This document shows positions 1-64,000 of a DNA stretch of 64,000 nt, in pieces; within the stretch, counting starts at the first letter, position 1, and every line of letters begins with the position of its first letter. The stretch comes from an uncultured Actinomycetota bacterium. Its GTDB lineage: Bacteria; Actinomycetota; Actinomycetes; Streptosporangiales; Streptosporangiaceae. A program made the translations under genes and the position numbers. The notes beneath the pieces were generated by a model, which searched no databases, had not been told where the DNA came from, and saw only the letters and a program-made list of their open reading frames with translations. The DNA is taken from positions 298,767-362,766 of the forward strand of contig CAVYDE010000008.1 in the NCBI GenBank assembly GCA_963767215.1. The letters run 5' to 3'.

Positions 1-1030
1 TGCCGAAGACATCATGCGGCGGCCGGCGGAACCGGATGCTGACCTCCGTCGCGGTCACCGGCATGCATTTGCCCGCCCGGATCAAGATCGGCACGTCTGC
101 CCACCGCCAGGAGTCCGCGGCGGTGCGGACCGCCACATAGCTCTCTGTGGTCGAATGCGGATCGACGCCGGCCACCCCGGTATAGCCCTCGTACTGGCCG
201 CGGACTGTGTTGTCCGGGTCCAGCGGGCGAAGCGCCGCGATGATCTGCGATTTGGCGTCCCGCCAGGCGCCCATGCCAGCCCCGTCGGGCGGATCGGCCA
301 GGACGCTTGCCAGCACCTGGAGCATGTGGTTTTGCACCACGTCCCTGATGGCACCGGTCTTGTCGTAGAAACTGCCGCGGTCGGCTACGTCGAAGGCCTC
401 GGCCATGGTGATCTGGATGCTCTCCACGAAGGTCCGGTTGAGCACGGGCTCGATGACCGAGTTCGCGAACCGCACGAACAGCATGTTCTCCACCGGGTCC
501 AGCCCGAGCCAGTGGTCGACGCGGTAGATCGCGTCCTCGGCGAAGTACTGGTGCATGGTCTGGTTCAGCTGCTGCGCGCTCTGCAGGTCGGTGCCGAAGG
601 GCTTCTCCACCATCACCCTGGCGTTCTCTGCGCGCCCGGCGCCTGAGATGCCCTTGGCGATCCGGGCAAACAGCGGCGGCGGTACCTCGAGGTAGAACAG
701 GACAGCGGCCGCCCTTGGCCGCCGATCGCGTCCGACATCGCCTGGTAGGTGCCGTCGTCGTCCAGGTCGCCATCGACGTATTTGAGCAGGCTCAGCATCT
801 TGACCGCGGCCTTGACTGGCCGGGTCCATGCCGTTGAGCTTGAGCGAGGCAGCCGCGTAGTCGCGGAACTGGTCCAGGCCCCAGCCGCTTTTGGCGACGC
901 CGATCACCGGGACGTCGAGCACGCCGCGCTCGACGAGGCCGACCAGCGCGGGGAAGGTCTCCAGTTTGGCCAGGTCTCCCGTGGCGCCAAATATCACCAG
1001 CGCATCTACATGATCTTTCTGATGCGTCAT
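1..1030 (-). CDS. zwf: glucose-6-phosphate dehydrogenase; 3' end lies outside the window; an internal ~110-nt segment reads in another frame
   Basis: Minus-strand translation from ATG 1030-1028 gives MTHQKDHVDALVIFGATGDLAKLETFPAL (GxxGDLA NADP motif), then VLFYLEVPPPLF, VMVEKPFGTDL, YRVDHWLG, ITMAEAFDV. Absent from the ORF track because it runs off the window edge. The KYVDGDLDDDGTYQAMSDAIGG motif lies in the frame of ORF 613..798. Confidence 0.85.
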   Translation of the reverse strand, partial: MTHQKDHVDALVIFGATGDLAKLETFPALVGLVERGVLDVPVIGVAKSGWGLDQFRDYAAASLKLNGMDPASQGRGQDAEPAQIRRWRPGRRRHLPGDVGRDRRPRAAAVLFYLEVPPPLFARIAKGISGAGRAENARVMVEKPFGTDLQSAQQLNQTMHQYFAEDAIYRVDHWLGLDPVENMLFVRFANSVIEPVLNRTFVESIQITMAEAFDVADRGSFYDKTGAIRDVVQNHMLQVLASVLADPPDGAGMGAWRDAKSQIIAALRPLDPDNTVRGQYEGYTGVAGVDPHSTTESYVAVRTAADSWRWADVPILIRAGKCMPVTATEVSIRFRRPPHDVFG

Positions 1031-1285
1031 ATCCGCCTGCCTCCTGCTGCCCGTTGCGCCGCGCCCAGGCAAGTGCGCGCTCGTTCCCATCTGACCCTTC
1101 GCGGGCCAGTCGTACGCCACCCGGCGCGGGTGATGCTGCACTCGGTTCTGAACGCCGGGCAGCAACTGCACCGCGATCGCGATCAGCAGCGCCGCTGCCA
1201 GGACCCAGCGTCGCTCGGCTCCGATGCCGGTGCGCACCACCTCAAGCCGCGGCGCCGTCGTGCGAGATCCGACCGGCTATTGCGG

Positions 1286-2202
1286 TCAGAGGATGGCGAT
1301 CGGGTTGACCGGCGATCCGGTGCCTGCCGGCAGCCGTAGCGGCGCGATGACGCAGAGGAATGACCAGCGCCCGGCGGACGCGCAGGCCGGCGCGAGGTCC
1401 TCGAACTGCAGGTAATCCAGCAACATGCAGGCCCAGCGCGCGCAGTGCCAGCACGTGCACGGGGAAGTCCACGCCGTCGGTGGCACTTGGCGCTGTGTCG
1501 TTGTTGCCGTCGCTGCCGAGGACGGCGATCCGACGCAGTGCCAGCAATTCCATCGCCGAGGGGTGCAGCCCGGCCCGGGCGGCGGCTGCGTCCCAGGGGC
1601 CGAGCACGTTCCGGCGCCGCCGGTGCCCGACGCGGATGAACAGCAGGTCACCGGCGCCGATCCGGACTTGCTGCGAGGCTTCGGCGCGAGTGAGGTCGTC
1701 CGCCGTGACGTGCTCGCCCGGCTCCAGCCAGTCGACGCCGCGCTGCCGCGGGATGTCGAGCAGCAGGCCGCGGCCGGCGATGCCCTGGCCGACAGCATCG
1801 ATGAACAGATCGCCTGCGCCGTCCGCGGTCCAGGAGTTCGGGACGACGTCGTTATAGACCGCCCCGTCGTAGATGACGTGACACAGTGCATCGATGTGGG
1901 AGTCCGCGTTCCCGTGGATGTTCAGGGACAAGCGGTCCATCGCGAAGTCCAGGCCTTGGTCTGGCGCCTGGGCCGGTGTCGGGATGGGTGAGCTCGTGTA
2001 CCCACGGATCAGGATTGTCCGCGCTCGCCTGAAACTCCACCGGTGCTGCCAGGGAGACCGTGCGGCCTTCCCGCACCTCGGCGACCGCCGAGACCAGGTG
2101 CGCCGCCGTCAGATAGTTCAGTGCGCCGCGGCGGTCCTGCGGCCCCCGGCCGGTGCCGTCTCGCAGTCGCTCGTACAGCGTGCGGAAGTCAGCGGCGCTC
2201 AT
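1286..2202 (-). pseudogene. putative cyclase / kynurenine-formamidase-like family protein, split over three frames
   Basis: N-terminus MSAADFRTLYERL...SLAAPVEF is in the frame of ORF 1852..2295. Core DRLSLNIHGNADSHIDALCHV...DLLFIRVGH is in the frame of ORF 1242..1940. C-terminus MLLDYLQFEDL...LPAGTGSPVNPIAIL is in the frame of ORF 1286..1891. Frame changes fall near 1950 and 1425. Confidence 0.7.
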
Positions 2203-2236
2203 GCCGCGATCAGTCACGGCTGCGGTCGCGCAGGCC

Positions 2237-2308
2237 GCCGCGCAGACAAGTGCGCAGGGTGCCGCGCAGACGAGCGCGCAGGGTGCCGCGCACACAAGAG
2301 TGCCGGGC
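2237..2308. repeat. three tandem 24-nt repeats (third copy degenerate)
   Basis: gccgcgcagacaagtgcgcagggt / gccgcgcagacgagcgcgcagggt / gccgcgcacacaagagtgccgggc, read directly. Intergenic between the cyclase start and the small membrane protein stop. Confidence 0.7.
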
Positions 2309-2333
2309 GGCCAGCCGAAGCCAGCCGCCCGGC
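2302..2333 (-). terminator. GC-rich hairpin downstream of the small membrane protein gene
   Basis: GCCGGGCGG ... CCGCCCGGC perfect 9-10 bp inverted repeat, 14 nt after the stop at 2347. No U-tract. Confidence 0.35.
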
Positions 2334-2346
2334 AACGCCGCCACAG

Positions 2347-2628
2347 TTAGACGTGCGCGCGGTGGACGCCATTGTGGTGCTGTTGCCAGGCGCTGGCGCC
2401 CGCTGTGGTCGCCGCCTTGGTCTGGCCCCACTTGTGCTTGACGACCTCGCTGGGCGGAACCTCAAGCTCCTTGAACCACTTGCGAGTGGAACCGAACAGC
2501 GCGGTGCCGCCGATGATCATGCCGGTAATCCCGATCAGCGCGCCTGCGCCGACCAGGGCCACGCCGATGATCATCGGCGTGGCATTGAGCTGGAATCCGT
2601 TCGATGAGTAACTCTGACCGGTATTCAT
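2347..2628 (-). CDS. small membrane protein (about 93 aa), function unknown
   Basis: Internal ATG of ORF 2347..3033 preceded by AGGAAGGAAAcaATG. Product MNTGQSYSSNGFQLNATPMIIGVALVGAGALIGITGMIIGGTALF has one clear TM helix. Confidence 0.6.
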   Translation of the reverse strand: MNTGQSYSSNGFQLNATPMIIGVALVGAGALIGITGMIIGGTALFGSTRKWFKELEVPPSEVVKHKWGQTKAATTAGASAWQQHHNGVHRAHV

Positions 2629-3031
2629 TGTTTCCTTCCTGGCGTCTCTTGGGCGATCCTCACCGTTCCCGCGCTGCGTGCCTGCCGCGTCATCCGTCCA
2701 GGGTGATTGGCTGATTGGCGCACGCAGTCCGGCCGCGATGCGGTTACCGAGCTGCCCGGTGAGGACGTTGACCGGCTGGAGCGCCAGGAGCCACTGATCA
2801 GCGACGCCAGTGTCCAGGCTGACGGACCATCGTCGCCCCTTGGCCCGATAACAACGACTTCGGACTGTTCTGGCACGAATCCCCCGTTGGGTCTGACCGG
2901 TAGTCCTCACCATCGCTGTCTCTACCTGCGTTGGCCTCATGCTGGCCGGGTGATTCTGCAGGTGCCGTTCCGTGCTTGAAGACACGGTCACCCCCGAAGG
3001 GTGAGGTAACTGGCACAGGTGCGGCGACACC

Positions 3032-4888
3032 ATGGTGGAAGACCTCAGGGAGGCTGCACCCTTGGACTACCCGGCAATTGCCGATCACGGTCTCATCGGG
3101 GACCTGCAGACGGCCGCGCTGGTGGCGACCGATGGCACCGTCGACTGGATGTGCCTGCCCCGGTTCGACTCGCCGACCGTGTTCGCCTCGATCCTTGACC
3201 GGCGCGGCGGCGGCAGATTCACGCTGGCGCCGGTCGGCGTGAAGCACGTCACCGCCCAGATGTACTTGCCGAATACAGCGGTGCTGGTGACCAGATTCCT
3301 GTCCGAGGGCGGCGTCGCGGAGGTCGCGGATTTCATGCCGCTCGGCAAGCCGGAAGTAGCGACCGACCGGCACCGGCTGATCAGGCAGATCACCGGGATC
3401 CGCGGCAGCGTCAAGTTTGCCGCGCGAGTAGAGCCAAGGCTCGACTACGCCAGAGCTGGCCACAAGGCGATCCAGCACGAGCACGGGGTGATCTTCGAGG
3501 GTCCGCCGCCGCTGCTGAGCCTGTCCAGCACCTGGCCGCTGGAAGTCGACGGCGACGATGCGGCGGCGCAGTTCACCGTCCAGGCTGGCGAAATCGGCGC
3601 GATGATCCTGGAGTCCGGGAAGTCCGCCAGGCCGTTCCGGATCGGTCGGCGGCAGCTGGCCGGCTTGTTCGACGAGACCGTGGGATTCTGGCGCCGCTGG
3701 TTGTCGGCTGGCACCTATCGCGGCCGCTGGCGGGAGGCCGTCGAGCGATCCGCCATCACGCTGAAGCTCATGCAGTATGCGCCGAGCGGCGGCATGGTCG
3801 CGGCCCCGACGGCCGGGCTGCCAGAGCAGGTTGGCGGCGAGCGCAACTGGGACTACCGCTACACCTGGATCCGGGACGCCTCGTTCTCGGTGGAGGCGCT
3901 GCTCGGGCTCGGCTTCTTCGACGAGGCACGCGGGCTCAGCCGCTGGATCAGGGACCGGCTCGAGGAACGAGCCGGGCAGCCAGGTCCGCCGCTGAACATC
4001 ATGTACCGGGTGGACGGGAGTTCCGATCTGCGCGAAGAAACCCTCGGCCAGTTCGAGGGCTACCGGAAGTCAGCTCCTGTCCGGATCGGCAACGGCGCCG
4101 CGGATCAGCTGCAGCTTGACATCTACGGCGAGGCGATAGACGCCGCCTGGCGCGGTGAGCAGGTCCGCGCGAATATCGAGGACCGCGGCTGGCGAGACAT
4201 CGTCAAGATGCTGGACTGGCTGTGCGATAACTGGGACCAGCCGGACGAGGGCATCTGGGAGACGCGAGGCGGCCGCAAGCCGTTCATGTACGGCCGGCTG
4301 ATGTCCTGGGTCGCTTTTGACCGTGCCATCCGCATCGCTACGAGCCGAGCCAGGCCAGGCGACGTGCCGCGCTGGACGCAGCAGCGAGACATGCTCTACG
4401 AAACGATCATGACCAAGGGCTGGAACGAGGCTCTGAAGGCGTTTGTCCAGCATGAGAGCAGTGACGTGCTCGACGCGTCCATGCTGCTCATGCCGACGAT
4501 GGGCCTGATCACGCCCACCGACGAGAGGTGGCTCTCCACGCTCGCGGCGATGGAGAAGACGCTGGTGTCTGACAGCCTGGTGTACCGATATGACCCCAAG
4601 GCTTCGCCGGACGGGCTCCGCGGCGGCGAGGGCACCTTCTCCCTGTGCACGTTCTTCTACGTGGGCGCGCTCACCAGGACCGGGCGCCTGGACGACGCCA
4701 CACTGGTCTTCGAGAAGATGCTGACCTACGCCAACCACGTCAGGCTGTTCTCCGAGGAGATCGGTCTCACCGGCGAGCAACTGGGCAACTTTCCGCAGGC
4801 CTTCACGCACCTGTCGCTGATCAACGCGGCCGTAGGCCTTGACCAACAACTGGATGCCGCCGCCGGGGATGCCCGGCGGGCGGCCTGA
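3032..4888 (+). CDS. glycoside hydrolase family 15 (glucoamylase/trehalase-type)
   Basis: 618-aa intact ORF. N-terminal IADHGLIGDLQTAALVATDGTVDWMCLPRFDSPTVFASILD and central NWDYRYTWIRDASF are typical of actinobacterial GH15 trehalases. Confidence 0.9.
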   Translation: MVEDLREAAPLDYPAIADHGLIGDLQTAALVATDGTVDWMCLPRFDSPTVFASILDRRGGGRFTLAPVGVKHVTAQMYLPNTAVLVTRFLSEGGVAEVADFMPLGKPEVATDRHRLIRQITGIRGSVKFAARVEPRLDYARAGHKAIQHEHGVIFEGPPPLLSLSSTWPLEVDGDDAAAQFTVQAGEIGAMILESGKSARPFRIGRRQLAGLFDETVGFWRRWLSAGTYRGRWREAVERSAITLKLMQYAPSGGMVAAPTAGLPEQVGGERNWDYRYTWIRDASFSVEALLGLGFFDEARGLSRWIRDRLEERAGQPGPPLNIMYRVDGSSDLREETLGQFEGYRKSAPVRIGNGAADQLQLDIYGEAIDAAWRGEQVRANIEDRGWRDIVKMLDWLCDNWDQPDEGIWETRGGRKPFMYGRLMSWVAFDRAIRIATSRARPGDVPRWTQQRDMLYETIMTKGWNEALKAFVQHESSDVLDASMLLMPTMGLITPTDERWLSTLAAMEKTLVSDSLVYRYDPKASPDGLRGGEGTFSLCTFFYVGALTRTGRLDDATLVFEKMLTYANHVRLFSEEIGLTGEQLGNFPQAFTHLSLINAAVGLDQQLDAAAGDARRAA

Positions 4889-4914
4889 GCACAATCGGGG
4901 GAGAGTTACACAAA

Positions 4915-5364
4915 ATGCCAACAACTGCCTGGCGGTTCCCTGGTACCGAAGGGGCCGATACCGCGGTATTTAAGCTCAAGCAACTGGACGCCGCAGACAT
5001 GATCAACGTGATGGATGTCGCGGTCTTGCGATGGCCGGACCACGCGTCAGCGCCGACGACCCAGGAGCACGTCACCGAAGAAGGCGGCCGGCTCGCTGCC
5101 ATGATGCATAAGGCGCAGCACGGGGCGATCGACGGCTCGATGATCGACACGGTCAAGCGCGACCTGGTGCCCGGCACCTCGGCCGTGGTGCTGCTGAGCT
5201 CGGACGCGAATATCGACGCAGTCGTGCACGCGTTCGAAGGCCAGCCCATGGAATTGGTGCGCACCGACTTGTCGGTGCCCGACCAGGATCGGCTGCGACT
5301 GGCGGCCAGCCAGGCCTCGCAGCAGAATCTCGGCGGGCAAGCGGGAGGCATCCCGCCGCGCTGA
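4915..5364 (+). CDS. DUF1269-like protein
   Basis: MPTTAWRFPGTEGADTAVFKLKQL...VMDVAVLRWPDHASAPTTQ matches the DUF1269 N-terminal pattern recalled from memory. Lies 27 nt after GH15. Confidence 0.7.
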   Translation: MPTTAWRFPGTEGADTAVFKLKQLDAADMINVMDVAVLRWPDHASAPTTQEHVTEEGGRLAAMMHKAQHGAIDGSMIDTVKRDLVPGTSAVVLLSSDANIDAVVHAFEGQPMELVRTDLSVPDQDRLRLAASQASQQNLGGQAGGIPPR

Positions 5365-5420
5365 CCGGCGCCAGTCGGCGTGGTTCGCTCGACTCGCCGG
5401 CGTGCTGATGATCGTGGGCG

Positions 5421-5464
5421 GGGCGGCATCGCGCGGCCAGTGGTGAGCTGGCGCGGTGCCGCCC
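5421..5464. terminator. imperfect long hairpin between convergent genes
   Basis: gggcggcatcgcgcggccag-tggtga-gctggcgcggtgccgccc, between the DUF1269 stop (5364) and the FBP gene stop (5493). Confidence 0.35.
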
Positions 5465-5492
5465 GTCACTGCGCTGGCGGTTCCGGCCGGAA

Positions 5493-5993
5493 TCAGCTGC
5501 CGGCGACATTGGCCATGAACTGGTCCAGGTTCGCCCGCAGCCGCGCCACTCGCTGTCCGGCATCGAGCGTCTCCTCGACCAGGATCGAGGTCTGCGAGCG
5601 CATGATGCCGCGGGCGTATAGCGAGCATTTCAGGTCGCTGCACCAGTAGCCGCCGATCGTGCTGCCGTCGCGGCCGGCCTGGCCGATCCGCGGTGCGGCG
5701 AAGATGCTGACGCCGGATGCGGCATGCAGGGTCATGCAGATCGAGCACATTGAGTTGCGCAGGATACTCGTGCTCTGTTTGACGTTCCCGCGCAACGTGA
5801 GACCAACTGTGCGGCCGTCCCAGGGAACGACCAGGTAGGCACGCTGCGGCGCCTTGGGGTCGCGCCAGCCCAGGTAGTCCAGGTCAGCCCAGGGAACTGT
5901 GCCGAGGTTGGCAGGCAGGTTGATCCGGCCGGCTTCGCCGCGTGAGCAGTTGACGAACGATGCGCGCAGGTCGCCGGCGCCGAGCGGGTTCAC
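5493..5993 (-). CDS. FBP domain-containing protein (C-terminal treble-clef zinc finger type)
   Basis: RASFVNCSRGEAGRINLP...DLDYLGWRDPKAPQRAYLVV...MCSICMTLH...CSDLKCSLYARG, the conserved FBP_C pattern with cysteine pairs. Confidence 0.75.
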   Translation of the reverse strand: MNPLGAGDLRASFVNCSRGEAGRINLPANLGTVPWADLDYLGWRDPKAPQRAYLVVPWDGRTVGLTLRGNVKQSTSILRNSMCSICMTLHAASGVSIFAAPRIGQAGRDGSTIGGYWCSDLKCSLYARGIMRSQTSILVEETLDAGQRVARLRANLDQFMANVAGS

Positions 5994-6439
5994 GTCGATT
6001 CCTCCGGTTGAAGGCAGTGCGGCATGGTCGGTGCCGCGGCCCGTCTCGGTGACTGACTCGTGCTCGTCCCGGTCCGGCGCTCCGCCCGGACAAGTTAGCC
6101 AAGACCCGGCGTCAGCTCAATGCCGCCGGACCGTGGCACGCACCATAGCTGCTGCGGAGTCTCGACCAGCCACGACCCCGGCACAGCTAGGTGCGCCCGC
6201 CGGAACGGCACCGGCGCCCAGCCGGCCGGAATGTCAGCTCCGCCCGCCTGCCGATAGATAGCCAGCCGAGCGCCGCGGGTCTCTGCCGCTGCAGACACTG
6301 CTGTCGCCGGCTTGGTCGGCGGCAGGCCGTGACTCCTGCCCGCTGCTTCACCTGACTGCTTGGACGTACTGAACGGACATCCGGTTGCCAGTCCAGAATC
6401 GTGCCGCACTTGCCAGGCTCGGGTCGCGCAGTGATGGAG

Positions 6440-7357
6440 TCAGGCCCCGGTCGGCTCCGCGAAATAGTGGCCCTGGTCGAGATCCTCGATGAGGCCGGGA
6501 TGCGTCGGCCGCCAGCCGAGGAGCTCCTGGGTCCTTGCGCTCGAGGTCGGGTTGTCGAGCTGGACGAAAGAGCCGAGGAAGCTGAGCTGCGCGTCTGCGT
6601 CCTCCGGCGTGATGCTGACCACCGGCACGTCCAGGTGGCGGCCGATAGCGCCGGCGATCGCACGGAACGGGACGCCCTCATCGCCGACGGCGTGCAGCCG
6701 CGAGCAGGCCGGCGCCGCTTCCAGCGCCAGCCGGAACAGGCGCGCCACGTCGAGCGTGTGCCCGGCTGGCCAGCGGCTGGACCCGTCCGCGACGTACGCG
6801 GAGGAGCCCTTGCTGCGCGCGATGGCGATCAGGGTCGGGACAAAGCCGTGGTGATCGAGGGAGCTGTGCACAGTCGGCGGCAGCCGGACCACGGACGACC
6901 TGACTCCGCGTTCGGCGAAAGCGACGACCGCGTTCTCCGCGTCGATCCGCGGCCCTCCTTGGAGCACGTCAGCCTCAGTTCCCGCGCGTCCGAGGCCGGC
7001 GAGTGCCAGCAACAACGTTCCCGATGCGGTAACCAGGGGCTTGCCGGTGCCGGCGAGCACGCCGCCCATCGCCTCGACGGCGCGCAAGTCGGCTTCCACC
7101 GCGGCGGCCATGTCACCGGCGCGCATGGCTTCGTGCTTGAACGCCAGGTGGATGACGCCGTCCGCCGCCGCGCAGGACTCTCGCAGGCTGCCGAGGTCGT
7201 CGAGGTCGCCGCGCTGCACCTTGGCCCCGGCAGCTGTCAAGGTAAGTGCGGACTTGTCCGATCTGGCCAGGCCGACGACTTCATGTCCGGCGCCGAGGAG
7301 TTCTGGGATGACGGCGGAGCCGATGTGGCCGGATGCCCCGGTCACGAATACACGCAT
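6440..7357 (-). CDS. NAD(P)-dependent oxidoreductase, NmrA/atypical SDR family
   Basis: MRVFVTGASGHIGSAVIPELLGAGHEVVGLARS Rossmann motif. 305-aa intact ORF divergent from the TetR gene. Confidence 0.85.
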   Translation of the reverse strand: MRVFVTGASGHIGSAVIPELLGAGHEVVGLARSDKSALTLTAAGAKVQRGDLDDLGSLRESCAAADGVIHLAFKHEAMRAGDMAAAVEADLRAVEAMGGVLAGTGKPLVTASGTLLLALAGLGRAGTEADVLQGGPRIDAENAVVAFAERGVRSSVVRLPPTVHSSLDHHGFVPTLIAIARSKGSSAYVADGSSRWPAGHTLDVARLFRLALEAAPACSRLHAVGDEGVPFRAIAGAIGRHLDVPVVSITPEDADAQLSFLGSFVQLDNPTSSARTQELLGWRPTHPGLIEDLDQGHYFAEPTGA

Positions 7358-7409
7358 GTGACGACCTCCTGGTTGGTCTGGTGCCCTCGCCGCAGGATGC
7401 CGAGAGACC

Positions 7410-7460
7410 TGATGTCAGCTACTGACATCACAGTACCACTTGATGACAGCTACTGTCATC
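7410..7460. promoter_or_regulatory. two tandem perfect palindromes, candidate TetR operators
   Basis: TGATGTCAGCTACTGACATCA (7410-7430) and GATGACAGCTACTGTCATC (7442-7460), in the 121-bp divergent SDR/TetR intergenic region. Confidence 0.6.
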
Positions 7461-7478
7461 GGGCTGTAGGGTCGGAGC

Positions 7479-8066
7479 GTGAACCGGTGGCAACCCAACG
7501 CACGCGGCCGTCTTGAGCAAGCGGCCATGGAGCTGTACCGCGAGCGCGGGTTCGAGAGCACCACGGTCGCGGAGATCGCCGAGCGGGCAGGCCTCACCGA
7601 GCGGACGTTCTTCCGCCATTTCGCCGACAAGCGCGAGGTCTTGTTCGCAGGCGCGAGCACTCTGCAGGAACTCCTCGTCCGGCTCGTGGACGAGGCGCCC
7701 GCCGCGCTGCCTCCGATCGAGGCGATCGGTACCGCGCTCGGCGGGGTTGCCGCTGCCGTGTTCGACGAGCGCCGCGAGGGCTCGCGAAGCCGCCAGTCCA
7801 TCGTTACCGCGAACGCCGAACTTCGGGAACGCGAGCTGATCAAGCTCGCATCGCTGGCGGCGGCGCTCACCGACGCGCTGCGACGGCGCGGCGTGAAAGA
7901 CCCGGCAGCGCCGCTGGCCGCCGAGGCGGGCATCGCGGTCTTCAAGATCGCTTTCGAGAACTCGATCGCCGGCAGCGGCGATCGGACGCTGTCGGACGTC
8001 ATCAGGGAGTCCATGGCGGAGCTGAGGGTCGTGACCGGCGGGCGAGCACCGGCTGCTCGTCGCTGA
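7479..8066 (+). CDS. TetR/AcrR family transcriptional regulator
   Basis: GRLEQAAMELYRERGFESTTVAEIAERAGLTERTFFRHFADKREVLF, a canonical TetR HTH. Confidence 0.9.
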   Translation: MNRWQPNARGRLEQAAMELYRERGFESTTVAEIAERAGLTERTFFRHFADKREVLFAGASTLQELLVRLVDEAPAALPPIEAIGTALGGVAAAVFDERREGSRSRQSIVTANAELRERELIKLASLAAALTDALRRRGVKDPAAPLAAEAGIAVFKIAFENSIAGSGDRTLSDVIRESMAELRVVTGGRAPAARR

Positions 8067-8136
8067 GAGTCGGTCAAGCAGACACTGCCCGCCGCCAGCC
8101 GCGGAAATGCCGTGCTAGCACGACGCCGACCACAGT

Positions 8137-8517
8137 TTGCACTATGATGCTGCTGTGAATAGCACTAGACCCACAGTTGAGATTGACCCGCTGAGCCCCG
8201 TTCTGCTGCACGAGCAGGTGGCGGCGGCCATCAGGCGGGCCATCATCGACGGCGAGATCGTCTCCGGCGAGCGCATGCCCCCGGCGCGGGACTTGGCGGC
8301 GGTGCTCGGCGTCAATGCCAACACGGTATTCCGGGCATTGCGCGCGCTGCGCGACGAAGGGATTGTCGAGTTCCGCCGCGGTCGCGGCGTTACTGTCACC
8401 GGCCTCGCGCCGCAGCGCAGCGCGGTGATGGTGAAGGCACGCGAGTTCGTGACGCTGGCGCGCCGATTCGGATACCGGCCGGACGAAGTGGCCGACATCA
8501 TCCAGCAGCTGCTCTGA
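8137..8517 (+). CDS. GntR family transcriptional regulator (short YtrA-like type)
   Basis: LHEQVAAAIRRAIIDGEIVSGERMPPARDLAAVLGVNANTVFRALRALRDEGIVEFRRGRGVTV winged-helix motif. True start may be GTG 8155 (see finding). Confidence 0.85.
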   Translation: MHYDAAVNSTRPTVEIDPLSPVLLHEQVAAAIRRAIIDGEIVSGERMPPARDLAAVLGVNANTVFRALRALRDEGIVEFRRGRGVTVTGLAPQRSAVMVKAREFVTLARRFGYRPDEVADIIQQLL

Positions 8518-8529
8518 GGAGGTTTCGCG

Positions 8530-9789
8530 GTGGCGACAGTTGAGCTGTATCCAGCGCCCCGCCGCGATGCGGAGGCGCTGATCAAGGAGGCACGCCGCCG
8601 TCAGCGCCGGCGCTATCTTGGCGTCGGGCTGGCGATGCTGGCCGCCGGCGCCACAGTTGCCGGCAGCTTGGCTGGCGGGGCCGGCCATGTCCGGCGGCAC
8701 AGCACTCCGCGACCCCGGATATCTTCCGGCCACCGAGTTCGGTCCCCGAGAGTTGAGCCTTCTGCGCCGGCGATCCCGGCCAGCACCGGCACGACGGTCT
8801 TGTTGTGGCCGGCCAGCTATCCGATGTTCACGGCGGACGGCGGACCGCCGGCCTACCTGGACAACCTGACCACCGGCAAGCTTGCGGCGACCGGGCGCCC
8901 CGCGATCAGCGCCGGCGACTTCCAGCCGCTGCTGATCACGGTCGGCCGCTATTTCGTTTACGTCGGCGATGGCACCACGGTCATCCGCAGCGACCTCCGG
9001 GGGCGGCCGCGGGTGCTGGCGAAGACGCCGTTCTTCTTTCCGTCGGCTGTGCCTGGCCATGTCTGGCTTGGCGGCCTCCAGCCCGCGCACAGCTCGCGTC
9101 ACGTCGCGCGGCTGGCATCAGTGACGGGTGGTCCGCTCGGGCCGCCGGTCACGCTGCCGCCGGACACACAGCTGATGCGCGGGACCGACGGAGGTCTGCT
9201 GCTGCAGAACTTCTCGGTCCATGGCTCGGCATTGGAGTTGTGGGATCCCGGCAGCGTGCCTCGGGCGTTGCCGTTCCGACCGAACCCGTTCGATGGCTTC
9301 GGCGCCAGCGCGCGGCTGGTCGAGTACGGCACCGGCTGCGTGAGCCTGGCCGGTTCGGCCGCGACCGGTGGCTATGACGTCTGCCACATGCTGCGGATCT
9401 ACGACGTGAGCACGGGCAGGGTCCTGTCGTTCCGTACGCCGCCTGGTACGGCAGGCTGGGTGCCACCGGGGTTCAATCTTGACCAGCCGATCTCGCCGGC
9501 GAATGCGATGGTGGCGGCAGAGGCTGCGTTGCCGTCTGCTCACGAGGATCGCGGCCGGCTGTACGTTGTGCAGCTGAACAGCCGCCACCGCGGTCCTCGC
9601 GCCGTCCCTCGCTCGGCCGGCTTCGTGCGGATGAGGGTGGCCTGGTCGGTCCGCGGCAACTGGGTGTTCTTCCAGGGCCCGGGCGGTCTCCTGTGGGCCT
9701 TTCAGCCGCTGACCGGTAGCCTGCGGGCGTCGCGCACTCCGTGCTGTCAGTACTCGATCATGGCCGCGGTACCAACCGGTCCCAGCTAG
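8530..9789 (+). CDS. membrane-anchored protein of unknown function
   Basis: 419-aa ORF 13 nt after the GntR gene. N-terminal RRRQRRRYLGVGLAMLAAGATVAGSLAGG anchor; the rest is rich in beta-strand-like segments. No family recognised. Confidence 0.55.
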   Translation: MATVELYPAPRRDAEALIKEARRRQRRRYLGVGLAMLAAGATVAGSLAGGAGHVRRHSTPRPRISSGHRVRSPRVEPSAPAIPASTGTTVLLWPASYPMFTADGGPPAYLDNLTTGKLAATGRPAISAGDFQPLLITVGRYFVYVGDGTTVIRSDLRGRPRVLAKTPFFFPSAVPGHVWLGGLQPAHSSRHVARLASVTGGPLGPPVTLPPDTQLMRGTDGGLLLQNFSVHGSALELWDPGSVPRALPFRPNPFDGFGASARLVEYGTGCVSLAGSAATGGYDVCHMLRIYDVSTGRVLSFRTPPGTAGWVPPGFNLDQPISPANAMVAAEAALPSAHEDRGRLYVVQLNSRHRGPRAVPRSAGFVRMRVAWSVRGNWVFFQGPGGLLWAFQPLTGSLRASRTPCCQYSIMAAVPTGPS

Positions 9790-9828
9790 ACAAGCCAGAA
9801 CGGCCGGCCGGTCGGTACTCTCGAAGAG

Positions 9829-9965
9829 TGAACTTCGCCGAGTGCCCAGACGATGGCACCCGCCTCAAGGCCGTGCAGGTACGGCCGCCGCCGCCGCTGC
9901 TGGTGTGCCCGACTTGCGGCAAGCGATATGAGCTGACCGACCGAGGAATCGTCGAGGTACCCTAG
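9829..9965 (+). CDS. possible small zinc-ribbon protein
   Basis: VNFAECPDDGTRLKAVQV...LVCPTCGKRYELTDRG contains a C-x-x...CPTC ribbon-like pattern. Start uncertain. Confidence 0.3.
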
Positions 9966-10167
9966 CGAACGCGAGTCTGAGGCATTCGCTGAGACAGCGA
10001 GAGACTTGCTGTCCGGAGGCGGGCGCACCCCCGGCGCACCAGCGGGTCACCGAGCTCGCGCCTCGCGTCATGCAGTCTGACACCGGCCGCGGGACGGCGG
10101 AGTTGAGTACCTCTACCTAAGTACGGCTACTCTGGCGGGGCCGGCGCGGAGCGATCATCGTTGTCTC

Positions 10168-10809
10168 ATGATGCCGGAAGATCGGCCGCGGGCATGGCGG
10201 CTTGTGCTGTTGCGCAGGGCTCTGCTCGCCTTCGCAGTGCTGGCTTCGGTCGCGCTCGCTGCGGTGCTCGGATTCGCCGTGTACTTGTTCGCCGCGGGTT
10301 ACTCAGGCGGCAGCGACCCGCAGAGCGTCGCGCCGCTGGCCTTCCCGCTGTCTTTTCTCCTGGTGATAGTCGTCGGCTTTCCGGTGGCGCTCGTCTGTGT
10401 ACTGGCCTGGGTTGGCTATCTCGCCGCGGCTCGCAGAAGCGGCCTGGCCGCCGAAGTGAATCTTCGCCGCGCACTGGCAACCGGTGCGCACCGGCCGCCG
10501 GCCACCGGGCACCGGCCACGTACCGGCCATCGTGCGCACCTGCCACCGGTCCGGCTGCCACTACTCGGGTGTTCCGGCCGCCGGTTCCTTGGCTGCCATG
10601 GTGAACAGTTCGGCGTAGTCGTAGGCGGCCTCGGGCTTCGCGCGGACCGCCGCGTCTATGGTCCTGGCGTCCTCGCCGATGAGGATCCGCCAGGCTCCGG
10701 ATCGCACTCCGTCGAGGATGAGGGTTGCCGCCTCAGCCGCGCTGACCGGCGCCTTGTCCCGGAAGTCGGTGTTCGCCCGCGCGAGCAGCTGGCGCAGCGC
10801 ATCGGCTGA
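10168..10809 (+). CDS. membrane protein of unknown function; 3' end doubtful
   Basis: Three hydrophobic helices (LLRRALLAFAVLASVALAAVLGFAVYLFAAG, LAFPLSFLLVIVVGFPVALVCVLAWVGYLAAA). The last ~250 nt overlap the convergent SDR gene and are probably antisense read-through. Confidence 0.4.
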   Translation: MMPEDRPRAWRLVLLRRALLAFAVLASVALAAVLGFAVYLFAAGYSGGSDPQSVAPLAFPLSFLLVIVVGFPVALVCVLAWVGYLAAARRSGLAAEVNLRRALATGAHRPPATGHRPRTGHRAHLPPVRLPLLGCSGRRFLGCHGEQFGVVVGGLGLRADRRVYGPGVLADEDPPGSGSHSVEDEGCRLSRADRRLVPEVGVRPREQLAQRIG

Positions 10810-11553
10810 CCCGCCTTCGGCCAGCAGGCCAGCGCGGATCAGCGCGGCCTGCCTGTCGCGGGGGATCAGCTCTTCCACCTGGGCGTCGCTCATGTGCTCA
10901 GGCGCTGGCAGACCGCGGGCACGGAAGCTGTTGGCGATGATGTCGGTGCCGACGTGCCCCGGCATCACGACGACGGCCCGGACCTGCGGTGCGTTGACCC
11001 GCAGGTCCTCGATGAGCGCCTCGGAGAAGCCTTTCACGGCGAACTTGGCCGCGCTGTAGGCGGTCTGCGGCGCGCCAGGGCCCAGCGACGCCCAGAAGCC
11101 GTTCACGCTGCTGGTGTTGACGAGAACGCCGTCGCCGCTCGCGATCAGCAGCGGCACAAATACGCGGGCGCAGTAATAAACCCCCCACCAGTCGGTGGCG
11201 AACGTGTGCTCCCATTCCTGCCGCGAATCGCGGATGAAGCTGCTGCCGCCGCCGATGCCGGCGTTGCTGAACACCAGGTCGACGTGATCGCTGGCGTGCT
11301 GCGCCAGCAGCTCGTCGCGGAACCGCAGCACTTGCGTCTCATCAGCGACGTCGCAGAGGTGGCTGGTGACCCGGACTCCGGCCGGGCAGTCCGCCCGCGC
11401 CAGGGCTGCAGCCTGCGCGATGGTGTCGGCGTTCAGGTCACACGCCGCGACCGAGCATCCCTGCGCCGCCAGCTGGCGGACCAGCTCGCGGCCCATGCCC
11501 GAGCCACCGCCCGTCACCACCGCGAGCTTCCCGTCGAACGACCCCACAGCCAT
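10561..11553 (-). CDS. SDR family oxidoreductase
   Basis: GKLAVVTGGGSGMGRELV (TGxxxGxG), NAGIGGG, and a YSAAK active-site motif. Confidence 0.9.
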   Translation of the reverse strand: MAVGSFDGKLAVVTGGGSGMGRELVRQLAAQGCSVAACDLNADTIAQAAALARADCPAGVRVTSHLCDVADETQVLRFRDELLAQHASDHVDLVFSNAGIGGGSSFIRDSRQEWEHTFATDWWGVYYCARVFVPLLIASGDGVLVNTSSVNGFWASLGPGAPQTAYSAAKFAVKGFSEALIEDLRVNAPQVRAVVVMPGHVGTDIIANSFRARGLPAPEHMSDAQVEELIPRDRQAALIRAGLLAEGGSADALRQLLARANTDFRDKAPVSAAEAATLILDGVRSGAWRILIGEDARTIDAAVRAKPEAAYDYAELFTMAAKEPAAGTPE

Positions 11554-11623
11554 GATGGTTACCCGCAGTGCTTTCGTCAGTCAACGGCCCGGGCGCGACC
11601 GCCGGGAGACCGGCGGTCCGTGA

Positions 11624-12673
11624 TCAGGTGACCGGAGCCAGCGGCTGCCAGTCTGGCTCGGTGCCGGTCGTCAGCGCGCCTGCAATGATCGGCCCGATTG
11701 TCGGCGGAGAGTAGAGGTAGATTTTCGGCGTTCCCCGCACGTTCCTGACGTAGGCCAGGAACGTGCCCGACGGTGAGTACACCGCCTGGTACGCGCCGCG
11801 CAGGAACGGCGACGACTCGAGCGTGAGGTCGATCCCCTGGTGGGTGCAGCGACGCCCGGCGCACCTCTCCTGCGTGGTCAGTGCGTCGACGCTGAACATC
11901 GGGCTGTTCGGGTACCAGTCCGGGTCAAGCTGCCTGACCGGTTTCGCCGTCGCGCCTTCGCCGCTCGGGAAGCCGTTCCGGTAGTCGGATTGCGCGCCGA
12001 ATCCGAGCGCGCCCAGGCAGTAGGTGTGGCTGGGGCACCGCGGCGCCGTCGCGCCTTCGAAGATGATGAAGGATCCGAAACTGACGCCGGAGGCGTCCCT
12101 CGCCCAGGCCCAGGCGACGGCCGCCGGGAGCGCCGTCACCTTGATCTGCCGCCGTGTTGGCTGTTCTGAGTTAAACGGGGTGCTGAACGTCGCGAACCTG
12201 TGGCGCACCGTGTCGTACCTGGTCAGATACCCGTAGCCGGTGCCCTTCTTGGTCTTGACGTAGGCGAGGTAGCGCCCGTTCGGCGACCAGGTCGGGCGTG
12301 CATCGGTGTAAGCAGGCGCCTGGCCGGTGATCCGCTTCTTGTGGCTGCCGTTAGCGTCCATGATCCAGAGGTTGCCCTTATCCAGGTATGCCAGCCGCAG
12401 GCCATTCGGCGACCAGCGAGGTCCTGAATCATGCCCGTCGCGCGTGAGCCGGTCGACCGTCGAGCCGGGCGTGGCGCTTTCTGGGTTGATCGTATAGATG
12501 TTGCCGTTCCGGACGAAGGCGATGAGCCCGTCGGAACCGGGATACGCCGCCTGCGCGGTCCCCGCGACGCCGATGCTCAGCAACGCAGCGGTAGCCAGCA
12601 CTGCCGATCCTGCCGTCCACCACCACGCGCGGCTGCGTGCTGCGCCCGCGTTCTTTCCTTGCATGCCTGCCAC
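11624..12673 (-). CDS. secreted TolB-like PD40 beta-propeller repeat protein
   Basis: Signal peptide ending GTAQAAYP. Repeated PRWSPNGLRLAYL / PTWSPNGRYLAYV / AVYSPSGTFLAYV PD40-type motifs. Confidence 0.8.
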   Translation of the reverse strand: MAGMQGKNAGAARSRAWWWTAGSAVLATAALLSIGVAGTAQAAYPGSDGLIAFVRNGNIYTINPESATPGSTVDRLTRDGHDSGPRWSPNGLRLAYLDKGNLWIMDANGSHKKRITGQAPAYTDARPTWSPNGRYLAYVKTKKGTGYGYLTRYDTVRHRFATFSTPFNSEQPTRRQIKVTALPAAVAWAWARDASGVSFGSFIIFEGATAPRCPSHTYCLGALGFGAQSDYRNGFPSGEGATAKPVRQLDPDWYPNSPMFSVDALTTQERCAGRRCTHQGIDLTLESSPFLRGAYQAVYSPSGTFLAYVRNVRGTPKIYLYSPPTIGPIIAGALTTGTEPDWQPLAPVT

Positions 12674-12739
12674 CCCTTGTCCGCAGCGTAAGAAAGCAGG
12701 CTATCGGGGACTGCAATGGTGCGGCCGGTCCAATGAGAA

Positions 12740-13060
12740 ATGGTACTGTCCTCAACCGCGCACTACCTCGTGCGCCGTGAGCAGGCAGATTCCTGTCCGC
12801 TCGCTGCGATCCGCACCGCTACGACTCAGCAGCGTCTCAGCGCCGATATCTTGCGCCTGCTCGACTTGATCTGGCCTGTGCTGCGATGACAGCGCACTAC
12901 GGGGAGTACTCAGACCTCGGCGGCGCCTACGACGCACTGCAGCAGTGGTGCACGGACAACGGGCGCCTGGCCGCCGGGGTGAACTGGGAAGTCTACGGAG
13001 ACTGGGCAGAGGATCCCGGCAGCCGCCGCACCGACGTCGTATTTCCTGCTGCAGCCCGTG
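12740..13060 (+). pseudogene. GyrI-like small-molecule-binding domain remnant
   Basis: 49-codon ORF 12740..12889 (REQADSCPLAAIRTATTQQRLSADILRLLDLIWPVLR) overlaps by ATGA an ORF encoding HYGEYSDLGGAYDALQQWCTDNGRLAAGVNWEVYGDWAEDP. Both are GyrI-like halves, but the middle of the domain is missing. Confidence 0.4.
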
Positions 13061-13088
13061 ACGAGCTGACGTGGAGTGAGCCTGGCCG

Positions 13089-13760
13089 TCATGCTGTGTA
13101 CCCGCCGGCGCGGCCAGGAATAGGCGCAGCCGCGGCTGGCTCGTCCGTGCCGTCAGGCTGGGTGCTCGCTTTCTTGTCAGGATGGCCTGCCCGCTGGTCG
13201 CCGCTGGCCTGGCTGTCCGAGGTGCCAGGAACGTTGAGTACGCGCAGGATGTAACGCTCAGAAAAGCCAGTCACGAAACCAAGCACCAGGAACGTGCCGC
13301 CGTTGGTGACCGTGATTCCTGGCACTACCTGCCAGCTCAATGCGATGTAGATGATGGTGGCCATCAAAGCTCCGACCAGCGGCTTGAGTATCAGGCGCAA
13401 GACACTTGTCCGGTAGTCAAGAAGGCTGGTCGCAGCTCCTTGCGTGGCGAGCAGACCTGAGAACAGCCCTCCGGCCGCGCCGAGCACGGCTACCCCCGCG
13501 CTAGCCAGCAAGGAGGAAAAAGGCGCCGGAAAGTGCGCGAGAAAATGCACCGGCCAGCCGAGCACGGGGATGGGGTTGGCCACGATCGTGGTCGCGATCA
13601 ATGTCAGGACAAGCGCCGTCCCGACGTAGACAGCAAGCAGGCGCAGCCGGGCAACCTGCAGGTCATTGTTGATCCACTCCTTCTGCTGCGACAGGGCTAG
13701 CTGGCCGATGGCTTCTGCCACAGCCGCCGCCACCTTGCGCCAGTGGCTGTCCGACCGCAC
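13089..13760 (-). CDS. multi-pass membrane protein of unknown function (may extend to 13914/13995 with a frame change)
   Basis: 4-5 hydrophobic helices. Upstream ORF 13663..13995 (MTASRVPFGRWDQQARQGYLRSRLYVVSQEYTRV...) abuts in another frame at about 13765. Confidence 0.5.
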   Translation of the reverse strand: MRSDSHWRKVAAAVAEAIGQLALSQQKEWINNDLQVARLRLLAVYVGTALVLTLIATTIVANPIPVLGWPVHFLAHFPAPFSSLLASAGVAVLGAAGGLFSGLLATQGAATSLLDYRTSVLRLILKPLVGALMATIIYIALSWQVVPGITVTNGGTFLVLGFVTGFSERYILRVLNVPGTSDSQASGDQRAGHPDKKASTQPDGTDEPAAAAPIPGRAGGYTA

Positions 13761-14056
13761 GCTGACGGTAGCTATTGTCCGGCGCCGGGTTCAGCGCAAT
13801 CAGGTCGCCTTGAACCCTCGTGTACTCCTGGCTGACGACGTACAGCCGAGATCGCAGGTAACCCTGGCGGGCTTGCTGATCCCAGCGACCAAACGGAACC
13901 CTGCTTGCTGTCATGACGGGCAGCGCGGCAAGCGGGGGCTGCGCCGGCGCAGTCGCGCCGAGGTCACGCTGGCCATCGCTTTCGTGGACCGTCACACTGG
14001 CAGCGTGACGACAGCGGCTACCAGCGTCAAGTCAGGGGCCGCGAAGCCTCCGTCGC

Positions 14057-14815
14057 TTAGCCGCTGCCCGTCGCGGCGAGCAGCACGAGCAGCATGGTGA
14101 TCACCGCGAGCGTGAAGTGGCTGGCGAGCGTGAAGACTCGCCCTGCCGAAGAGCCGGACCCCGAAGGAACGTGGTCGCCCAGGCCAGCGGCTGGCGGCCC
14201 GGCGATAGACATCACCAGGACTGACATGCCGAGCCCGGCGGCAGCGATGATCAGGGCTGCGGCGGTCCATGCCAGTGCCTGCTGGCGCGTGACGGCGAAG
14301 GCTGCCCACAGTGCGAGGCCGGTCACCGCCGCTGCGGGATGGCCGATCGCCGTGGCCGGGCGGCTGCCGGGGCGGCCGCGGCGCCTGGCGAACAGGTAGC
14401 CGCCCACGGCCCCGGTCGCAGCCCAGCAGCCGAGCGCGATGAGCCGGAGACCGCCGCCACCGGGCTGCGGACCGGGCGGCGGGCTCGCGGCCGACGCGGC
14501 GGGCGGTGCGATACCGTGCACCAGGGCGGCCAGGTACCGTGCGTCCGCCGCCGCGATACGGCGCTCGGTTGCCTTGGGATGCGGACCCGCGGCCTCCCGG
14601 ACGGCACTGGACACGATCCCGTTGAGCTGCAGGTGACTCAGACCTGCGCAAGCGGGCGGGACGGAGCGGATGGTCACCCGCAGCTCGATCGCTCGCACGC
14701 CGAATTGCCAGCAGTCGCGCGCGGCGGGCGGCGCGGTGGCACATCCCGCGCACGCTAGCGCGACGCCCGCGGCGATGACTGCCGCCCCGCAGACTGCGCC
14801 GATTCTCGTTCGCAT
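14057..14815 (-). CDS. lipoprotein/membrane protein of unknown function
   Basis: N-terminal AAVIAAGVALACAGCA lipobox-like signal. C-terminal half has 4 hydrophobic helices. Confidence 0.6.
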   Translation of the reverse strand: MRTRIGAVCGAAVIAAGVALACAGCATAPPAARDCWQFGVRAIELRVTIRSVPPACAGLSHLQLNGIVSSAVREAAGPHPKATERRIAAADARYLAALVHGIAPPAASAASPPPGPQPGGGGLRLIALGCWAATGAVGGYLFARRRGRPGSRPATAIGHPAAAVTGLALWAAFAVTRQQALAWTAAALIIAAAGLGMSVLVMSIAGPPAAGLGDHVPSGSGSSAGRVFTLASHFTLAVITMLLVLLAATGSG

Positions 14816-14898
14816 CAGTCAATTGTCGCTGCGGTTTGCCCGGCGGTAAGCCGCAGGGCAATTGCGAATCGGCGGAAGACTCGCCGATACTGCATCGC

Positions 14899-15783
14899 AT
14901 GACCAGTCGGCTGCGCGCCCGCACCGTGACGGCGAACGGGTTGCAGTTCGGTGTCCTGGAGGCAGGCAGCGGGCCGCTCGCATTGTGCCTGCACGGCTTC
15001 CCCGACTCAGCGCACACCTGGCGGTATCTGCTGCCCGTGCTGGCCGAGTCGGGTTTCCACGCGGTCGCGCCGTTCATGCGCGGCTATGCGCCGACGGGCA
15101 TTCCCGCGGACGGGTGCTTCCAGGTGGGTGCGCTTGTCGCTGACGCAATCGGACTGCACGATGCCCTCCGCGGCGACGAGCGAGCCGTCCTCATCGGCAG
15201 CGACTGGGGCGCGGAGGCCGCTTACGGCGCGGCCGCGTTCGCTCCTGATCGGTGGCGGCGCGTGGTCACGCTCGGCGTGCCCCCGCTGGCACTCGATGCG
15301 ACGATCTTCGCTGACTACGAGCAGCTGAAGCGGTTCTTCTACTTGTTCTTCCTGAAGACACCCTTCGCCGAGTCTGTGGTGGCGGCCGGTGACATGGCAT
15401 TCCTGGACCTGCTGTGGCAAGACTGGTGTCCTGGCTACGGCGCGAGCGAAGATCTCCGCCACGTCAAGCAGTGCCTGCGCGGTGCGGACCATCTCGCCGC
15501 CGCGATCGGTTACTACCGGACCGAGGAGCCGGGGCTCAGCGAGTTCGGCGCGGTCGGCGCCTACGCCGCTGAAGAGGCGGCGCTGGCCAGGGCTGGGCCA
15601 CAACCGACCTTGTACCTGCACGGGAACCGTGACGGCTGCATCGGAGTTGCCCTGGTCGAGGACGCCGAGCGGTACCTCTCCGCCGGGTCGAGGATGGATG
15701 TTGTCGACGGTGCCGGCCACTTCCTGCACGTGGAGAAGCCGGCGGCGGTGAACGAGCGGATTCTCGCGTGGGTCAGCGCGTGA
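14899..15783 (+). CDS. alpha/beta hydrolase (epoxide-hydrolase-like fold)
   Basis: MTSRLRARTVTANGLQFGVLEAGSGPLALCLHGFPDSAHTWRY, nucleophile elbow GSDWGA, C-terminal GAGHFLHVEKP. Internal ATG 14899 of ORF 14836..15783. Confidence 0.85.
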   Translation: MTSRLRARTVTANGLQFGVLEAGSGPLALCLHGFPDSAHTWRYLLPVLAESGFHAVAPFMRGYAPTGIPADGCFQVGALVADAIGLHDALRGDERAVLIGSDWGAEAAYGAAAFAPDRWRRVVTLGVPPLALDATIFADYEQLKRFFYLFFLKTPFAESVVAAGDMAFLDLLWQDWCPGYGASEDLRHVKQCLRGADHLAAAIGYYRTEEPGLSEFGAVGAYAAEEAALARAGPQPTLYLHGNRDGCIGVALVEDAERYLSAGSRMDVVDGAGHFLHVEKPAAVNERILAWVSA

Positions 15784-15846
15784 GCCGCGGTGCAGGCATC
15801 AGCGGATACAGGAATCAGCCGGCGCCGTGATTTAGGTCAGGTCCGG

Positions 15847-17016
15847 TCAGGTCGCGCACAGCGTGGCGCGCGCGGTCGCCACCAGATCGCGGATCGTCAC
15901 GGATCGCCTGTCTGTCTTCCACGCGAGACACACTCGTGCTGGCGGAATGTCGATGACCGGGATCGCGATGACTTCAGGAGGTATGTGCACCGCCGCCGTT
16001 ACCGTGGTCGGGATGAAGGTGATCGCGCGCCCGGTGCCCACCGCCTCGATTTTCTCTTCGAGGTTGCGGGCAGTTGGGCCGGCGCGTGGCCGCCTCCCGT
16101 CGGGGCGCGGATCGACGTTATGCCAGGCGTCCCAGTCGGCGCTGGCGCCGGAGTGCAGGACGACGGGGTCGTCCGCGAGTTCACTGATGGCGATCTCGGA
16201 GCGCCCGGCGAGTCGATGGCTTCCTGGCAGCAACGCCAGCCTTGGCGAGGAGTAAAGGTGGGCCACGTCAAGGCCACTGTCGTCCATCGGGAGATGGACG
16301 AAGGAGATATCCAGCTGGTCGTCGAGTAGCGCTCCCGGCTGGTCGGACCAGTAGATCCGTTCGACGTCGATATCGGTGTCGTGGTGCGCAGCGTTGAAGG
16401 CTCGCACCAGCCGGATAATCGGATCGCCCACCAGGAAACCGACTGTCAGCGCGGCTCGGCCGGTTGCGCTGCGCCGTCTGACTCGCCGGCCCGCGGCGCT
16501 GGCCGCCGCAAGCAGCGGCTGCGCATCCTCCAGGAGCTGGTGTCCGGCCGGCGTCAGCTCAACCTGGCGGCTCGACCTGGTCACCAGGTCAACGCCCACT
16601 TCTTGTTCGAGTTTGCGAATCTGCCTGCTCAGCACCGGCTGGGTGATGCCCAGATGCTCGGCCGCATGGCCGAAATGCAGTTTTGTCGCCAGCCCCACGA
16701 AGTAGCGGAGCCTGCGAAGATCGAGATCCGGCAGGTCCTGACCCGGCCGCTCGGCCGCCCTGGACGTCGCGGTCGGAGCAATCAGGTCAGCGACGGAGAC
16801 CTCCAGCGCTGCGGCGAGCAGACCGAGGCGACCGACGGATATGCGGCGCTCGCCGGCTTCTAGCCGGTTAAGGGTGGATGGGGCCATGTTGGTACGCCTG
16901 GCCAGTTCTGCCTGGCTCATGCGCTTGACCAGGCGAAGCGCCCGGAGCTGACGCCGCACCGCTTCGTCGGCTACCGACGCCCCGTGGCGCTGCCCGGCCT
17001 TGTGCCAGTTCGGCAT
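15847..17016 (-). CDS. transcriptional regulator with N-terminal XRE-type HTH fused to a complete LysR-type regulator
   Basis: LRLVKRMSQAELARRTNMAPSTLNRLEAGERRISVGRLGLLAAAL (XRE HTH), then LRRLRYFVGLATKLHFGHAAEHLGITQPVLSRQIRKLEQEVGVDL (LysR HTH) and a LysR substrate-binding domain. Start ATG 17016. Confidence 0.85.
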   Translation of the reverse strand: MPNWHKAGQRHGASVADEAVRRQLRALRLVKRMSQAELARRTNMAPSTLNRLEAGERRISVGRLGLLAAALEVSVADLIAPTATSRAAERPGQDLPDLDLRRLRYFVGLATKLHFGHAAEHLGITQPVLSRQIRKLEQEVGVDLVTRSSRQVELTPAGHQLLEDAQPLLAAASAAGRRVRRRSATGRAALTVGFLVGDPIIRLVRAFNAAHHDTDIDVERIYWSDQPGALLDDQLDISFVHLPMDDSGLDVAHLYSSPRLALLPGSHRLAGRSEIAISELADDPVVLHSGASADWDAWHNVDPRPDGRRPRAGPTARNLEEKIEAVGTGRAITFIPTTVTAAVHIPPEVIAIPVIDIPPARVCLAWKTDRRSVTIRDLVATARATLCAT

Positions 17017-17237
17017 AGCCGCACCGTCCCCCCCAGCCAAGCATAGAAGGGGTCTCCGCCTGACCGATGCCAGGCCCGCATTGCTGGCCGCGTCGCGGGT
17101 GTTGCAGTCCCCGCAGCCTTGAGGAACAGTCACGAGAGCAGCCTTTAGCCGGTTTGCCTGTCGCGAGATATCGCCTTCATGACCCGTTGCCGGGAGCAGG
17201 CCGATGAGATCCGCATACGCCTTCCAGACCACAGGAG

Positions 17238-18461
17238 ATGCTCATGTCCGTCATGACCGACGCCGCACCGATCAGGCCGTTCGCGATCCCGGTCACCACA
17301 GAGGCGGACCTCGAGGCAGTGCGCGCGCGCGTTGCGGCGACGCGCTGGCCTGACGCAGAGACCGTTTCCGATCACTCGCAAGGCGTGCAACTGGGGACGA
17401 TTCAGGAGCTCGCCCGCTACTGGGCTTCGGACTACGACTGGCGTCGGTGCGAGGCGAAGCTCAGCACCCTGCCGCACTTCATGACCGAGATCGACGGTCT
17501 GGATATTCATTTCATTCATGTTCGCTCAGAACATGACAATGCGCTCCCGGTCATTCTCACGCACGGGTGGCCCGGCTCCATCATCGAGCTGCTGAAGGTC
17601 ATCGACCCGCTCACCAACCCCACGGCACACGGCGGTACCGCCGCTGACGCATTTCACGTGGTGATTCCTTCGATGCCGGGTTACGGATACTCGGGCAAGC
17701 CGCGCGCGCCCGGCTGGGGTCCGGACCATCTGGCGACTGCCTGGATCGAGCTGATGAAGCGCACCGGATACACGCGTTTCGTGGCCCAGGGCGGCGACTG
17801 GGGCGCGGTCGTCACGGACCTGATGGCTGTGCAGGCACCGCCGGAACTGGCCGGCATGCACACCAACATGCCGGGGGTGATACCACCCGATATCGCGCAG
17901 GCGCTCCCGGTGCCAGGCCAGCTCGCCCCCGGCGGGCCGCCGCCGTCGGGCCTGTCAGCCGACGAAGAGCGCGCGTTCAAGCAGATCAGCACCTTTTATA
18001 CCAGTGGTGCCGGTTATGCAGTAGAAATGACGACGCAGCCGCAGACGATGTACGGAGTGGCGGACTCACCGGTCGGCCTGGCCGCCTGGATGATCAACCA
18101 CGACGCCTACAGCTACGGCGAAATCGCGGACGCCTTCGAAGGTCACCCCGCCGGCGAGCTCACCAGGGACGAGATCCTCGACAACATCACGCTCTACTGG
18201 CTGACCAACACCGGGGTCTCCTCGGGTCGCCTGTACTGGGACAACAAGTTCGGCTTCTTCGACGCCAAGAACGTGTCCATCCCGGCTGCCGTGAGTGTCT
18301 TTCCTGGCGAGCTCTATCAGGCCCCGCGAAGCTGGGCCGAGCGGGCCTACCCGAACCTCATCCACTACAACGAGCTCGACAAGGGCGGGCACTTTGCCGC
18401 CTGGGAGCAGCCGCAGCTCCTGTCGCAGGAGCTGCGCGCGGCGTTCCGGACACTGCGTTAG
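17238..18461 (+). CDS. epoxide hydrolase (microsomal EH N-terminal domain + alpha/beta hydrolase)
   Basis: IRPFAIPVTTEADLEAVRARVAATRWPD...HFMTEIDGLDIHFIHVRSEHDNALPVILTHGWPGS...QGGDWGA. Confidence 0.9.
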   Translation: MLMSVMTDAAPIRPFAIPVTTEADLEAVRARVAATRWPDAETVSDHSQGVQLGTIQELARYWASDYDWRRCEAKLSTLPHFMTEIDGLDIHFIHVRSEHDNALPVILTHGWPGSIIELLKVIDPLTNPTAHGGTAADAFHVVIPSMPGYGYSGKPRAPGWGPDHLATAWIELMKRTGYTRFVAQGGDWGAVVTDLMAVQAPPELAGMHTNMPGVIPPDIAQALPVPGQLAPGGPPPSGLSADEERAFKQISTFYTSGAGYAVEMTTQPQTMYGVADSPVGLAAWMINHDAYSYGEIADAFEGHPAGELTRDEILDNITLYWLTNTGVSSGRLYWDNKFGFFDAKNVSIPAAVSVFPGELYQAPRSWAERAYPNLIHYNELDKGGHFAAWEQPQLLSQELRAAFRTLR

Positions 18462-18467
18462 ATATTC

Positions 18468-19415
18468 GTGTCAGGCCGTCCGCAGCTGCCCCCGTTCGGC
18501 GGGGCAACGACGTGGCTCAACTCCGGGCCACTCGCCCCCGCCGACCTGCGCGGCCATGTCGTCCTGGTGGATTTCTGGACGCTGACCTGCATCAACTGGC
18601 TGCGTACAGAGCCGTATGTCCGCGGGTGGTCCCGTGCCTACCGAAACGACGGGCTCGTCGTGGTCGGAGTCCACACGCCGGAGTTCTCCTTCGAGCACGA
18701 GGTCGACCTGGTGCAGCGGGCGACTAGGGCGCGAGAGATCGACTACCCGGTCGCGGTGGACAACGACTATTCGATCTGGACCGCCTTCGGTAACCACTAC
18801 TGGCCCGCGCTCTACTTCGCCGACGCCGACGGCATCATCCGCGACAACCACTTCGGCGAAGGACGCTACGAGCACTCCGAGCGGGTCATCCAGCAGCTGC
18901 TCGGCGTCGAACGCGGCCTCGTGTCCGTGGCAGGCGACGGCGTGGAGGCAGCGGCCGACTGGGACCACCTGCGGACGCCCGAGACGTATCTCGGCTACGC
19001 GCAGAGCCAGAACTTCGCGTCTGCGCACGGCGCGGGGTTCGACGAACATCGCGTTTTCGAGCTCCCTGAGCAGCTGGGGCGGGGCCACTTCGGCCTCGCC
19101 GGCGAGTGGACGATCGGGCGCGAGAACGTCGTTCTCGAGCGCGCAGGCGGCAGCATCGCGTGCCGGTTCCACGCGCGCGACGCGCACCTCGTGCTGTCGG
19201 CCGGAAGGCATGGTCCGATAGCGTTCCGCGTGCTGATGGACGGCAGGGCTCCCGGCCGCTCGCACGGGGCTGACGTCGACGAGGACGGTGCCGGGATGCT
19301 CAGGGAGGGACGCTTGTACCAGCTCTTGCGGCAAGAAGGCGAAGTGGGCGAGCGGACGCTGGAGATCACCTTCCACCAGCCGGGAGCCGAGGCATACGTG
19401 TTCACGTTCGGCTAG
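18468..19415 (+). CDS. thioredoxin-fold redoxin (DipZ C-terminal-like) with CxxW instead of CxxC
   Basis: LRGHVVLVDFWTLTCINWLRTEPYV...VVGVHTPEFSFEHE...YPVAVDNDYSIWTAFGNHYWPALYF. Confidence 0.8.
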   Translation: MSGRPQLPPFGGATTWLNSGPLAPADLRGHVVLVDFWTLTCINWLRTEPYVRGWSRAYRNDGLVVVGVHTPEFSFEHEVDLVQRATRAREIDYPVAVDNDYSIWTAFGNHYWPALYFADADGIIRDNHFGEGRYEHSERVIQQLLGVERGLVSVAGDGVEAAADWDHLRTPETYLGYAQSQNFASAHGAGFDEHRVFELPEQLGRGHFGLAGEWTIGRENVVLERAGGSIACRFHARDAHLVLSAGRHGPIAFRVLMDGRAPGRSHGADVDEDGAGMLREGRLYQLLRQEGEVGERTLEITFHQPGAEAYVFTFG

Positions 19416-22400
19416 CCGCGACTATCCCTGCCTGGTCCAGCATCGCCTTGTACTGGCCGCCGGCCCCGTGCAGCTGCTGATGGCTGCCGCGCTCGACGAC
19501 CCGGCCCCGGTCGAGGACCACGATCTCGTCCAGCTGGTCAAGCCCGGCAAGGTCATGGGTGATGAGCAGCGTGGCCCGGCCCGCGGTCACGGCGAGCAGG
19601 TCGGCCATCAGCGCCGCGGCAGTCGCGCGGTCCAGGCTTGCTGTCGGCTCGTCCAGGATCAGCACCGCAGGATCGGCGAGCAGCGCCCTGGCCAGCGCCA
19701 GTCGCTGTCGTTCGCCGCCGGACATGGCCGCGCCGCGCGCGCCGACCGGCGTCTGGAGCCCGAGCGGCAGCGCCTCGATCCAGGGCAAGAGCCGGGCACG
19801 GGCGGCCGCCCCGACGAGCTCGTCGTCGCTCGCGCCGGGCCTGGCCAGCCGCAGGTTGGCCGCGATGGTGCTGTCGAAGATGTGCGGATCCTGCGGGCAG
19901 CCGCCGATCAGCGTGCGCACCTGGTCACTGTCGTAGCCGGCCAGATCCTGCCCGCACAGGGTCGCGGTTCCGGCGGCCAGATCACAGAACCGCAGCAGCA
20001 CCGCTGCCACCGTCGATTTGCCGGCTCCGTTCTGGCCGACCAGCGCGACCCGCCGGCCTGGCGGCAGGTCGAGGTCCAGCCCGTCAAGCGCGAGCGGGCC
20101 GGCTGGCAGGTAACGGACGCTGGCGCCGTGCAGCGACACGGTCACCGGTCCGGCAGGCAGCGGGCGAGGCGCGGCAGGCTCGGTGACCGGATCGGGGGCA
20201 TCGACGACGGCGCAGATGCGGCGCCCGGACGCGGCCGCCTGCCCGAGCTGCTGCGCTGCCGCGGGCAGCGTGGTGACGGCTTCGAACGCCGCCAGCGCGG
20301 TCAGCGTCAGCACCGCGAGCGGCACCCGGCTGAGGGTGCCCGCGCCCACGGCCGCTACGCCCAGCACCAGGACCCCCCACAAGGTGAGCCCGGCCGCCAG
20401 CGAGCCCAGTCCGGCGCCGAGCCCGCTGGCGACAGCGGAGCCTTTGGCGAGGCCGGTCAGCTCGGCGTCGGCGGCATTGACGCGGTCAAGGCCTGCCTGC
20501 TCGGCGCCGAAGGCCTGCACATCGGCCGACCCGGTCAGCAGGTTGGCCACCGTGGCGGCCAGCTCACCTCGTGCCGGACTTGTCCGCCGCCTGGCCCGGC
20601 GATCGGCCACGGCAATGACCGCCGGCGCCAGGGCACCGCCGGCCAGCAGGCCGAGCGCGAGCAAGCCGGCCGCCGGGGCCAGGATCAGCAGGCAGGCAGC
20701 GACCGCGGCAGCGCCGACCAGTGCGGCTGTCAGCGGCGGCGAGATGCCGCGGATGTACAGGTCCTGCACCGAGTCGACGTCGCTGATGAGCCTGGTGAGC
20801 AGATCGCCTGACCGGAATGCGGCCAGGCCGGCGGGGCCAGCCGAGCGAGCCGCCGGTAGATCGTCACCCGTACGTCAGCCAGCACCCGGAAGGCAACGTC
20901 GTGCGAGCCAAGCCGCTCGGCGTACCTGAACACGCCGCGACCGACGCTGAAGCCGCGAACCGCGACGACAGCGCCGGTGATAGCGACGATGCTCGGATGC
21001 TCAGACGCCCTGGCCAGCAGGAAGCCTGAGGTGGCCAGCAGCGCGACAGCACAGCCGGTAGCGGCCGCTCCGGCGGCGACGGCCAGCGCCAGCCGGCCGC
21101 GCATCGGCCTGGCCAACGTCAGCAGCCGGCGCAGCGCGCTGGCGCCCGGTGTCAGCTGACCGCCGCGGACTGTCACCGCGTCTCCGCTCGCGCGGGCCGG
21201 GCTCGCGGCGATGACCGGCGCGGCACTGACAGCGGACAGGTCGGCCCCGACCGGGCTGCGCGGGGCACCAGGCGCGGTGGCCAGGCGGAGGCGGCCGCCG
21301 TCCAGCTGCGCCACGCGATCTGGCCGCAGCGGCAGCCGGTCGGCGTGGCTGACCAAGAGCACGGTCCGCCCTGCCATCAGCGTGGCGATCACGGCAAGGA
21401 GGTCGCTGGCGGCGGCCGGGTCCAGATGTGCGGTCGGCTCGTCCAGCAGGACCAGCGGGGCAGCACGCAAGAACGCGCGGGCGAGCGCTATCCGCTGCCG
21501 CTGGCCGGCGGACAGGTTGAGTGCACGCTCGCCGAGCCGGCTGTCCAGTCCGCCGGGCAGCGCGGCGATGAAGTCGGCGGCGCCGGCCAGCCGGGCGGCG
21601 GCCGCGATGTCGGCGGTGGTCGCCTCCGGCTGGCCGAGCGCGATGTTCTCGGCGACCGTGCCGGCGAACAGGTAAGGATGCTGCGGCACCCAGGCGATCT
21701 GCCGCCGCCAGGGCTCGGTATCGATGGCCGCGAGGCTGCGGCCGCCCGCGGTGATGTCGCCAGCGGTCGGCTCGGCGAACCGCAGCAGCAGCCCGAGCAG
21801 TGAGCTCTTGCCCGCCCCGCTCGGCCCGGTCAGCAGCACGTGCTCGCCGGGGCTGATGGTCAGGCTGACCTCGCTGAGCGCGGGTTGCGCGCGGCCCGGA
21901 TAGGCCAGCGTGACCGCGTCCAGCGTGACCGCCTCGGTGCGCAGGTCCGGCACCGGGGACCAGGTGCCGGTGCCGGTGCCGGGCGGGCGCACGGGCAGCG
22001 GGGTGCCGAGGATCTCGAACACGCGCCCCGCCGCGGTCGCGCCCTCGACGCTGGCATGGAACTGAGCACCGACGTTGCGCAGCGGCAGGTAGGCCTCCGG
22101 GGTGAGCAGCAGCACGAGCAGCGCGGTGTCGTAGCCGAGGTGCCCGGCTAGCAGCCGCAAGCCCGACCTCAACGGCGACCAGCGCGGTGGCAAGCGCGGC
22201 GGCAAGCTCCAGCACCAGCGCCGACAAGAAGGCGACCCGCAGCGCCGCCATTGTCGCTGTCCTGTGCTCGTCGGTGGTGGCCCTGATCGCCTCGGCCTGC
22301 GCCCTGGCCCGGCCGAAGATCTTCAGTGTCGGCAGCCCCTCCACCACGTCAAGGAAGTGGCCGCCGAGCCTTCCCAGCAGCCGCCACTGCCGCTCCGTGT

Positions 22401-22950
22401 GGCTCCTGGTGTACAGGCCGACGAGCACGGCGAACAACGGGATCAGCGGCAGCGTGGCCGCGATCACCAGGCCGGAGATCCAGTCGGCGGCCGTGACCCT
22501 GGCCAGCACCGCCAGCGGCACGAGGCAGCCGAGCACGACCTGCGGCAGGTACCTGGCGAAGTAGGGGTCCAGGGCGTCCAGGCCCTTGGTGGCGAGCGTG
22601 GTGATCTCGCCCGCCTGCTGACCGGAGAGCCACCACGGCCCGAGCCGCAGTGCGTGCTCGGTCAGCCGCCTGCGCAGCTGCGACTTGACCGACGCGGCCG
22701 CCCGGAGCGCGGCCGCCTCCGCGCCGAACGACACGGCCGCGCGGCCCGCCAGAACAGCGAGCAGCGCGATCACGGTGCCGCGCAGTGCGGCAAGCCCGGT
22801 GCCGAGCGCGGCGCCGGACAGCGCGCGGGCGAGCAGCGTCGCCTGAGCGAGCACCAGCCCGGTTGTCACCAGTCCCAGGCTGACAGTGATGATCAGGTAG
22901 CCCCGAGCGGCGCTGGCGGTGCGCACCAGCCGCGGGTCGAATGGCCGCAT
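19402..22950 (-). pseudogene. cydDC: fused thiol-reductant ABC exporter CydD-CydC, interrupted by two frame changes
   Basis: MRPFDPRLVRTA... through ...ALVAVEVGL is in the frame of ORF 21001..23397. RLLAGHLGYDT... with Walker A GPSGAGKSS, LSAGQRQR and the CydC N-terminus is in the frame of ORF 20730..22205, with no stop between the halves. AGLAAFRSGDLLTRLISDVDSVQDLYIRG... with GQNGAGKST and MSGGERQR is in the frame of ORF 19402..20769. Confidence 0.85.
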
Positions 22951-22967
22951 CCGCGCGCGGCGATCGG

Positions 22968-24176
22968 TCACTCGCGCCCGCCGCGCTTGCTGCCGCCGGT
23001 CCCTGGCAGGTGCCAGCGCTTGCGGCCGGCCCGGTGCTGCGCGCCGGCGGTCTGCGTCCTGCCGCCTGCCGGTCCGGAATCCGCGCGTCCGGTCGCGGGC
23101 GGCACGACGCTGCTGGTCGACGAGTGCGCCGCCATCGCGACAGTCGCGGACACCGCGGGCCGCGGCGTGGTCCCGAGTATCGGCTGGAAGGACTCGTCGC
23201 TGATCCGCCGGCGGAACACGTAGTAGCTCCAGGCCTGGTACACCAGCACGATCGGCAGCAAGACGAGCGCCACCACCGTCATCACCTTGAGCGAGTACGG
23301 AGTGGAGGCGCTGTTTCCCGCGGTCAGGCTGAAGGCCGGGTTCGTGCTCGACACCATCACCCGCGGATACAGGCGGACAAAGATCGTGATGATGCACACC
23401 GCGATGGTGACGGTCGTGGCGGTGAAGGCCCAGCCTTCGTGATGCCCGCTGACCAGCATCCAGGCGGCGATGACCGAGACGATGGCGAGCAGCTCGACCG
23501 GGTTCAGGAACGCGCCGCCGCCGGCGGTCACGTGAGTCCAGGCAATGAAGGCAACCGTGAGCAGCACGGTCACCGGCGCGATCCGCCGGCCGAACTTGCC
23601 CGCCCGGAACCGCACGTCCCCGGTGGTCTTCAGGGTGATAAAGGTCGCGCCGTGCAGCAGGCAGATGGCTACCAGCGTGACGCCGGTCAAGATGCCGTAC
23701 GGCTGCAGCAGATTCCAGAAGTTGCCGGTGTACTCGTGGTTCGCGCCGATCGGCAGGCCGTGCAGCAGGTCACCGAGGGCGATGCCGATCAGCAGGGGCG
23801 CCAGCAGGCTGGCCACCGCAAGCAGCCGGCTCCAGTTGCTCCGCCAGCGGTCGGCCGGGCTCTTGCCGCGGTACTCGAACGACACCCCGCGCACGATGAG
23901 CGCGCACAAGAGCACGACGATGAGCAGGTAGAAGCCGGAGAACATGGTCGCGTACCAGCCGGGGAACGCCGCGAACATCGCAGCCGCGGCGACGATCAGC
24001 CACACCTCGTTCCCGTCCCAGAGCGGCCCGATGGTGTTGATGACGGCGCGCTTGCCCGCTTCGTTCTTGCCGATCAGGCCGTTCAGCATGCCGACGCCCA
24101 TGTCGAAGCCCTCGAGCACGAAGAACCCGGTCCACAAGACCGTGATCAGGATGAACCAGAACGGGACGAATGCCAT
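22968..24176 (-). CDS. cydB: cytochrome bd ubiquinol/menaquinol oxidase subunit II
   Basis: MAFVPFWFILITVLWTGFFVLEGFDMGVGML is a typical CydB start. Lies 9 nt after cydA. Has an unusually long C-terminal tail. Confidence 0.9.
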   Translation of the reverse strand: MAFVPFWFILITVLWTGFFVLEGFDMGVGMLNGLIGKNEAGKRAVINTIGPLWDGNEVWLIVAAAAMFAAFPGWYATMFSGFYLLIVVLLCALIVRGVSFEYRGKSPADRWRSNWSRLLAVASLLAPLLIGIALGDLLHGLPIGANHEYTGNFWNLLQPYGILTGVTLVAICLLHGATFITLKTTGDVRFRAGKFGRRIAPVTVLLTVAFIAWTHVTAGGGAFLNPVELLAIVSVIAAWMLVSGHHEGWAFTATTVTIAVCIITIFVRLYPRVMVSSTNPAFSLTAGNSASTPYSLKVMTVVALVLLPIVLVYQAWSYYVFRRRISDESFQPILGTTPRPAVSATVAMAAHSSTSSVVPPATGRADSGPAGGRTQTAGAQHRAGRKRWHLPGTGGSKRGGRE

Positions 24177-24184
24177 GACCGACC

Positions 24185-25573
24185 TCAGTAGTTCATCGCG
24201 GGGATAGGCTCGCCGGCCGCGTGTTCGGCCGGCGCCGGCGGTAGCTCCTTGCGCGAGTAGCGCAGCATGAGCATCAGGTCAACGGTGCCGAGGATGCCGT
24301 AGAGCAGCACGAACACGGTCAGGCTGATGATCATCTCGACGGTGCTCACCGAAGGGGACAGGCCGTTGCGGGTCAGCATGATGCCCTGCACGATCCAGGG
24401 CTGGCGGCCGCTCTCGGTGAGCAGCCAGCCGGCCGTGTTCATCAGGAACGGGAGTACCACCATCCACTGGGCGACCCACAGGAACCGGCGGGATACCGCG
24501 AGCTTGTGCCGCCGGTTCAGCCACAGTCCCCACAAGGCGACCAGGACGATGATGATGGCGAGGTAGGCCATCACGCGCATCGACCAGTACTGGATGAACA
24601 CGTTCGGCACGTAGTTGCCAGGTCCGAACTTAGCGGCGTACTGGCTCTGCAGCGGGGCCAGGCCGATGACCTTGCCGTTCCAGTGGTTGGTGGCCAGCAG
24701 CGACAGCAGGTGCGGGATCTCCAGGATCTGGGTCGGAGTGTGGTCGTTGTTGCCGCCGCCGATCTGGATCAGCGAGAACGAGCACGGCTGGCAGGTGGTC
24801 CACTGCGCTTCGGCCGCGGCGATCTTCATCGGCTGGTACGTGGCTTCGACCACGCCGAGTTCGTCGCCGACCAGCATCGCGAACAGGATGGCCGGCACGA
24901 GGACGATCAGCGCAAGCCGCGCGGACCGGCCGAACACCGCGTTCTCGCCGCCGCGCCGCAACTGCCACGCCGACACCGCCAGCATCACCGCGGAGCCGGT
25001 CACCAGCGCGGCCAGAATTACCTTGGCATAGCTCCAGACGAACACCGGGTTGGTGAACAGCGCCCAGATGTCGTTCAGTTCTGGCGCGTGCGTCACCGGG
25101 TTGGTGACGAACCCGACGGGGTGCTGCATCCAGGAGTTCGCGGCCATGATGAACGCGGCCGAGAGCATCGCGCCGAGCGCGACCAGCCAGATCGTGGCCA
25201 GGTGCACCCGGCGCGAGAGCTTGTCCCAGCCAAAGAGCCACAATCCGAGGAACGTGGATTCCAGGAAGAATGCCGCCAGTCCCTCCATCGCCAGCGGCGC
25301 GCCGAAGATATTGCCGACCAGGCGGGAGTACGACGACCAGTTCATGCCGAACTCGAACTCCTGGACTAGCCCGGTCACCACGCCGATGGCCACGTTGATC
25401 ACCAGCAGCGTGCCGAAGAACCGGGTCAGCCGCAGGTACTCAGGGCTGTGCCGCCGGTACCAGGCGGTCTGCAGCAGCGCGGTGAGGACCGCGAGCCCGA
25501 TGGTGACCGGGATGAACAGGAAGTGGTTGACCGTGGTGAAGCCGAACTGCCACCTGGCGAGGTCTTCCCGCAT
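24185..25573 (-). CDS. cydA: cytochrome bd oxidase subunit I
   Basis: MREDLARWQFGFTTVNHFLFIPVTIGL... and the Q-loop region. Start placed at internal ATG 25573 of ORF 24185..25675. Confidence 0.9.
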   Translation of the reverse strand: MREDLARWQFGFTTVNHFLFIPVTIGLAVLTALLQTAWYRRHSPEYLRLTRFFGTLLVINVAIGVVTGLVQEFEFGMNWSSYSRLVGNIFGAPLAMEGLAAFFLESTFLGLWLFGWDKLSRRVHLATIWLVALGAMLSAAFIMAANSWMQHPVGFVTNPVTHAPELNDIWALFTNPVFVWSYAKVILAALVTGSAVMLAVSAWQLRRGGENAVFGRSARLALIVLVPAILFAMLVGDELGVVEATYQPMKIAAAEAQWTTCQPCSFSLIQIGGGNNDHTPTQILEIPHLLSLLATNHWNGKVIGLAPLQSQYAAKFGPGNYVPNVFIQYWSMRVMAYLAIIIVLVALWGLWLNRRHKLAVSRRFLWVAQWMVVLPFLMNTAGWLLTESGRQPWIVQGIMLTRNGLSPSVSTVEMIISLTVFVLLYGILGTVDLMLMLRYSRKELPPAPAEHAAGEPIPAMNY

Positions 25574-25695
25574 CCCGTTGCCTCCCGGACCGCACGCCGC
25601 CTGAGGGCTGCCCGGGTCGGTCCAGGACGCAGCGCGTGACCGAGATCTGCCCGCGCGAGTACCTGTCAGCATCACCCGTTGCGGGTGATTGAGGC

Positions 25696-27075
25696 TCAGG
25701 TCAGCTGGCTGAGCGCCTCCTGAACCGCACCGTGGAAGGTCGGGTAGGCGTAAATCATCTCGTTCACCCGCTGCAGCGGCACGGCCGCGTGCACCGCGAG
25801 GGTAAGCATGCTCAGCACCTCACCGCCCGCCGGCCCGGCGGACGTGGCGCCGATCAGAACGCCGCGGCCGGTGTCGGCCACGAGCTTGATGAAGCCCCTG
25901 TTGCCCGCCTTGTGGATCCAGCCGCGCGCCGAGCCAGGGATCTGGCTGCTGACGGTCCTGACCCGGTCGCTGCCGACCTGCTGCCTGGCCTGCGCCTCGG
26001 TTAGCCCGACCGCGCCGATCTCCGGATCGGTGAAGGTAACGCGAGGAACGGCGTGGTATTCGGCCGGGTGATGCGGCCGGCCAAGCAACTGGGCAAGCAC
26101 GATCTCTGCCTGGTACATCGACATGTGAGTAAATGCGCCCTTGCCGACGACGTCGCCGATCGCCCAGACACCAGGCGCCGCGATCATCTGGTCATCGACG
26201 GGAATGGTCCTCGCGCTCTCGTCCAGCCCGACGGAGCCGATGCCCAGCGCAGCAAGGTCGCTCGCGCGGCCGACGGCGACGAGCAACCGGTCGGCTCGCA
26301 ACAGGGCGCCGTCGCCGAGGGTGATCTCGAACTGACCGCGCTCGTGGTTGACCGCCTCGGCGCTGGTGCCGGTCCTGACGTCGATGCCGTCGGCCTCGAA
26401 GACCTCCGCGAGCAGGTCGCCCGATTCTGGTTCCTCCTGTGACAGCAGCCTGTCCATCCGCTCGACCACCGTGACCAGGCTGCCGAACCTCGCGAATACC
26501 TGGGAAAGCTCGACGCCGATGGCGCCGCCGCCGAGCACGCACAAGGACTGCGGCACGTCGACGCTTTCGATAATCTCGCGATTGGTCCAGAACGGCGTGC
26601 CGGCCAGGCCTTCGACCGGCGGGATGGCCGGGGCGGTGCCGCAGTTGACGACGATGCCGCGGCTTGCGTGCAGCAGGTCGTCGCCGACCCTGACCTGGCC
26701 TGGCCCGGTGATGACGCCATGGCCACGAAACAGCGTCCCGCCAGCGTCGGTGAACCGGTCCGCCGCCACCGTGTCGTCCCAGTCGTCGGTGGCTTCCGCT
26801 CTGATCCGCTTGGCCACCGGGTCCCAGTTGGGGGAGACTACCGACGAGCCGGCCATGCCGGGAATCCGGCGGCCCTCGGCGAGCAGATCCGCCGCCCTGA
26901 TCATCATCTTGGAGGGCACGCAGCCCCAGTAGGGGCACTCGCCGCCGACCAGCCTGGCCTCGATCGCGGCGACCCGGACGCCCGCCTTAGCCAGTTCCTC
27001 GGCAACGTGCTCGCCGCCTGGACCCATGCCGATGACCACCACGTCAAACTCGTGCTCGCCCACGCTCATGCTCAC
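25696..27075 (-). CDS. pyridine nucleotide-disulfide oxidoreductase, dihydrolipoyl dehydrogenase family
   Basis: FDVVVIGMGPGGEHVAEELA FAD motif, redox-active GGECPYWGCVPSK, second Rossmann VLGGGAIGVE, C-terminal dimerisation domain. Confidence 0.85.
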   Translation of the reverse strand: MSMSVGEHEFDVVVIGMGPGGEHVAEELAKAGVRVAAIEARLVGGECPYWGCVPSKMMIRAADLLAEGRRIPGMAGSSVVSPNWDPVAKRIRAEATDDWDDTVAADRFTDAGGTLFRGHGVITGPGQVRVGDDLLHASRGIVVNCGTAPAIPPVEGLAGTPFWTNREIIESVDVPQSLCVLGGGAIGVELSQVFARFGSLVTVVERMDRLLSQEEPESGDLLAEVFEADGIDVRTGTSAEAVNHERGQFEITLGDGALLRADRLLVAVGRASDLAALGIGSVGLDESARTIPVDDQMIAAPGVWAIGDVVGKGAFTHMSMYQAEIVLAQLLGRPHHPAEYHAVPRVTFTDPEIGAVGLTEAQARQQVGSDRVRTVSSQIPGSARGWIHKAGNRGFIKLVADTGRGVLIGATSAGPAGGEVLSMLTLAVHAAVPLQRVNEMIYAYPTFHGAVQEALSQLT

Positions 27076-27228
27076 TTTCCGCTCGCCTCGTCAGCCGCGC
27101 ACCGATGGACAAGCCGTGCTGGCGCGCGACAGCACAGTGCCATGTTCCTTGGAATCGGCACTTGAAGCGCGGACAGCGACATCGAGGCGCGGCGTCAGAC
27201 TGGCGCTGCGCCCCGGAGGCTGGCTTGT

Positions 27229-27555
27229 TCAGCCAGATCCGGCTGGCTCCGGCCAGCTGCGCCGGTCCGGCTTCGCCAGCGGCCAGCCGCCCGCCGCGAG
27301 CCTCGACTTGACCCTGGCGATGTCGGAGTCGCTGGCCGTTGCATGGGTGACCGTCTTGATCGCCTCGCGGATCGCGTCGGCCGAATCGGGGTCGACACTG
27401 CTGGCCAGTTCCTCGGCGATCGTGCTGACGTCCGCATCGCTCAGCTGGCTGCCGAGCAAGGAGAACAGCGGGAGGTAGTCGACCCGTGGTACCCCCTCCG
27501 GGTACCCGGCCCGCAGCCAGCCGATGATCGAGCTGAGGAATGCGGACATCTCCAT
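27229..27555 (-). CDS. DUF3349 protein (M. tuberculosis Rv0543c-like), copy B
   Basis: MEMSAFLSSIIGWLRAGYPEGVPRVDYLPLFSLLG. RBS GGAAGGAG. Paralog of 28210..28506. Confidence 0.75.
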   Translation of the reverse strand: MEMSAFLSSIIGWLRAGYPEGVPRVDYLPLFSLLGSQLSDADVSTIAEELASSVDPDSADAIREAIKTVTHATASDSDIARVKSRLAAGGWPLAKPDRRSWPEPAGSG

Positions 27556-27583
27556 GCTGAGCTCCTTCCGGTACCGGCCGCGA

Positions 27584-27868
27584 TCACTTGGCGTGCGGGT
27601 GGCCCGCCTGGTAGATGGCGACGAGGCCCCATCCGATCGGGGCCAGCACGACCAGGAAACACAACCCGCCGGCAATCATGCCAGCAATGCTGCCGCCGAC
27701 CAGGGTGTCGGAAGTCTCGCCATCGGTCCCGGCGGTCGCTGCGCGCGCGCCGCCGGCCCGGCTGAGCGCCAGCATGCCGATCGCGAACAAGGCGGGCAGC
27801 CCCGCGCCGGCGATGAGGCCGACCACGACGATCTGCCAGAGTGCAGTCAGGTTAATCCAGGAGTTCAC
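27584..27868 (-). CDS. small two-TM membrane protein (Rv0544c-like), copy B
   Basis: VNSWINLTALWQIVVVGLIAGAGLPALFAIG... Paralog of 28552..28809 (MNSWINFRAIWEIVVIGLLAGAGLPAIFAIG). GTG start 27868. Confidence 0.6.
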   Translation of the reverse strand: MNSWINLTALWQIVVVGLIAGAGLPALFAIGMLALSRAGGARAATAGTDGETSDTLVGGSIAGMIAGGLCFLVVLAPIGWGLVAIYQAGHPHAK

Positions 27869-27887
27869 GGCTGTGCCGTCCTCTCGG

Positions 27888-28105
27888 TCAGGCCGCGGCC
27901 GGCTCGCGGGCCCCGGCAACGGACGGCGGAGCTACCGATCCTGTCCACTCCTCATTCACGTTGTCGTGGCCGACCCGGCTGCCACGAGAGCGCAGGTAGA
28001 TAGTCGTGGCGACCGCGATCAGCAGCACGAGATCGACGACGATGCCCGCGTCGCCGCCGATGATGTGGGCGAGGTAGTAGGCGCCCGCACCGGCAGGGGC
28101 ACGAT
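27888..28105 (-). pseudogene. 3'-terminal remnant of a second pit (phosphate transporter) copy
   Basis: Minus-strand translation PAGAGAYYLAHIIGGDAGIVVDLVLLIAVATTIYLRSRGSRVGHDNVNEEWTGSVAPP aligns with the Pit C-terminus GATSYFIANAIGGTLGIMVVLLILIGVSGVIYWRSRGTRVGPQNVNADWTGSVAPA. No upstream coding part remains. Confidence 0.6.
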
Positions 28106-28209
28106 CTAGCCGTAGGACTCACCAACTCCAGCCGCCAACAGTGCTCACCCGCCAGCGGGCTCAGCGACCATCCTCACCGAACCACCCGGCCGAGGACGCT
28201 CGATCGCTA

Positions 28210-28506
28210 TTAGCCGCCCGGCCCGGCAAGCGGCCAGCCGCCGGCGGCGAGCCGTGACCGGACCCTGGAGATATCACTGTCGCGCGGGTGCTCGTTAGTG
28301 ACAGCGTTGATCGCCGCATGGATAGTCGCCGCGTCGTGCTGGTCGCAGCTGTCTGCCAGTTCGTCGGCGATCTCCTTGACCTCCTCGTCGGTGAGGTGCC
28401 TGCCGAGCAGCGCGAACAGCGGGATGTAGTCGACATCAGGTACGCCTTCTGGGTACCCGGCCCTGAGCCAGCCGATGATGTCGGTCAGAAACGATGGCAA
28501 TGGCAT
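28210..28506 (-). CDS. DUF3349 protein (Rv0543c-like), copy A
   Basis: MPLPSFLTDIIGWLRAGYPEGVPDVDYIPLFALLGRHLTDEEV. Confidence 0.8.
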   Translation of the reverse strand: MPLPSFLTDIIGWLRAGYPEGVPDVDYIPLFALLGRHLTDEEVKEIADELADSCDQHDAATIHAAINAVTNEHPRDSDISRVRSRLAAGGWPLAGPGG

Positions 28507-28551
28507 GTGCGGAGATCCTCTCGGGCCCGGCTCCTTCTGCGGCCGGGCCGG

Positions 28552-28809
28552 TTACTTGTGGCCGGTGGCGACGATGATGTAGATGCCGTAGCCGACGGCG
28601 GCCAGCACCACTGCGAAGCACACAGCGGCGATGGCCACCCCGGCCGGGCTTCCGCCGACCACCTCGTCGTCGGACCCGGTGACGTGACCCTTGCCCGGCG
28701 CGCCGAGAACGCGGATGCCGATGGCGAAGATCGCCGGAAGCCCGGCCCCGGCCAGCAGGCCGATGACGACGATCTCCCAGATGGCCCTGAAGTTGATCCA
28801 TGAGTTCAT
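28552..28809 (-). CDS. small two-TM membrane protein (Rv0544c-like), copy A
   Basis: 85-aa ORF with two hydrophobic helices, 32 nt downstream of pit. Confidence 0.65.
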   Translation of the reverse strand: MNSWINFRAIWEIVVIGLLAGAGLPAIFAIGIRVLGAPGKGHVTGSDDEVVGGSPAGVAIAAVCFAVVLAAVGYGIYIIVATGHK

Positions 28810-28841
28810 TGCTCGCCCCCGTTTCTGCCGGGACCTGCTCG

Positions 28842-29996
28842 TCAGGCGGCCCTGCTGGTGACCGCCGGGTCGGCCGGCGCGACCGAGCCCGTCCAGTCGG
28901 CGTTGACGTTCTGCGGGCCGACCCTGGTGCCACGCGAGCGCCAGTAGATGACGCCGGATACGCCAATCAGGATCAGCAGGACGACCATGATCCCGAGCGT
29001 CCCGCCAATCGCGTTCGCGATGAAGTAGCTGGTAGCGCCCATGATTCCGGACGCGGGCAGCGTGATCAGCCAGGCAGTCGCCATCCTGCCCGCTACGTTC
29101 CAGCGCACCTCGGCGCCCCGCTTGCCGAGGCCGCAGCCGAGGATCGATCCGGTAGCCACCTGGGTGGTGGACAGCGAGTAGCCGAAGTGGGTAGACAACA
29201 AGATGATCGCCGCCGATGACGACTCGGCGGCCATGCCCTGCGGCGACTCGATCTCGACCAGGCCCTTACCCAGGGTCCTGATGACCCGCCAGCCGCCCGC
29301 GTAGGTGCCGGCCGCGATCGTGAGCGCGCAGATCACGATGACCCACAACGGCGTGCTCGCCCCGGCGGTCAGCGTGTGGTTGGCGATCAGGGCCAGCGTG
29401 ATGATGCCCATCGTCTTCTGGGCGTCATTGGTGCCGTGCGCCAGCGACACCAGGGATGCCGACCCGATCTGGCCGATGCGGAAGCCGCGATTGCGGCTGC
29501 CCTCGCGCATCGACCTGGCGATCCGGTAGATCAGGTACGTGCCGGTGGCGGCGACGAGCGCGGCGATGAACGGCGACAGGATCGCCGGGATGACTACCTT
29601 GGACACCAGGCCCTGCCACTTCACCGCGTGAGATCCGGCCGCGGCGAGCATGGCGCCGATCACCCCGCCGATCAGCGCGTGCGAGGAACTGGACGGGATG
29701 CCGAACAGCCAGGTGATGAGGTTCCAGACGATGGCGCCGGCCAGGCCGCCGAACACCACGGTCAGCGTCACCAGGCCGGTATCTACCAGGCCGCTGGCGA
29801 TCGTCGCGGCGACGCTCAGCGACAGGAACGCGCCGATCAGATTGAGCACCGCGGACAGGCCGACCGCGACCCTCGGGCCGAGCGCTTTGGTGGCTATGGA
29901 CGTCGCCATGGCGTTGGCCGTGTCGTGGAATCCGTTAGTGAAGTCAAACGACAAGCCGGTGATGATGACCAGCGCGAGGACGATGTCGTTGCTCAC
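28842..29996 (-). CDS. pit: inorganic phosphate transporter, PiT family
   Basis: LSFDFTNGFHDTANAMATSIATKAL and a second GTNDAQKTMGII repeat, the signature PiT motifs. GTG start after AGGAAGGG. Confidence 0.9.
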   Translation of the reverse strand: MSNDIVLALVIITGLSFDFTNGFHDTANAMATSIATKALGPRVAVGLSAVLNLIGAFLSLSVAATIASGLVDTGLVTLTVVFGGLAGAIVWNLITWLFGIPSSSSHALIGGVIGAMLAAAGSHAVKWQGLVSKVVIPAILSPFIAALVAATGTYLIYRIARSMREGSRNRGFRIGQIGSASLVSLAHGTNDAQKTMGIITLALIANHTLTAGASTPLWVIVICALTIAAGTYAGGWRVIRTLGKGLVEIESPQGMAAESSSAAIILLSTHFGYSLSTTQVATGSILGCGLGKRGAEVRWNVAGRMATAWLITLPASGIMGATSYFIANAIGGTLGIMVVLLILIGVSGVIYWRSRGTRVGPQNVNADWTGSVAPADPAVTSRAA

Positions 29997-30184
29997 AAGT
30001 AAGCCCTTCCTGGCGAGGTCCAGGTCTTACTCGCGGAGCCACAGCTGAAGTCCTCTCGCAGCGCCCACCGCGCCGAGCGGCTGGAATCACGGATCGCTAC
30101 GTGAGTGCAACTCTGAGTAACCCCACACAACAGGGATACCCCCGCCGGCAGATAGCCCAACCCCCCGGTAACCGCGAACCAGCG

Positions 30185-30538
30185 TCAGGCCGCCGGGCCA
30201 GGGATACCACGTTCCAGCTGGTTGATGGTGATTTTTTCCAGCCGGAGCACGCGGGTGAGCTCGTCGATGACCTGCCGCCCGTCGATCGCGCCGCAGCTGA
30301 ACAAGTCGATGGCGATGAGGCTTTCTTCGGGCCAGGTGTGGATGCTGAGGTGCGACTCGGCCAGGATCAGCAACAGCGTGATCGCGCCGTTCGGAAAGAT
30401 GACGTGACTGGTGTCCAGCACGTGCCCGGAGCCGGACCGGACGGCGGCGACGGCCAGGTCGGTCAGCACCGCGACCTCGGTCACCGGCGAACCCGGCGTG
30501 CAGGCGGCGTCCACGGCATACAACCGCTTGGCCGACAT
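30185..30538 (-). CDS. speH: S-adenosylmethionine decarboxylase proenzyme, SpeH (pyruvoyl) type
   Basis: Last 117 codons of ORF 30185..31825: MSAKRLYAVDAACTPG...LLILAESHLSIHTWPEESLIAIDLFSCG, with the ES/SH self-cleavage motif. AGGAAG RBS before ATG 30538. Confidence 0.85.
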   Translation of the reverse strand: MSAKRLYAVDAACTPGSPVTEVAVLTDLAVAAVRSGSGHVLDTSHVIFPNGAITLLLILAESHLSIHTWPEESLIAIDLFSCGAIDGRQVIDELTRVLRLEKITINQLERGIPGPAA

Positions 30539-30692
30539 AGCTTCCTGGCGTCGCAGGTCGGTGTAGCTGCTCGCCGCTTCCATGCCCGGCATGATGTGCG
30601 AGGATACCGTACGGCCCGCTGACCAGGCCGGCCGGACCGGCGGACCGCTGCGGGATAACCCGCGGAGCGCGGGGGGCGAGAAGACGCAGCTC

Positions 30693-31961
30693 ATGGACGT
30701 GGACACGGTAGTCGCCGAGGTTGCCGCTGCCGTCGGCCTGGCGGAAGGTGAATCAGGCATCCGCGACATTCTGTCGGCCGTGCTGGACGCTGAGCCGGCC
30801 GCGGTCCGTGAGGTCTCGCGGCTGGCCGAGCTGCCGGTGCCGATCGTCGCGGCCGCCTGCAACGAACTGCGCAAGCGCGGCGTCATCGACACGAAGCGCC
30901 CAGTCCGGTTCACCGAGGCAGGCCGTGCCGCGGTCGCGGCCGCCACCGGCGGAGCGGCGATCCGGCCAGGCTGCACGGCCTGCGGCGGACGCGGCGTGCT
31001 GATCCCGCCGGCCCTGGACGACGTGGCCGCGATCATGCAGCTGGCCGCTGACGGCGCGCCCGCCGCCAAGGCCGAGCTCGACCAGACGCACTGCACCACC
31101 GCGACCAAGCTCAGCCGCGTGCTGCGGATGCAGCAAGCGCACGCGCTAGCTGGGCAGCGGATCCTGCTGCTCGGCGACGACGATCTGATCTCGGTCGCGA
31201 TCGCGCACTTTGCCGCGTGGTCGCAAACGGCAGGAACCGTACGCCGGCTCGCGGTCGCCGACACCGATACTGACGTCCTGGACTGGATCGGGGAGCAGAC
31301 GGCCGGTACCGGCGTGCAGGTCGAGCGGGTGCGCCATGATCTGCGCCAGCCGCTGCCTGAGACGCTGACGGCGAGCTTCGACGTGGTGCTGACCGACCCG
31401 CCGTACACGGTGGCGGGCGCCGAGCTGTTCCTGAGCCGGGCCGTGTCCGCCCTGGCGCCCGAGCCCGGCCGGCATGTCTTCTTCTCCTTCGGCGCGCGCC
31501 GACCGGACGAGACGCTCGCGATCCAGCAGGCGATCGCGGCGATGGGCCTGATGGTGCGGTCGCTGTCGGCCGGATTCAACGAGTACCTCGGGGCCGGCGT
31601 GCTGGCCGGCACCAGCAACCTGTACCACCTGCGCACCACGGAGAACGCGGCGCCGCTGATCGGCGGCGCATATGACGGGCCGCTGTACACCGCCGACAAC
31701 CGCGCCACGGTGACCCGGCCGTACCGGTGCGCCCAGTGCCGGGCCGTGCACGAGGTCGGTCCCGGTGCCCGCTGGCCGCAGATCGCCGTGCTGCAGGCTG
31801 CTGGCTGCCCGGTCTGCGGCGGCACGACGTTCCGGCCGATGCCGCTGGTCCAGCGCCGCGCCGCGGTCAGCGGGCATGCAGGGCATGCCGCCGACGGCGC
31901 GCCTGCGGGCGACGCCGGGCCTGCGGGGGACGGCGCGCGTGCCGGGGACGACGATGGCTGA
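30693..31961 (+). CDS. DUF43/BpsA-family aminopropyltransferase-like protein with C-terminal zinc ribbon
   Basis: RILLLGDDDLISVAI and FDVVLTDPPYTVAGAELFLSRA motifs characteristic of bis-aminopropyl-spermidine synthase. C-terminal CAQC-x24-CPVC. Start set at ATG 30693 to leave a divergent promoter region (ORF opens at 30582). Confidence 0.75.
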   Translation: MDVDTVVAEVAAAVGLAEGESGIRDILSAVLDAEPAAVREVSRLAELPVPIVAAACNELRKRGVIDTKRPVRFTEAGRAAVAAATGGAAIRPGCTACGGRGVLIPPALDDVAAIMQLAADGAPAAKAELDQTHCTTATKLSRVLRMQQAHALAGQRILLLGDDDLISVAIAHFAAWSQTAGTVRRLAVADTDTDVLDWIGEQTAGTGVQVERVRHDLRQPLPETLTASFDVVLTDPPYTVAGAELFLSRAVSALAPEPGRHVFFSFGARRPDETLAIQQAIAAMGLMVRSLSAGFNEYLGAGVLAGTSNLYHLRTTENAAPLIGGAYDGPLYTADNRATVTRPYRCAQCRAVHEVGPGARWPQIAVLQAAGCPVCGGTTFRPMPLVQRRAAVSGHAGHAADGAPAGDAGPAGDGARAGDDDG

Positions 31962-32436
31962 GCCGGCTGGCCGGTACCTCGTCCGCCCGGCCGCAGACGG
32001 CGACGTCGAGGCGATCGTCGGCTACGAGATCGAGATCGCGGTCATCTCGTTCGCCGAGGGTGCGATCACCGATCCCGCGCTGCACCGCAGGCGGGTGACC
32101 GGCGCGATCGGCAAACCTGGTGAGATCACGCTGGTCGCCGTCGCGCGCGACGAGCCGGATACGCCAGTCGGCTGGGCCTGGCTGTCCGCCAGGACCAACT
32201 CGCTGACCGGCGACCGGTACGGCAACTTCCGCTCGCTGGCCGTGTCCGACGTGCCGGACCGCAGCATGGTCGGCGAACTGCTCATGGCAGCCGTGCTGGC
32301 GGCGGCCGACGATGCCGCGATGACGCAACTGACGGGCAAGGTGCACGCGGGCAACCTCGGCATGCGCGCGCTGTACCGGAAGTTCGGCTTCACCGCGACG
32401 CACCTGACCATGGAGCGCAAGGCGGACGCCCCGTGA
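31954..32436 (+). CDS. GNAT family N-acetyltransferase
   Basis: MAEPAGRYLVRPAADGDVEAIVGYE...FRSLAVSD...GNLGMRALYRKFGF. ATG overlaps the upstream stop (ATGGCTGA). Confidence 0.75.
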   Translation: MAEPAGRYLVRPAADGDVEAIVGYEIEIAVISFAEGAITDPALHRRRVTGAIGKPGEITLVAVARDEPDTPVGWAWLSARTNSLTGDRYGNFRSLAVSDVPDRSMVGELLMAAVLAAADDAAMTQLTGKVHAGNLGMRALYRKFGFTATHLTMERKADAP

Positions 32437-33524
32437 CCGCCCTGATCAAATGCGTGGTGTGGGATATCGACAACACGCTGCTGGACGGCGTCTACCTGGA
32501 ATCGACTGCGCAGCCGCCGCCGGCTGACCAGGAGCTGCTCGGCGTCCTGCGCGAACTGGCTGGCCGGGGCATCCTGCACGCGATCGCCAGCCGCAACCCG
32601 CCGCAGGCGGTGCAGTACGTCAGGCAGCTCACTGGCGTCGACTTCGCCGCCGCCGAATGCGGCTGGGGAAGCAAAGCGGAGTCGGTCGGCCGGATCGCGG
32701 CGGAACTGGGCCTGGCGCCGGATTCGATGGCTTTTGTCGATGACGACCTAGCTGAACGCGCCGAGGTCTCGGCCGCCTGGCCGGCCGTGCTGGTGCTGAG
32801 CCCGCAGGACGCGGCGGAGGCAGCGGACTGGCCGCAGTTCAGCCCGGCGGTGGTCACGGCCGAGGCGAGCCGGCGCGGTGCCATGTACGCCGAGCGCCGC
32901 CGCCGGCAGGCCGCGGCGGGCGAGTTCGCCGGCTCGCGCGATGATTTCCTGCGCCAGGCCGGGACGCGGATCACGATCGGCCCGGCGGTGCCCGCGGACG
33001 TGCCCAGGCTGCATGAGCTCACGGTCCGTACGCACCAGCTCAATTCGGCAGGCCAGCCGCGGACCGAGGCGGCGCTTGCCAGCGTGATCGGCTCGGCCGA
33101 TCAGCAACTCGTGACCGTCACCCTGGCCGACGACTACGGCGATGACGGCCTGGTGGGGGGAGCGATCCTGGCCAGGAACGTAGCAGGACCGGCGCCGGTG
33201 CCGTCGTCGGCTTCGTCGCTCTCCGCTGGCGCGCCGCCGGTGCCGATGACCGCTCCGCTGGTGATGATGTCCTGCCGGGCGCTCGGCCGCGGCGCGCTCG
33301 ACGCGCTGCTCGCCTGGCTTTGCCGGCTCGCCGCTGCCGGCGGAGCGGCCGAGCTGCAAGTGCCGTGCCTGGTCACCGAGCGCAACGTGCCCATGCGGCT
33401 GGCACTTGCCGCAGCCGGATTCCGGGCGGCGCCCGACTCGATCGCACCTGACGGCCGTGCGATCTTCGCCAGGTCCCTCACCGGGGAGCTGCCTCCGCTG
33501 GCGGACTGGGTGACCGGCCGATGA
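32433..33524 (+). CDS. HAD-superfamily phosphatase subfamily IIIC / FkbH-like domain protein
   Basis: VVWDIDNTLLDG (DxDxT), ASRNPP, MAFVDDD, then a C-terminal GNAT-like half. GTGA start/stop overlap with the GNAT gene. Confidence 0.7.
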   Translation: MTALIKCVVWDIDNTLLDGVYLESTAQPPPADQELLGVLRELAGRGILHAIASRNPPQAVQYVRQLTGVDFAAAECGWGSKAESVGRIAAELGLAPDSMAFVDDDLAERAEVSAAWPAVLVLSPQDAAEAADWPQFSPAVVTAEASRRGAMYAERRRRQAAAGEFAGSRDDFLRQAGTRITIGPAVPADVPRLHELTVRTHQLNSAGQPRTEAALASVIGSADQQLVTVTLADDYGDDGLVGGAILARNVAGPAPVPSSASSLSAGAPPVPMTAPLVMMSCRALGRGALDALLAWLCRLAAAGGAAELQVPCLVTERNVPMRLALAAAGFRAAPDSIAPDGRAIFARSLTGELPPLADWVTGR

Positions 33525-33796
33525 CGGCACCGGACGCCGGGATCCTCGCCGAGCTGCGGCAGATCCTGGCCGCGGTGACTGGCCGCGACGACCTGCTGGA
33601 TATCCCGGCCGGGACCGCGCTGTTCCGCGAGGGCGCGGGCCTGGACTCGCTGACCGGCACGCTGCTGCTGCGTCAGGTGCAGCGACGGTACGGCGTGGAT
33701 GTAGCCGGCGAAGATCTCAACCTGGACGCGCTCGAAACGCTCGGCACGCTCGCGGCCTTCATTACCTCTCGTCGCGGGCTCACAGGCTCAGGCTGA
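33521..33796 (+). CDS. acyl carrier protein
   Basis: 91 aa with LFREGAGLDSLTGTLLL (DSL phosphopantetheine site). ATGA overlap with the upstream gene. Confidence 0.8.
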   Translation: MTAPDAGILAELRQILAAVTGRDDLLDIPAGTALFREGAGLDSLTGTLLLRQVQRRYGVDVAGEDLNLDALETLGTLAAFITSRRGLTGSG

Positions 33797-34817
33797 CCCG
33801 GCCGTGACCGGCTGCGTGCAGGCTGGTGCCGAGGTTGGCGGAGGCGGCAGTCAGCTCCGTCATCGCCGCGACGGCCTGTTCGCCGCCGACCGGGCGCGGG
33901 TCGTTTCGGGCGTCGCGCCGCACTAGGTGCGCGGTGAGCCCGGTCAGCTTGCCGCCGTCGACGTCAACCAGCACGACCAGGCCGTCCAGGTAACGCCCGC
34001 GCATGCTGGCCCAGTCGAAGACCAGGTTGCCCAGGCTGTACAGGACTGGGCGGCCGCCGTAGACCTCGATTGCCTGCACCGAGTGCGGACCGTGCCCGAG
34101 CACGATGTCGGCGCCGGCGTCGACTGCCGCGTGCGCGATCTGCCGCTGGTAATCCAGCGGTCGCGGTCCTGGCACCCCCCAGTGACACGACAGCACGACG
34201 ACATCGGCGTGCTGGCGCAAGTCGCTCACCGCGGCCTGCATCAGGGTCAGCTGTTCGGCGACCGCGACGGTGACGACCTTCGGCGGCCTGCCGGGAACCT
34301 CGTTCACCCGCGGATCGGGGGTGTAGGAGGTAACCGCCTGCAGTACGCAGACGCCAGGCAGGTCGGCGGTCGCGGCATGCCCGTACGGGAAGGCGATGGA
34401 GGTGTAGGCGACAAAGCCGTACCTGACCTGGTCCCTGACCACGATCAGCGGCTTGCTCGCGGCCGCCAGGTCAGGGCCGGCGCCGCAGTGCCCGATGCCA
34501 GCCCGGTCGAGCACGTCGAGGCTGGCCAGCATCGCGGCGGCCGGATAGGTGACGTTATTGGCGCAGCTAACCCCGTCTATGCCGGCTGCCGTCAGTCCGC
34601 GCACCATGCCAGGCTCGCTGTGAGTCCAGCCCGGCTTGTACAAGATGTCCGGCTGCCGCGGCTCGCCGCTCGTCCCGGCGAGCGGACCTTCAAGGTTCAC
34701 GAACCGGGCATCGGCCTGACAGAGCAGTTCGCCCAGGTGTCGCCAGGCTCCGGCCGGGTCAGGCCGCTGCAAGTTGACGTCGCCGCCGAGAAACAGTCGC
34801 TGCGCCACGTCCTGCAC
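33780..34817 (-). CDS. CapA family (PGA_cap metallophosphatase-like) protein
   Basis: RLFLGGDVNL...ARFVNLEGPL...VVVLSCHWGVP...DIVLGHGPHSVQAIEVYGGRPVLYSLGNLVFD. Start placed at GTG 34817; the longer ORF to 35174 overlaps the antiporter gene. Confidence 0.8.
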   Translation of the reverse strand: MQDVAQRLFLGGDVNLQRPDPAGAWRHLGELLCQADARFVNLEGPLAGTSGEPRQPDILYKPGWTHSEPGMVRGLTAAGIDGVSCANNVTYPAAAMLASLDVLDRAGIGHCGAGPDLAAASKPLIVVRDQVRYGFVAYTSIAFPYGHAATADLPGVCVLQAVTSYTPDPRVNEVPGRPPKVVTVAVAEQLTLMQAAVSDLRQHADVVVLSCHWGVPGPRPLDYQRQIAHAAVDAGADIVLGHGPHSVQAIEVYGGRPVLYSLGNLVFDWASMRGRYLDGLVVLVDVDGGKLTGLTAHLVRRDARNDPRPVGGEQAVAAMTELTAASANLGTSLHAAGHGRVSLSL

Positions 34818-34899
34818 AATAACCGTTGCATCGCCCGAGCCGATCAGAGCACAGGTGTACCTCCGGCCCGCCTGCTGCCCACCACTTCGGCCCGGCGGG

Positions 34900-36303
34900 T
34901 CAGCGCGCCGGCGGCAGTCCGGCGTCGCCGCCGCGGCCGCCCTGCCCGGCACCGCCCTGCCGGGCACCGCCAGGGCCGAATCCGCCAGGGCCGAATCCGC
35001 CCAGGCCGTCGTCGGCACTCCCGAGCTGGTCTTGGTCAACGCCCGGCTCGAGGGCCTGCTGTCCGGGACGATCCGGCTGGCCTGTGTAGTCGTTGTCGCC
35101 GACGGACTGCAGCACCGGGACCGATTCGCCGATGTTCGGCTTCGCGCTGCCCCTGCGGTGCAAGGCAGCGGCAATCGCCGGGTAGAGCAGCACGGAAATT
35201 ACTCCGGCGCCGACCAGCGCGGCCGCGTTCGCGGGCAGCATGACGCCGTCTTGCTGACCGATCGTGGCCAGCGCGATCAGCAGCGGCATCGTGGTGGCGG
35301 TGATGAACGTCATCTCCAGCCGCTGCCGGAACGACAGCAGCCTGACGTAGATGAGCAGCGACGGCAGCCCGCGGACCACAAGCAGCAGGCCGGCGAACAC
35401 CAGCAGCCGCACCGGATCGGCGGCAATGGAGTGAATGTCCAGCCCCATGCCGGATACCACGAAGAACAGCGGGATGAAGATGCCGTAACCGACAGCTTCG
35501 AGCTTGTCCTCCAGCGGCTTGACGTCGACTTCCATCTTGTGCGTCCAGCTGCGCAGCACCATTCCGGCCAGCATCGCGCCGAGCACGACATCGAGGCCGA
35601 ACTTCTCGGCTGCGACCAGCAGGACGAGCAGCAGCACCAGCGACCAGCGCAGCGTGCTCTGCGCGGTAGCTCGCTGGCCTTGTTTGATCACCGCCTTGAG
35701 GCGGCGTTCACCGATGATCCGCGGTGCCGCGGTCAGCAACAGCGCGGCAGCGGCTACCGCGAGCAGTGAGGCGAGGGCCACGAACTGGCTGCGCTTGGTC
35801 AGGAACAGGGAGATGGCGATGATCGGGAACAGTTCGCCGACCGCCCCGGCGGCGAGCACGTACCGGCCGAACTTGCCGCCGAGCATGTCGTTGTCATGCA
35901 GGATCGGGAGCAGCGTGCCGAGCGCCGTCGTGGTCAGTGCGAGTCCGATCGGGACGAAGTCCCGGATGTAGTGGAACGCGGACAAACCGGCCACGGCGCC
36001 GACCGCGAGGGCTGCGCTGACCGCCCAGCCGATCATGGCCACCCGGCCGGATTGCTCGCGGAACAGCCGCGGATCAAGTTCATAGCCGGCCAGCAGGAAC
36101 AGGAAGCCGAGGCCGATGTTCGACAGCAGTTCGAGGCTGCCGGTGTCGGCCAGGCCGAGCACGTGCGGTCCGATCAAGATGCCAGCGAAGATCAGCACGA
36201 CGACTTGCGGGATCTTCGGGCCGGGCAGTACGGCGACGACGGCAGGCGCAAGCGCCGCGACGATCGCGACCGCCAGCAGGCTCTCCAGGCCCTTGGCGTC
36301 CAT
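34900..36303 (-). CDS. cation:proton antiporter (CPA family Na+/H+ or K+/H+ exchanger)
   Basis: IPQVVVLIFAGILIGPHVLGL...SNIGLGFLFLLAGYELD, about 12 TM helices, Gly-rich C-terminal tail. Confidence 0.85.
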   Translation of the reverse strand: MDAKGLESLLAVAIVAALAPAVVAVLPGPKIPQVVVLIFAGILIGPHVLGLADTGSLELLSNIGLGFLFLLAGYELDPRLFREQSGRVAMIGWAVSAALAVGAVAGLSAFHYIRDFVPIGLALTTTALGTLLPILHDNDMLGGKFGRYVLAAGAVGELFPIIAISLFLTKRSQFVALASLLAVAAAALLLTAAPRIIGERRLKAVIKQGQRATAQSTLRWSLVLLLVLLVAAEKFGLDVVLGAMLAGMVLRSWTHKMEVDVKPLEDKLEAVGYGIFIPLFFVVSGMGLDIHSIAADPVRLLVFAGLLLVVRGLPSLLIYVRLLSFRQRLEMTFITATTMPLLIALATIGQQDGVMLPANAAALVGAGVISVLLYPAIAAALHRRGSAKPNIGESVPVLQSVGDNDYTGQPDRPGQQALEPGVDQDQLGSADDGLGGFGPGGFGPGGARQGGAGQGGRGGDAGLPPAR

Positions 36304-37505
36304 CAGCCAAGCCCGAGCGCGTCTGGGCGCAGGTACGCGGCGGCGACGCCGAGCTCCGCCGACTGCCGGAGCAACGCGTCGCGGCGGGACTGGACGGCAG
36401 GTCGCAGCTCGGGCTCGATGAACCGCACCTGGCCACGCCCGTCGGCGTAATAGCCCGTCGGGCGCGTGCTGGCCGCGATCCGCCGGAGGATGTCCTCGAG
36501 CCGGTCGATGACCTGGACGGCGGTGGTCGGCTGATTGATCGCCGGCGAGAGCGCCTGGATGGCGATGTCGACGAGCTGCCGGATCCCGTAGGCAGGGTCC
36601 TGGTACAGCGTCCGGCTGCGGCCAAGGTCCAGCCCCGCCGAGACCGTCCTTGCCGTGCGGAGAGCGTAGTGGCCTGGCCCAGGCGTAGCGGCCGCGCGGT
36701 ACTCGACGATGACGTCAGACCCCGCCTGCACGTACTCGCCGACGCGGACCAGCAGCCGCAGGACGCAATCGTGCCGTTGCGCGAACCTGACAAGCCGGTC
36801 ATGGTCGACGCCCTGCAGGACGCCGGCAGTCCGGCCGCGGCCGGTCATCGCGATCCGGCGCTGCTGGCCATCCAGGCGCGGCGCACTGGTCAGCTGGTAG
36901 AGCCGGGGCCTCTGGTAATTAAGGGCAATCGCCTTCAGCGTCCGGCTCGCGACATCGCTGATCACCCAGGCGACCTGCAGCAGCCGCACGGTGGAGGCGA
37001 CATAGCCGACGAATACCAGCAGGCTGATCGCTACCAGTACCACCGCGATAGCCAGCCCGCGCGACTCAGGCTCGTGCCCGTGCCCGCCCGCCAGCACCAG
37101 AAAGGCGACCGAGTAGGCGAACGTGGCCAGCAGTATGCCGAAGGCCAGCTTGGTGACGCCTGAGCGGATGAAGGTGCGCAGCACCCGCGGCGACGCCTGT
37201 GAACTGGCGAGCTGCAGCGCGACCAAGGTCAGGGTGAAGACGACGCCGAGAAAGGTCAGCGTGGCCGAGGCGATGATGCCGAGCACGCTGGCAGCTTCGC
37301 CGGAGGCGACTGGCGGGCCGGTGGGCAGCAGCGCCTTGATGCCAAGCTCCGGCGCGTACACAGTTGCCGCCGCGATCAGGCCGCCGCCGACCAGAAACAC
37401 GGTCGGGACTGGCCAGAAGCTGTCCGCAAATCGCTCGCGCGCCCACGCCAGCCGGTAATTGCTGGCTGCCGCTGGGCGCAGTGCGAAGACCTGCGAAGGC
37501 ATCAC
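36303..37505 (-). CDS. DUF2254 family membrane protein
   Basis: Four N-terminal TM helices plus a soluble domain with YQDPAYGIRQLVDIAIQALSPAINQPTTAVQVIDRLEDIL. Its stop overlaps the antiporter start. Confidence 0.75.
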   Translation of the reverse strand: MMPSQVFALRPAAASNYRLAWARERFADSFWPVPTVFLVGGGLIAAATVYAPELGIKALLPTGPPVASGEAASVLGIIASATLTFLGVVFTLTLVALQLASSQASPRVLRTFIRSGVTKLAFGILLATFAYSVAFLVLAGGHGHEPESRGLAIAVVLVAISLLVFVGYVASTVRLLQVAWVISDVASRTLKAIALNYQRPRLYQLTSAPRLDGQQRRIAMTGRGRTAGVLQGVDHDRLVRFAQRHDCVLRLLVRVGEYVQAGSDVIVEYRAAATPGPGHYALRTARTVSAGLDLGRSRTLYQDPAYGIRQLVDIAIQALSPAINQPTTAVQVIDRLEDILRRIAASTRPTGYYADGRGQVRFIEPELRPAVQSRRDALLRQSAELGVAAAYLRPDALGLG

Positions 37506-37701
37506 GTGCGCTCAGTTCCCCCGTGCCGTGCCCGCCGCCAGCCCCGTGCAAGCAGCGCGTCATCGCCAGCCACCCGGAGTGCGGGACGCGGCGGTCTGGT
37601 CAGGATGCCCAGTTCGGCGGCTTACTACTCGCCGACAGCGAACCGGGCTCGGCGGTTGCCCCAGGCCAGCAGGTCCGCTGACACCTCATCCGCTAGCTCG
37701 T

Positions 37702-37743
37702 GGGAGTGACCTGGGTGCTGCTCCAGCAGCACCCAGGTCACTC
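37702..37743. terminator. 42-nt near-perfect palindrome (20-bp arms)
   Basis: GGAGTGACCTGGGTGCTGCT-CC-AGCAGCACCCAGGTCACTCC, 44 nt past the stop (37787) of the secreted repeat protein gene. Confidence 0.5.
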
Positions 37744-37786
37744 CGATCATGCCTTCAGACCTCTAGTTCAGTTACTGCCGGCTAGG

Positions 37787-38902
37787 TCAGCCGTTGAAAT
37801 GGTGCAGGAAGATCCTGCCGTCGGTGCGGGAGACGTTGGCCAGCGTGCCGTGAACCAGCGCCGGGCCGAGCGTCGTGGTGTTGTTGTTGGCGTTGACGAA
37901 CCGGTGCGCGCTCCATACGCCCGCGCTCAGGGTCTGGAAGCGGATGAAATCTCCGCCCGGGCCCTTGTAGGCCAGCAGCAGCGGACCGTCGCCGTGGATG
38001 TCAGCCGACGCGACTGCCGGGCTGCCCGTGGTTCCGGCCAGGCCGGTGCCATCCTGCACTGGCCCCGCCGCCAGCGTCCACGGTACGGACGCGTTGCCGG
38101 TCAGGCCGACGCCCTGGTTGTCGGGCGTGGTGGCGTAGTTGATCGGCTCGGCGGCTGCCTTTCCCTTCTCCTTCCAGAACACATATACGGTGCCGGTGCT
38201 GCCGTTCAGGATCTCGGTCAGGGCTGGCTGAGAACCGGTCTCGGCACTCGTCGCGCCGTTAACCCACGCCGACTTGACCTTCTTGGTGCCCCAGGTAAAC
38301 CTGCGGCCGTTCGGGCCGGCCTCGGTGCCGATCTCGATCCTGACGTGGTCGAAGGGACCGCGGTAGGCGATGATCACTCGGGCGTTGAGGGCGTTCGCCG
38401 GGAACAGCACAGCCGGCGAGGCCGATGTCTCAGAGAACTTGCCGCCTGGCATCACAACCGGTGACGTCCAGCTGATCTTGCCGTTGTTGGCGACGATGCC
38501 GTCGGAATACTTGATCGTGCTCAGGCCGCCGTTCTTGCCGATCGACTTCCAGGCGACAAACACGGCCTCCTTGCCCTTGTTAGTCGCGAACAGAGCCGCG
38601 GTCGGCGAGGTGTTGGTGGAAGCGCCGTGGATGACCTCGGTCGGGAACCACTTGCCGTCGAGCCTGATCTTGTACTTCACGCGGTTGTCGAACTGGCCCT
38701 TCCAGGCAAGGAAAGTGCCCTGCAGGCCGTTCACGTCAATGGCGGACAGTGCCGGGGTCGTGTTGGTGAATGCGTTAGGGACCGCCGGGTTGTGTTTGGA
38801 CCAGGGCGGCGTGGGTGCCGCCAGAGCTGCACCTGCCGCGGCAAGGGCACAGACCGTGCCCGCAGCGGTAGCAGCAGCTACCAGCCTGGACTTCGGGAGC
38901 AT
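37787..38902 (-). CDS. secreted protein with six ~55-60-aa internal repeats, unknown family
   Basis: Signal peptide MLPKSRLVAAATAAGTVCALAAAGAALAAP. Repeats are marked by PAL/PAV...(F/I/L)(L/V)AWKG / AYRGP / FWKEKG / AYKGPG motifs. Confidence 0.7.
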   Translation of the reverse strand: MLPKSRLVAAATAAGTVCALAAAGAALAAPTPPWSKHNPAVPNAFTNTTPALSAIDVNGLQGTFLAWKGQFDNRVKYKIRLDGKWFPTEVIHGASTNTSPTAALFATNKGKEAVFVAWKSIGKNGGLSTIKYSDGIVANNGKISWTSPVVMPGGKFSETSASPAVLFPANALNARVIIAYRGPFDHVRIEIGTEAGPNGRRFTWGTKKVKSAWVNGATSAETGSQPALTEILNGSTGTVYVFWKEKGKAAAEPINYATTPDNQGVGLTGNASVPWTLAAGPVQDGTGLAGTTGSPAVASADIHGDGPLLLAYKGPGGDFIRFQTLSAGVWSAHRFVNANNNTTTLGPALVHGTLANVSRTDGRIFLHHFNG

Positions 38903-39160
38903 CGCAGATCCTCACGTTCTTGTAGGTCGGTGAACCTGCCGCAGCTGCGGGAGGCAACCAGCACGCTAGGCCAGCAAGGCCCGGGATCGGCACAGATAGC
39001 CTAGGACTTAGCTGGGTTTTTCCTGTGTGCGTATCCGGCGGCTGATCATCAGCCCTAGTCACCGGCCTGGCCAGGCTGGCGGGTCGCAGCCGGCGGCAGG
39101 CACCCGCACCTGCATGATGGATCCCGTGTCATCGCCGACGGCCGGACGGGGAGTGCTCTG

Positions 39161-40891
39161 ATGGCTGTCTCGCCGACATTTCCCAGCCGGGAGAACCTGG
39201 GCAGGCTGAGATTCCGGCCGCTGGACATCGCCGTCGGGCTGTCCGTCGTGCTGCTGATCTACGCGGTGGTGCGGGTGGGCGCCGGCGCCAGGGCGCCAGC
39301 GGAGTCGGCGACGACGCTCAATATCTCGCCGTCTAACCTGCCGTATTACGCCGCGCGCAGCCTGCTGCGGATGTTCATCGCGCTGTTTTTCTCTTACGCC
39401 TTCAGCCTCAGCTATGCCTACGTAGCGGCGCGCAGCAGGCGCTGGCGGCGGGTGCTGATCCCGGCCCTCGACATCCTGCAGTCGGTGCCCGTGCTCGGCT
39501 TCCTCGCGATCACCGTGACCTTTTTCGTCACGATCTTCCCGCACTCTGAGCTCGGCCTGGAGTGCGCCGCGATCTTCGCGGTGTTCACCTCGCAAGCCTG
39601 GAATATTACGTTTTCCTTCTACCACTCGCTGATCAGCCAGCCGGCCGAGTTCAACGAGGCCAGCAAGCTCATGGGGCTGTCGAGATGGAAGCGGTTCTGG
39701 ACTGTCGATGTGCCCGGCGGCGCGATCGGTCTGGTCTGGAACGGGATGATGAGCTTCGGCGGCAGCTGGTTCTTCCTGACCGCGTCCGAGCTGATCATGG
39801 TGAACGGCCGCAGGCTGACCCTGCCGGGAGTTGGCTCCTACGTCGGGACCGCGGAGCGGGAGGGCAATCTGGCCGATGTCGTGTGGGGCATCGTCACGAT
39901 GATCATCGTGATCCTGGTAGTCAACTTCTTCTTCTGGCGCCCGCTCGTCGCGTTCGTGGAAAAGTTCAGGGTCGAGCAGTCGGAGTCCAGCCAGCGGGCC
40001 AAGTCGCTGGTGCTCAACGCCCTCCGCAGGTCCAACTGGCAGGCCACAGTCGGCCGGGGCAAGCGAGCCGTCGCGCAGCCGATCAACCGGCTGATGGCGC
40101 GAGCAACCGGCATCGATGACACGAGCCTGGCCAGTCACGCCAGCCGCCGCCGGGCCGCCGACATCACCTTCACGGTCGTGCTCACCGCTGCGCTCGGCTA
40201 CGGCCTGTACAGCATGCTGGCCTTCGTCGCGACCGGCAGCCAGGGTCTCGGCATCTTCGGCACGACCTTCTACCTTGGTTTCCTGACCTTCCTGCGCGTG
40301 GTCGTGGTCGTGACCGTCGCATCGGTCCTGTGGGTGCCGGTTGGCGTGTGGATCGGCTTCAATCCGCGGGTGGCGCAGTTCATGCAGCCCATCGTGCAGG
40401 TGCTGGCCAGCTTCCCGGCCAACTTCATCTTTCCGTTCGCGATCGTTGTCTTCCTCGATCTCGGCATCAGCCTGAATTACGGCGCCATCTTGTTGATGAT
40501 GCTGGGCACGCAGTGGTACGTGCTGTTCAACGTCATCGCTGGCGCGAGCGCGGTGCCGTCGGACCTGAGAGAAGCGATGGACAACCTGGGCGTGCGCGGC
40601 CTTGACCGGTGGCGGCGGCTGATCCTGCCGGCCATCTTCCCCGCGTACGTGACCGGTGCGATCACCGCGGCGGGCGGTGCCTGGAACGCGACGATCGTGG
40701 CCGAGATCGTCTATTACAACCACAAGACACTGGCCGCCAAGGGCCTCGGCGCCTTCATCGCCCAGAAGACCGGCCACTTGCCCGAGTTGTTCGCCGGCCT
40801 GCTGGTCATGGCCTTTTACGTGACAGGACTCAACGCGCTGCTGTGGCGGCGGCTGTACAAGCTGGCCGAGACGAAGTTCTCCCTCACGTGA
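39161..40891 (+). CDS. ABC transporter duplicated (fused) permease, NitT/TauT-like anion type
   Basis: 576 aa with two permease halves, each with an EAA-type loop (EASKLMGLSRWKRFWTVDVP and EAMDNLGVRGLDRWRRLILP). Confidence 0.85.
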   Translation: MAVSPTFPSRENLGRLRFRPLDIAVGLSVVLLIYAVVRVGAGARAPAESATTLNISPSNLPYYAARSLLRMFIALFFSYAFSLSYAYVAARSRRWRRVLIPALDILQSVPVLGFLAITVTFFVTIFPHSELGLECAAIFAVFTSQAWNITFSFYHSLISQPAEFNEASKLMGLSRWKRFWTVDVPGGAIGLVWNGMMSFGGSWFFLTASELIMVNGRRLTLPGVGSYVGTAEREGNLADVVWGIVTMIIVILVVNFFFWRPLVAFVEKFRVEQSESSQRAKSLVLNALRRSNWQATVGRGKRAVAQPINRLMARATGIDDTSLASHASRRRAADITFTVVLTAALGYGLYSMLAFVATGSQGLGIFGTTFYLGFLTFLRVVVVVTVASVLWVPVGVWIGFNPRVAQFMQPIVQVLASFPANFIFPFAIVVFLDLGISLNYGAILLMMLGTQWYVLFNVIAGASAVPSDLREAMDNLGVRGLDRWRRLILPAIFPAYVTGAITAAGGAWNATIVAEIVYYNHKTLAAKGLGAFIAQKTGHLPELFAGLLVMAFYVTGLNALLWRRLYKLAETKFSLT

Positions 40892-40904
40892 AAGGCACCC
40901 GGCC

Positions 40905-43900
40905 ATGAGCGGCCCGGCGACCTCGCGGACGGCGCTGCCGCCGGCTCCGGCGACGCCGCTGATCAGCGTGCGGTCGCTGAGCAAGTCGTTCGCCGGGCCT
41001 GGCGGCCGGCCGATACCGGTGCTCGACGAGATCAACCTGGACGTCGCCGAAGGCGAGTTCGTCGCGCTGCTCGGCCGTAGCGGCAGCGGCAAGTCCACGC
41101 TGCTGCGGTGCATCGCGGGTCTGATGGCACCGACCGAGGGGGAGGTGCGGTTCCGCGGCCGCCGGCTGACCGGCACGAACCGGGAGACCTCGATGGTCTT
41201 CCAGACCTTCGCGCTGATGCCCTGGCTGACCGTGCAGCAGAACGTGGAACTGGGGCTGGAAGCGCGCGGCGTGGCCACCGACGAGCGGTCAGAGCGCGCG
41301 CTGCGCGCCATCGACATCGTCGGCCTCGACGGTTACGAGTCGGCCTACCCCAAGGAACTGTCCGGCGGAATGCGGCAGCGCGTGGGCTTCGCCAGGGCGC
41401 TGGTGGTCGAGCCGGCCGCGCTGCTGATGGACGAGCCGTTCAGCGCGCTGGACGTGCTGACCTCGGAAAACCTGCGCGGTGAACTGCTGGAGCTATGGGA
41501 GGGCCGCAAGTTCCCCACCAAGACCATCGTGATGGTCACCCACAACATCGAGGAGGCGGTGCTGCTCGCCGACCGGATCCTGGTGCTCGGCACCAACCCT
41601 GGCCGGATTCGGTCCGATATGGTCAACCCGCTGCCTCGGCCACGGCGGCGCCGTACGCCGGAATTCGACGAGCTGGTCGACCAGATCTACCGGATGATGA
41701 CCAAGCGCGACCAGCCAGACGAGCAGCCGGCCGCGCCCGGCAGCTCAGGCCCGGCCGGCACCATCGGCGACACGCCATTGCCGCAGGCCACCGTCGACGG
41801 CCTGTCCGGGCTGGCCGAGATCCTGCTGGCCCGGCACGGCGGCGCGGCCGACCTGGCCGATCTGGCCGACAGCCTCGGTCTCGAGGTCGACGACCTGCTG
41901 CCGCTCGTGGACGCGCTGCTCCTGCTCGGCTTCGCCGATCTGCGCGACGACAGGCTCGAGCTTTCGGCGAATGGCCGGATCTTCGCGGGCGCCAGTATCC
42001 AGGACTCCAAGGAAATCTTCGCCAGGGCGGCCCTTGACCATGCGCCGCTGGTGCGCACCATCTACCGCAGCCTGCGCGGCAGCATGGACGACACGCTGCC
42101 GGCCGGCTTCTTCACCGACATCCTGCGCACCAGCTTCGGCGAGGAGGAGGCGGCCCGCCAGCTGGATGTCGCGGTGAACTGGGGCCGGTATGCCGAGCTG
42201 TACGACTACGACGCCGCCCGCGGCCAGATCATCAGGGAAGAGCAGGGCATCGGCGCGACGATGGCCGATGCGCCAGGGCCTGCCAAGCGGGGTTCTCTGG
42301 TGGTGTACCTCGGCGCGGCGCCCGGCTCCGGCAAGACGTTCACCATGCTGAAGGAAGGCCGGGCGCTGCGAGCCCAGGGTGAGGACGTGGTGATCGGGTT
42401 CGCCGATGCCCGCGGCCGCGGGCACACCGAGGAGGCGGTCGGCGGGCTGGAGGTCGTGCCGCCCAAGCTCGTCGAGTCCGGCCGGCACGGCGCAGAGCAG
42501 GCGGAAATGGACCTGGCCGCGGTGCTGGACCGGCATCCCGCCGTGGCTCTGGTCGACGATCTCGGCATGCACTCCGCCGCGATCGAAGCGCTGCGCAGTG
42601 CCGGGATCCACGTCATCAGCACGGTAGACGTGACCGACGTCGCAAGTACGGCAGCGGACGTGGCGGCGGTCACGGGGGAGCCGGCCGCCGGCACCGTCAC
42701 CGACGCCGTGCTGGACGGCGCAGACGCGCTGCAGTTCGTCGACAGCTCACCGGAGGCACTGCGCAAACGGCTCGGCCACGGCAACATCTACCCGCCGGCC
42801 AAGGTGGATGCCGCCATGCGGACGCAGTTCCAGCCGGCCAGGCTCGCCGCGCTCCGCGAAATCGGCCTGCGGCTGGTCGCGCAGAGCGTGCCGGCGCCCG
42901 GCGCCACCCGCCAGCGCGGTGCGCAGGACGTGCTGGTCGCGGTCTGGCGGCCGGAACAGGTCGACTCCCTCGTGCAGCGCGGCATGCGACTTGCCAGGCG
43001 CCGGGGCGCGCGTTGCTGCGTGCTGGTGCTGAGCCAGCAGAGCCCGGCCGCGACGGCACTCACCGAGCGGGTCGAGGCGGCCGCCGCTGTGGCTGGCGCC
43101 TCTGTCGTGATCAGGGAGAGCCGTGACGCAGGCGCCGCGATCATCTCCGCGGTGCAGGAGCTGAACGCGCGGCATCTGGTGCTCGCCGTGCCGCCGGCCG
43201 GCCTGCTCGAGCGCTTTCGCGGCTCGCTGCTCGAGCGGCTGGCTGGTCAGCTGCCCGGCGTGCACCTGCACATCGAGGCCGCCGCGAGCGGGCTCGATCA
43301 TGATATTTCCGGGAACGTGGCCGAGCCGGCCGGTAGTCAGCCCCGGCGCAGCCGCGGCGCGATCAGGGTCTACCTGGGGTACGCGCCCGGCTGCGGGACG
43401 ACGACCGCGATGCTGGCAGAGGCGGGCAGGCGGCGGGCACGCGGCAGTGATGTCGTCGTCGGCGCCATCGATGCGCGGGACCGCGAAGACGTCACCTCAG
43501 AACTCGAGCATCTCGAGATCATCGGCGACGGCGTCACCCTGGACACCGCCGCGGTACTTGCCAGGCGGCCCGAGGTCGTGTGCGTCGATGACCTGACCGA
43601 GGGCACGTCGTCGGCCGAACGCAGATTCGTCGCGGCCAGACGGCTGGCCGATGCCGGCATCACGGTGGTCGGCACGGTCCAGCTCGGCAAGCTCGGCAGC
43701 ACGCCGGCCGGGGGCCCTGCCGCGTTCCTCGACGAGCAAGCACTGCTGGCGCTGGCAGACGAGATAGAACTGGTCGACGTGCCGCCGTCGATCCTGGTCG
43801 ACCGGGTGCGGCGCGGGGAGATCGTGCCCGCCGACCAGATCACCGAGGCGCTGGAGACGACCTACGATCCCGGCACCCTCAGCGCCGAGCGGGAGCGCGC

Positions 43901-44366
43901 ATTCCGGCTGGTAGCCGAGCACGGTGAGCGGCGGCTTGCCGCCTACGAAGGCGACGACCAGCCGACCAGGTCGGGGCTGAGCGGGCAGGAGCGGCCGCCG
44001 TCGATTCTGGCCTGTGCTGCGCCGTGGCCAGGGATGGAGCTGCTGATCCGGCGCTCCGCCGCGCTGGCTGCGCAGGTAGACGGCGTCTTCCAGGTCGCGG
44101 CGGTGCGGCTGTCGCAGCCGGGTACCGAGGAAGACCAGCTGCTGGCGTCCTACGCGGCACTGACCGAGCAGCTCGGCGGTGTCTTCATCGCGCTGGCGGG
44201 GACATCATCGGCGGCCGCGCTGGCCGACTACGCCAGCGGGCATCAGGTCACCGAGCTGGTGCTCACCAGAGCGGAGCCGAACCCGGCCGGGCGGTACCCG
44301 GTGCTGCGCGAGCTGGTAAGGCTGGCCAGGGACGTGGAACTGCACGTACTGCCGGCCGCGCGCTGA
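40905..44366 (+). CDS. ABC transporter ATP-binding protein fused to an AAA-associated domain and two KdpD-N/Usp-like sensor modules
   Basis: Walker A GRSGSGKST, LSGGMRQR, LLMDEPFSALD, VTHNIEEA (aa 1-265). Helical domain at aa 290-445. VVYLGAAPGSGKTFTML...LVDDL...STVDV...RLGHGNIYP...ALREIGLR (aa 462-662) plus a Usp-like block. RVYLGYAPGCGTTTAML... second module (aa 817-1012) plus a Usp-like block. Confidence 0.85.
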   Translation: MSGPATSRTALPPAPATPLISVRSLSKSFAGPGGRPIPVLDEINLDVAEGEFVALLGRSGSGKSTLLRCIAGLMAPTEGEVRFRGRRLTGTNRETSMVFQTFALMPWLTVQQNVELGLEARGVATDERSERALRAIDIVGLDGYESAYPKELSGGMRQRVGFARALVVEPAALLMDEPFSALDVLTSENLRGELLELWEGRKFPTKTIVMVTHNIEEAVLLADRILVLGTNPGRIRSDMVNPLPRPRRRRTPEFDELVDQIYRMMTKRDQPDEQPAAPGSSGPAGTIGDTPLPQATVDGLSGLAEILLARHGGAADLADLADSLGLEVDDLLPLVDALLLLGFADLRDDRLELSANGRIFAGASIQDSKEIFARAALDHAPLVRTIYRSLRGSMDDTLPAGFFTDILRTSFGEEEAARQLDVAVNWGRYAELYDYDAARGQIIREEQGIGATMADAPGPAKRGSLVVYLGAAPGSGKTFTMLKEGRALRAQGEDVVIGFADARGRGHTEEAVGGLEVVPPKLVESGRHGAEQAEMDLAAVLDRHPAVALVDDLGMHSAAIEALRSAGIHVISTVDVTDVASTAADVAAVTGEPAAGTVTDAVLDGADALQFVDSSPEALRKRLGHGNIYPPAKVDAAMRTQFQPARLAALREIGLRLVAQSVPAPGATRQRGAQDVLVAVWRPEQVDSLVQRGMRLARRRGARCCVLVLSQQSPAATALTERVEAAAAVAGASVVIRESRDAGAAIISAVQELNARHLVLAVPPAGLLERFRGSLLERLAGQLPGVHLHIEAAASGLDHDISGNVAEPAGSQPRRSRGAIRVYLGYAPGCGTTTAMLAEAGRRRARGSDVVVGAIDARDREDVTSELEHLEIIGDGVTLDTAAVLARRPEVVCVDDLTEGTSSAERRFVAARRLADAGITVVGTVQLGKLGSTPAGGPAAFLDEQALLALADEIELVDVPPSILVDRVRRGEIVPADQITEALETTYDPGTLSAERERAFRLVAEHGERRLAAYEGDDQPTRSGLSGQERPPSILACAAPWPGMELLIRRSAALAAQVDGVFQVAAVRLSQPGTEEDQLLASYAALTEQLGGVFIALAGTSSAAALADYASGHQVTELVLTRAEPNPAGRYPVLRELVRLARDVELHVLPAAR

Positions 44367-44388
44367 TCGGGCTGGCCGGCCTGGCGTC

Positions 44389-45836
44389 TTACAGGCCGGA
44401 CACCGCCACCACGCCGGTCATGGTGCCGATGAGCAGCAGGTTGCCGGACAGCGACGGCGACACGAAATGCGGGAGGGCGCCGCGGAGGGCGATCTTCTCC
44501 CGGACTGCGCCGGTCGCCGGGCTGAGCTCGTACAAGGTGCCGGAGTTCCAGTCGGCCACCCAGACGGCACCGCCGCCGACGGCTGGCGATCCCCATGCCC
44601 CGGCGGCCCGTGCCACAGCACGCGCAGGCCGTTGCCCGCGGTGTCGACCGCGGCCAGCCCGGCCGGATAACACGGCACGAACACGACGCGGCCGCTGACC
44701 GCGGCGCCGCCGAAGGCCGAGCAGACGCTGCCCTGGCTGACCTGCCCGCCGACGCCGCCAAGGTGGCCGGCATTGAGCAGGTAGCCCACGCCGCTCTTGC
44801 CGACCTGCAGGATCTGCCCGTCGGCCAGCAGCGCCGGGGACATCGAGCCGAGGTCCAGATCCGCGGCGCTCAGCATGCGCCAGTCGGCCGGGGCGAAGAT
44901 CGCCGATTCCGTCAGCTTCGGAGTCAGCGCGGTCACCGAGTCGCTGCCGTCAAAGGTCTTGGCTGCCGCCGCGCCGTTACCTGTGCTGACATAAATCGTG
45001 CCGCCGGGGCCGACCACCGGACCACCGGAGGCCCAGATGCCGGCCTGCTCGGCGGTCGGGACCTCGTAGGAGACGATCGGGCCGCGGCCGCTGGCCGGCA
45101 TCCCGACGACCGTGCCGCGGTAGGGGCCGCAGTCCCCGTAGTGCCCGCCGAAGACCACGTAGACCCGGCCGTGAGCGAGCGTCAGCGCGCCGCGCTGCTG
45201 ATCGTAAGCGGGCTGGGCATCGGGCGACGGCACCAGCCCGGTGACGGCGATCTTGCCGTCACTGATCCGCAGCCCAGCGAACACGTGCCCGGTCTTGCCG
45301 GACTGGGCGACGACGTAGACCAGCTTGTCCCGCGGGTCATACACCGGCGTGCTGGTGATGCCGAGCGGGTTGAGATTGCCGCAGGGCTGCTGGCCGATCG
45401 GCAGCGGCGTGCCGACCCTGGTCTGCCAGCGGACGGCCCCGGTGGCCCGGTCCAGGGCGACTACCTCGTCTGCCGAGGTCGCGGCGATCACGGTCTGGCC
45501 GATGACCAGCGGCTGGCCATAGACGACCGCGCCGAGGCGACGCGACCATTGCACCGCGAGCCGTCCGGCCGCCGGCAAGCCAGCCACATTCCCGGTTCTG
45601 GCCACGTTCCCGTGGTAGGTAAACCAGTCGGTCGGCTGCGCCGACCCTGACGTGCTCGCCGGGCCCGGGGCGGTGGGCGCGGCCGAGTTTGCCGGGCTGG
45701 GCGGCGGTGTGACCGACGTCGCCGGGCCGGACGGCGCCGCGGCCTGGCTCGAGCAGCCGGTGGCTAAGCCGAGCAGCACCACCGCCGCGACGGCAGCGCG
45801 CTGCCTTTGCCTGGAGCTAGTGCGCACGGTCTGCAT
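44389..45836 (-). pseudogene. PQQ-like beta-propeller lipoprotein, one frame change near 44608
   Basis: MQTVRTSS...LLGLATGCSS lipobox. Repeats such as VVALDRATGAVRWQ. The C-terminus AAGAWGSPAVGGGAVWVADWNSGTLYELSPATGAVREKI is in the frame of ORF 44389..44673. Confidence 0.7.
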
Positions 45837-45881
45837 GGTGCCAGTCTGCACGCGCCCCGGTCTGCACGGTGCCAGTCTGCA
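45828..45881. repeat. two 24-nt direct repeats spaced 30 nt start to start
   Basis: ggtctgcatggtgccagtctgcac (45828-45851) and ggtctgcacggtgccagtctgcac (45858-45881), with a partial third copy (aggtctg) after. The first copy overlaps the start codon of the beta-propeller gene. Confidence 0.6.
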
Positions 45882-45953
45882 CCAGGTCTGTCGGCCCCGC
45901 GGCCAGCGCGCCAGGGTAGGGTCGGCCGTGGCGCACTCTGCTTGCGAGAGGTT

Positions 45954-46673
45954 ATGACAAATCAGGACGAAAAGGTACCTGGCTACACCGCCGTACCAGC
46001 GGTCGGCCAGGCCGGGCCCGCCGATTCGCTTGGCGGGCAGATCCTGACCATCCCGAACCTCATCAGCTTGGCCAGGTTGCTCGGCGTGCCGGTGTTCCTG
46101 TGGCTGGTGCTGGGCGTGGACTCCACGACCGGCGACTGGTGGGCCGTCGGCCTGCTCATGGCCTCGGGATTCTCCGACTGGCTGGACGGCAAGATCGCCA
46201 GGGCGCTGAACCAGCAGAGCAGGCTCGGCCAGTTGCTGGACCCGGCCGCGGACCGGCTCTATATCGTCGCCACCCTGATCGCGCTGGCTGTGCGCTCGAT
46301 CATCCCGTGGTGGCTCGTCGGGCTGCTGGCGGCCAGGGAACTGCTGATGGCAGTGGTGCTGTGGCTCGTGCGGCGCAAGGGCTGGGGCGCGCTGCAAGTG
46401 AGCTTCGTCGGCAAGACGGCCACCCTTTGCCTGCTGTACGCGTTTCCGCTGCTCTTTCTGGGTTCGCACGTTGCCGGTTACGCGGAGACTGCAAGGGTGG
46501 CCGGTTGGACCTTCGTTATCTGGGGAAGTGCCCTGTACTGGTGCGCTGCTCTGCTGTACATCGCGCAGGCTCGGCGCTTGCTGGCCCTGGCCCCGGCCCT
46601 GACCCTGGTGAGCCAGGCGCAACGGGACTGTCGGCAGGTGAGAACGGCGGGTAACAGCAGCGGGCCTGGCTAG
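45954..46673 (+). CDS. CDP-alcohol phosphatidyltransferase (PgsA / eukaryotic-type cardiolipin synthase family)
   Basis: [28 protein letters not shown] equals the DGx2ARx8Gx3Dx3D motif. Start at ATG 45954 inside ORF 45807..46673. Confidence 0.85.
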
Positions 46674-46708
46674 GCCGCGGTGAGCGGCAGGAGAGGAGAA
46701 CGGCGTCC

Positions 46709-49207
46709 GTGAAGGCTGTGGTGATGGCGGGCGGCGAGGGCACCAGGCTGCGCCCGATGACGGCCAATCAGCCCAAGCCAATGCTGCCCGTGGTGAACCG
46801 GCCGATCATGGAGCACGTGCTGCGACTGCTGCGCCGCCACGGCCTGACCGAGACCGTCGTTACCGTCCAGTTCCTCGCCTCGATGGTGCGCAACTATTTC
46901 GGCGACGGCGAAGACTTCGGCATGAGCCTGCAGTACGCCACCGAGGAGACGCCGCTCGGCACCGCCGGCAGCGTCAAGAACGCCGAGGACGCGCTGCGGG
47001 ACGAGCCGTTCCTGGTGATTTCCGGTGATGCGCTGACCGATTTCGACCTGTCCGACTTGATCAATTTCCATAAGGACAACAACGCGATGGTGACCGTCGC
47101 GCTGGCCAGGGTCCCTGACCCGCTCGAGTTCGGCATCGTCATCGTGGACGACGACGGCAAAATCCAGCGGTTCCTGGAGAAGCCGACCTGGGGCCAGGTG
47201 TTCTCCGACACCGTGAACACCGGCATCTACGTGATGGAGCCAGAAGTGCTCCAGCACGTCCCGGCCGGCCAGGTGGTCGACTGGTCCGCCGATGTGTTCC
47301 CCAAGCTGCTGGAGAACGGCGCGCCGCTGTTCGGCTGGATCGCAGACGGCTACTGGGAGGACGTCGGATCGCACGAGAGTTACCTCAAGGCGCAGGCCGA
47401 CGTGCTGACCGGCAAGGTCAACGTGCAGATCGACGGTTTCGAGGTGTCGCCGGGCGTCTGGGTCGCCGACAGCGCCGAGGTGGACCAGGACACCGTGCTG
47501 ACCGGGCCGTTGTGCATCGGCGACTACGCCAAGATCGAGGCTGGCGCGCAACTGCGCGAGTTCACCGTCATCGGCAGCAACGTCATCGTCAAGGAAGGTG
47601 CCTTCCTGCACCGGGCGATCGTGCACAACAACGTGTACATCGGCCGCGGTGCCACCCTGCGCGGCTGCGTGGTCGGCAAGAACACCGACGTGATGAGCCA
47701 GGCCAGGATCGAGGAAGGCGCGGTCGTCGGGGACGAGTGCGTGATCGAGCCCGACAGCTATGTGTCGGCCGGGGTCAAGGTCTACCCGTTCAAGACCATC
47801 GAGGCCGGCGCGGTCGTCAACACCAGCGTCATCTGGGAATCGCGCGGGCAGCGCACGCTGTTCGGCCCGCGCGGCGTATCCGGCCTCGTCAACGTGGAGA
47901 TCACCGCGGAACTCTGCGTCCGGCTGGCCAGCGCCTACGCGACCACGCTGAAGAAGGGCTCGGTCGTGACCACCTCGCGCGACGCGTCCCGCGCGGCCAG
48001 GGCGCTGAAGCGTGCTGTGCACGGCGCGCTGAATGCCAGCGCGATCAACGTGGTCGACCTCGAGGCACAGCCGATGCCGCTGGCCAGGTTCGAGACCGCG
48101 CGCAGCGACTGCAGCGGCGGGATCGCGCTGCGCACTACGCCGGGCGACCCGCAGTCGCTGGACATCATCTTCATGGACTCCGATGGCGCGGACCTGTCCC
48201 AGTCGGCACAGCGCAAGCTGGAGCGGGTGTTCTCCCGGCAGGAGTACCGGCGTGCCTTCCCTGGCGAGATCGCCGAGCTGTCCTATCCGCCCAGGGTGAT
48301 CGAGGCCTACACGCATGAATTGCTGCGGTCGGTCGATATGACGGGCGTGTCCGGCGCCGGACTGCGGGTAGTCGCCGATTGCGCGGGCGGCACCACGTCA
48401 CTGGTCCTGCCAGGCCTGCTCGGCAAGATCGGCCTCGACGTGCTGACGGTGAACAACCGGCTCGACGAGGCTTCGCCCACCCAGTCGGTGGCCGCGGTCC
48501 GAGCTGACATGCACAGGCTGGCCGAGCTGGTGTCCTCGTTCGGGGCAGCATTCGGCGTCAGGTTCGATCCGGTGGGCGAGCGGATCGCGCTGGTGGACGA
48601 CAAGGGCTCGATGGTCAGCGACGACCGGGCCCTGCTGGTAGTGCTGGACCTGATCGCAGCGGAGAAGCGCGGCGGCCGGGTCGCACTGCCCGTCACGACC
48701 ACCAGGGTGGCCGAGGAAGTCAGCCGGTTCCACAACGTTCAGGTGGACTGGACGCCGACGTCGCTCCACAGCCTGTACGAGGCGGCGGCGAACCCGGACA
48801 TGATCTTCGCCGCCGACGGCAAGGGCGGCTTCATCGTGCCGGCCTTCTCCCGCTCCATCGACGGGATCGCGGCGTTCGCGCAATTGCTCGGCCTGGTCGC
48901 GCGTACCAGGCTGACGCTCAGCCAGATCGAGGCCAGGATCCCCGAGGCCAATCTGCTCAAGCGCTCGCTGCCCACGCCCTGGGCGGCCAAGGGCATGGTC
49001 ATGCGCACGGTCGTCGAGGCCGCCGGAGACAAGCAGATCGACACCACCGACGGGGTCAGGGTCATCGAGGACGGCAAGGGCTGGATCCTGGTGCTGCCCG
49101 ACCCGTCCGACGCAGTCACCCACCTGTGGGCCGAGGGGTCGGACGCGGACACCGCTCAGTCCCTGCTGGACGAGTGGGCAGCCGTCGTTGAGCGGGCCGG
49201 CCGCTGA
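46709..49207 (+). CDS. bifunctional sugar-1-phosphate nucleotidyltransferase / phosphomannomutase-like protein
   Basis: [28 protein letters not shown] nucleotidyltransferase motif, a left-handed beta-helix region, then a phosphohexomutase-like C-terminal half. 832 aa, as in Streptomyces ManB-type proteins adjacent to cardiolipin synthase. Confidence 0.9.
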
Positions 49208-49775
49208 CTGCTGGCCGTTGACTGGCCATCGGCTCGTGGCAGCTGACTGTGCCGCGCTGTCGCGCTGGAGGCTCGCGGTCGGTGCGATCGGGACTTACTA
49301 AGTTTCCAGCGGTATACCAGCTGAATCCATGCTCATGCCGGGCGAATCTATCGAGCGCGATGCGGTCGGTCGGCTAGCTGAGACCGTGTCAGCTACGCTG
49401 CGTGATCGAACGCCCCGATCTCGCTAGCTCAGCCGCTCTGACTGGCCGCGAGAACGCTGCGAACCGTGAGACAATCGCCGCTCAGGTGTGACGCATAACG
49501 GAGGTGCGGCCGACATGTGGCGACGGCGCCGCGACGACGCTCGTGCGATCTCCGGCAGGCCGGAGAACCAAGGGGGCGGCGCCTCAGGCACAGGTCTCCG
49601 GCCGGTCTCGGCCGGGCGCGGAGGACGCCGCGTTGGCCGCGCGTGGCGCAAGGACCGCCGCGGGTCCGCGCAGGTAGCGTTGACGGTGCCACCAGATTTC
49701 GCGCGAATCCCTGCAGCGGCAGGCGCGGTCCCGGCGCCAGCTGCTCATCCGACGAACGGGAGGCTCGGCGATCTG

Positions 49776-50313
49776 ATGCCCAGCGTTTTCTGCACCGCAT
49801 GCGGCGAGGAAAATCCGGACGGCGCACGGTACTGTGCCCGCTGCGGCACCGCCTTGGTCCGCCGGGACCGGGTAGCCGATACCACGTCGACGATTTCGCT
49901 GGCCGGCAGCGACCTGGATCCTGACCAGGGCGACGAGCTCGGCGCGGATGCCGCGGCGGTGGCCGCGCTGCCGCCCGGCAGCGCACTGCTGTCGGTGCGC
50001 CGCGGGCCGAACGCTGGTGCCAGGTTCCTGCTCAACAGCGACCTGACCTTGGTCGGCCGCCACCCGGACAGCGATATCTTCCTGGACGACGTGACAGTGT
50101 CCCGTCGCCACGCGGAGTTCTACCGGCAAGGCAGCAGGTTCACGGTGCGCGACGTCGGCAGCCTGAACGGCACCTACGTCAACCGTGAGCGGATCGAGGA
50201 AGCCGTGCTGAACGAGGGCGATGAGGTTCAGGTCGGCAAGTTCCGGCTCGTGTTCCTGCTCGGACCGAGGTCGCACGGCCGAGTATGGCGGAGGCTCGCA
50301 GGTCAGGGGATGA
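49776..50313 (+). CDS. FHA domain protein (GarA/OdhI-like) with N-terminal zinc ribbon; C-terminal frame uncertain
   Basis: [20 protein letters not shown] ribbon. FHA core [48 protein letters not shown]...[18 protein letters not shown] before ATG 49776. No in-frame stop before the MerR gene. Confidence 0.75.
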
Positions 50314-51438
50314 GTGTTCAGCCTGCCCGCGGATATCTCGGCATCAGCGAGGTTCTCGCCCAGCTCCGTCCTGACTTTGCTGACATCAGCGTGTCCAAGA
50401 TCAGGTTCCTGGAGACCGAGGGCCTGATCACCCCGGCCAGGTCGCCGTGCGGCTACCGGCGGTTCTGCGCGGCCGACGTGGAGAGGCTCAGATTCATCCT
50501 GGCCGCGCAGCGCGACCAGTACCTGCCGCTGCGCGTGATCAAGGACCGGCTCGATCGGCTTGATCAGGGCGCGGTCACAGACGCACAGGCCGCCGCGCCG
50601 GGCCTAGCGTCGTCCGGCCTCGGCAGGCCCGGCCAGGGAACGGTCGGGCAGGGCGCGGCCACCGTACCTGGGGGCAATGCCGGCCGCCGGGTGACCAGCG
50701 CGACGGTGGCAGCCGGAGCGGCACGGGTGACGGCTACGGCAGGTCAGGCGTGCCCCCGCAGTCCTCGCAACCTGGTGCCCGCGCCCGCGGGGCCAGCTGG
50801 CCAGCGGATCGCAGTCAGCCAGGCCACGGCCAGCCCGCCGACTACCGGCAGCCTCCCGGTCTCGCCGATGCCTCGGGTCGCGGCCAGCGCGGTGCAGAGA
50901 GCCCTGCGGCCGGCTACCGCGAGCCCGACGGCCGCGGCCGGGCCAGGGCCGGCTATGGCGGTGCCGGGCAGGAACCGGCCGGCCGCCTGCTGACCAGGCG
51001 TGACCTCATTGAAACGGCCGGGATCACCGAGGCGCTGCTGACCGAGCTTGACACCTTCGGGCTGCTCCGGCGCGAGGGCCGCCATTACGGCGCCGACGCG
51101 CTGGAGGTAGCAAGGACCGCGGTCGCGCTGACCGCCTACGGCGTCGAGGCGCGGCACTTGCGCGCCGTTCGTGCGGCCGCTGAACGGGAAACGGCCATGA
51201 TCGAGAGCCTTGTCGCGCCGATCTTGCGGCAGCGTGCCAAGGGTGCGGCGAGCTGGCTGGCCGGACCGCAGGCGAGCTGTCCGACCTGGTCCTCAGGCTG
51301 CATTGCGCGCTTGTCGACGGGGCCCTGGCCGAGGCCGGGCTGGCCGGAGCCGGGCCTGGCCGCGGCCGGGCTCAGCGGGGTCGGCATCGCCGGGACCGGG
51401 GTCACCCCCGATCAGCGGCAGGTCCCGCGTGGCATTGA
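50310..51438 (+). pseudogene. MerR family regulator (Rv1828/FtsR-like), spread over three frames
   Basis: [43 protein letters not shown] (HTH) is in the frame of ORF 49488..50993. [27 protein letters not shown]...EARHLRAVRAAAERETAMIESLVAPILRQR is in the frame of ORF 50750..51454. ELAGRTAGELSDLVLRLHCALVDGAL is in a third frame ending at TGA 51436-51438. Confidence 0.65.
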
Positions 51439-51626
51439 GGGAGCTAGCGCATGATCGCTGCGGCCCGGCGCTGCTGGCGGCTGGCGTTTGGCCCTGACCG
51501 TGCGCTGGCCCCAAGCGATTACGGGTGTACGTTGACAAAGGGAGTGCGTGCTGGCGGAAGGGGAATGCCAGTAGGCAGATCCGCAAGGAACCGCAGCGCC
51601 CAGGCGCGGATAGAGACGGAGCCGCC

Positions 51627-52097
51627 GTGAGGCAGATGGAGGTCGTCGGCGTCCGGGTGGAGATGGCCACGAATAACCCCATCGTCCTGCTCAAGGAGGC
51701 CGAAGGGGAGCGCTACCTGCCGATCTGGATCGGTCCGAACGAGGCGACTGCCATCGCCTTCGCTCAGCAGGGAATGGTCCCTCAGCGACCGCTGACGCAT
51801 GACCTGATGCGTGACATGCTGGAGGCACTGCAGGTCCGGCTGACGACGGTCAACATCACCGCATTGCGGGACGGCATCTTCTTCGCTGACCTGATCTTCT
51901 CCAACGGGCGGGAGGTCAGCGCCAGGCCGTCAGATTCCATTGCGCTGGCGCTCCGTACTGGCGCGTCGATCTACGTCCGCGAGGAGATCCTGGACGAGGC
52001 GGGCGTCGCGATTCCCGACGAGCAAGAGGACGAGGTCGAGAAGTTCAGGGAATTCCTGGACTCGATCACGCCGGAGGACTTCGGCCGATCCACCTGA
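51627..52097 (+). CDS. bifunctional nuclease family protein (DUF151, Rv1829-like)
   Basis: VVGVRVEMATNNPIVLLKEAEGERYLPIWIGPNEATAIAFAQQG...RPLTHDLM. GTG 51627 (or ATG 51636) start. Confidence 0.85.
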   Translation: MRQMEVVGVRVEMATNNPIVLLKEAEGERYLPIWIGPNEATAIAFAQQGMVPQRPLTHDLMRDMLEALQVRLTTVNITALRDGIFFADLIFSNGREVSARPSDSIALALRTGASIYVREEILDEAGVAIPDEQEDEVEKFREFLDSITPEDFGRST

Positions 52098-52242
52098 CCT
52101 GCTCAGCGGCTGCCCTCCAAGCCGTCTTGGCCGTCCGGGCTGACCTGCACGGCCATCCCGATATGGCCGCCCATATGTGGTCTGATCGAGACCGCGACGC
52201 GCCGCGTGAGATCGTTGACGTGGCTACTCTCAGCGGCCTAAC

Positions 52243-52905
52243 GTGCGAGAGGTGTACCCAGGCAACCGGCGCCCTGGGCCGAAGGTGGGTGTGGCGGTGA
52301 CAAGAGGCGACGGAGCTGCGCCGAACGCGCGCCCAGCCTCCGCTCGGTCGGCTAGCAATGCGCGGTCGGCTGGCGAGCAGCAGCTGCTCTTCGGCGAGTC
52401 GGTCGACGCACTGGCCGAGGATCTGGGTTACCGCGGGCCGACCGCCTGCTCGGCCGCCGGAATCACCTACCGCCAGCTTGACTACTGGGCCAGGACCGGT
52501 CTGGTCGAGCCCAGTATCCGCGCCGCCAGCGGGTCAGGCACACAACGACTGTACGGTTTCCGTGACATTCTGGTACTAAAGGTAGTAAAGCGCCTGCTGG
52601 ACACAGGAATCTCGCTCCAGCAAATCAGAGCCGCAGTCCAGCATCTGCGCGAGCGCGGGTCGGCCGATCTTGCCAGGATCACCCTGATGAGCGACGGCGT
52701 CAGCGTCTATGAGTGCACCTCTCCAGATGAGGTAGTCGATTTGCTGCAGGGCGGCCAAGGCGTATTCGGCATTGCGCTCGGCCGGGTCTGGCAAGAGGTC
52801 GAGGGCTCGCTCGCCGCCCTGCCCTCCGAGCGCGCCGAAGACGAGCCAGCGCCGGTCAGCGCGTCAGACGAACTGGCCAGCCGCCGGGTGCGCAAGACAG
52901 GCTGA
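52243..52905 (+). CDS. MerR family transcriptional regulator (Rv1830-like)
   Basis: YRGPTACSAAGITYRQLDYWARTGLVEPSIRAASGSGTQRLYGFRDILVLKVVKRLLDTGISLQQIR. Start uncertain. Confidence 0.85.
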   Translation: MREVYPGNRRPGPKVGVAVTRGDGAAPNARPASARSASNARSAGEQQLLFGESVDALAEDLGYRGPTACSAAGITYRQLDYWARTGLVEPSIRAASGSGTQRLYGFRDILVLKVVKRLLDTGISLQQIRAAVQHLRERGSADLARITLMSDGVSVYECTSPDEVVDLLQGGQGVFGIALGRVWQEVEGSLAALPSERAEDEPAPVSASDELASRRVRKTG

Positions 52906-52954
52906 GCACCACCCGCCGGCGCGGACTTGGTCGGCCTGGGCTTGGGCGGTTCGG

Positions 52955-53923
52955 CTACGGCGTGCGGGCGATGATCCCCGGAACCGGCCGCCCGGTCTTC
53001 AAAGCCGCGGCAATGTCTGCTAGTACCTGCTGCTGTTCGTTGCTGAGCTGGCCGGGGCTGATATGCAGAACCCGGATCCCGGCGGCCGTCATCGTCCGAT
53101 GGCGGCGCATGGTGTGCTCCCAGTCTTCAGGCAGCAAGTGGAACTGCTTGCTGTCGACTTCCGCGGCCAGGCCGGCCTCGGGCCACCAAGCGTCAGGCCT
53201 GGCGAGAAACTCCCCGTTCAGGTAGAGGTCGTGGTTGAAGAGCGGCATGGGCAGGCGTGACTTGATGATCAGCGCTCGCAGGTCGCCTTCTGGCGCCGAC
53301 CGGATCCCGTCCGCTACCTCGGCCAGCACTGACCGCAGCAATGTGGCGCCCCGGCGCCGGCCATCCCGTAACTCGCTGGCCAGTTGGTCGACCGTGCACA
53401 GGCGCTGCTGAACTGCGCTGCCGACAACGGTGCGAGCGTCGGCAACACTGAGCGAGCCGCGCACCGTGTCGGCCACCGCCCGGGCCGGCAGCGCGTACTG
53501 AACCGCCGTGTCCTGGCTCCAGGACCTCGGCATCCTGCGCGTCCGGTGGAATAAGGCGAAGCCGCGGCTAGCCAACTGGCGGTGTTCAGGAATCAGTACG
53601 TCCACGAATCCCGATTGCGGACCGCGGATGCGGTAGAAGCGCAGCGCAGCCGGGCCGGTGACGAAGCTGTCCGAGCCCGCGTACAGCACGGCTGCGGTCT
53701 CCCGCTGCTGGCGGGACGGCTGGCCGGTGGACATCAGGTAGACGCCGGGCAGCAGCCGCTGCCACGGTCCGGACGGCCTGATCCGGTGCCGCAGGCCGCC
53801 GTCGGAGATGCCAGCCCGGCCGGCCTGCTCCCGGCTGATGACGCCGCGCTGGCTCACCGCTAACCAGGCGAGGTAGTCGTCGTCGGGCTTCATGGCGGCC
53901 AGAATGCCAGCCAAGTCCGACAA
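52955..53923 (-). CDS. AbiEi_4-like N-terminal / DUF559 endonuclease-like C-terminal domain protein
   Basis: [22 protein letters not shown]...GPAALRFY N-terminal pattern and C-terminal [40 protein letters not shown]. Confidence 0.65.
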
Positions 53924-54125
53924 ATACCCGGACTGCGGGGATCTGCTGCACCCCTGACTACAGTACTTTCACACAGTCGGCCCAAACCCCTCAGCGCGCG
54001 CGGCGATATGGCGTTGAGTGCGGCTTATGTGAAAGCACAAGCGCAGCTCGCCGATCGCGAGCGCCTACTCGGCCGGTCTGGAACGGCATCGAGCGCGTCT
54101 CGGGTAGGCTTCGGTCTGCTGAACA

Positions 54126-54290
54126 CACCACCGGGAGAGTCTTCGCGCAGCCAGCGCGAGGCGCCGAAGGGGCAACCTCCCCGGAACCTCTCAGGCACCC
54201 AGGACCGGGCGGTGTACGCACTCTGAAGCCCGCGCGCGAGCGGGTCGACAGAGGGGGAGTCAGTCACCGTGCACACGCGGGCGCCAGCCC
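54126..54290 (+). promoter_or_regulatory. glycine riboswitch (one clear aptamer plus downstream stem-loops) in the gcvP leader
   Basis: CACCACCGGGAGAGTCTTCGCGCAGCCAGCGCGAGGCGCCGAAGGGGCAACCTCCCCGGAACCTCTCAGGCACCCAGGACCGGGCGGTG carries the conserved GGAGAG ... CGCCGAAGGGGCAA ... CUCAGGCA...GGAC elements. Lies directly upstream of gcvP. Confidence 0.8.
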
Positions 54291-54306
54291 GCCTGGGGAG
54301 GCTCCC

Positions 54307-57147
<2,841 letters not shown>

Positions 57148-57246
57148 TCAGTCGGCGTCGTCGGCGGGCTCGCGGCACCGAGCCAGAGCGGCCGGCAGCG
57201 CCTCCGGCCGGAGTGGGCTGCGACCGCAAGGTCACCATGCCGACAG

Positions 57247-57276
57247 GGCCCGCCGGGAAGTGGAGCCCGGCGGGCC
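57247..57276. terminator. GC hairpin between convergent gcvP and the LOX-like gene
   Basis: GGCCCGCCGGG-aagtggag-CCCGGCGGGCC, an 11-bp perfect stem. Confidence 0.45.
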
Positions 57277-57295
57277 GCGCAGACGGTGGGCCGGC

Positions 57296-58849
57296 CTAGT
57301 GTTCCGCGTCCAGTCCGTGCCACGCGGGGACCCGGACCGTGCGATGGCCGGGCTTTCCGCTGATGATGACCTTGCGGAGCGAGATGTCGTTAGCCGAACT
57401 CACCTCGTGCAGCAGGTGCTCAGGGTTAGCGATGATCTCGATGTAGTAGGTGCCGTCCGGCAGCTGAGTGATGTCGAACGACTGGTGCGGAACCTGCTGC
57501 TCGTAGGTGTCACCCCAGCCGAGTGGCAGCAGTTCCTGCACCCAGAGCGCGGTCTGCTGCCCGCAGTTGCCGACGATGCCCGTGTACTGCGGCTGCCAGG
57601 TAGCGCCGCGCAGCAGCATGTCGACGCCGTCGGTGGGCGCAATGCAGAACCCGATCTTCTGGCTGACGACGACAGTCTTCTTGTGGGCGTTGAGCAGCCG
57701 GTACTGCGCGAACTGCTGGAAATGCCAGCTGTTGTATTCGGAGAATCCCATGGTCCCCACCGGCGCCCGCCCGATGAGATGCCCGTTCTGCCAGAAATAC
57801 TGGTATGCGCGCATGAGGTCGGACCCGTTGTTCCTGAATCCCTCGACGTCGAGCTTAGCGTGCCCGGCGATCCAAACGGTGGCGCCGAAATCCAGATAGC
57901 CGGTGCCGCTCTTTTGGTTGGTCACCGAGATTCCCCAGGACGGCAGCGGAATGAGATCAGGCAGTGTGTCAGCCGGCGGCTTGCTGAGCGTGGGTACCGC
58001 GGGCAGGCTCCGGAGCGCCGGATGCGCTGCCCCGGCGGCGTGGCTTGTCGTGGCGGCGACGAAGTGCTCGGGGACAGGTGCCACACGTGCCGCGTCGCAG
58101 CATCCCTCCGGGCTACAGCACTGCGAGGCGTTGATGACCTTCATCGTGACGCTGGCCGTCGCATCACGGGCGGCGATGCCGAACAGGTGCTGGTACGTCG
58201 GCTCGATGCTCTCGGAGAGCTTGTAGGTGCCGAGGCCGAGCTTGTAGCCGCGGAAGTCGACAGGGTCAGCTGCCCAGCCTCGGGCCAGGCCCCAGACCTC
58301 GCCCAGGGAGAACGGGTCAGAGGCTGAGCATTGGTTGGGATAGCGCGAGGTCAGCGCGCTGTCAGCGGTCGCGCGCGACAGTTCGAAGCCGGCCGGGCAG
58401 AAGGTGAGGCTGTTGCTGGCGACGACTTTGCCCTTGCTGTTGCGGATCGTGATCTTCAGGAAGTGCCGCAGCCCGGTCCACCGCGCCAGTATTTGCGGCG
58501 GGAGCACGCGCCGCTGCGTCGTCACGCCCTGCAGGTTCTTGATCACCTGGGTGACCGTGAGCGGCCTGGTGTAACTTGCGCGGGCAACGTTCAGCTGAAA
58601 CGCGCCGCCAAGCGAAGCCACCCAGATGCCCGGGTCAACAAAGACCTCCTTGCCGAACCTTGCCACCTCGATCTTGTCCTGCGCGGCGATGAGCTTGATC
58701 CTCGGAGGCTGCGGAGCCGCGGCAAGCCGGGCGGCGCTATGGGCCGCCGGAGTGCCAACCGAGAAGATGCCGAAGACCAGCACTCCGAGTGCGACAGCTA
58801 ATGCAAAGACGCGCGATCGTGTTGAGACGAGTTCCTGCAATCTGCTCAC
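57296..58849 (-). CDS. secreted lysyl-oxidase-like domain protein
   Basis: N-terminal TM/signal. C-terminal ~200 aa align by eye to the LOX catalytic domain: LPDLIPLP, QKIGFCIAPTD (cf. HKASFCLEDT), GWGDTYEQQVPHQSFDITQLPDGTYYIEIIANP (cf. [32 protein letters not shown]). Confidence 0.65.
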   Translation of the reverse strand: MSRLQELVSTRSRVFALAVALGVLVFGIFSVGTPAAHSAARLAAAPQPPRIKLIAAQDKIEVARFGKEVFVDPGIWVASLGGAFQLNVARASYTRPLTVTQVIKNLQGVTTQRRVLPPQILARWTGLRHFLKITIRNSKGKVVASNSLTFCPAGFELSRATADSALTSRYPNQCSASDPFSLGEVWGLARGWAADPVDFRGYKLGLGTYKLSESIEPTYQHLFGIAARDATASVTMKVINASQCCSPEGCCDAARVAPVPEHFVAATTSHAAGAAHPALRSLPAVPTLSKPPADTLPDLIPLPSWGISVTNQKSGTGYLDFGATVWIAGHAKLDVEGFRNNGSDLMRAYQYFWQNGHLIGRAPVGTMGFSEYNSWHFQQFAQYRLLNAHKKTVVVSQKIGFCIAPTDGVDMLLRGATWQPQYTGIVGNCGQQTALWVQELLPLGWGDTYEQQVPHQSFDITQLPDGTYYIEIIANPEHLLHEVSSANDISLRKVIISGKPGHRTVRVPAWHGLDAEH

Positions 58850-59100
58850 CGTTGCCTCCCGTTGGCGGACGAAGGCCGCCCGCCTGAGCCGATGGCTCCG
58901 CCACTTTAGACTCGCGCTAGGCAGTAAACAGTTGCCTTTTCGCGCGGTTAGTTACCGATTCGTGATGTGGGATTCTTGACCAGTTGCCGGGTCGGCCTGA
59001 TGGTGCGCGACAGCCCCTGCCAGCGTGGCGCCGAGCTCGGGCCCGGCAGACTCTCGCATGCGCAGCCACCGCGACACCTGAGCCGAGATCGGAGCGAACT

Positions 59101-60039
59101 TTGAAGGCAGTCCGTTTCAGTCAGTTCGGCGGCCCTGAGGTTCTCGAGATCGTGGATCTCCCCGATCCGCATCCGGGTCCGGGTCAGGTCCGGATCGCGG
59201 TCCGTGCTGCTGGCGTCAACCCGAGCGACTGGAAGAAGCGCAAGGGCCTGATGGAAGGGGAGCTCCCGCAGACCATGGGCTACGAGGCGGCGGGCGTTAT
59301 CGACGAGCTCGGCGAGGCCGTTGTCGGCGTGGCCGTCGGCGATCGCGTGTTCGGCTTCTCCGCCGAGGGGGCGGCCCAGGCCGAACTGGCGGTGCTGTCC
59401 TACTATGCGCCGATCCCGCGGTCGCTTGACTTCCCCGGCGCCGCCGCGCTGCCGGCCGCCATCGAGACGGCCACGCGCGCGCTCGACCAGCTCGGCGCCG
59501 GGAGCGGCTGCACGCTGCTCATCAACGGCGCCTCCGGCAGTGTCGGCAGCGCCGCGGTTCAGCTCGCGGTGGTGCGCGGTGCGCGCGTTATCGGCACCGC
59601 CAGTCCGGCAAACCACGAGTACCTTCGCTTGCTCGGGGCCGAGCCGGTCGCCTATGGCGAGGCCCTCGTGGGGCGAGTTCGCGCGCTCGCGCCTGACGGC
59701 GTCGACGCCGCGCTCGACGTCGCCGGGAGCGGCGTCCTGCCCGAGCTCATCGAGCTCGCGGGCGGCCCGGAGCACGTCGTAACGATCGCCGACTTCGGTG
59801 GCGCGCGGCAGCACGGGGTGACGTTCAGCAGCGGGGACGCTGGCCGCGCGGTCCATGCGCTCGCCGAGATAGGCGAGCTGATCGAGTCCGGGCGCTTCTC
59901 GCTCCCGGTCGCGCAGACCTTTCCGCTCGCCGAGATCGCGGCCGCGCACCAAGTCAGCGAGGGCGGTCACGTGCGCGGGAAGCTCGTGCTGGTCGTCGGC
60001 TCTCCGGCTGACCGGCCCTCAGCTGCCCGGCAGGGATGA
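59101..60039 (+). CDS. NADPH:quinone oxidoreductase / zinc-independent MDR family
   Basis: LKAVRFSQFGGPEVLEIVDLPDPHPGPGQVRIAVRAAGVNPSDWKKRKG...INGASGSVGSAAVQLA. TTG 59101 after GGAG. Confidence 0.8.
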   Translation: MKAVRFSQFGGPEVLEIVDLPDPHPGPGQVRIAVRAAGVNPSDWKKRKGLMEGELPQTMGYEAAGVIDELGEAVVGVAVGDRVFGFSAEGAAQAELAVLSYYAPIPRSLDFPGAAALPAAIETATRALDQLGAGSGCTLLINGASGSVGSAAVQLAVVRGARVIGTASPANHEYLRLLGAEPVAYGEALVGRVRALAPDGVDAALDVAGSGVLPELIELAGGPEHVVTIADFGGARQHGVTFSSGDAGRAVHALAEIGELIESGRFSLPVAQTFPLAEIAAAHQVSEGGHVRGKLVLVVGSPADRPSAARQG

Positions 60040-61320
60040 GCCTGGCGGAATCATGCGGCCCTTCCATTCGCCGCCACGGCCGCGGTAATGGCGGCGGGCT
60101 GAGTCGGCGGTCATGGCGGCGTACGTGGCGGCGATCAGCGGCAGGCTGAAGCCACGTAGCGGCGACAGCCGGTAGAGCCGCAGGATCGGCACGTAGCTGA
60201 CTGCCATCAGCAGCCAGCCGGCCAGCCCAGCGGACGCCAGCCAGGAGGCATCCTGATGGCCGGCTCCGGCCGCTAGCATAGCTAGTCCGCTGATGGCGGC
60301 CAGGGGCGGCAGCAGGTACAGCCAGGTCAGGCCGACCACGGCCCCCGCTGTCGCCGCGAGGGAGTAGCGAAGCTGGGTGTAGGCGCTGCGGGCGACCATG
60401 TCCCAGATGTCGGCCAGCCTGTCGTAGGGGCGCATGCTGATGACGTCAGTGGTCAGTCCGAGCCAGCAGCGGCCGCCGGCGCGTTTGAGCAGTTTGCCGA
60501 GTGCGACGTCGTCGATTCGCGCGCCGCTGATTTGTGCCAGTCCGCCCGCCGCGGCTAGCGCGCCGACGCTGACCAGCATGCAGCCGCCGGCCGCGGCCGC
60601 CGTGCGGGACCGGGTGCGACCTACCCGCGCGAACGGGTACAGCTGGGCGAAGAAGTACACGAACGCGGGGATCAGCAGCCGTTCCGCGCGGTTGCCGGTG
60701 CGCAGCAGCGCCATCTGGGAGACCATCGCGAACTCGCCGCCGGCGGCCGCGCGAGCCAGCGCCGTGAGGGTGCCTGGCCGATACGCGATATCAGCGTCGG
60801 TGAACAAGATGTAGTCCGCGTCAGCGCCGACGGCACGGACGCCCTCCGCCATTGCCCAGACCTTGCCGGCCCATCCGGGCTGCGTGTGCCGGGCGCCGGC
60901 AACGCGGAGCTCACGGACGCCGGGGCCGGCCACGGGCCTTCCGGCCGGCTGACCGTCGGCGGTGCCCGTGACGTGCCAGCCGCCCTGGGTGCCGAGTGCG
61001 GCAGCGGTCTTGGCAGTGCCATCGGTGCTGTCGTCGTCGACAACAATCACCGCGAACTTGCCAGGGTAGTCCTGACTCAGCAGGCTGGGCAGGCAGGCAG
61101 GGAGAATGTCGGCCTCGTTCCTGGCCGGAACGACCGCTATCACGGCGGGCAGCGGGATCACCGCCGCCTCGACGGGTGGCAGCCGGCGGCCGGTGCGCCA
61201 GTAGCCGCCCCGCAGGGTCAGCAGGTAGAGCCAGGCGAGCGCCGCCAGCGACGTCAGTACGCAGAGAGTAAGGACGAGTCCTCCTGCCGACGACAGTGGC
61301 CGGGCGCCGGCGCACGCCAT
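60019..61320 (-). CDS. glycosyltransferase family 2 membrane protein (HpnB-like sequence pattern)
   Basis: VIAVVPARNEADILPACLPSLLSQDYPGKFAVIVVDDDSTDGT...ILFTDADI, with TM helices at both ends. Confidence 0.8.
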   Translation of the reverse strand: MACAGARPLSSAGGLVLTLCVLTSLAALAWLYLLTLRGGYWRTGRRLPPVEAAVIPLPAVIAVVPARNEADILPACLPSLLSQDYPGKFAVIVVDDDSTDGTAKTAAALGTQGGWHVTGTADGQPAGRPVAGPGVRELRVAGARHTQPGWAGKVWAMAEGVRAVGADADYILFTDADIAYRPGTLTALARAAAGGEFAMVSQMALLRTGNRAERLLIPAFVYFFAQLYPFARVGRTRSRTAAAAGGCMLVSVGALAAAGGLAQISGARIDDVALGKLLKRAGGRCWLGLTTDVISMRPYDRLADIWDMVARSAYTQLRYSLAATAGAVVGLTWLYLLPPLAAISGLAMLAAGAGHQDASWLASAGLAGWLLMAVSYVPILRLYRLSPLRGFSLPLIAATYAAMTADSARRHYRGRGGEWKGRMIPPGSSLPGS

Positions 61321-61624
61321 GAGCCTGATCCGGCCCGCCACAGCGAAGGCTCCCGGCAGTGCACTGTATCTCGCTGCGACCTCAGCCGGCGCGCACGTGG
61401 GCAACCGGCAGTCGCCTGACCCGGCGCTTGGCAGTCACCTGCCCGTGGCTTGGCAGTCGCCTGGCCGGCGGCTCGGTTGCCGCCTGGCCCGTGACTCCGC
61501 CGTCGCCCGGCCGGTGGCTTAGCCGGACGAACTTCTGATGCCCCGCAGCGCTCCGGGCAGCCTAGAGGATCTTCCAACTATCGGAACTCTATGTTGTTAA
61601 CTGGAATCCCGGTAAGGTACGTGC

Positions 61625-62395
61625 ATGGACCTGGACGACCAGCCCCGGCTTGTCGGGGCGGATCGCGTTCTCGGGATCCTCGCCGAACTGGCGCGTTATC
61701 CGGAGGGCATCTCGCTGGAGGAGATGACCAGGGCGGCCGGCAGTTCGAAGCCGACAGTGCACCGCGCTCTGGCGTGCCTGCGGCGGTCGGGTTTTGCCGC
61801 GAGGAACACCCACGGGCACTACGTGCTCGGGGACGAGTTCATGCGGCTCGCGTTCGCACACCACGAGGCGCGGCCTGATCATCTGCGCATTGCGCCGGCG
61901 CTGACCGCGCTCGCCGAGCGCTATGGCGAGACTGCTCACTACGCGGTTCTCGACGGGGACACGGTGGTCTACCGGGCGAAGGTCGACCCGCCGTACGGGG
62001 CGCTGCGGCTGACCTCCACCGTCGGCGGCCGCAATCCCGTGCACAGCACAGGTGTCGGCAAGCTGCTGTTGGCCTACGCCCTGCCCGACGACGACGCCGT
62101 GCGCGCATGGGCTGGCGACAAGGTGCTGGACCGGCGCACCGAGCACACCCTGACCACGGCACGCGCGCTGGCGGCCGAGCTGCGAACTGTCAGGACGCGC
62201 GGGTACGCGGTCGACGACCAGGAGAACGAGCCAGGCATTGTGTGCGTCGCAGTGCCGGTGTTCCTGACGTCGCCGACTCGGCCGAGCGGGGCGGTCAGCG
62301 TCTCCGCTCCGGCGTACCGCACGTCGTTGCAGGTCCTGATAGAGCAGGTCCCGTCCATCCTCGCGGCGATCGATGGTTCAGGGACGATCGGATGA
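61625..62395 (+). CDS. IclR family transcriptional regulator
   Basis: RVLGILAELARYPEGISLEEMTRAAGSSKPTVHRALACLRRSGF HTH plus an IclR effector domain (GVGKLLLAY, PGIVCVAVPV). Confidence 0.9.
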   Translation: MDLDDQPRLVGADRVLGILAELARYPEGISLEEMTRAAGSSKPTVHRALACLRRSGFAARNTHGHYVLGDEFMRLAFAHHEARPDHLRIAPALTALAERYGETAHYAVLDGDTVVYRAKVDPPYGALRLTSTVGGRNPVHSTGVGKLLLAYALPDDDAVRAWAGDKVLDRRTEHTLTTARALAAELRTVRTRGYAVDDQENEPGIVCVAVPVFLTSPTRPSGAVSVSAPAYRTSLQVLIEQVPSILAAIDGSGTIG

Positions 62396-62489
62396 TCGCG
62401 GCCGGCGGGCGCCGCCCCTGGCGCGGCAGCGTACGAGAGATTCAGGTGGGCCGCCGTCGCTGACGGGCCATCGGGACAGACGGAGGAAC

Positions 62490-63524
62490 ATGCGCGCGCT
62501 CGTTTTCCACGGACCGTGGAACATGACTGTCGAAGACCGGCCAGAACCCCAGCCTGGCCCTGGCGAGGTGCTGCTCGCGATCATCGCCACGGGGATCTGC
62601 GGATCCGACCTGCACGGCTACACCGGTGAGACCGGCCGGCGTCAGCCGGGCCAGGTCATGGGGCACGAAACCGTCGGCCGCGTGCTGGCGGACCCGACCG
62701 GCCAGCACCGGCCGGGCGCGCTGGTCACCGTCAACCCCGTCCTCGGCTGCGGGGACTGTGCCGCCTGCGCCGCGGGCGCGCCGCACCACTGCCCCGACCG
62801 GCGGGTCATCGGCGTCCAGGCTGATATCAGCGCCGCCTTCGCCGAGCGCATGGTGGCGCCGGCTCACAACGTGGTTCCGCTGCCCGAGAGCACTCCGCCC
62901 GACATCGGCAGCCTCGTCGAGCCGCTCGCGGTCGGATATCACGCGGTTCAACGCGGTGGACTCAGCGACGACGACACCGTCTATATCGTCGGCGGCGGGC
63001 CGATCGGTCAGGCGGTGGCCATCGCAGCCCGCCGCCTCGGCGGGGCCGCGCCGGTGGTCGCCGAGCTTGATCCCGCCCGCCGGAGCCTGCTCAAGCTGCT
63101 CGGCTTCACCACAGTTGACCCGGCGACGCAGAGCACCGCTGACATCACCGCGATCCTCGGCGGACCGCCGACCGTGGTCGTCGACGCCGTGGGCGCGACT
63201 GCCACTGTCCAGGGCGCGCTGGATATCTCGGCGCTCGGGGCCCGGATCGTCTTGGTCGGCATGGCGACGCCACGGCTCGATCTCGCCGCCTACGCCGTGA
63301 GCACCGGCGAACGCGCTCTCATCGGCAGCTTCAGTTACGACGAGGCGGCCTTCCGCGACACCGCTAGCTGGGCGAGTGCGCACGCAGCCGAGCTAGAACC
63401 GCTGATCGAGGGCCGCGTCGACCTCGACGAGGCACCCGAGGCATTCCGCGCGGTCGCCAGCGGGACGCTGACCGCCAGCAAGGTCCTTGTGTATCCCGCG
63501 GGCCGGCCGGGTATCGCGCCGTGA
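62490..63524 (+). CDS. zinc-dependent alcohol/polyol dehydrogenase (MDR family)
   Basis: MRALVFHGPWNMTVEDRPEP...GICGSDLHGY...GHETVG...CGDCAACAAG...VGGGPIGQ. GGAGGA RBS before ATG 62490. Confidence 0.9.
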   Translation: MRALVFHGPWNMTVEDRPEPQPGPGEVLLAIIATGICGSDLHGYTGETGRRQPGQVMGHETVGRVLADPTGQHRPGALVTVNPVLGCGDCAACAAGAPHHCPDRRVIGVQADISAAFAERMVAPAHNVVPLPESTPPDIGSLVEPLAVGYHAVQRGGLSDDDTVYIVGGGPIGQAVAIAARRLGGAAPVVAELDPARRSLLKLLGFTTVDPATQSTADITAILGGPPTVVVDAVGATATVQGALDISALGARIVLVGMATPRLDLAAYAVSTGERALIGSFSYDEAAFRDTASWASAHAAELEPLIEGRVDLDEAPEAFRAVASGTLTASKVLVYPAGRPGIAP

Positions 63525-63854
63525 CCGGCGACCAGGACTCTGGGGAACCGGGTCGCCGGGTGCGGCGAGCAGGCCGGCTACCCGCCTCGGCATCGGTCAT
63601 GACAGGATTTGACCCCTGCAATCTGGCCGATGACACAGATCGCGGGGATCGGCGCTAGCGCAGCCCCGGCCACCGACGGCCGGGCGGCGCCGGGGCCAGC
63701 CTCGGAGAGGACGGCGGTGAGCGCTCCGGTCAGCATCGGGGATGCCGTCGCGCTGCGCGCACGGCTGGCGGGCGCGCGCGCGGCCGGAACTCACCGCGGA
63801 TCACGTCGTCATGCCCGAGGCGGTCGCAATCGCGTGATACAGGGCGGGTAACAG

Positions 63855-64000
63855 ATGCGGATCGCGCTGTTCGCCACCTGCCTGGCCGACACGCTGTTTC
63901 CCGATGTCGCCAAGGCCACCGTCACCGTGCTCGAGCGGCTGGGGCACCGGATCGATTTCCCGGCCGAGCAGACCTGCTGCGGGCAGATGCATATCAACAC
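63855..64000 (+). CDS. lutA: (Fe-S)-binding CCG-domain protein, LutA/LldE-like; 5' fragment only
   Basis: MRIALFATCLADTLFPDVAKATVTVLERLGHRIDFPAEQTCCGQMHIN is the typical LutA N-terminus. Runs off the window end. Confidence 0.75.
   Translation, partial: MRIALFATCLADTLFPDVAKATVTVLERLGHRIDFPAEQTCCGQMHIN

Follow-up and report, generated by a model that had tools for sequence, protein, structure and literature searches.

The window, that is, the whole 64,000-nucleotide stretch of actinomycetotal DNA analysed here, holds a gene on the minus strand, speH (30185-30592), divergent from four genes on the plus strand that encode a BpsA-like aminopropyltransferase of a DPPY/zinc-ribbon subfamily (30693-31961, 422 aa), a GNAT acyltransferase (31954-32436, 160 aa), an FkbH-domain/HAD-IIIC protein (32433-33524, 363 aa) and an acyl carrier protein, ACP (33521-33796, 91 aa). 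Start and stop codons overlap at every junction of the operon: the bpsA-like and GNAT genes are translationally coupled through ATGGCTGA at 31954-31961, GNAT and fkbH share GTGA at 32433-32436, and fkbH and the ACP gene share ATGA at 33521-33524. A gene on the minus strand for a CapA/PGA_cap-family metallophosphatase-fold protein (33780-34817) converges on the operon, and the ACP stop (33794-33796) and the CapA-like stop (33780-33782) overlap by 17 nt. An earlier note on this DNA had described these genes, their overlaps and the convergent end, and on re-reading the sequence all were found where it had placed them, as was every motif that it had named (ESHLSIHTWPE, GDDDL, TDPPYT, DIDNTL, FVDDD and GLDSL, the last in the ACP). 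Families were identified by Pfam and NCBIfam profile searches, each read against the cut-off of its model, and these upheld the assignments of SpeH, the BpsA-like enzyme, the GNAT, the FkbH-like protein and the ACP. The locus is best explained as a self-contained five-gene biosynthetic cassette whose proteins would act jointly on a small molecule.

The BpsA-like enzyme matches PF01861 with 123.3 bits (cut-off 27) and, among PDB sequences, 2qm3 and 5xnc (E about 1e-25); its AF2 model (pLDDT 88.9) has 5xnc as top Foldseek match (E 2e-22). Homologues of 388 aa align to it from residue 1, the start codon is accordingly read as ATG 30693, and residues 389-422 form a disordered tail specific to the window protein. 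In a profile alignment, D126, GDDD, D225 and Y290 of the Thermococcus kodakarensis enzyme (Tk-BpsA) are all kept, whereas E228 becomes Y, turning DPPE into DPPY, and E259 has no conserved counterpart. In place of the acidic C-terminal tail of BpsA, which carries the aminopropyl group, there are about 80 residues that finish with a Cys4 zinc ribbon, of which the CxxC-22-CxxC pattern is kept throughout the family; the N terminus is a winged helix. NCBI and JGI both annotate the protein as a bis-aminopropyl spermidine synthase. By sequence it belongs to a large mesophilic DPPY/zinc-ribbon subfamily with a predicted dcSAM site that is conserved and an acceptor site that is altered. The earlier note had left room for the DUF43 protein to lack its catalytic residues, but the dcSAM-binding and catalytic aspartates are retained. 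Its description of the protein as BpsA-like stands at the level of the family and not as orthology with the archaeal and Thermus enzymes, two polyamine-binding acidic residues and the acidic tail being absent. Because the archaeal polyamine-binding glutamates and the acidic tail are replaced, a canonical branched polyamine is an unlikely product and should not be assumed; since E228, E259 and the tail are not conserved, the acceptor may not be a polyamine at all.

Comparison with the BpsA and SpeD of T. kodakarensis and Thermus thermophilus (5xnc, 6j27) reveals a common fold, a common two-domain layout and, in both cases, an AdoMet decarboxylase partner. The two groups of enzymes are about 25% identical, DPPY and a Cys4 ribbon on one side facing DPPE and an acidic tail on the other. 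The BpsA-like hosts are mesophilic, whereas bpsA orthologues are confined to thermophiles according to a 2026 review (PMC12979288), and the BpsA-like enzymes are joined to a GNAT by coupling or fusion and, in this cassette, also accompanied by FkbH and ACP.

SpeH is a homologue of class 1b pyruvoyl AdoMet decarboxylases (PF02675, 73.9 bits, cut-off 25). It aligns to the Thermotoga maritima enzyme 1tlu (E 2e-13) and keeps the equivalents of S63, H68 and C83 (ESH..H..SCG), its core ESHLSIHTWPE..DLFSCG being nearly identical to that of this bona fide decarboxylase. The identification of SpeH as an AdoMet decarboxylase thus stands for family and catalytic residues, although at 74.6-75.2 bits the protein narrowly misses the TIGR03330 equivalog cut-off of 75.65. 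The speH/bpsA junction carries a conserved non-coding element, GGCATGATGTGCGAGGATACCGTACGG (30588-30614), that is invariant in 7 aligned loci despite proteins that are only about 75% identical. An exact 22-mer of it is present in 8 loci, and nearly all cassette loci in which speH is divergent have a near-identical copy, at a variable distance from the bpsA ATG. Each strand of the element has TANNNT-like hexamers, and the palindrome CCGTACGG lies within it; a sigma-70 consensus scan gave no match, and no Rfam family matched. We infer that it is probably a bidirectional promoter or operator. As the speH ATG falls within the element, an extent of 30185-30592 (135 aa) is the most likely one for speH, which is possibly leaderless.

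The FkbH-like protein scores 183.7 bits against TIGR01686 (cut-off 146.65) and consists of an N-terminal HAD phosphatase followed by a GNAT-fold domain at the C terminus, in which a Cys is conserved. D11/D13, K81, D103/D104 and S280-C281-R282 are invariant across 50 homologues, and S53 nearly so. In Foldseek searches with its AF2 model (pLDDT 91.4), the HAD part retrieved 3slr and MDP-1 and the other part GNAT folds, PDB 8zt4 (SbzI-SbzG) among them. The ACP (PF00550, 41.8 bits, cut-off 20.8) keeps the DSL serine and always lies 3′ of fkbH wherever the contig is long enough. Characterised glyceryl loading by FkbH/OzmB enzymes provides a model for the chemistry, and membership of this family points to glyceryl as the candidate unit loaded. 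Glyceryl-ACP formation of the FkbH/FkbJ type is exemplified by methoxymalonyl-ACP in FK520 and ansamitocin, by OzmB, and by the glyceryl-ACP synthases of tetronates. With such systems the cassette has in common TIGR01686, the HAD motifs, the SCR cysteine and a dedicated ACP, downstream or fused. It differs in having no FkbI/FkbK-type dehydrogenases, FkbG O-methyltransferase, PKS or tetronate enzymes nearby; the partners are instead an aminopropyltransferase, an AdoMet decarboxylase and a GNAT.

That GNAT matches PF00583 with 26.6 bits (cut-off 20.7), and 10 of 10 orthologues match GNAT models, yet against solved structures it finds weak, generic matches only (best 4j3g, E 2e-5). Its subfamily motifs are conserved, with one difference: some relatives without FkbH and ACP have a canonical RxxGxG in motif A, whereas in cassette members this motif is degenerate and reads D-R-S-x-I/V-G/A-E, a change that fits a switch of acyl donor. 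Within the BpsA-like subfamily the GNAT partnership is ancestral, FkbH and ACP being an add-on. Given that a thioesterase, condensation enzyme, ketosynthase and oxidoreductase are all missing from the cassette, as are PKS, NRPS and speE from the annotated parts of the window, the GNAT would be the only plausible candidate for an off-loading enzyme. Some GNATs are known to act together with carrier proteins, as in the SbzI-SbzG complex of altemicidin biosynthesis (8zt4) and the loading domains of CurA-type PKS. Like SbzI, the cassette GNAT is a small GNAT-fold enzyme encoded beside a carrier protein, and like LuxI-type AHL synthases, which use acyl-ACP and SAM, the cassette would consume a SAM-derived substrate; no specific sequence kinship of the GNAT with SbzI, CurA-type GNAT loading domains or LuxI was detectable.

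Conservation of the neighbourhood, on which the earlier note had made its reading depend, extends well beyond close relatives. All five genes occur together in eight related Streptosporangiales-like MAG loci (L001-L006, L016 and L017) and in Streptomyces (L013; BpsA 45%, GNAT 49%, FkbH 36% and ACP 41% identical), and the cassette is also carried by Crossiella (L014), Stackebrandtia (L015) and the gammaproteobacterial Microbulbifer plasmid CP128432.1, so that more than one phylum and more than one flanking context are represented. The 4-nt overlaps are kept in L016, L013 and L014. Among 120 randomly chosen metagenome loci of the BpsA-like family, 34 carry GNAT and FkbH, and wherever a cassette-type GNAT has enough flanking sequence FkbH is present (32 of 32 loci). 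Natural fusions join BpsA to GNAT, to AdoMet_dc and to LPG_synthase_C, and in some loci FkbH to ACP; in Stackebrandtia, ACP and SpeH are fused in frame. Judged from its recurrence in distant genomes and from these fusions, the arrangement is far beyond chance. Only L016 and L017, which are the two closest relatives (BpsA 89% identical), have the convergent CapA-like gene (PF09587, 173.5 bits, cut-off 27) in the same place; it is absent from L001-L006 and from the Streptomyces, Crossiella, Stackebrandtia and Microbulbifer loci. The presence and overlap of this gene, as first described, are correct, but this distribution marks it as a lineage-specific neighbour outside the core cassette.

We propose that SpeH would process itself to a pyruvoyl enzyme and decarboxylate its presumed substrate, SAM, to dcSAM, from which the BpsA-like enzyme would move the aminopropyl group onto a nitrogen nucleophile; spermidine held in the manner of archaeal BpsA is probably not this acceptor. 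The Cys of the FkbH-like protein would accept a three-carbon acyl phosphate from glycolysis (1,3-bisphosphoglycerate by analogy); its HAD domain would strip the phosphate, and the glyceryl group would pass to holo-ACP. The GNAT would then acylate an amine with the group carried by the ACP, either on the aminopropylated compound or on the precursor before aminopropylation, yielding an N-glyceroyl (hydroxyacyl) aminopropyl-amine. As a whole this pathway is tentative, and we judge it nearly as likely to be right as wrong. A dedicated AdoMet decarboxylase is reportedly also paired with a SpeE-fold aminopropyltransferase homologue that is fused to a membrane transporter, the acceptor there, too, being probably something other than a standard polyamine; the cassette differs in using a BpsA-fold enzyme together with GNAT, FkbH and ACP.

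It is also conceivable, if unlikely, that the product is assembled on the carrier, with glyceryl-S-ACP or a derivative as the aminopropyl acceptor and the GNAT acetylating, cyclising or releasing it. FkbG methylates hydroxymalonyl-ACP, and an operon that combines FkbH and ACP with a SAM-fold transferase is reminiscent of methoxymalonyl-ACP logic; the ACP-SpeH protein of Stackebrandtia and pairwise fusions of all partners further suggest a tight complex at the carrier. However, the only nucleophiles of glycerate are hydroxyls, and a conserved DPPY is what transferases that modify amino nitrogens typically have. Moreover, family members often occur with SpeH only, or with GNAT and SpeH, and have no ACP, which argues that the BpsA-like enzyme has no intrinsic requirement for an acceptor tethered to a carrier.

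Improbable, too, is a neofunctionalised SpeH that decarboxylates ornithine, arginine or another amino acid and supplies the acceptor amine, while a housekeeping enzyme provides dcSAM. Neofunctionalisation of SpeD is widespread, and homologues are known that have turned into ornithine or arginine decarboxylases (PMC10407285); SpeH scores in the actinobacterial cassettes fall just below the TIGR03330 cut-off (74.6, 73.7, 73.8 and 68.8 bits), and in the Streptomyces and Crossiella orthologues the catalytic Cys83 equivalent is missing and AS/QS stands in place of ES. The window SpeH nevertheless retains the Ser, His and Cys equivalents in its T. maritima-like core, and BpsA-like enzymes of other lineages have, as a neighbour or within the same polypeptide, an AdoMet_dc domain that is clearly canonical (Pfam E 1e-39, TIGR03330 124-138 bits).

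We give an equally small chance to ordinary polyamine metabolism, in which the BpsA-like enzyme and SpeH would make a linear or branched polyamine that the GNAT acetylates in the service of homeostasis, FkbH and ACP being functionally unrelated neighbours. Polyamine acetyltransferases of the GNAT type are common, BpsA-like/SpeH pairs occur alone, and the database annotation agrees with this view. Against it, FkbH and ACP strictly track the cassette-type GNAT in all informative loci, are translationally coupled and, in the ACP-SpeH protein, joined to a partner; the set recurs across phyla and contexts, and the BpsA-like enzyme does not keep the acceptor-site residues found in true BpsA. Slightly less probable still is aminopropylation of an exocyclic or amide nitrogen in a nucleic acid, nucleoside or protein, with the GNAT decorating the amine: TDPPYT fits the (D/N)PPY motif IV that marks amino-group methyltransferases (BpsA has DPPE), the enzyme begins with a winged helix and has a C-terminal Cys4 ribbon, PADLOC gave a weak match to the DNA-methylase-like mad2 and distant SpeH-bearing family members adjoin the 7-deazaguanine genes folE-queD-queE-queC, but archaeal BpsA with the same winged-helix domain acts on spermidine, the chromosomal contexts are stable without restriction or phage genes by the cassette, no defence-system model matched the other cassette proteins, and an MFS transporter gene directly 5′ of the Crossiella cassette points to a small molecule.

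The proposal that a polyamine-type compound is acylated or glycerylated from the ACP therefore remains the best-supported reading, with the product deduced and a canonical branched polyamine unlikely. No characterised pathway that combines these genes came up in the literature searched, in agreement with the earlier note. As predicted dcSAM-dependent aminopropyl transfer is joined to putative carrier-protein loading of a three-carbon acid, the cassette product is probably an undescribed, acylated polyamine-like compound. If the proposed pathway is true, the BpsA-like/GNAT/SpeH trio of relatives without FkbH and ACP would yield the N-acetyl analogue.

The five genes at positions 30185-33796 of the window, speH and the divergent bpsA-like, GNAT, fkbH-like and ACP genes, very probably encode a single pathway that joins decarboxylated SAM (dcSAM) to carrier-protein chemistry. 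Profile searches placed all six families proposed in the earlier note above their cut-offs: SpeH (PF02675, 73.9 bits against 25), the BpsA-like enzyme (PF01861, 123.3 against 27), the GNAT (PF00583, 26.6 against 20.7), the FkbH-like protein (TIGR01686, 183.7 against 146.65), the ACP (PF00550, 41.8 against 20.8) and the product of the convergent CapA-like gene at 33780-34817 on the minus strand (PF09587, 173.5 against 27). Direct reading of the sequence likewise bore out the gene overlaps described there, namely the start/stop overlap ATGGCTGA at 31954-31961, GTGA at 32433-32436, ATGA at 33521-33524, and the 17-nt overlap of the ACP gene (stop codon 33794-33796) with the CapA-like gene (minus-strand stop 33780-33782). 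The window has a GC content of 65-75%, and its nearest relatives are MAGs labelled Streptosporangiaceae or Actinomycetes. Among its annotated parts there is no PKS, NRPS, speE or PPTase gene.

The bpsA-like gene starts at the ATG at 30693, from which 388-aa homologues align. An upstream ATG at 30582 was rejected as its start, as was a conserved uORF upstream of bpsA; the frame is not kept in relatives, and third-codon positions are invariant. For speH, the start is most likely the ATG complementary to 30590-30592, with a 135-aa product; in relatives, speH genes are called at 133-135 aa. The window BpsA-like protein carries an extra 34-residue Gly/Ala/Asp-rich tail (residues 389-422, encoded at 31857-31961) that ends in GDDDG, is missing from the 388-aa homologues and is disordered in the AlphaFold model (pLDDT <50). 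The coding span of this tail overlaps the region where the GNAT gene of relatives begins.

Conservation of the neighbourhood, which the earlier note had left to be checked, proved extensive: eight related MAG loci carry the five genes in the window's order, speH divergent, with BpsA 55-89% identical to that of the window. In a Streptomyces locus (L013), the BpsA-like enzyme and GNAT form one 612-aa protein, followed by the FkbH-like protein and ACP, with speH divergent; identities to the window proteins are 45% (BpsA-like), 49% (GNAT), 36% (FkbH-like), 41% (ACP) and 36% (SpeH). The order in Crossiella equi (L014) is MFS transporter, BpsA-like, GNAT, FkbH-like and ACP, with speH convergent, and Stackebrandtia soli (L015) has a 204-aa in-frame fusion of ACP and SpeH. 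Outside the actinomycetes, the annotation of plasmid p_2 from the gammaproteobacterium Microbulbifer (CP128432.1) lists a bis-aminopropyl spermidine synthase family protein and a GNAT, together with a HAD-IIIC phosphatase, speD and an ACP-like protein of 81 aa. Members of the FkbH-like subfamily are frequent among named Streptomyces species and in Crossiella, Salinactinospora and Streptacidiphilus, and some of them are fused to an ACP. The Stackebrandtia contig (CBCRZX010000035.1, 1-9146) has further co-directional genes upstream of the cassette, for an MBL-fold protein, a fatty-acid-desaturase-like di-iron protein, a flavin monooxygenase, a PLP enzyme of Cys/Met metabolism, a second ACP and a 227-aa protein, and this region may be an extended biosynthetic cluster.

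A scan of genome contigs with a single protein returned four close relatives only. To avoid close-relative bias, metagenome contigs were scanned with a degenerate DNA pattern for TDPPYTxxGxxLF, and all 120 randomly sampled loci encode a BpsA-like protein. GNAT and FkbH genes accompany it in 34 of the 120, together with an ACP gene wherever the contig is long enough; these 34 loci are all high-GC (0.68-0.78), and their BpsA proteins are 48-78% identical to the window's. Where the GNAT is of the cassette type, FkbH is present in 32 of 37 metagenome loci, and the other five contigs stop within ~700 nt. Among 27 metagenome loci with at least 1.5 kb on each side, SpeH is adjacent or fused in 16 and the complete cassette is present in eight. 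Flanking genes vary by lineage (PHO4/DUF3349, polysaccharide genes, an egt operon, a thiolase, an MFS transporter) and, because they differ in this way, the five genes move together as a unit.

Several neighbours were considered as cassette members and set aside. The CapA-like gene occurs only in L016 and L017, two related MAG loci with 89% BpsA identity to the window, and is absent from all other cassette loci. The thiolase and egtC/egtD neighbours were rejected, as they look like lineage synteny. Some dozen cassette loci, L096 (1073-3061) and 11 more from metagenomes, have ergothioneine genes adjoining speH (EgtC-EgtD confirmed by Pfam, the EgtB-like ORF recognised by eye), and a thiolase gene lies downstream of the ACP gene in another dozen (for example L077:3208-4968); both arrangements probably reflect lineage synteny. 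A Nonomuraea match (L009) is an unrelated paralogue that lacks the partner genes. On the far side of speH, the window carries two tandem DUF3349 plus small membrane-protein genes and one PHO4 phosphate transporter gene (27229-29996, minus strand); L016 and L017, its nearest relatives, have two full PHO4/small-protein/DUF3349 modules, so that the window has apparently lost a PHO4 copy. Exact-sequence searches found no match on record for the window FkbH protein or for protein P0476, and the window ACP matched one 966-nt contig only.

Natural gene fusions connect the same proteins in pairs. The BpsA-like enzyme is fused to a GNAT in eight proteins from representative and homologue searches (P0129, P0138, P0144, P0159, P0167, P0281, P0287 and P0365) and to AdoMet_dc in P0211, P0268, P0361, P0362, P0366 and several metagenome loci (Pfam E ~1e-39). 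FkbH-like proteins are fused to an ACP in P0455, P0456, P0471, P0479 and P0502 and in loci L042, L044 and L084, and an ACP is fused to SpeH in L015. These fusions, with the conserved 4-nt gene overlaps, indicate that all five proteins serve a single process. Two BpsA-like proteins with the zinc ribbon (P0152, 713 aa; P0170, 702 aa) are fused instead to LPG_synthase_C, the C-terminal, aminoacyl-tRNA-dependent transferase domain of MprF, a hint that in part of the family aminopropylation is coupled to aminoacylation; Pfam did not detect this domain in four ~640-aa metagenome BpsA-like proteins that were tested.

The window BpsA-like protein matches ~1,400 representative clusters, 201 of them at E <1e-30, and GDDD, TDPPYT and a zinc ribbon (CxxC-22-CxxC) at the C-terminus are common to nearly all of the top members. 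Hosts of the subfamily include Clostridium botulinum, C. sporogenes, Paenibacillus, Brevibacillus, Aurantimonas and Streptomyces. By sequence it matches PDB entries 5xnc and 2qm3 (E ~1e-25), and the AlphaFold model (pLDDT 88.9) finds its best Foldseek matches in the Thermococcus kodakarensis enzyme (Tk-BpsA, 5xnc) and its Thermus thermophilus counterpart (E ~2e-22). When the subfamily profile was aligned to Tk-BpsA, the dcSAM-binding and catalytic residues, whose absence would have spoken against the reading in the earlier note, fell at invariant or near-invariant columns: D126, D225, Y290 and the GDDD aspartates D158-160 (Tk-BpsA numbering), to which the aminopropyl amine of dcSAM binds. In contrast, two spermidine-binding acidic residues of the acceptor site are not kept: E228 of Tk-BpsA, the glutamate of DPPE, is replaced by a near-invariant Tyr (TDPPYT), and E259, named for this role in a review (PMC12979288), aligns with a variable column that holds Arg in the window protein. 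The flexible acidic C-terminal tail of Tk-BpsA (E339-E345), which acts as an aminopropyl carrier in a ping-pong mechanism (PMC12979288), has no counterpart in the subfamily, where a conserved Cys4 zinc ribbon is found instead. Because the dcSAM residues are kept, the acceptor Glu is changed and the acidic tail is missing, we file the window enzyme as a predicted BpsA-fold, dcSAM-dependent aminopropyltransferase that is not a BpsA orthologue, and its acceptor is probably different from that of Tk-BpsA. A 2026 review confines bpsA orthologues to thermophiles (PMC12979288) and seems not to have considered the mesophilic DPPY/zinc-ribbon subfamily. A PADLOC search returned no defence-system membership, only a weak methylase-fold match.

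The core of window SpeH is almost identical to that of the AdoMet decarboxylase (AdoMetDC) of Thermotoga maritima; its ESH..IHTWPE..FSCG segment aligns to 1tlu with Ser, His and Cys all in place, the residues that in the T. maritima enzyme serve in self-processing (S63) and in catalysis (H68 and C83; PMC10407285). Its TIGR03330 score (74.6-75.2 bits) lies marginally under the equivalog cut-off of 75.65; the SpeH partners in Microbulbifer and Clostridium score 124 and 138 bits. In the Streptomyces (L013:8115-8495) and Crossiella (L014:9287-9652) orthologues, LLAYG replaces the catalytic-Cys motif F(S/T)CG, and the self-processing site reads AS or QS, not ES, so that the activity of these two proteins, judged from their motifs, may have diverged from AdoMetDC. 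The sub-threshold score and the loss of the Cys are the points in favour of a neofunctionalised decarboxylase in the window as well, and we keep this rival because SpeD homologues can become ornithine or arginine decarboxylases (PMC10407285). On the other side stands the complete set of AdoMetDC residues in window SpeH.

FkbH/OzmB-type enzymes are glyceryl-ACP synthases, and the FkbH-like protein matches them in its HAD motifs and S-C-R cysteine. HAD motifs I-IV are present, with DxD, K and DD invariant and Ser nearly so, and the HAD part folds like 3slr and MDP-1. The S-C-R cysteine (C281), located in a GNAT-fold C-terminal domain, is invariant in 50 homologues; in the OzmB literature the FkbH-family Cys reportedly has an acyl-enzyme role. 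The ACP gene is adjacent to fkbH-like in every locus that is long enough, and fused to it in several; the phosphopantetheine-attachment Ser of the window ACP (GLDSL) is also found in the cassette ACPs of Streptomyces, Crossiella, Stackebrandtia and Microbulbifer. FkbG/I/K, PKS and tetronate enzymes, the company expected of a methoxymalonyl-ACP or tetronate context, were found neither in the window nor in related loci. All ten GNAT orthologues match GNAT models; the cassette GNAT belongs to the same subfamily as all BpsA-associated and BpsA-fused GNATs, and resembles solved GNATs only generically. Motif A is degenerate in cassette members (D-R-S-x-I/V-G/A-E) and canonical (R-x-x-G-x-G) in some relatives that lack FkbH and ACP, the acetyl-CoA-binding consensus being Q/R-x-x-G-x-G/A. 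Since this motif binds the acetyl-CoA pyrophosphate through backbone atoms, its sequence alone is not decisive.

Established, then, are five co-inherited, co-translated and pairwise-fusable proteins in which the dcSAM site and, in window SpeH, the AdoMetDC residues are kept, the FkbH catalytic residues are conserved and the ACP is an obligatory partner. We propose that SpeH would supply dcSAM, that the BpsA-like enzyme would aminopropylate an amine bound otherwise than spermidine in Tk-BpsA, that the FkbH-like protein would load a glyceryl unit onto the ACP, and that the GNAT, the one cassette member able to free an ACP-borne acyl group, would move this glyceryl unit to an amine on either the product or its precursor. 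An N-glyceroyl aminopropyl-amine is the expected product. To this scheme as a whole, product included, we give a little under an even chance. In relatives that lack FkbH and ACP, or that carry LPG_synthase_C instead, the acyl donor would be acetyl-CoA or possibly aminoacyl-tRNA, and a common theme of aminopropylation and N-acylation would explain the architectures of the whole family.

A less likely alternative is aminopropylation on the carrier itself. For a nucleobase or macromolecular target, an unlikely further alternative, speak two low-GC contigs, L026 (Ga0209727_1000987, ~2778-11406) and L070 (Ga0208958_1003315, ~7157-12115), in which a short, 315-317-aa TDPPYT-type BpsA-like protein and SpeH are encoded directly beside the 7-deazaguanine/preQ0 synthesis genes folE and queD-, queE- and queC-like; the neighbourhood also has genes for a NodU-like carbamoyltransferase, a DegT-type aminotransferase and glycosyltransferases, and the aminopropyl acceptor in this branch may be a deazapurine or nucleoside. 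A BpsA-like/SpeH pair without GNAT, FkbH or ACP is also found in the Clostridium sporogenes/botulinum group (L010/L011, 6389-10701), where a Cfr-family 23S rRNA methyltransferase gene (686 bits) and one for a Mor-family regulator lie alongside it, with fragments of a group II intron and an integrase, in what looks like a mobile region. Ordinary polyamine metabolism in which FkbH and ACP are unrelated neighbours is unlikely too, in view of the coupled genes and the ACP-SpeH fusion.

Expression of the divergent cassette may be governed by a 27-nt block, GGCATGATGTGCGAGGATACCGTACGG, at 30588-30614, which overlaps the speH start codon. The block does not vary among seven aligned loci, a 22-mer inside it recurs in eight, and it is near-identical in almost all divergent cassette loci, at a varying distance from the bpsA ATG. 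Constraint on the block acts at the DNA or RNA level, because third-codon positions are invariant and no frame is conserved. It contains the palindrome CCGTACGG and two TANNNT-like hexamers, TACCGT (plus strand) and TATCCT (minus strand, 8 nt before the speH ATG). From these features we regard it as a putative bidirectional promoter or operator, and speH is possibly leaderless. Rfam held no family that matches the block and indicated no riboswitch in or near the operon, and scans with sigma-70 and terminator consensus patterns gave nothing useful. Elsewhere in the window, a glycine riboswitch aptamer (RF00504, 54122-54217, plus strand; 50.9 bits, gathering score 32) sits upstream of a 946-aa ORF (54307-57147), and a 517-aa ORF (57296-58849, minus strand) carries at its C-terminus a lysyl-oxidase domain (PF01186, 30.7 bits), a family uncommon in bacteria.

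The component families are all known; their combination and the BpsA-like subfamily are uncharacterised. A literature search with little coverage of subscription journals found, as the earlier note had supposed, no characterised pathway with this gene set, and within the same coverage no paper that links FkbH, HAD-IIIC or glyceryl-ACP with AdoMetDC, aminopropyl transfer or DUF43. To our knowledge, dcSAM is normally thought to serve polyamine synthesis only; here, operon structure and gene fusions tie a BpsA-like enzyme and its own AdoMetDC to carrier-protein chemistry. A still broader reading, which we consider unlikely as a whole, would see in the DPPY/zinc-ribbon enzymes a large, unrecognised and mostly mesophilic family of dcSAM-dependent aminopropyltransferases with acceptors other than classical polyamines, and would combine this with a new class of actinomycete metabolites in which a dcSAM-derived aminopropyl group is linked to a glyceryl unit brought by the carrier protein, for example an N-glyceroyl aminopropyl amide or its cyclised form, and with other branches that modify 7-deazaguanine-type or macromolecular nitrogens. 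The cassette occurs in many culturable Streptomyces, which makes the pathway directly testable. If the four-step model is true, dcSAM would gain a further use and GNATs a new role, the off-loading of an FkbH-loaded ACP, and the model would give a function to more than 1,000 proteins whose present annotation, 'bis-aminopropyl spermidine synthase family', is probably misleading.

Follow-up and report, generated by a model that had tools for sequence, protein, structure and literature searches.

A candidate KdpD-derived regulatory tail on the ATPase subunit of a two-gene ABC transporter from uncultured Streptosporangiaceae-like Actinomycetota

What might a tandem of KdpD N-terminal (KdpD-N) and Usp domains be doing at the C-terminus of an ABC transporter ATPase? 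The question is raised by a two-gene locus in a 64,000-nucleotide stretch of DNA from an uncultured Actinomycetota bacterium, the whole of which is referred to here as the window. A sequence-only reading had taken the two KdpD-N copies of the 1153-aa ATPase for sensors; the domain identity stands, but a 2024 study established KdpD-N as an atypical serine kinase acting on KdpB (PMC11018627), so that it is no longer just a sensor and the question becomes one of kinase versus pseudokinase. The best explanation overall, which we hold with about equal confidence and doubt, is that a KdpD-derived, non-catalytic regulatory tail on a two-gene ABC transporter gates transport. In the literature searched no mention of this architecture was found, in agreement with the earlier reading.

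Layout and integrity of the operon

The permease and ATPase genes (Table 1) are paired at every related locus and are separated here by 13 nt, one fewer than first counted; a GGGGAG ribosome-binding site lies 6 nt 5' of the permease ATG. The duplicated permease with its two EAA loops was recovered as the sequence-only reading had described it, at the stated coordinates. EAA loops are the docking site for the ATPase in type-I ABC importers, and the single fused-dimer permease would dock two copies of the ATPase subunit.

Table 1. Window coordinates of the operon features and the basis of each assignment
Feature	Position	Strand	Basis
Duplicated (fused-dimer) type-I ABC permease, 576 aa	39161..40891	+	ORF and translation; BPD_transp_1 in two stretches
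EAA loop 1 (EASKLMGLSRWKRFWTVDVP, residues 166-185), putative docking site for one ATPase subunit	39656..39715	+	Regex match
EAA loop 2 (EAMDNLGVRGLDRWRRLILP, residues 471-490)	40571..40630	+	Regex match
1153-aa ATPase subunit with putative C-terminal regulatory tail	40905..44366	+	ORF, translation, Pfam, NCBIfam, homologues
ABC nucleotide-binding domain, residues 19-270	40959..41714	+	ABC_tran and motifs; dN/dS 0.10
AAA_assoc_C (PF09821) domain	41790..42212	+	Pfam, 119.5 bits vs cut-off 27.6; dN/dS 0.11
KdpD-N module 1, residues 461-662	42285..42890	+	Pfam KdpD; dN/dS 0.30
Usp-like domain 1, residues 674-793	42924..43283	+	NCBIfam KdpD_non_kinase alignment, reaching residue 792
KdpD-N module 2, residues 817-1011	43353..43937	+	P-loop GYAPGCGTT; dN/dS 0.19
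Usp-like domain 2, residues 1032-1153	43998..44363	+	Intra-protein comparison, tail model

Among the window neighbours scanned on both sides there is no histidine kinase, response regulator or binding-protein gene, which bears out the earlier claim, and no cognate substrate-binding protein is adjacent in the window or recurs at related loci; by its neighbours and by the related loci, this is not a binding-protein-dependent type-I ABC importer, although an orphan gene elsewhere in the genome might supply such a protein. A secreted protein encoded at 37787-38902 was considered as a hidden binding protein and set aside as repeat-rich, without a Pfam match and unlike NitT/TauT binding proteins. 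Also rejected was a docking or phosphorylation site in the permease specific to the fused lineage, the motifs of the inter-half linker being common to unfused orthologues too. Rfam gave no riboswitch or known RNA element at E <= 0.1 over 36000-47000 (leader and operon surroundings), and a scan of 38800-44700 gave no sigma-70 promoter match; terminator-like matches in the latter interval numbered 5 vs 1.7 expected, of which four fall inside the permease gene and the fifth in the intergenic region upstream.

By its motifs the 1153-aa protein is a NitT/TauT-like ABC ATPase: Pfam ABC_tran matches residues 40-179 (117 bits), and Walker A (GRSGSGKST), the signature (LSGGMRQR), Walker B (LLMDEPFSALD) and the H-loop (VTHNIEEA) are invariant across 39 homologues. 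Its nearest solved relatives are CmpD and NrtD, and the best NCBIfam equivalogs, SaoA, TauB and NtrCD, all score under their cut-offs, so that no specific substrate family is assignable. AAA_assoc_C (PF09821, residues 319-436 by Pfam), the hallmark of the ABC subfamily of this ATPase, is composed of a winged helix and a helical bundle in the secondary structure of the AlphaFold model, the winged-helix assignment having already been reported (PMC3688454). Given that this domain follows the ATPase domain, that the permease is duplicated and that the neighbours scanned include no binding-protein gene, the locus belongs to the PF09821 subfamily. A homologue search with the PF09821 profile returned mostly short fragments and yields no architecture census.

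Is the long ORF genuine? Separate genes might have been joined by misassembly or a frameshift, as the earlier reading had itself cautioned, or it might be a decaying fusion with a functionless tail, and the tail does diverge faster than the ATPase core, by a factor of about two to three (dN/dS 0.19-0.30 across the tail modules vs 0.10-0.11). Against this, the same Pfam set is found in >120 independent full-length homologue clusters at 72-85% identity, and uninterrupted ORFs of the same length occur at about 64 genome loci from different studies, the hosts of the fused architecture all being uncultured Streptosporangiaceae-like Actinomycetota. The dN/dS values of the tail indicate purifying selection, and its many invariant residues include the two P-loop glycines and the Asp of Walker B. 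The clusters, loci and dN/dS together rule out an assembly or frameshift origin; the explanation as a whole, decay included, is extremely improbable.

Fold, ligand motifs and origin of the tail

The KdpD profile (PF02702) matches the 1153-aa protein in two stretches with 304 bits, and KdpD_non_kinase (NCBIfam NF038185) aligns with residues 460-792 over profile positions 16-371 of 373. The NF038185 score of 290.8 bits is under its cut-off of 550, that of PRK10490 (224) is under its cut-off of 1123, and neither HisKA nor HATPase_c (Pfam) has a match in the protein; by the profile cut-offs, it is neither a KdpD sensor histidine kinase nor a member of NF038185. The two tail modules share 39% mutual identity (E 7e-30), and the structure of the KdpD N-terminal domain (2r8r) is matched in sequence with E 2.5e-26. 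An AlphaFold model of residues 455-1153 (pLDDT 85) superposes in Foldseek on 2r8r with a TM of 0.87 and an rmsd of 2.1 A, and on the KdpD Usp domain (7ji4) with a TM of 0.83, the output leaving unspecified which of the two Usp-like domains is matched; Usp-like domain 1 consists of alternating beta-alpha units in the model. Sequence and fold thus place the tail in the KdpD N-terminal domain family (PF02702), and Pfam, NCBIfam and AlphaFold/Foldseek concur with the domain order first read from the sequence (ABC ATPase, AAA-associated domain, two KdpD-N plus Usp blocks), including the KdpD-N/Usp homology beyond residue 460. The full-length AlphaFold model, in which the ATPase domain is poor (pLDDT 65.7), served only for the KdpD-N match, and no reliable interdomain contact is given by either model (pTM 0.37 full-length, 0.47 tail). 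KaiC matches to the tail model (TM about 0.2, rmsd about 19 A) were discarded as generic double P-loop similarity.

The c-di-AMP motif of the KdpD Usp domain, (A/G/C)-x-S-x-S-x2-N-(Y/F), lies in the beta1-alpha1 loop (PMC8214093). It is present in 0/121 fused homologues, even in a loosened form, while the UspFG-type ATP motif G-x2-G-x9-G-(S/T) occurs in 2/121, the protein of this window not among them. Both c-di-AMP sensing by the published motif and ATP binding by the UspFG motif were accordingly dropped as candidates. Gating by c-di-AMP, which the earlier reading had entertained, is left without sequence support, though the Usp fold is present; its broader proposal of gating through covalently attached KdpD-type modules remains the best reading, shorn of that motif.

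Soluble proteins of about 735 aa consisting of two KdpD-N/Usp units match residues 461-1151 in collinear order, with 38-46% identity. Among 120 such stand-alone tandems, module 1 carries GKT in 115 and module 2 carries TT in 111, which is also the pattern of the fusion; one of them (P0306) is encoded directly after kdpF-A-B-C. The collinear alignment, the common P-loop pattern and the kdp linkage indicate that the tail descends from a soluble (KdpD-N/Usp)x2 protein of the kind found behind kdpFABC, taken up in one piece. The stand-alone forms (P0306, P0128; Dormibacterota-/Chloroflexota-like) share the two-module layout and P-loop pattern of the tail, but are soluble, kdp-operon-encoded and without an ABC or PF09821 part, and are themselves uncharacterised.

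Kinase, pseudokinase or regulatory appendage

Phosphorylation of KdpB, which occurs at Ser162, needs the Walker A motif, D109 and E110 of KdpD each (PMC11018627). To place these residues, an E. coli KdpD sequence was used for register only; its K37, W39, D109, E110 and R190 agree with the numbering of that paper. Module 1 of the fused protein has an intact P-loop, GAAPGSGKT, with G-x5-GKT spacing, its Walker A position being K in 22, T in 15 and A in 3 of 40 orthologues. The P-loop of module 2, GYAPGCGTT, is nearly invariant yet degenerate, Thr standing in place of Lys, and the Walker A Lys is found in 0/40 orthologues. Walker B reads DD, not DE, in both modules: the position equivalent to E110 is D in 36/40 orthologues and never Glu in module 1, and D in 35/40 and E in 5/40 in module 2. 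A 10-aa loop, NxPGxRHxKRW, is deleted from module 1, where the NVQHxES motif is also lost; both motifs are replaced in the two fused modules but retained in E. coli KdpD and in module 1 of the stand-alone tandems, which keeps the Walker B DE as well. We read the loop and NVQHxES from the alignment as kinase features, although they are unnamed in PMC11018627.

As aligned, the fused modules do not carry the Walker B Asp-Glu pair of a KdpD-type serine kinase. With this Glu and the conserved loop lost, and the Walker A Lys lost in many orthologues, the fused KdpD-N copies look like pseudokinases, though the intact GKT P-loop and Walker B Asp of module 1 could still allow residual catalysis. If the tail were instead a tethered active kinase, its module 1, controlled by module 2 and the Usp domains, would phosphorylate the transporter in cis or KdpB in trans, and serine phosphorylation would shut the transporter as it does KdpFABC. 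KdpD-N is, after all, a proven serine kinase, stimulated via Usp in short KdpD/Usp forms (PMC11018627); module 1 here retains GAAPGSGKT, the Walker B Asp and an Arg aligned with R190; and in its nearest stand-alone relatives, which lie beside kdpFABC, module 1 is kinase-like throughout. Nevertheless, mutation of E110 abolishes phosphotransfer (PMC11018627) and its equivalent is Asp in nearly all orthologues, the loop and QH motif conserved from E. coli to the stand-alone module 1 are gone, and with T or A in place of the Walker A Lys in 18/40 orthologues, kinase activity cannot be the conserved function. One fused locus (L024) has kdpB/C/A directly downstream, so that action on the Kdp pump in trans might occur there, but it also has a separate canonical KdpD-N ORF beside kdp with all motifs intact, and it is the only one of 69 fused loci searched with kdp genes nearby. 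We consider a tethered kinase unlikely.

Another explanation turns the signal around, such that the transporter is the sensor and the tail, as an output rather than an input device, reports transport or substrate state by protein-protein contact to another partner, for instance KdpFABC or a CPA2 cation:proton antiporter. KdpD-N natively docks on KdpB (PMC11018627), a CPA2 antiporter gene lies divergently upstream in this window and at 36/63 fused loci, and module 2, which among the four tail domains is under the strongest constraint (dN/dS 0.19), would fit a conserved binding surface. The antiporter gene is, however, missing at most of the divergent fused loci, so that its presence elsewhere looks like inherited synteny of a narrow clade; moreover, no single partner is conserved throughout the fused loci, and no precedent was found for the PF09821 ABC subfamily. 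Outward signalling of this kind is, in our judgment, quite improbable.

The regulatory-tail reading, which we prefer, can be sketched as follows. The locus encodes a self-contained two-gene ABC transporter of the NitT/TauT-like PF09821 subfamily, with no binding protein among its neighbours. In one uncultured Streptosporangiaceae-like lineage its ATPase subunit captured a soluble (KdpD-N/Usp)x2 protein as a single unit, of the type found after kdpFABC in other phyla, in which one module is kinase-competent and the P-loop of the other is degenerate; once fused, module 1 lost catalytic features too. The roughly 700-residue tail is most likely a non-catalytic regulatory module which may bind a cytoplasmic signal (a nucleotide or a K+-linked cue) or contact the ATPase domains, and which would thereby govern post-translationally how the two ATPase domains close, and hence transport, by analogy with OpuA, CmpC/NrtC, MalK and MetN. 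The analysis shows the architecture, its maintenance under purifying selection, its descent from Kdp-linked tandem proteins and the loss of kinase residues; action of the tail on the transporter in cis, the kind of signal and the substrate we infer, and the best reading of the role of the tail is that it couples the transporter to the cation or energy state of the cell.

Genomic context suggests a link of the transporter to cation homeostasis. The closest unfused orthologues follow mgtA-mgtC, cultivable examples being those of Mycolicibacterium and Amycolatopsis, and sister variants append other domains to the same PF09821 ATPase, namely PTS_EIIA_2 (P0192, P0224) and MgtE_N with or without CBS (P0132, P0145). 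MgtE_N is the Mg2+-sensing part of MgtE. The earlier label of an anion-type system rests on family resemblance, while across the family the appended domains and the neighbouring genes point instead to cation (Mg2+/K+) homeostasis. Seven orthologous loci linked to mgtA gave no M-box, and a census of neighbours at 80 metagenome loci showed lineage-specific contexts with no universal partner. An apparent MgtC-permease fusion (L068) proved to be a frame artefact of ORF calling, mgtC ending just before the permease start. It is conceivable, though doubtful, that the whole PF09821 subfamily is an unrecognised effector of cation homeostasis (Mg2+/K+, possibly Mg2+/phosphate) with lineage-specific sensors of cation status plugged into the ATPase; these sensors would be MgtE_N with or without CBS, a PtsN-like EIIA and, for K+ status, the KdpD-derived tandem of pseudokinase and Usp domains. 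If that were true, the closest unfused orthologues would belong to an mgtA-mgtC low-Mg2+ operon. Together, the set of fused domains and the mgtA-mgtC linkage provide, for what had been an unknown transporter labelled anion-type, a hypothesis of cation homeostasis that can be tested.

Relation to known systems

One of the nearest described systems is that of Ca. Liberibacter asiaticus (CLIBASIA_02415/02420), flagged in 2012 as a possible novel ABC system (PMC3688454). This Nrt/Ssu/Tau-like system likewise has a duplicated permease, a C-terminal PF09821 domain and no binding protein, but lacks the KdpD-N/Usp tail and is also functionally uncharacterised. The statement that duplicated-permease systems are uncharacterised accordingly holds for function, though the base system had been flagged already, and the present locus offers an entry point to a widespread binding-protein-less ABC subfamily uncharacterised since then. 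The sister variants share with it the ATPase plus PF09821 scaffold, the duplicated permease and the two-gene unit without a binding protein, but differ in their sensor-type domains (N-terminal in P0132) and in lineage, and are uncharacterised as well.

With KdpD itself, including the short KdpD of Deinococcus geothermalis (PMC11018627), the tail has in common the KdpD-N and Usp folds (2r8r, 7ji4). It differs in being a tandem duplicate on an ABC ATPase, without the TM, GAF and DHp-CA parts, with the catalytic Glu and conserved loop lost and the Firmicute Usp c-di-AMP motif absent. KdpD-N would here have been moved as a tandem onto an unrelated ABC transporter and stripped of catalytic residues, a predicted natural case of a bacterial serine kinase becoming a pseudokinase regulatory module.

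MalK, MetN and ModC are ATPases with a C-terminal regulatory domain that gates transport. OpuA carries tandem CBS domains on its ATPase and responds to ionic strength and c-di-AMP (PMC7673798), and CmpC/NrtC has an ATPase with a C-terminal binding-protein-like domain (PMC13287603). The principle common to these five and, as predicted, to the fused ATPase is an appended sensor domain gating transport post-translationally; unlike them, the present system has no binding protein, and its tail is of another kind and far larger (about 700 aa, four domains), predicted to be a type of regulatory appendage new to ABC ATPases. An ABC ATPase with a KdpD-derived tandem tail is a new version of a known principle, that of the appended regulatory domain.

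Architecture of the two-gene unit

Both open reading frames, in a window of ~68% G+C, lie where the sequence-only reading had placed them, the ATPase gene directly after the permease gene, although the intergenic gap counts 13 nt rather than the 14 nt first given. A ribosome-binding site (GGGGAG) precedes the permease ATG. BPD_transp_1 (Pfam) matches the permease in two stretches and EAA loops occur twice (residues 166-185 and 471-490), which identifies a fused-dimer type-I permease and confirms the duplication noticed earlier. The ATPase likewise has the composition described from sequence, an ABC ATPase and an AAA-associated domain followed by two KdpD-N/Usp blocks: besides the Pfam matches, residues 460-792 align with nearly the whole NCBIfam KdpD_non_kinase model, scoring below its cut-off, and the two modules share 39% identity across ~200 residues. 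A structure model of residues 455-1153 (the tail), built from a diverse alignment (pLDDT 85), resembles the N-terminal domain of KdpD as crystallised (2r8r, TM 0.87) and the KdpD Usp domain with bound c-di-AMP (7ji4, TM 0.83). The closest solved ATPases to the ABC domain are CmpD and NrtD, and no NCBIfam equivalog scored above cut-off for the ATPase.

Features of the window and domains of the fused ATPase
Feature	Position	Strand	Details
Two ABC-type genes, cydAB-like cytochrome bd oxidase genes, pyridine nucleotide-disulphide oxidoreductase, two DUF3349 genes, PHO4 (PitA-like) phosphate transporter	19402-29996	-	one ABC-type gene ABC_membrane + ABC_tran, cydDC-like
CPA2 cation:proton antiporter gene, then DUF2254 membrane protein gene	34900-37505	-	overlapping stop/start codons
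Secreted protein gene	37787-38902	-	371 aa, signal peptide
Permease gene	39161-40891	+	576 aa
Fused ATPase gene	40905-44366	+	1153 aa, next after permease gene
ABC_tran	residues 40-179		Pfam
AAA_assoc_C (PF09821)	residues 319-436		Pfam, 119.5 bits
KdpD (PF02702)	two stretches		Pfam, 304 bits
CDP-alcohol phosphatidyltransferase gene, then NTP_transferase + hexapeptide-repeat + phosphoglucomutase/phosphomannomutase fusion gene	45807-49207	+	fusion 832 aa

Conservation and origin of the tail

The fused reading frame is real and conserved, and is restricted to a narrow clade. The same length and Pfam set recur in >120 clusters at 72-85% identity, and among genomes scanned at one per species the fusion is complete at ~64 loci (62-93% identity), all in uncultured 'Streptosporangiaceae bacterium' or 'Actinomycetota' MAGs; the assembly fusion that the sequence-only reading had allowed for is thereby ruled out. 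Clustering at 50% leaves essentially one full-length representative (P0121). Only five of 80 metagenome loci retrieved with the PF09821 profile carry the ~720-residue extension, and these five are the best matches to the query PF09821 region (61-90% identity); the remaining ATPases stop 5-29 residues past PF09821. dN/dS is 0.19-0.30 across the four tail domains versus 0.10-0.11 in the ATPase domain and PF09821, which argues that the tail is functional under weaker constraint.

Across divergent loci the permease-ATPase pair is the sole conserved element and thus constitutes a self-contained two-gene unit. The CPA2 antiporter and DUF2254 genes lie upstream of the operon in divergent orientation; the antiporter occurs in 36 of 63 fused loci but is mostly missing from the divergent ones, so its presence may reflect inherited synteny. 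The secreted protein, encoded divergently from the permease gene and conserved in ~20 related loci, had no Pfam match; its repeated strand-like motifs ('...F/V-x-W/Y-K/R-G...') are suggestive of a beta-propeller. The phosphatidyltransferase-fusion pair is kept downstream in most fused loci, and, speculatively, it might make up a phospho-alcohol or compatible-solute pathway. Those at 19402-29996 are all common actinobacterial genes that show no connection with the fused ATPase.

An exhaustive representative search recovered soluble proteins of 700-770 aa, each of two KdpD-N/Usp modules, collinear with residues 461-1151 (38-46% identity). The gene for one of these (P0306) directly follows kdpF-kdpA-kdpB-kdpC, and a DUF4118-HisKA-HATPase gene is carried by the opposite strand; in L081-L083 a 734-aa protein of this type (8001-10205, +) is encoded in this arrangement. 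Among 120 stand-alone tandem proteins the P-loop ends in GKT in module 1 (115) and GTT in module 2 (111), an asymmetry common to the fused ATPase (GAAPGSGKT and GYAPGCGTT), which indicates that a Kdp-associated regulator supplied the tandem in one piece. None of the papers searched describes the stand-alone tandem form, which, as a split KdpD of the 'kinase + pseudokinase' type, seems to be undescribed. At the divergent fused locus L024, kdpB/kdpC/kdpA (13881-18434, -) and the fused ATPase gene run towards each other, meeting at the 3' end of the latter, and a separate canonical KdpD-N frame with all kinase motifs intact lies ~2.5 kb further on (20997-22079, +).

Possible roles of the tail

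As an atypical serine kinase, the N-terminal domain of KdpD phosphorylates KdpB at Ser162, for which the Walker A motif, the Walker B residues D109 and E110 and the pair W39/R190 are required; c-di-AMP stimulates a short KdpD/Usp protein (Silberberg et al. 2024, PMC11018627). Stand-alone module 1, aligned with E. coli KdpD, retains DELAH, NVQHxES and the 'NxPGxRHxKRW' loop; in fused module 1 these read DDLG and DVTDVAS, and the loop carries a 10-residue deletion. That the tail is still active as a tethered serine kinase is accordingly an unlikely reading: the module 1 Walker A lysine persists in 22 of 40 fused orthologues but is lost in 18 (T 15, A 3), module 2 has it in none of the 40, and Asp stands in place of E110 in 36, so that kinase activity cannot be the conserved function. 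Invariant P-loop glycines and Walker B Asp, together with module 2 being the most constrained tail domain by dN/dS, suggest a retained binding or structural role. That the tail is a docking module for outward signalling we consider less probable again, and an artefact or decaying remnant, refuted by the conservation of the fusion, has almost no probability left.

Best supported, with roughly an even chance of being correct, is a non-catalytic regulatory module that, by analogy, would let a cytoplasmic signal govern how the ATPase dimer closes. The gating by attached KdpD-type modules proposed from sequence survives in this form; c-di-AMP as the signal lacks sequence support: none of the 121 fused homologues has the c-di-AMP motif known from the KdpD Usp domains of Firmicutes (PMC8214093). 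Two of the 121 contain the ATP motif of UspFG.

Base transporter and comparison with known systems

The closest unfused orthologues (ATPase ~60%, permease 53-56% identity) come from Mycobacterium, Mycolicibacterium, Amycolatopsis, Lentzea and Pseudonocardiaceae. At 8 of 16 unfused genome loci (L064, L068, L072, L074, L076, L077, L078, L079), mgtA (Mg2+ P-type ATPase; TIGR01524, 949 bits, cut-off 611) and/or mgtC lie directly upstream on the same strand, with mgtC ending 7 nt (L074) or 2 nt (L079) before the permease; four metagenome loci (L100, L102, L104, L107) share the linkage, which suggests a low-Mg2+ operon to which the ABC pair belongs. In other lineages ABC + PF09821 ATPases carry different cytoplasmic domains of sensor type: N-terminal MgtE_N (P0132), C-terminal MgtE_N + CBS (P0145) or C-terminal PTS_EIIA_2 that keeps its active-site His (P0192, P0224), all in two-gene units whose permease is duplicated and which lack a binding protein (L084, L165-L168). 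Judged by context, these appended domains and the linkage to mgtA-mgtC suggest a role in cation homeostasis and not in anion uptake. In ~9 Acidobacteria-like loci the pair follows pstCAB-phoU. Acidobacteria-like loci of 56-60% G+C (L099, L115, L123, L127, L129, L130, L151 and related ones) have pst permease genes and phoU upstream of the ATPase gene and, separating these from the pair on the opposite strand, a conserved ~580-aa multi-pass membrane protein without a Pfam match.

KdpD-N/Usp fused to an ABC ATPase was likewise not described in any paper searched, in agreement with the sequence-only reading, and in databases the protein appears only as 'AAA-associated domain-containing protein' or as 'NitT/TauT family ATP-binding protein'. 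The base system has the same combination of duplicated permease, PF09821 ATPase and no binding protein as one reported in 2012 from Ca. Liberibacter as a possible novel ABC system, with PF09821 a predicted winged helix (PMC3688454); no later characterisation was found in the literature searched. That an ABC ATPase can carry an appended regulatory domain is well known: such domains control the importers OpuA (PMC7673798) and CmpC (PMC13287603) as proposed for the tail, and what is new here is the kind, size, origin and pseudokinase state of the appendage.
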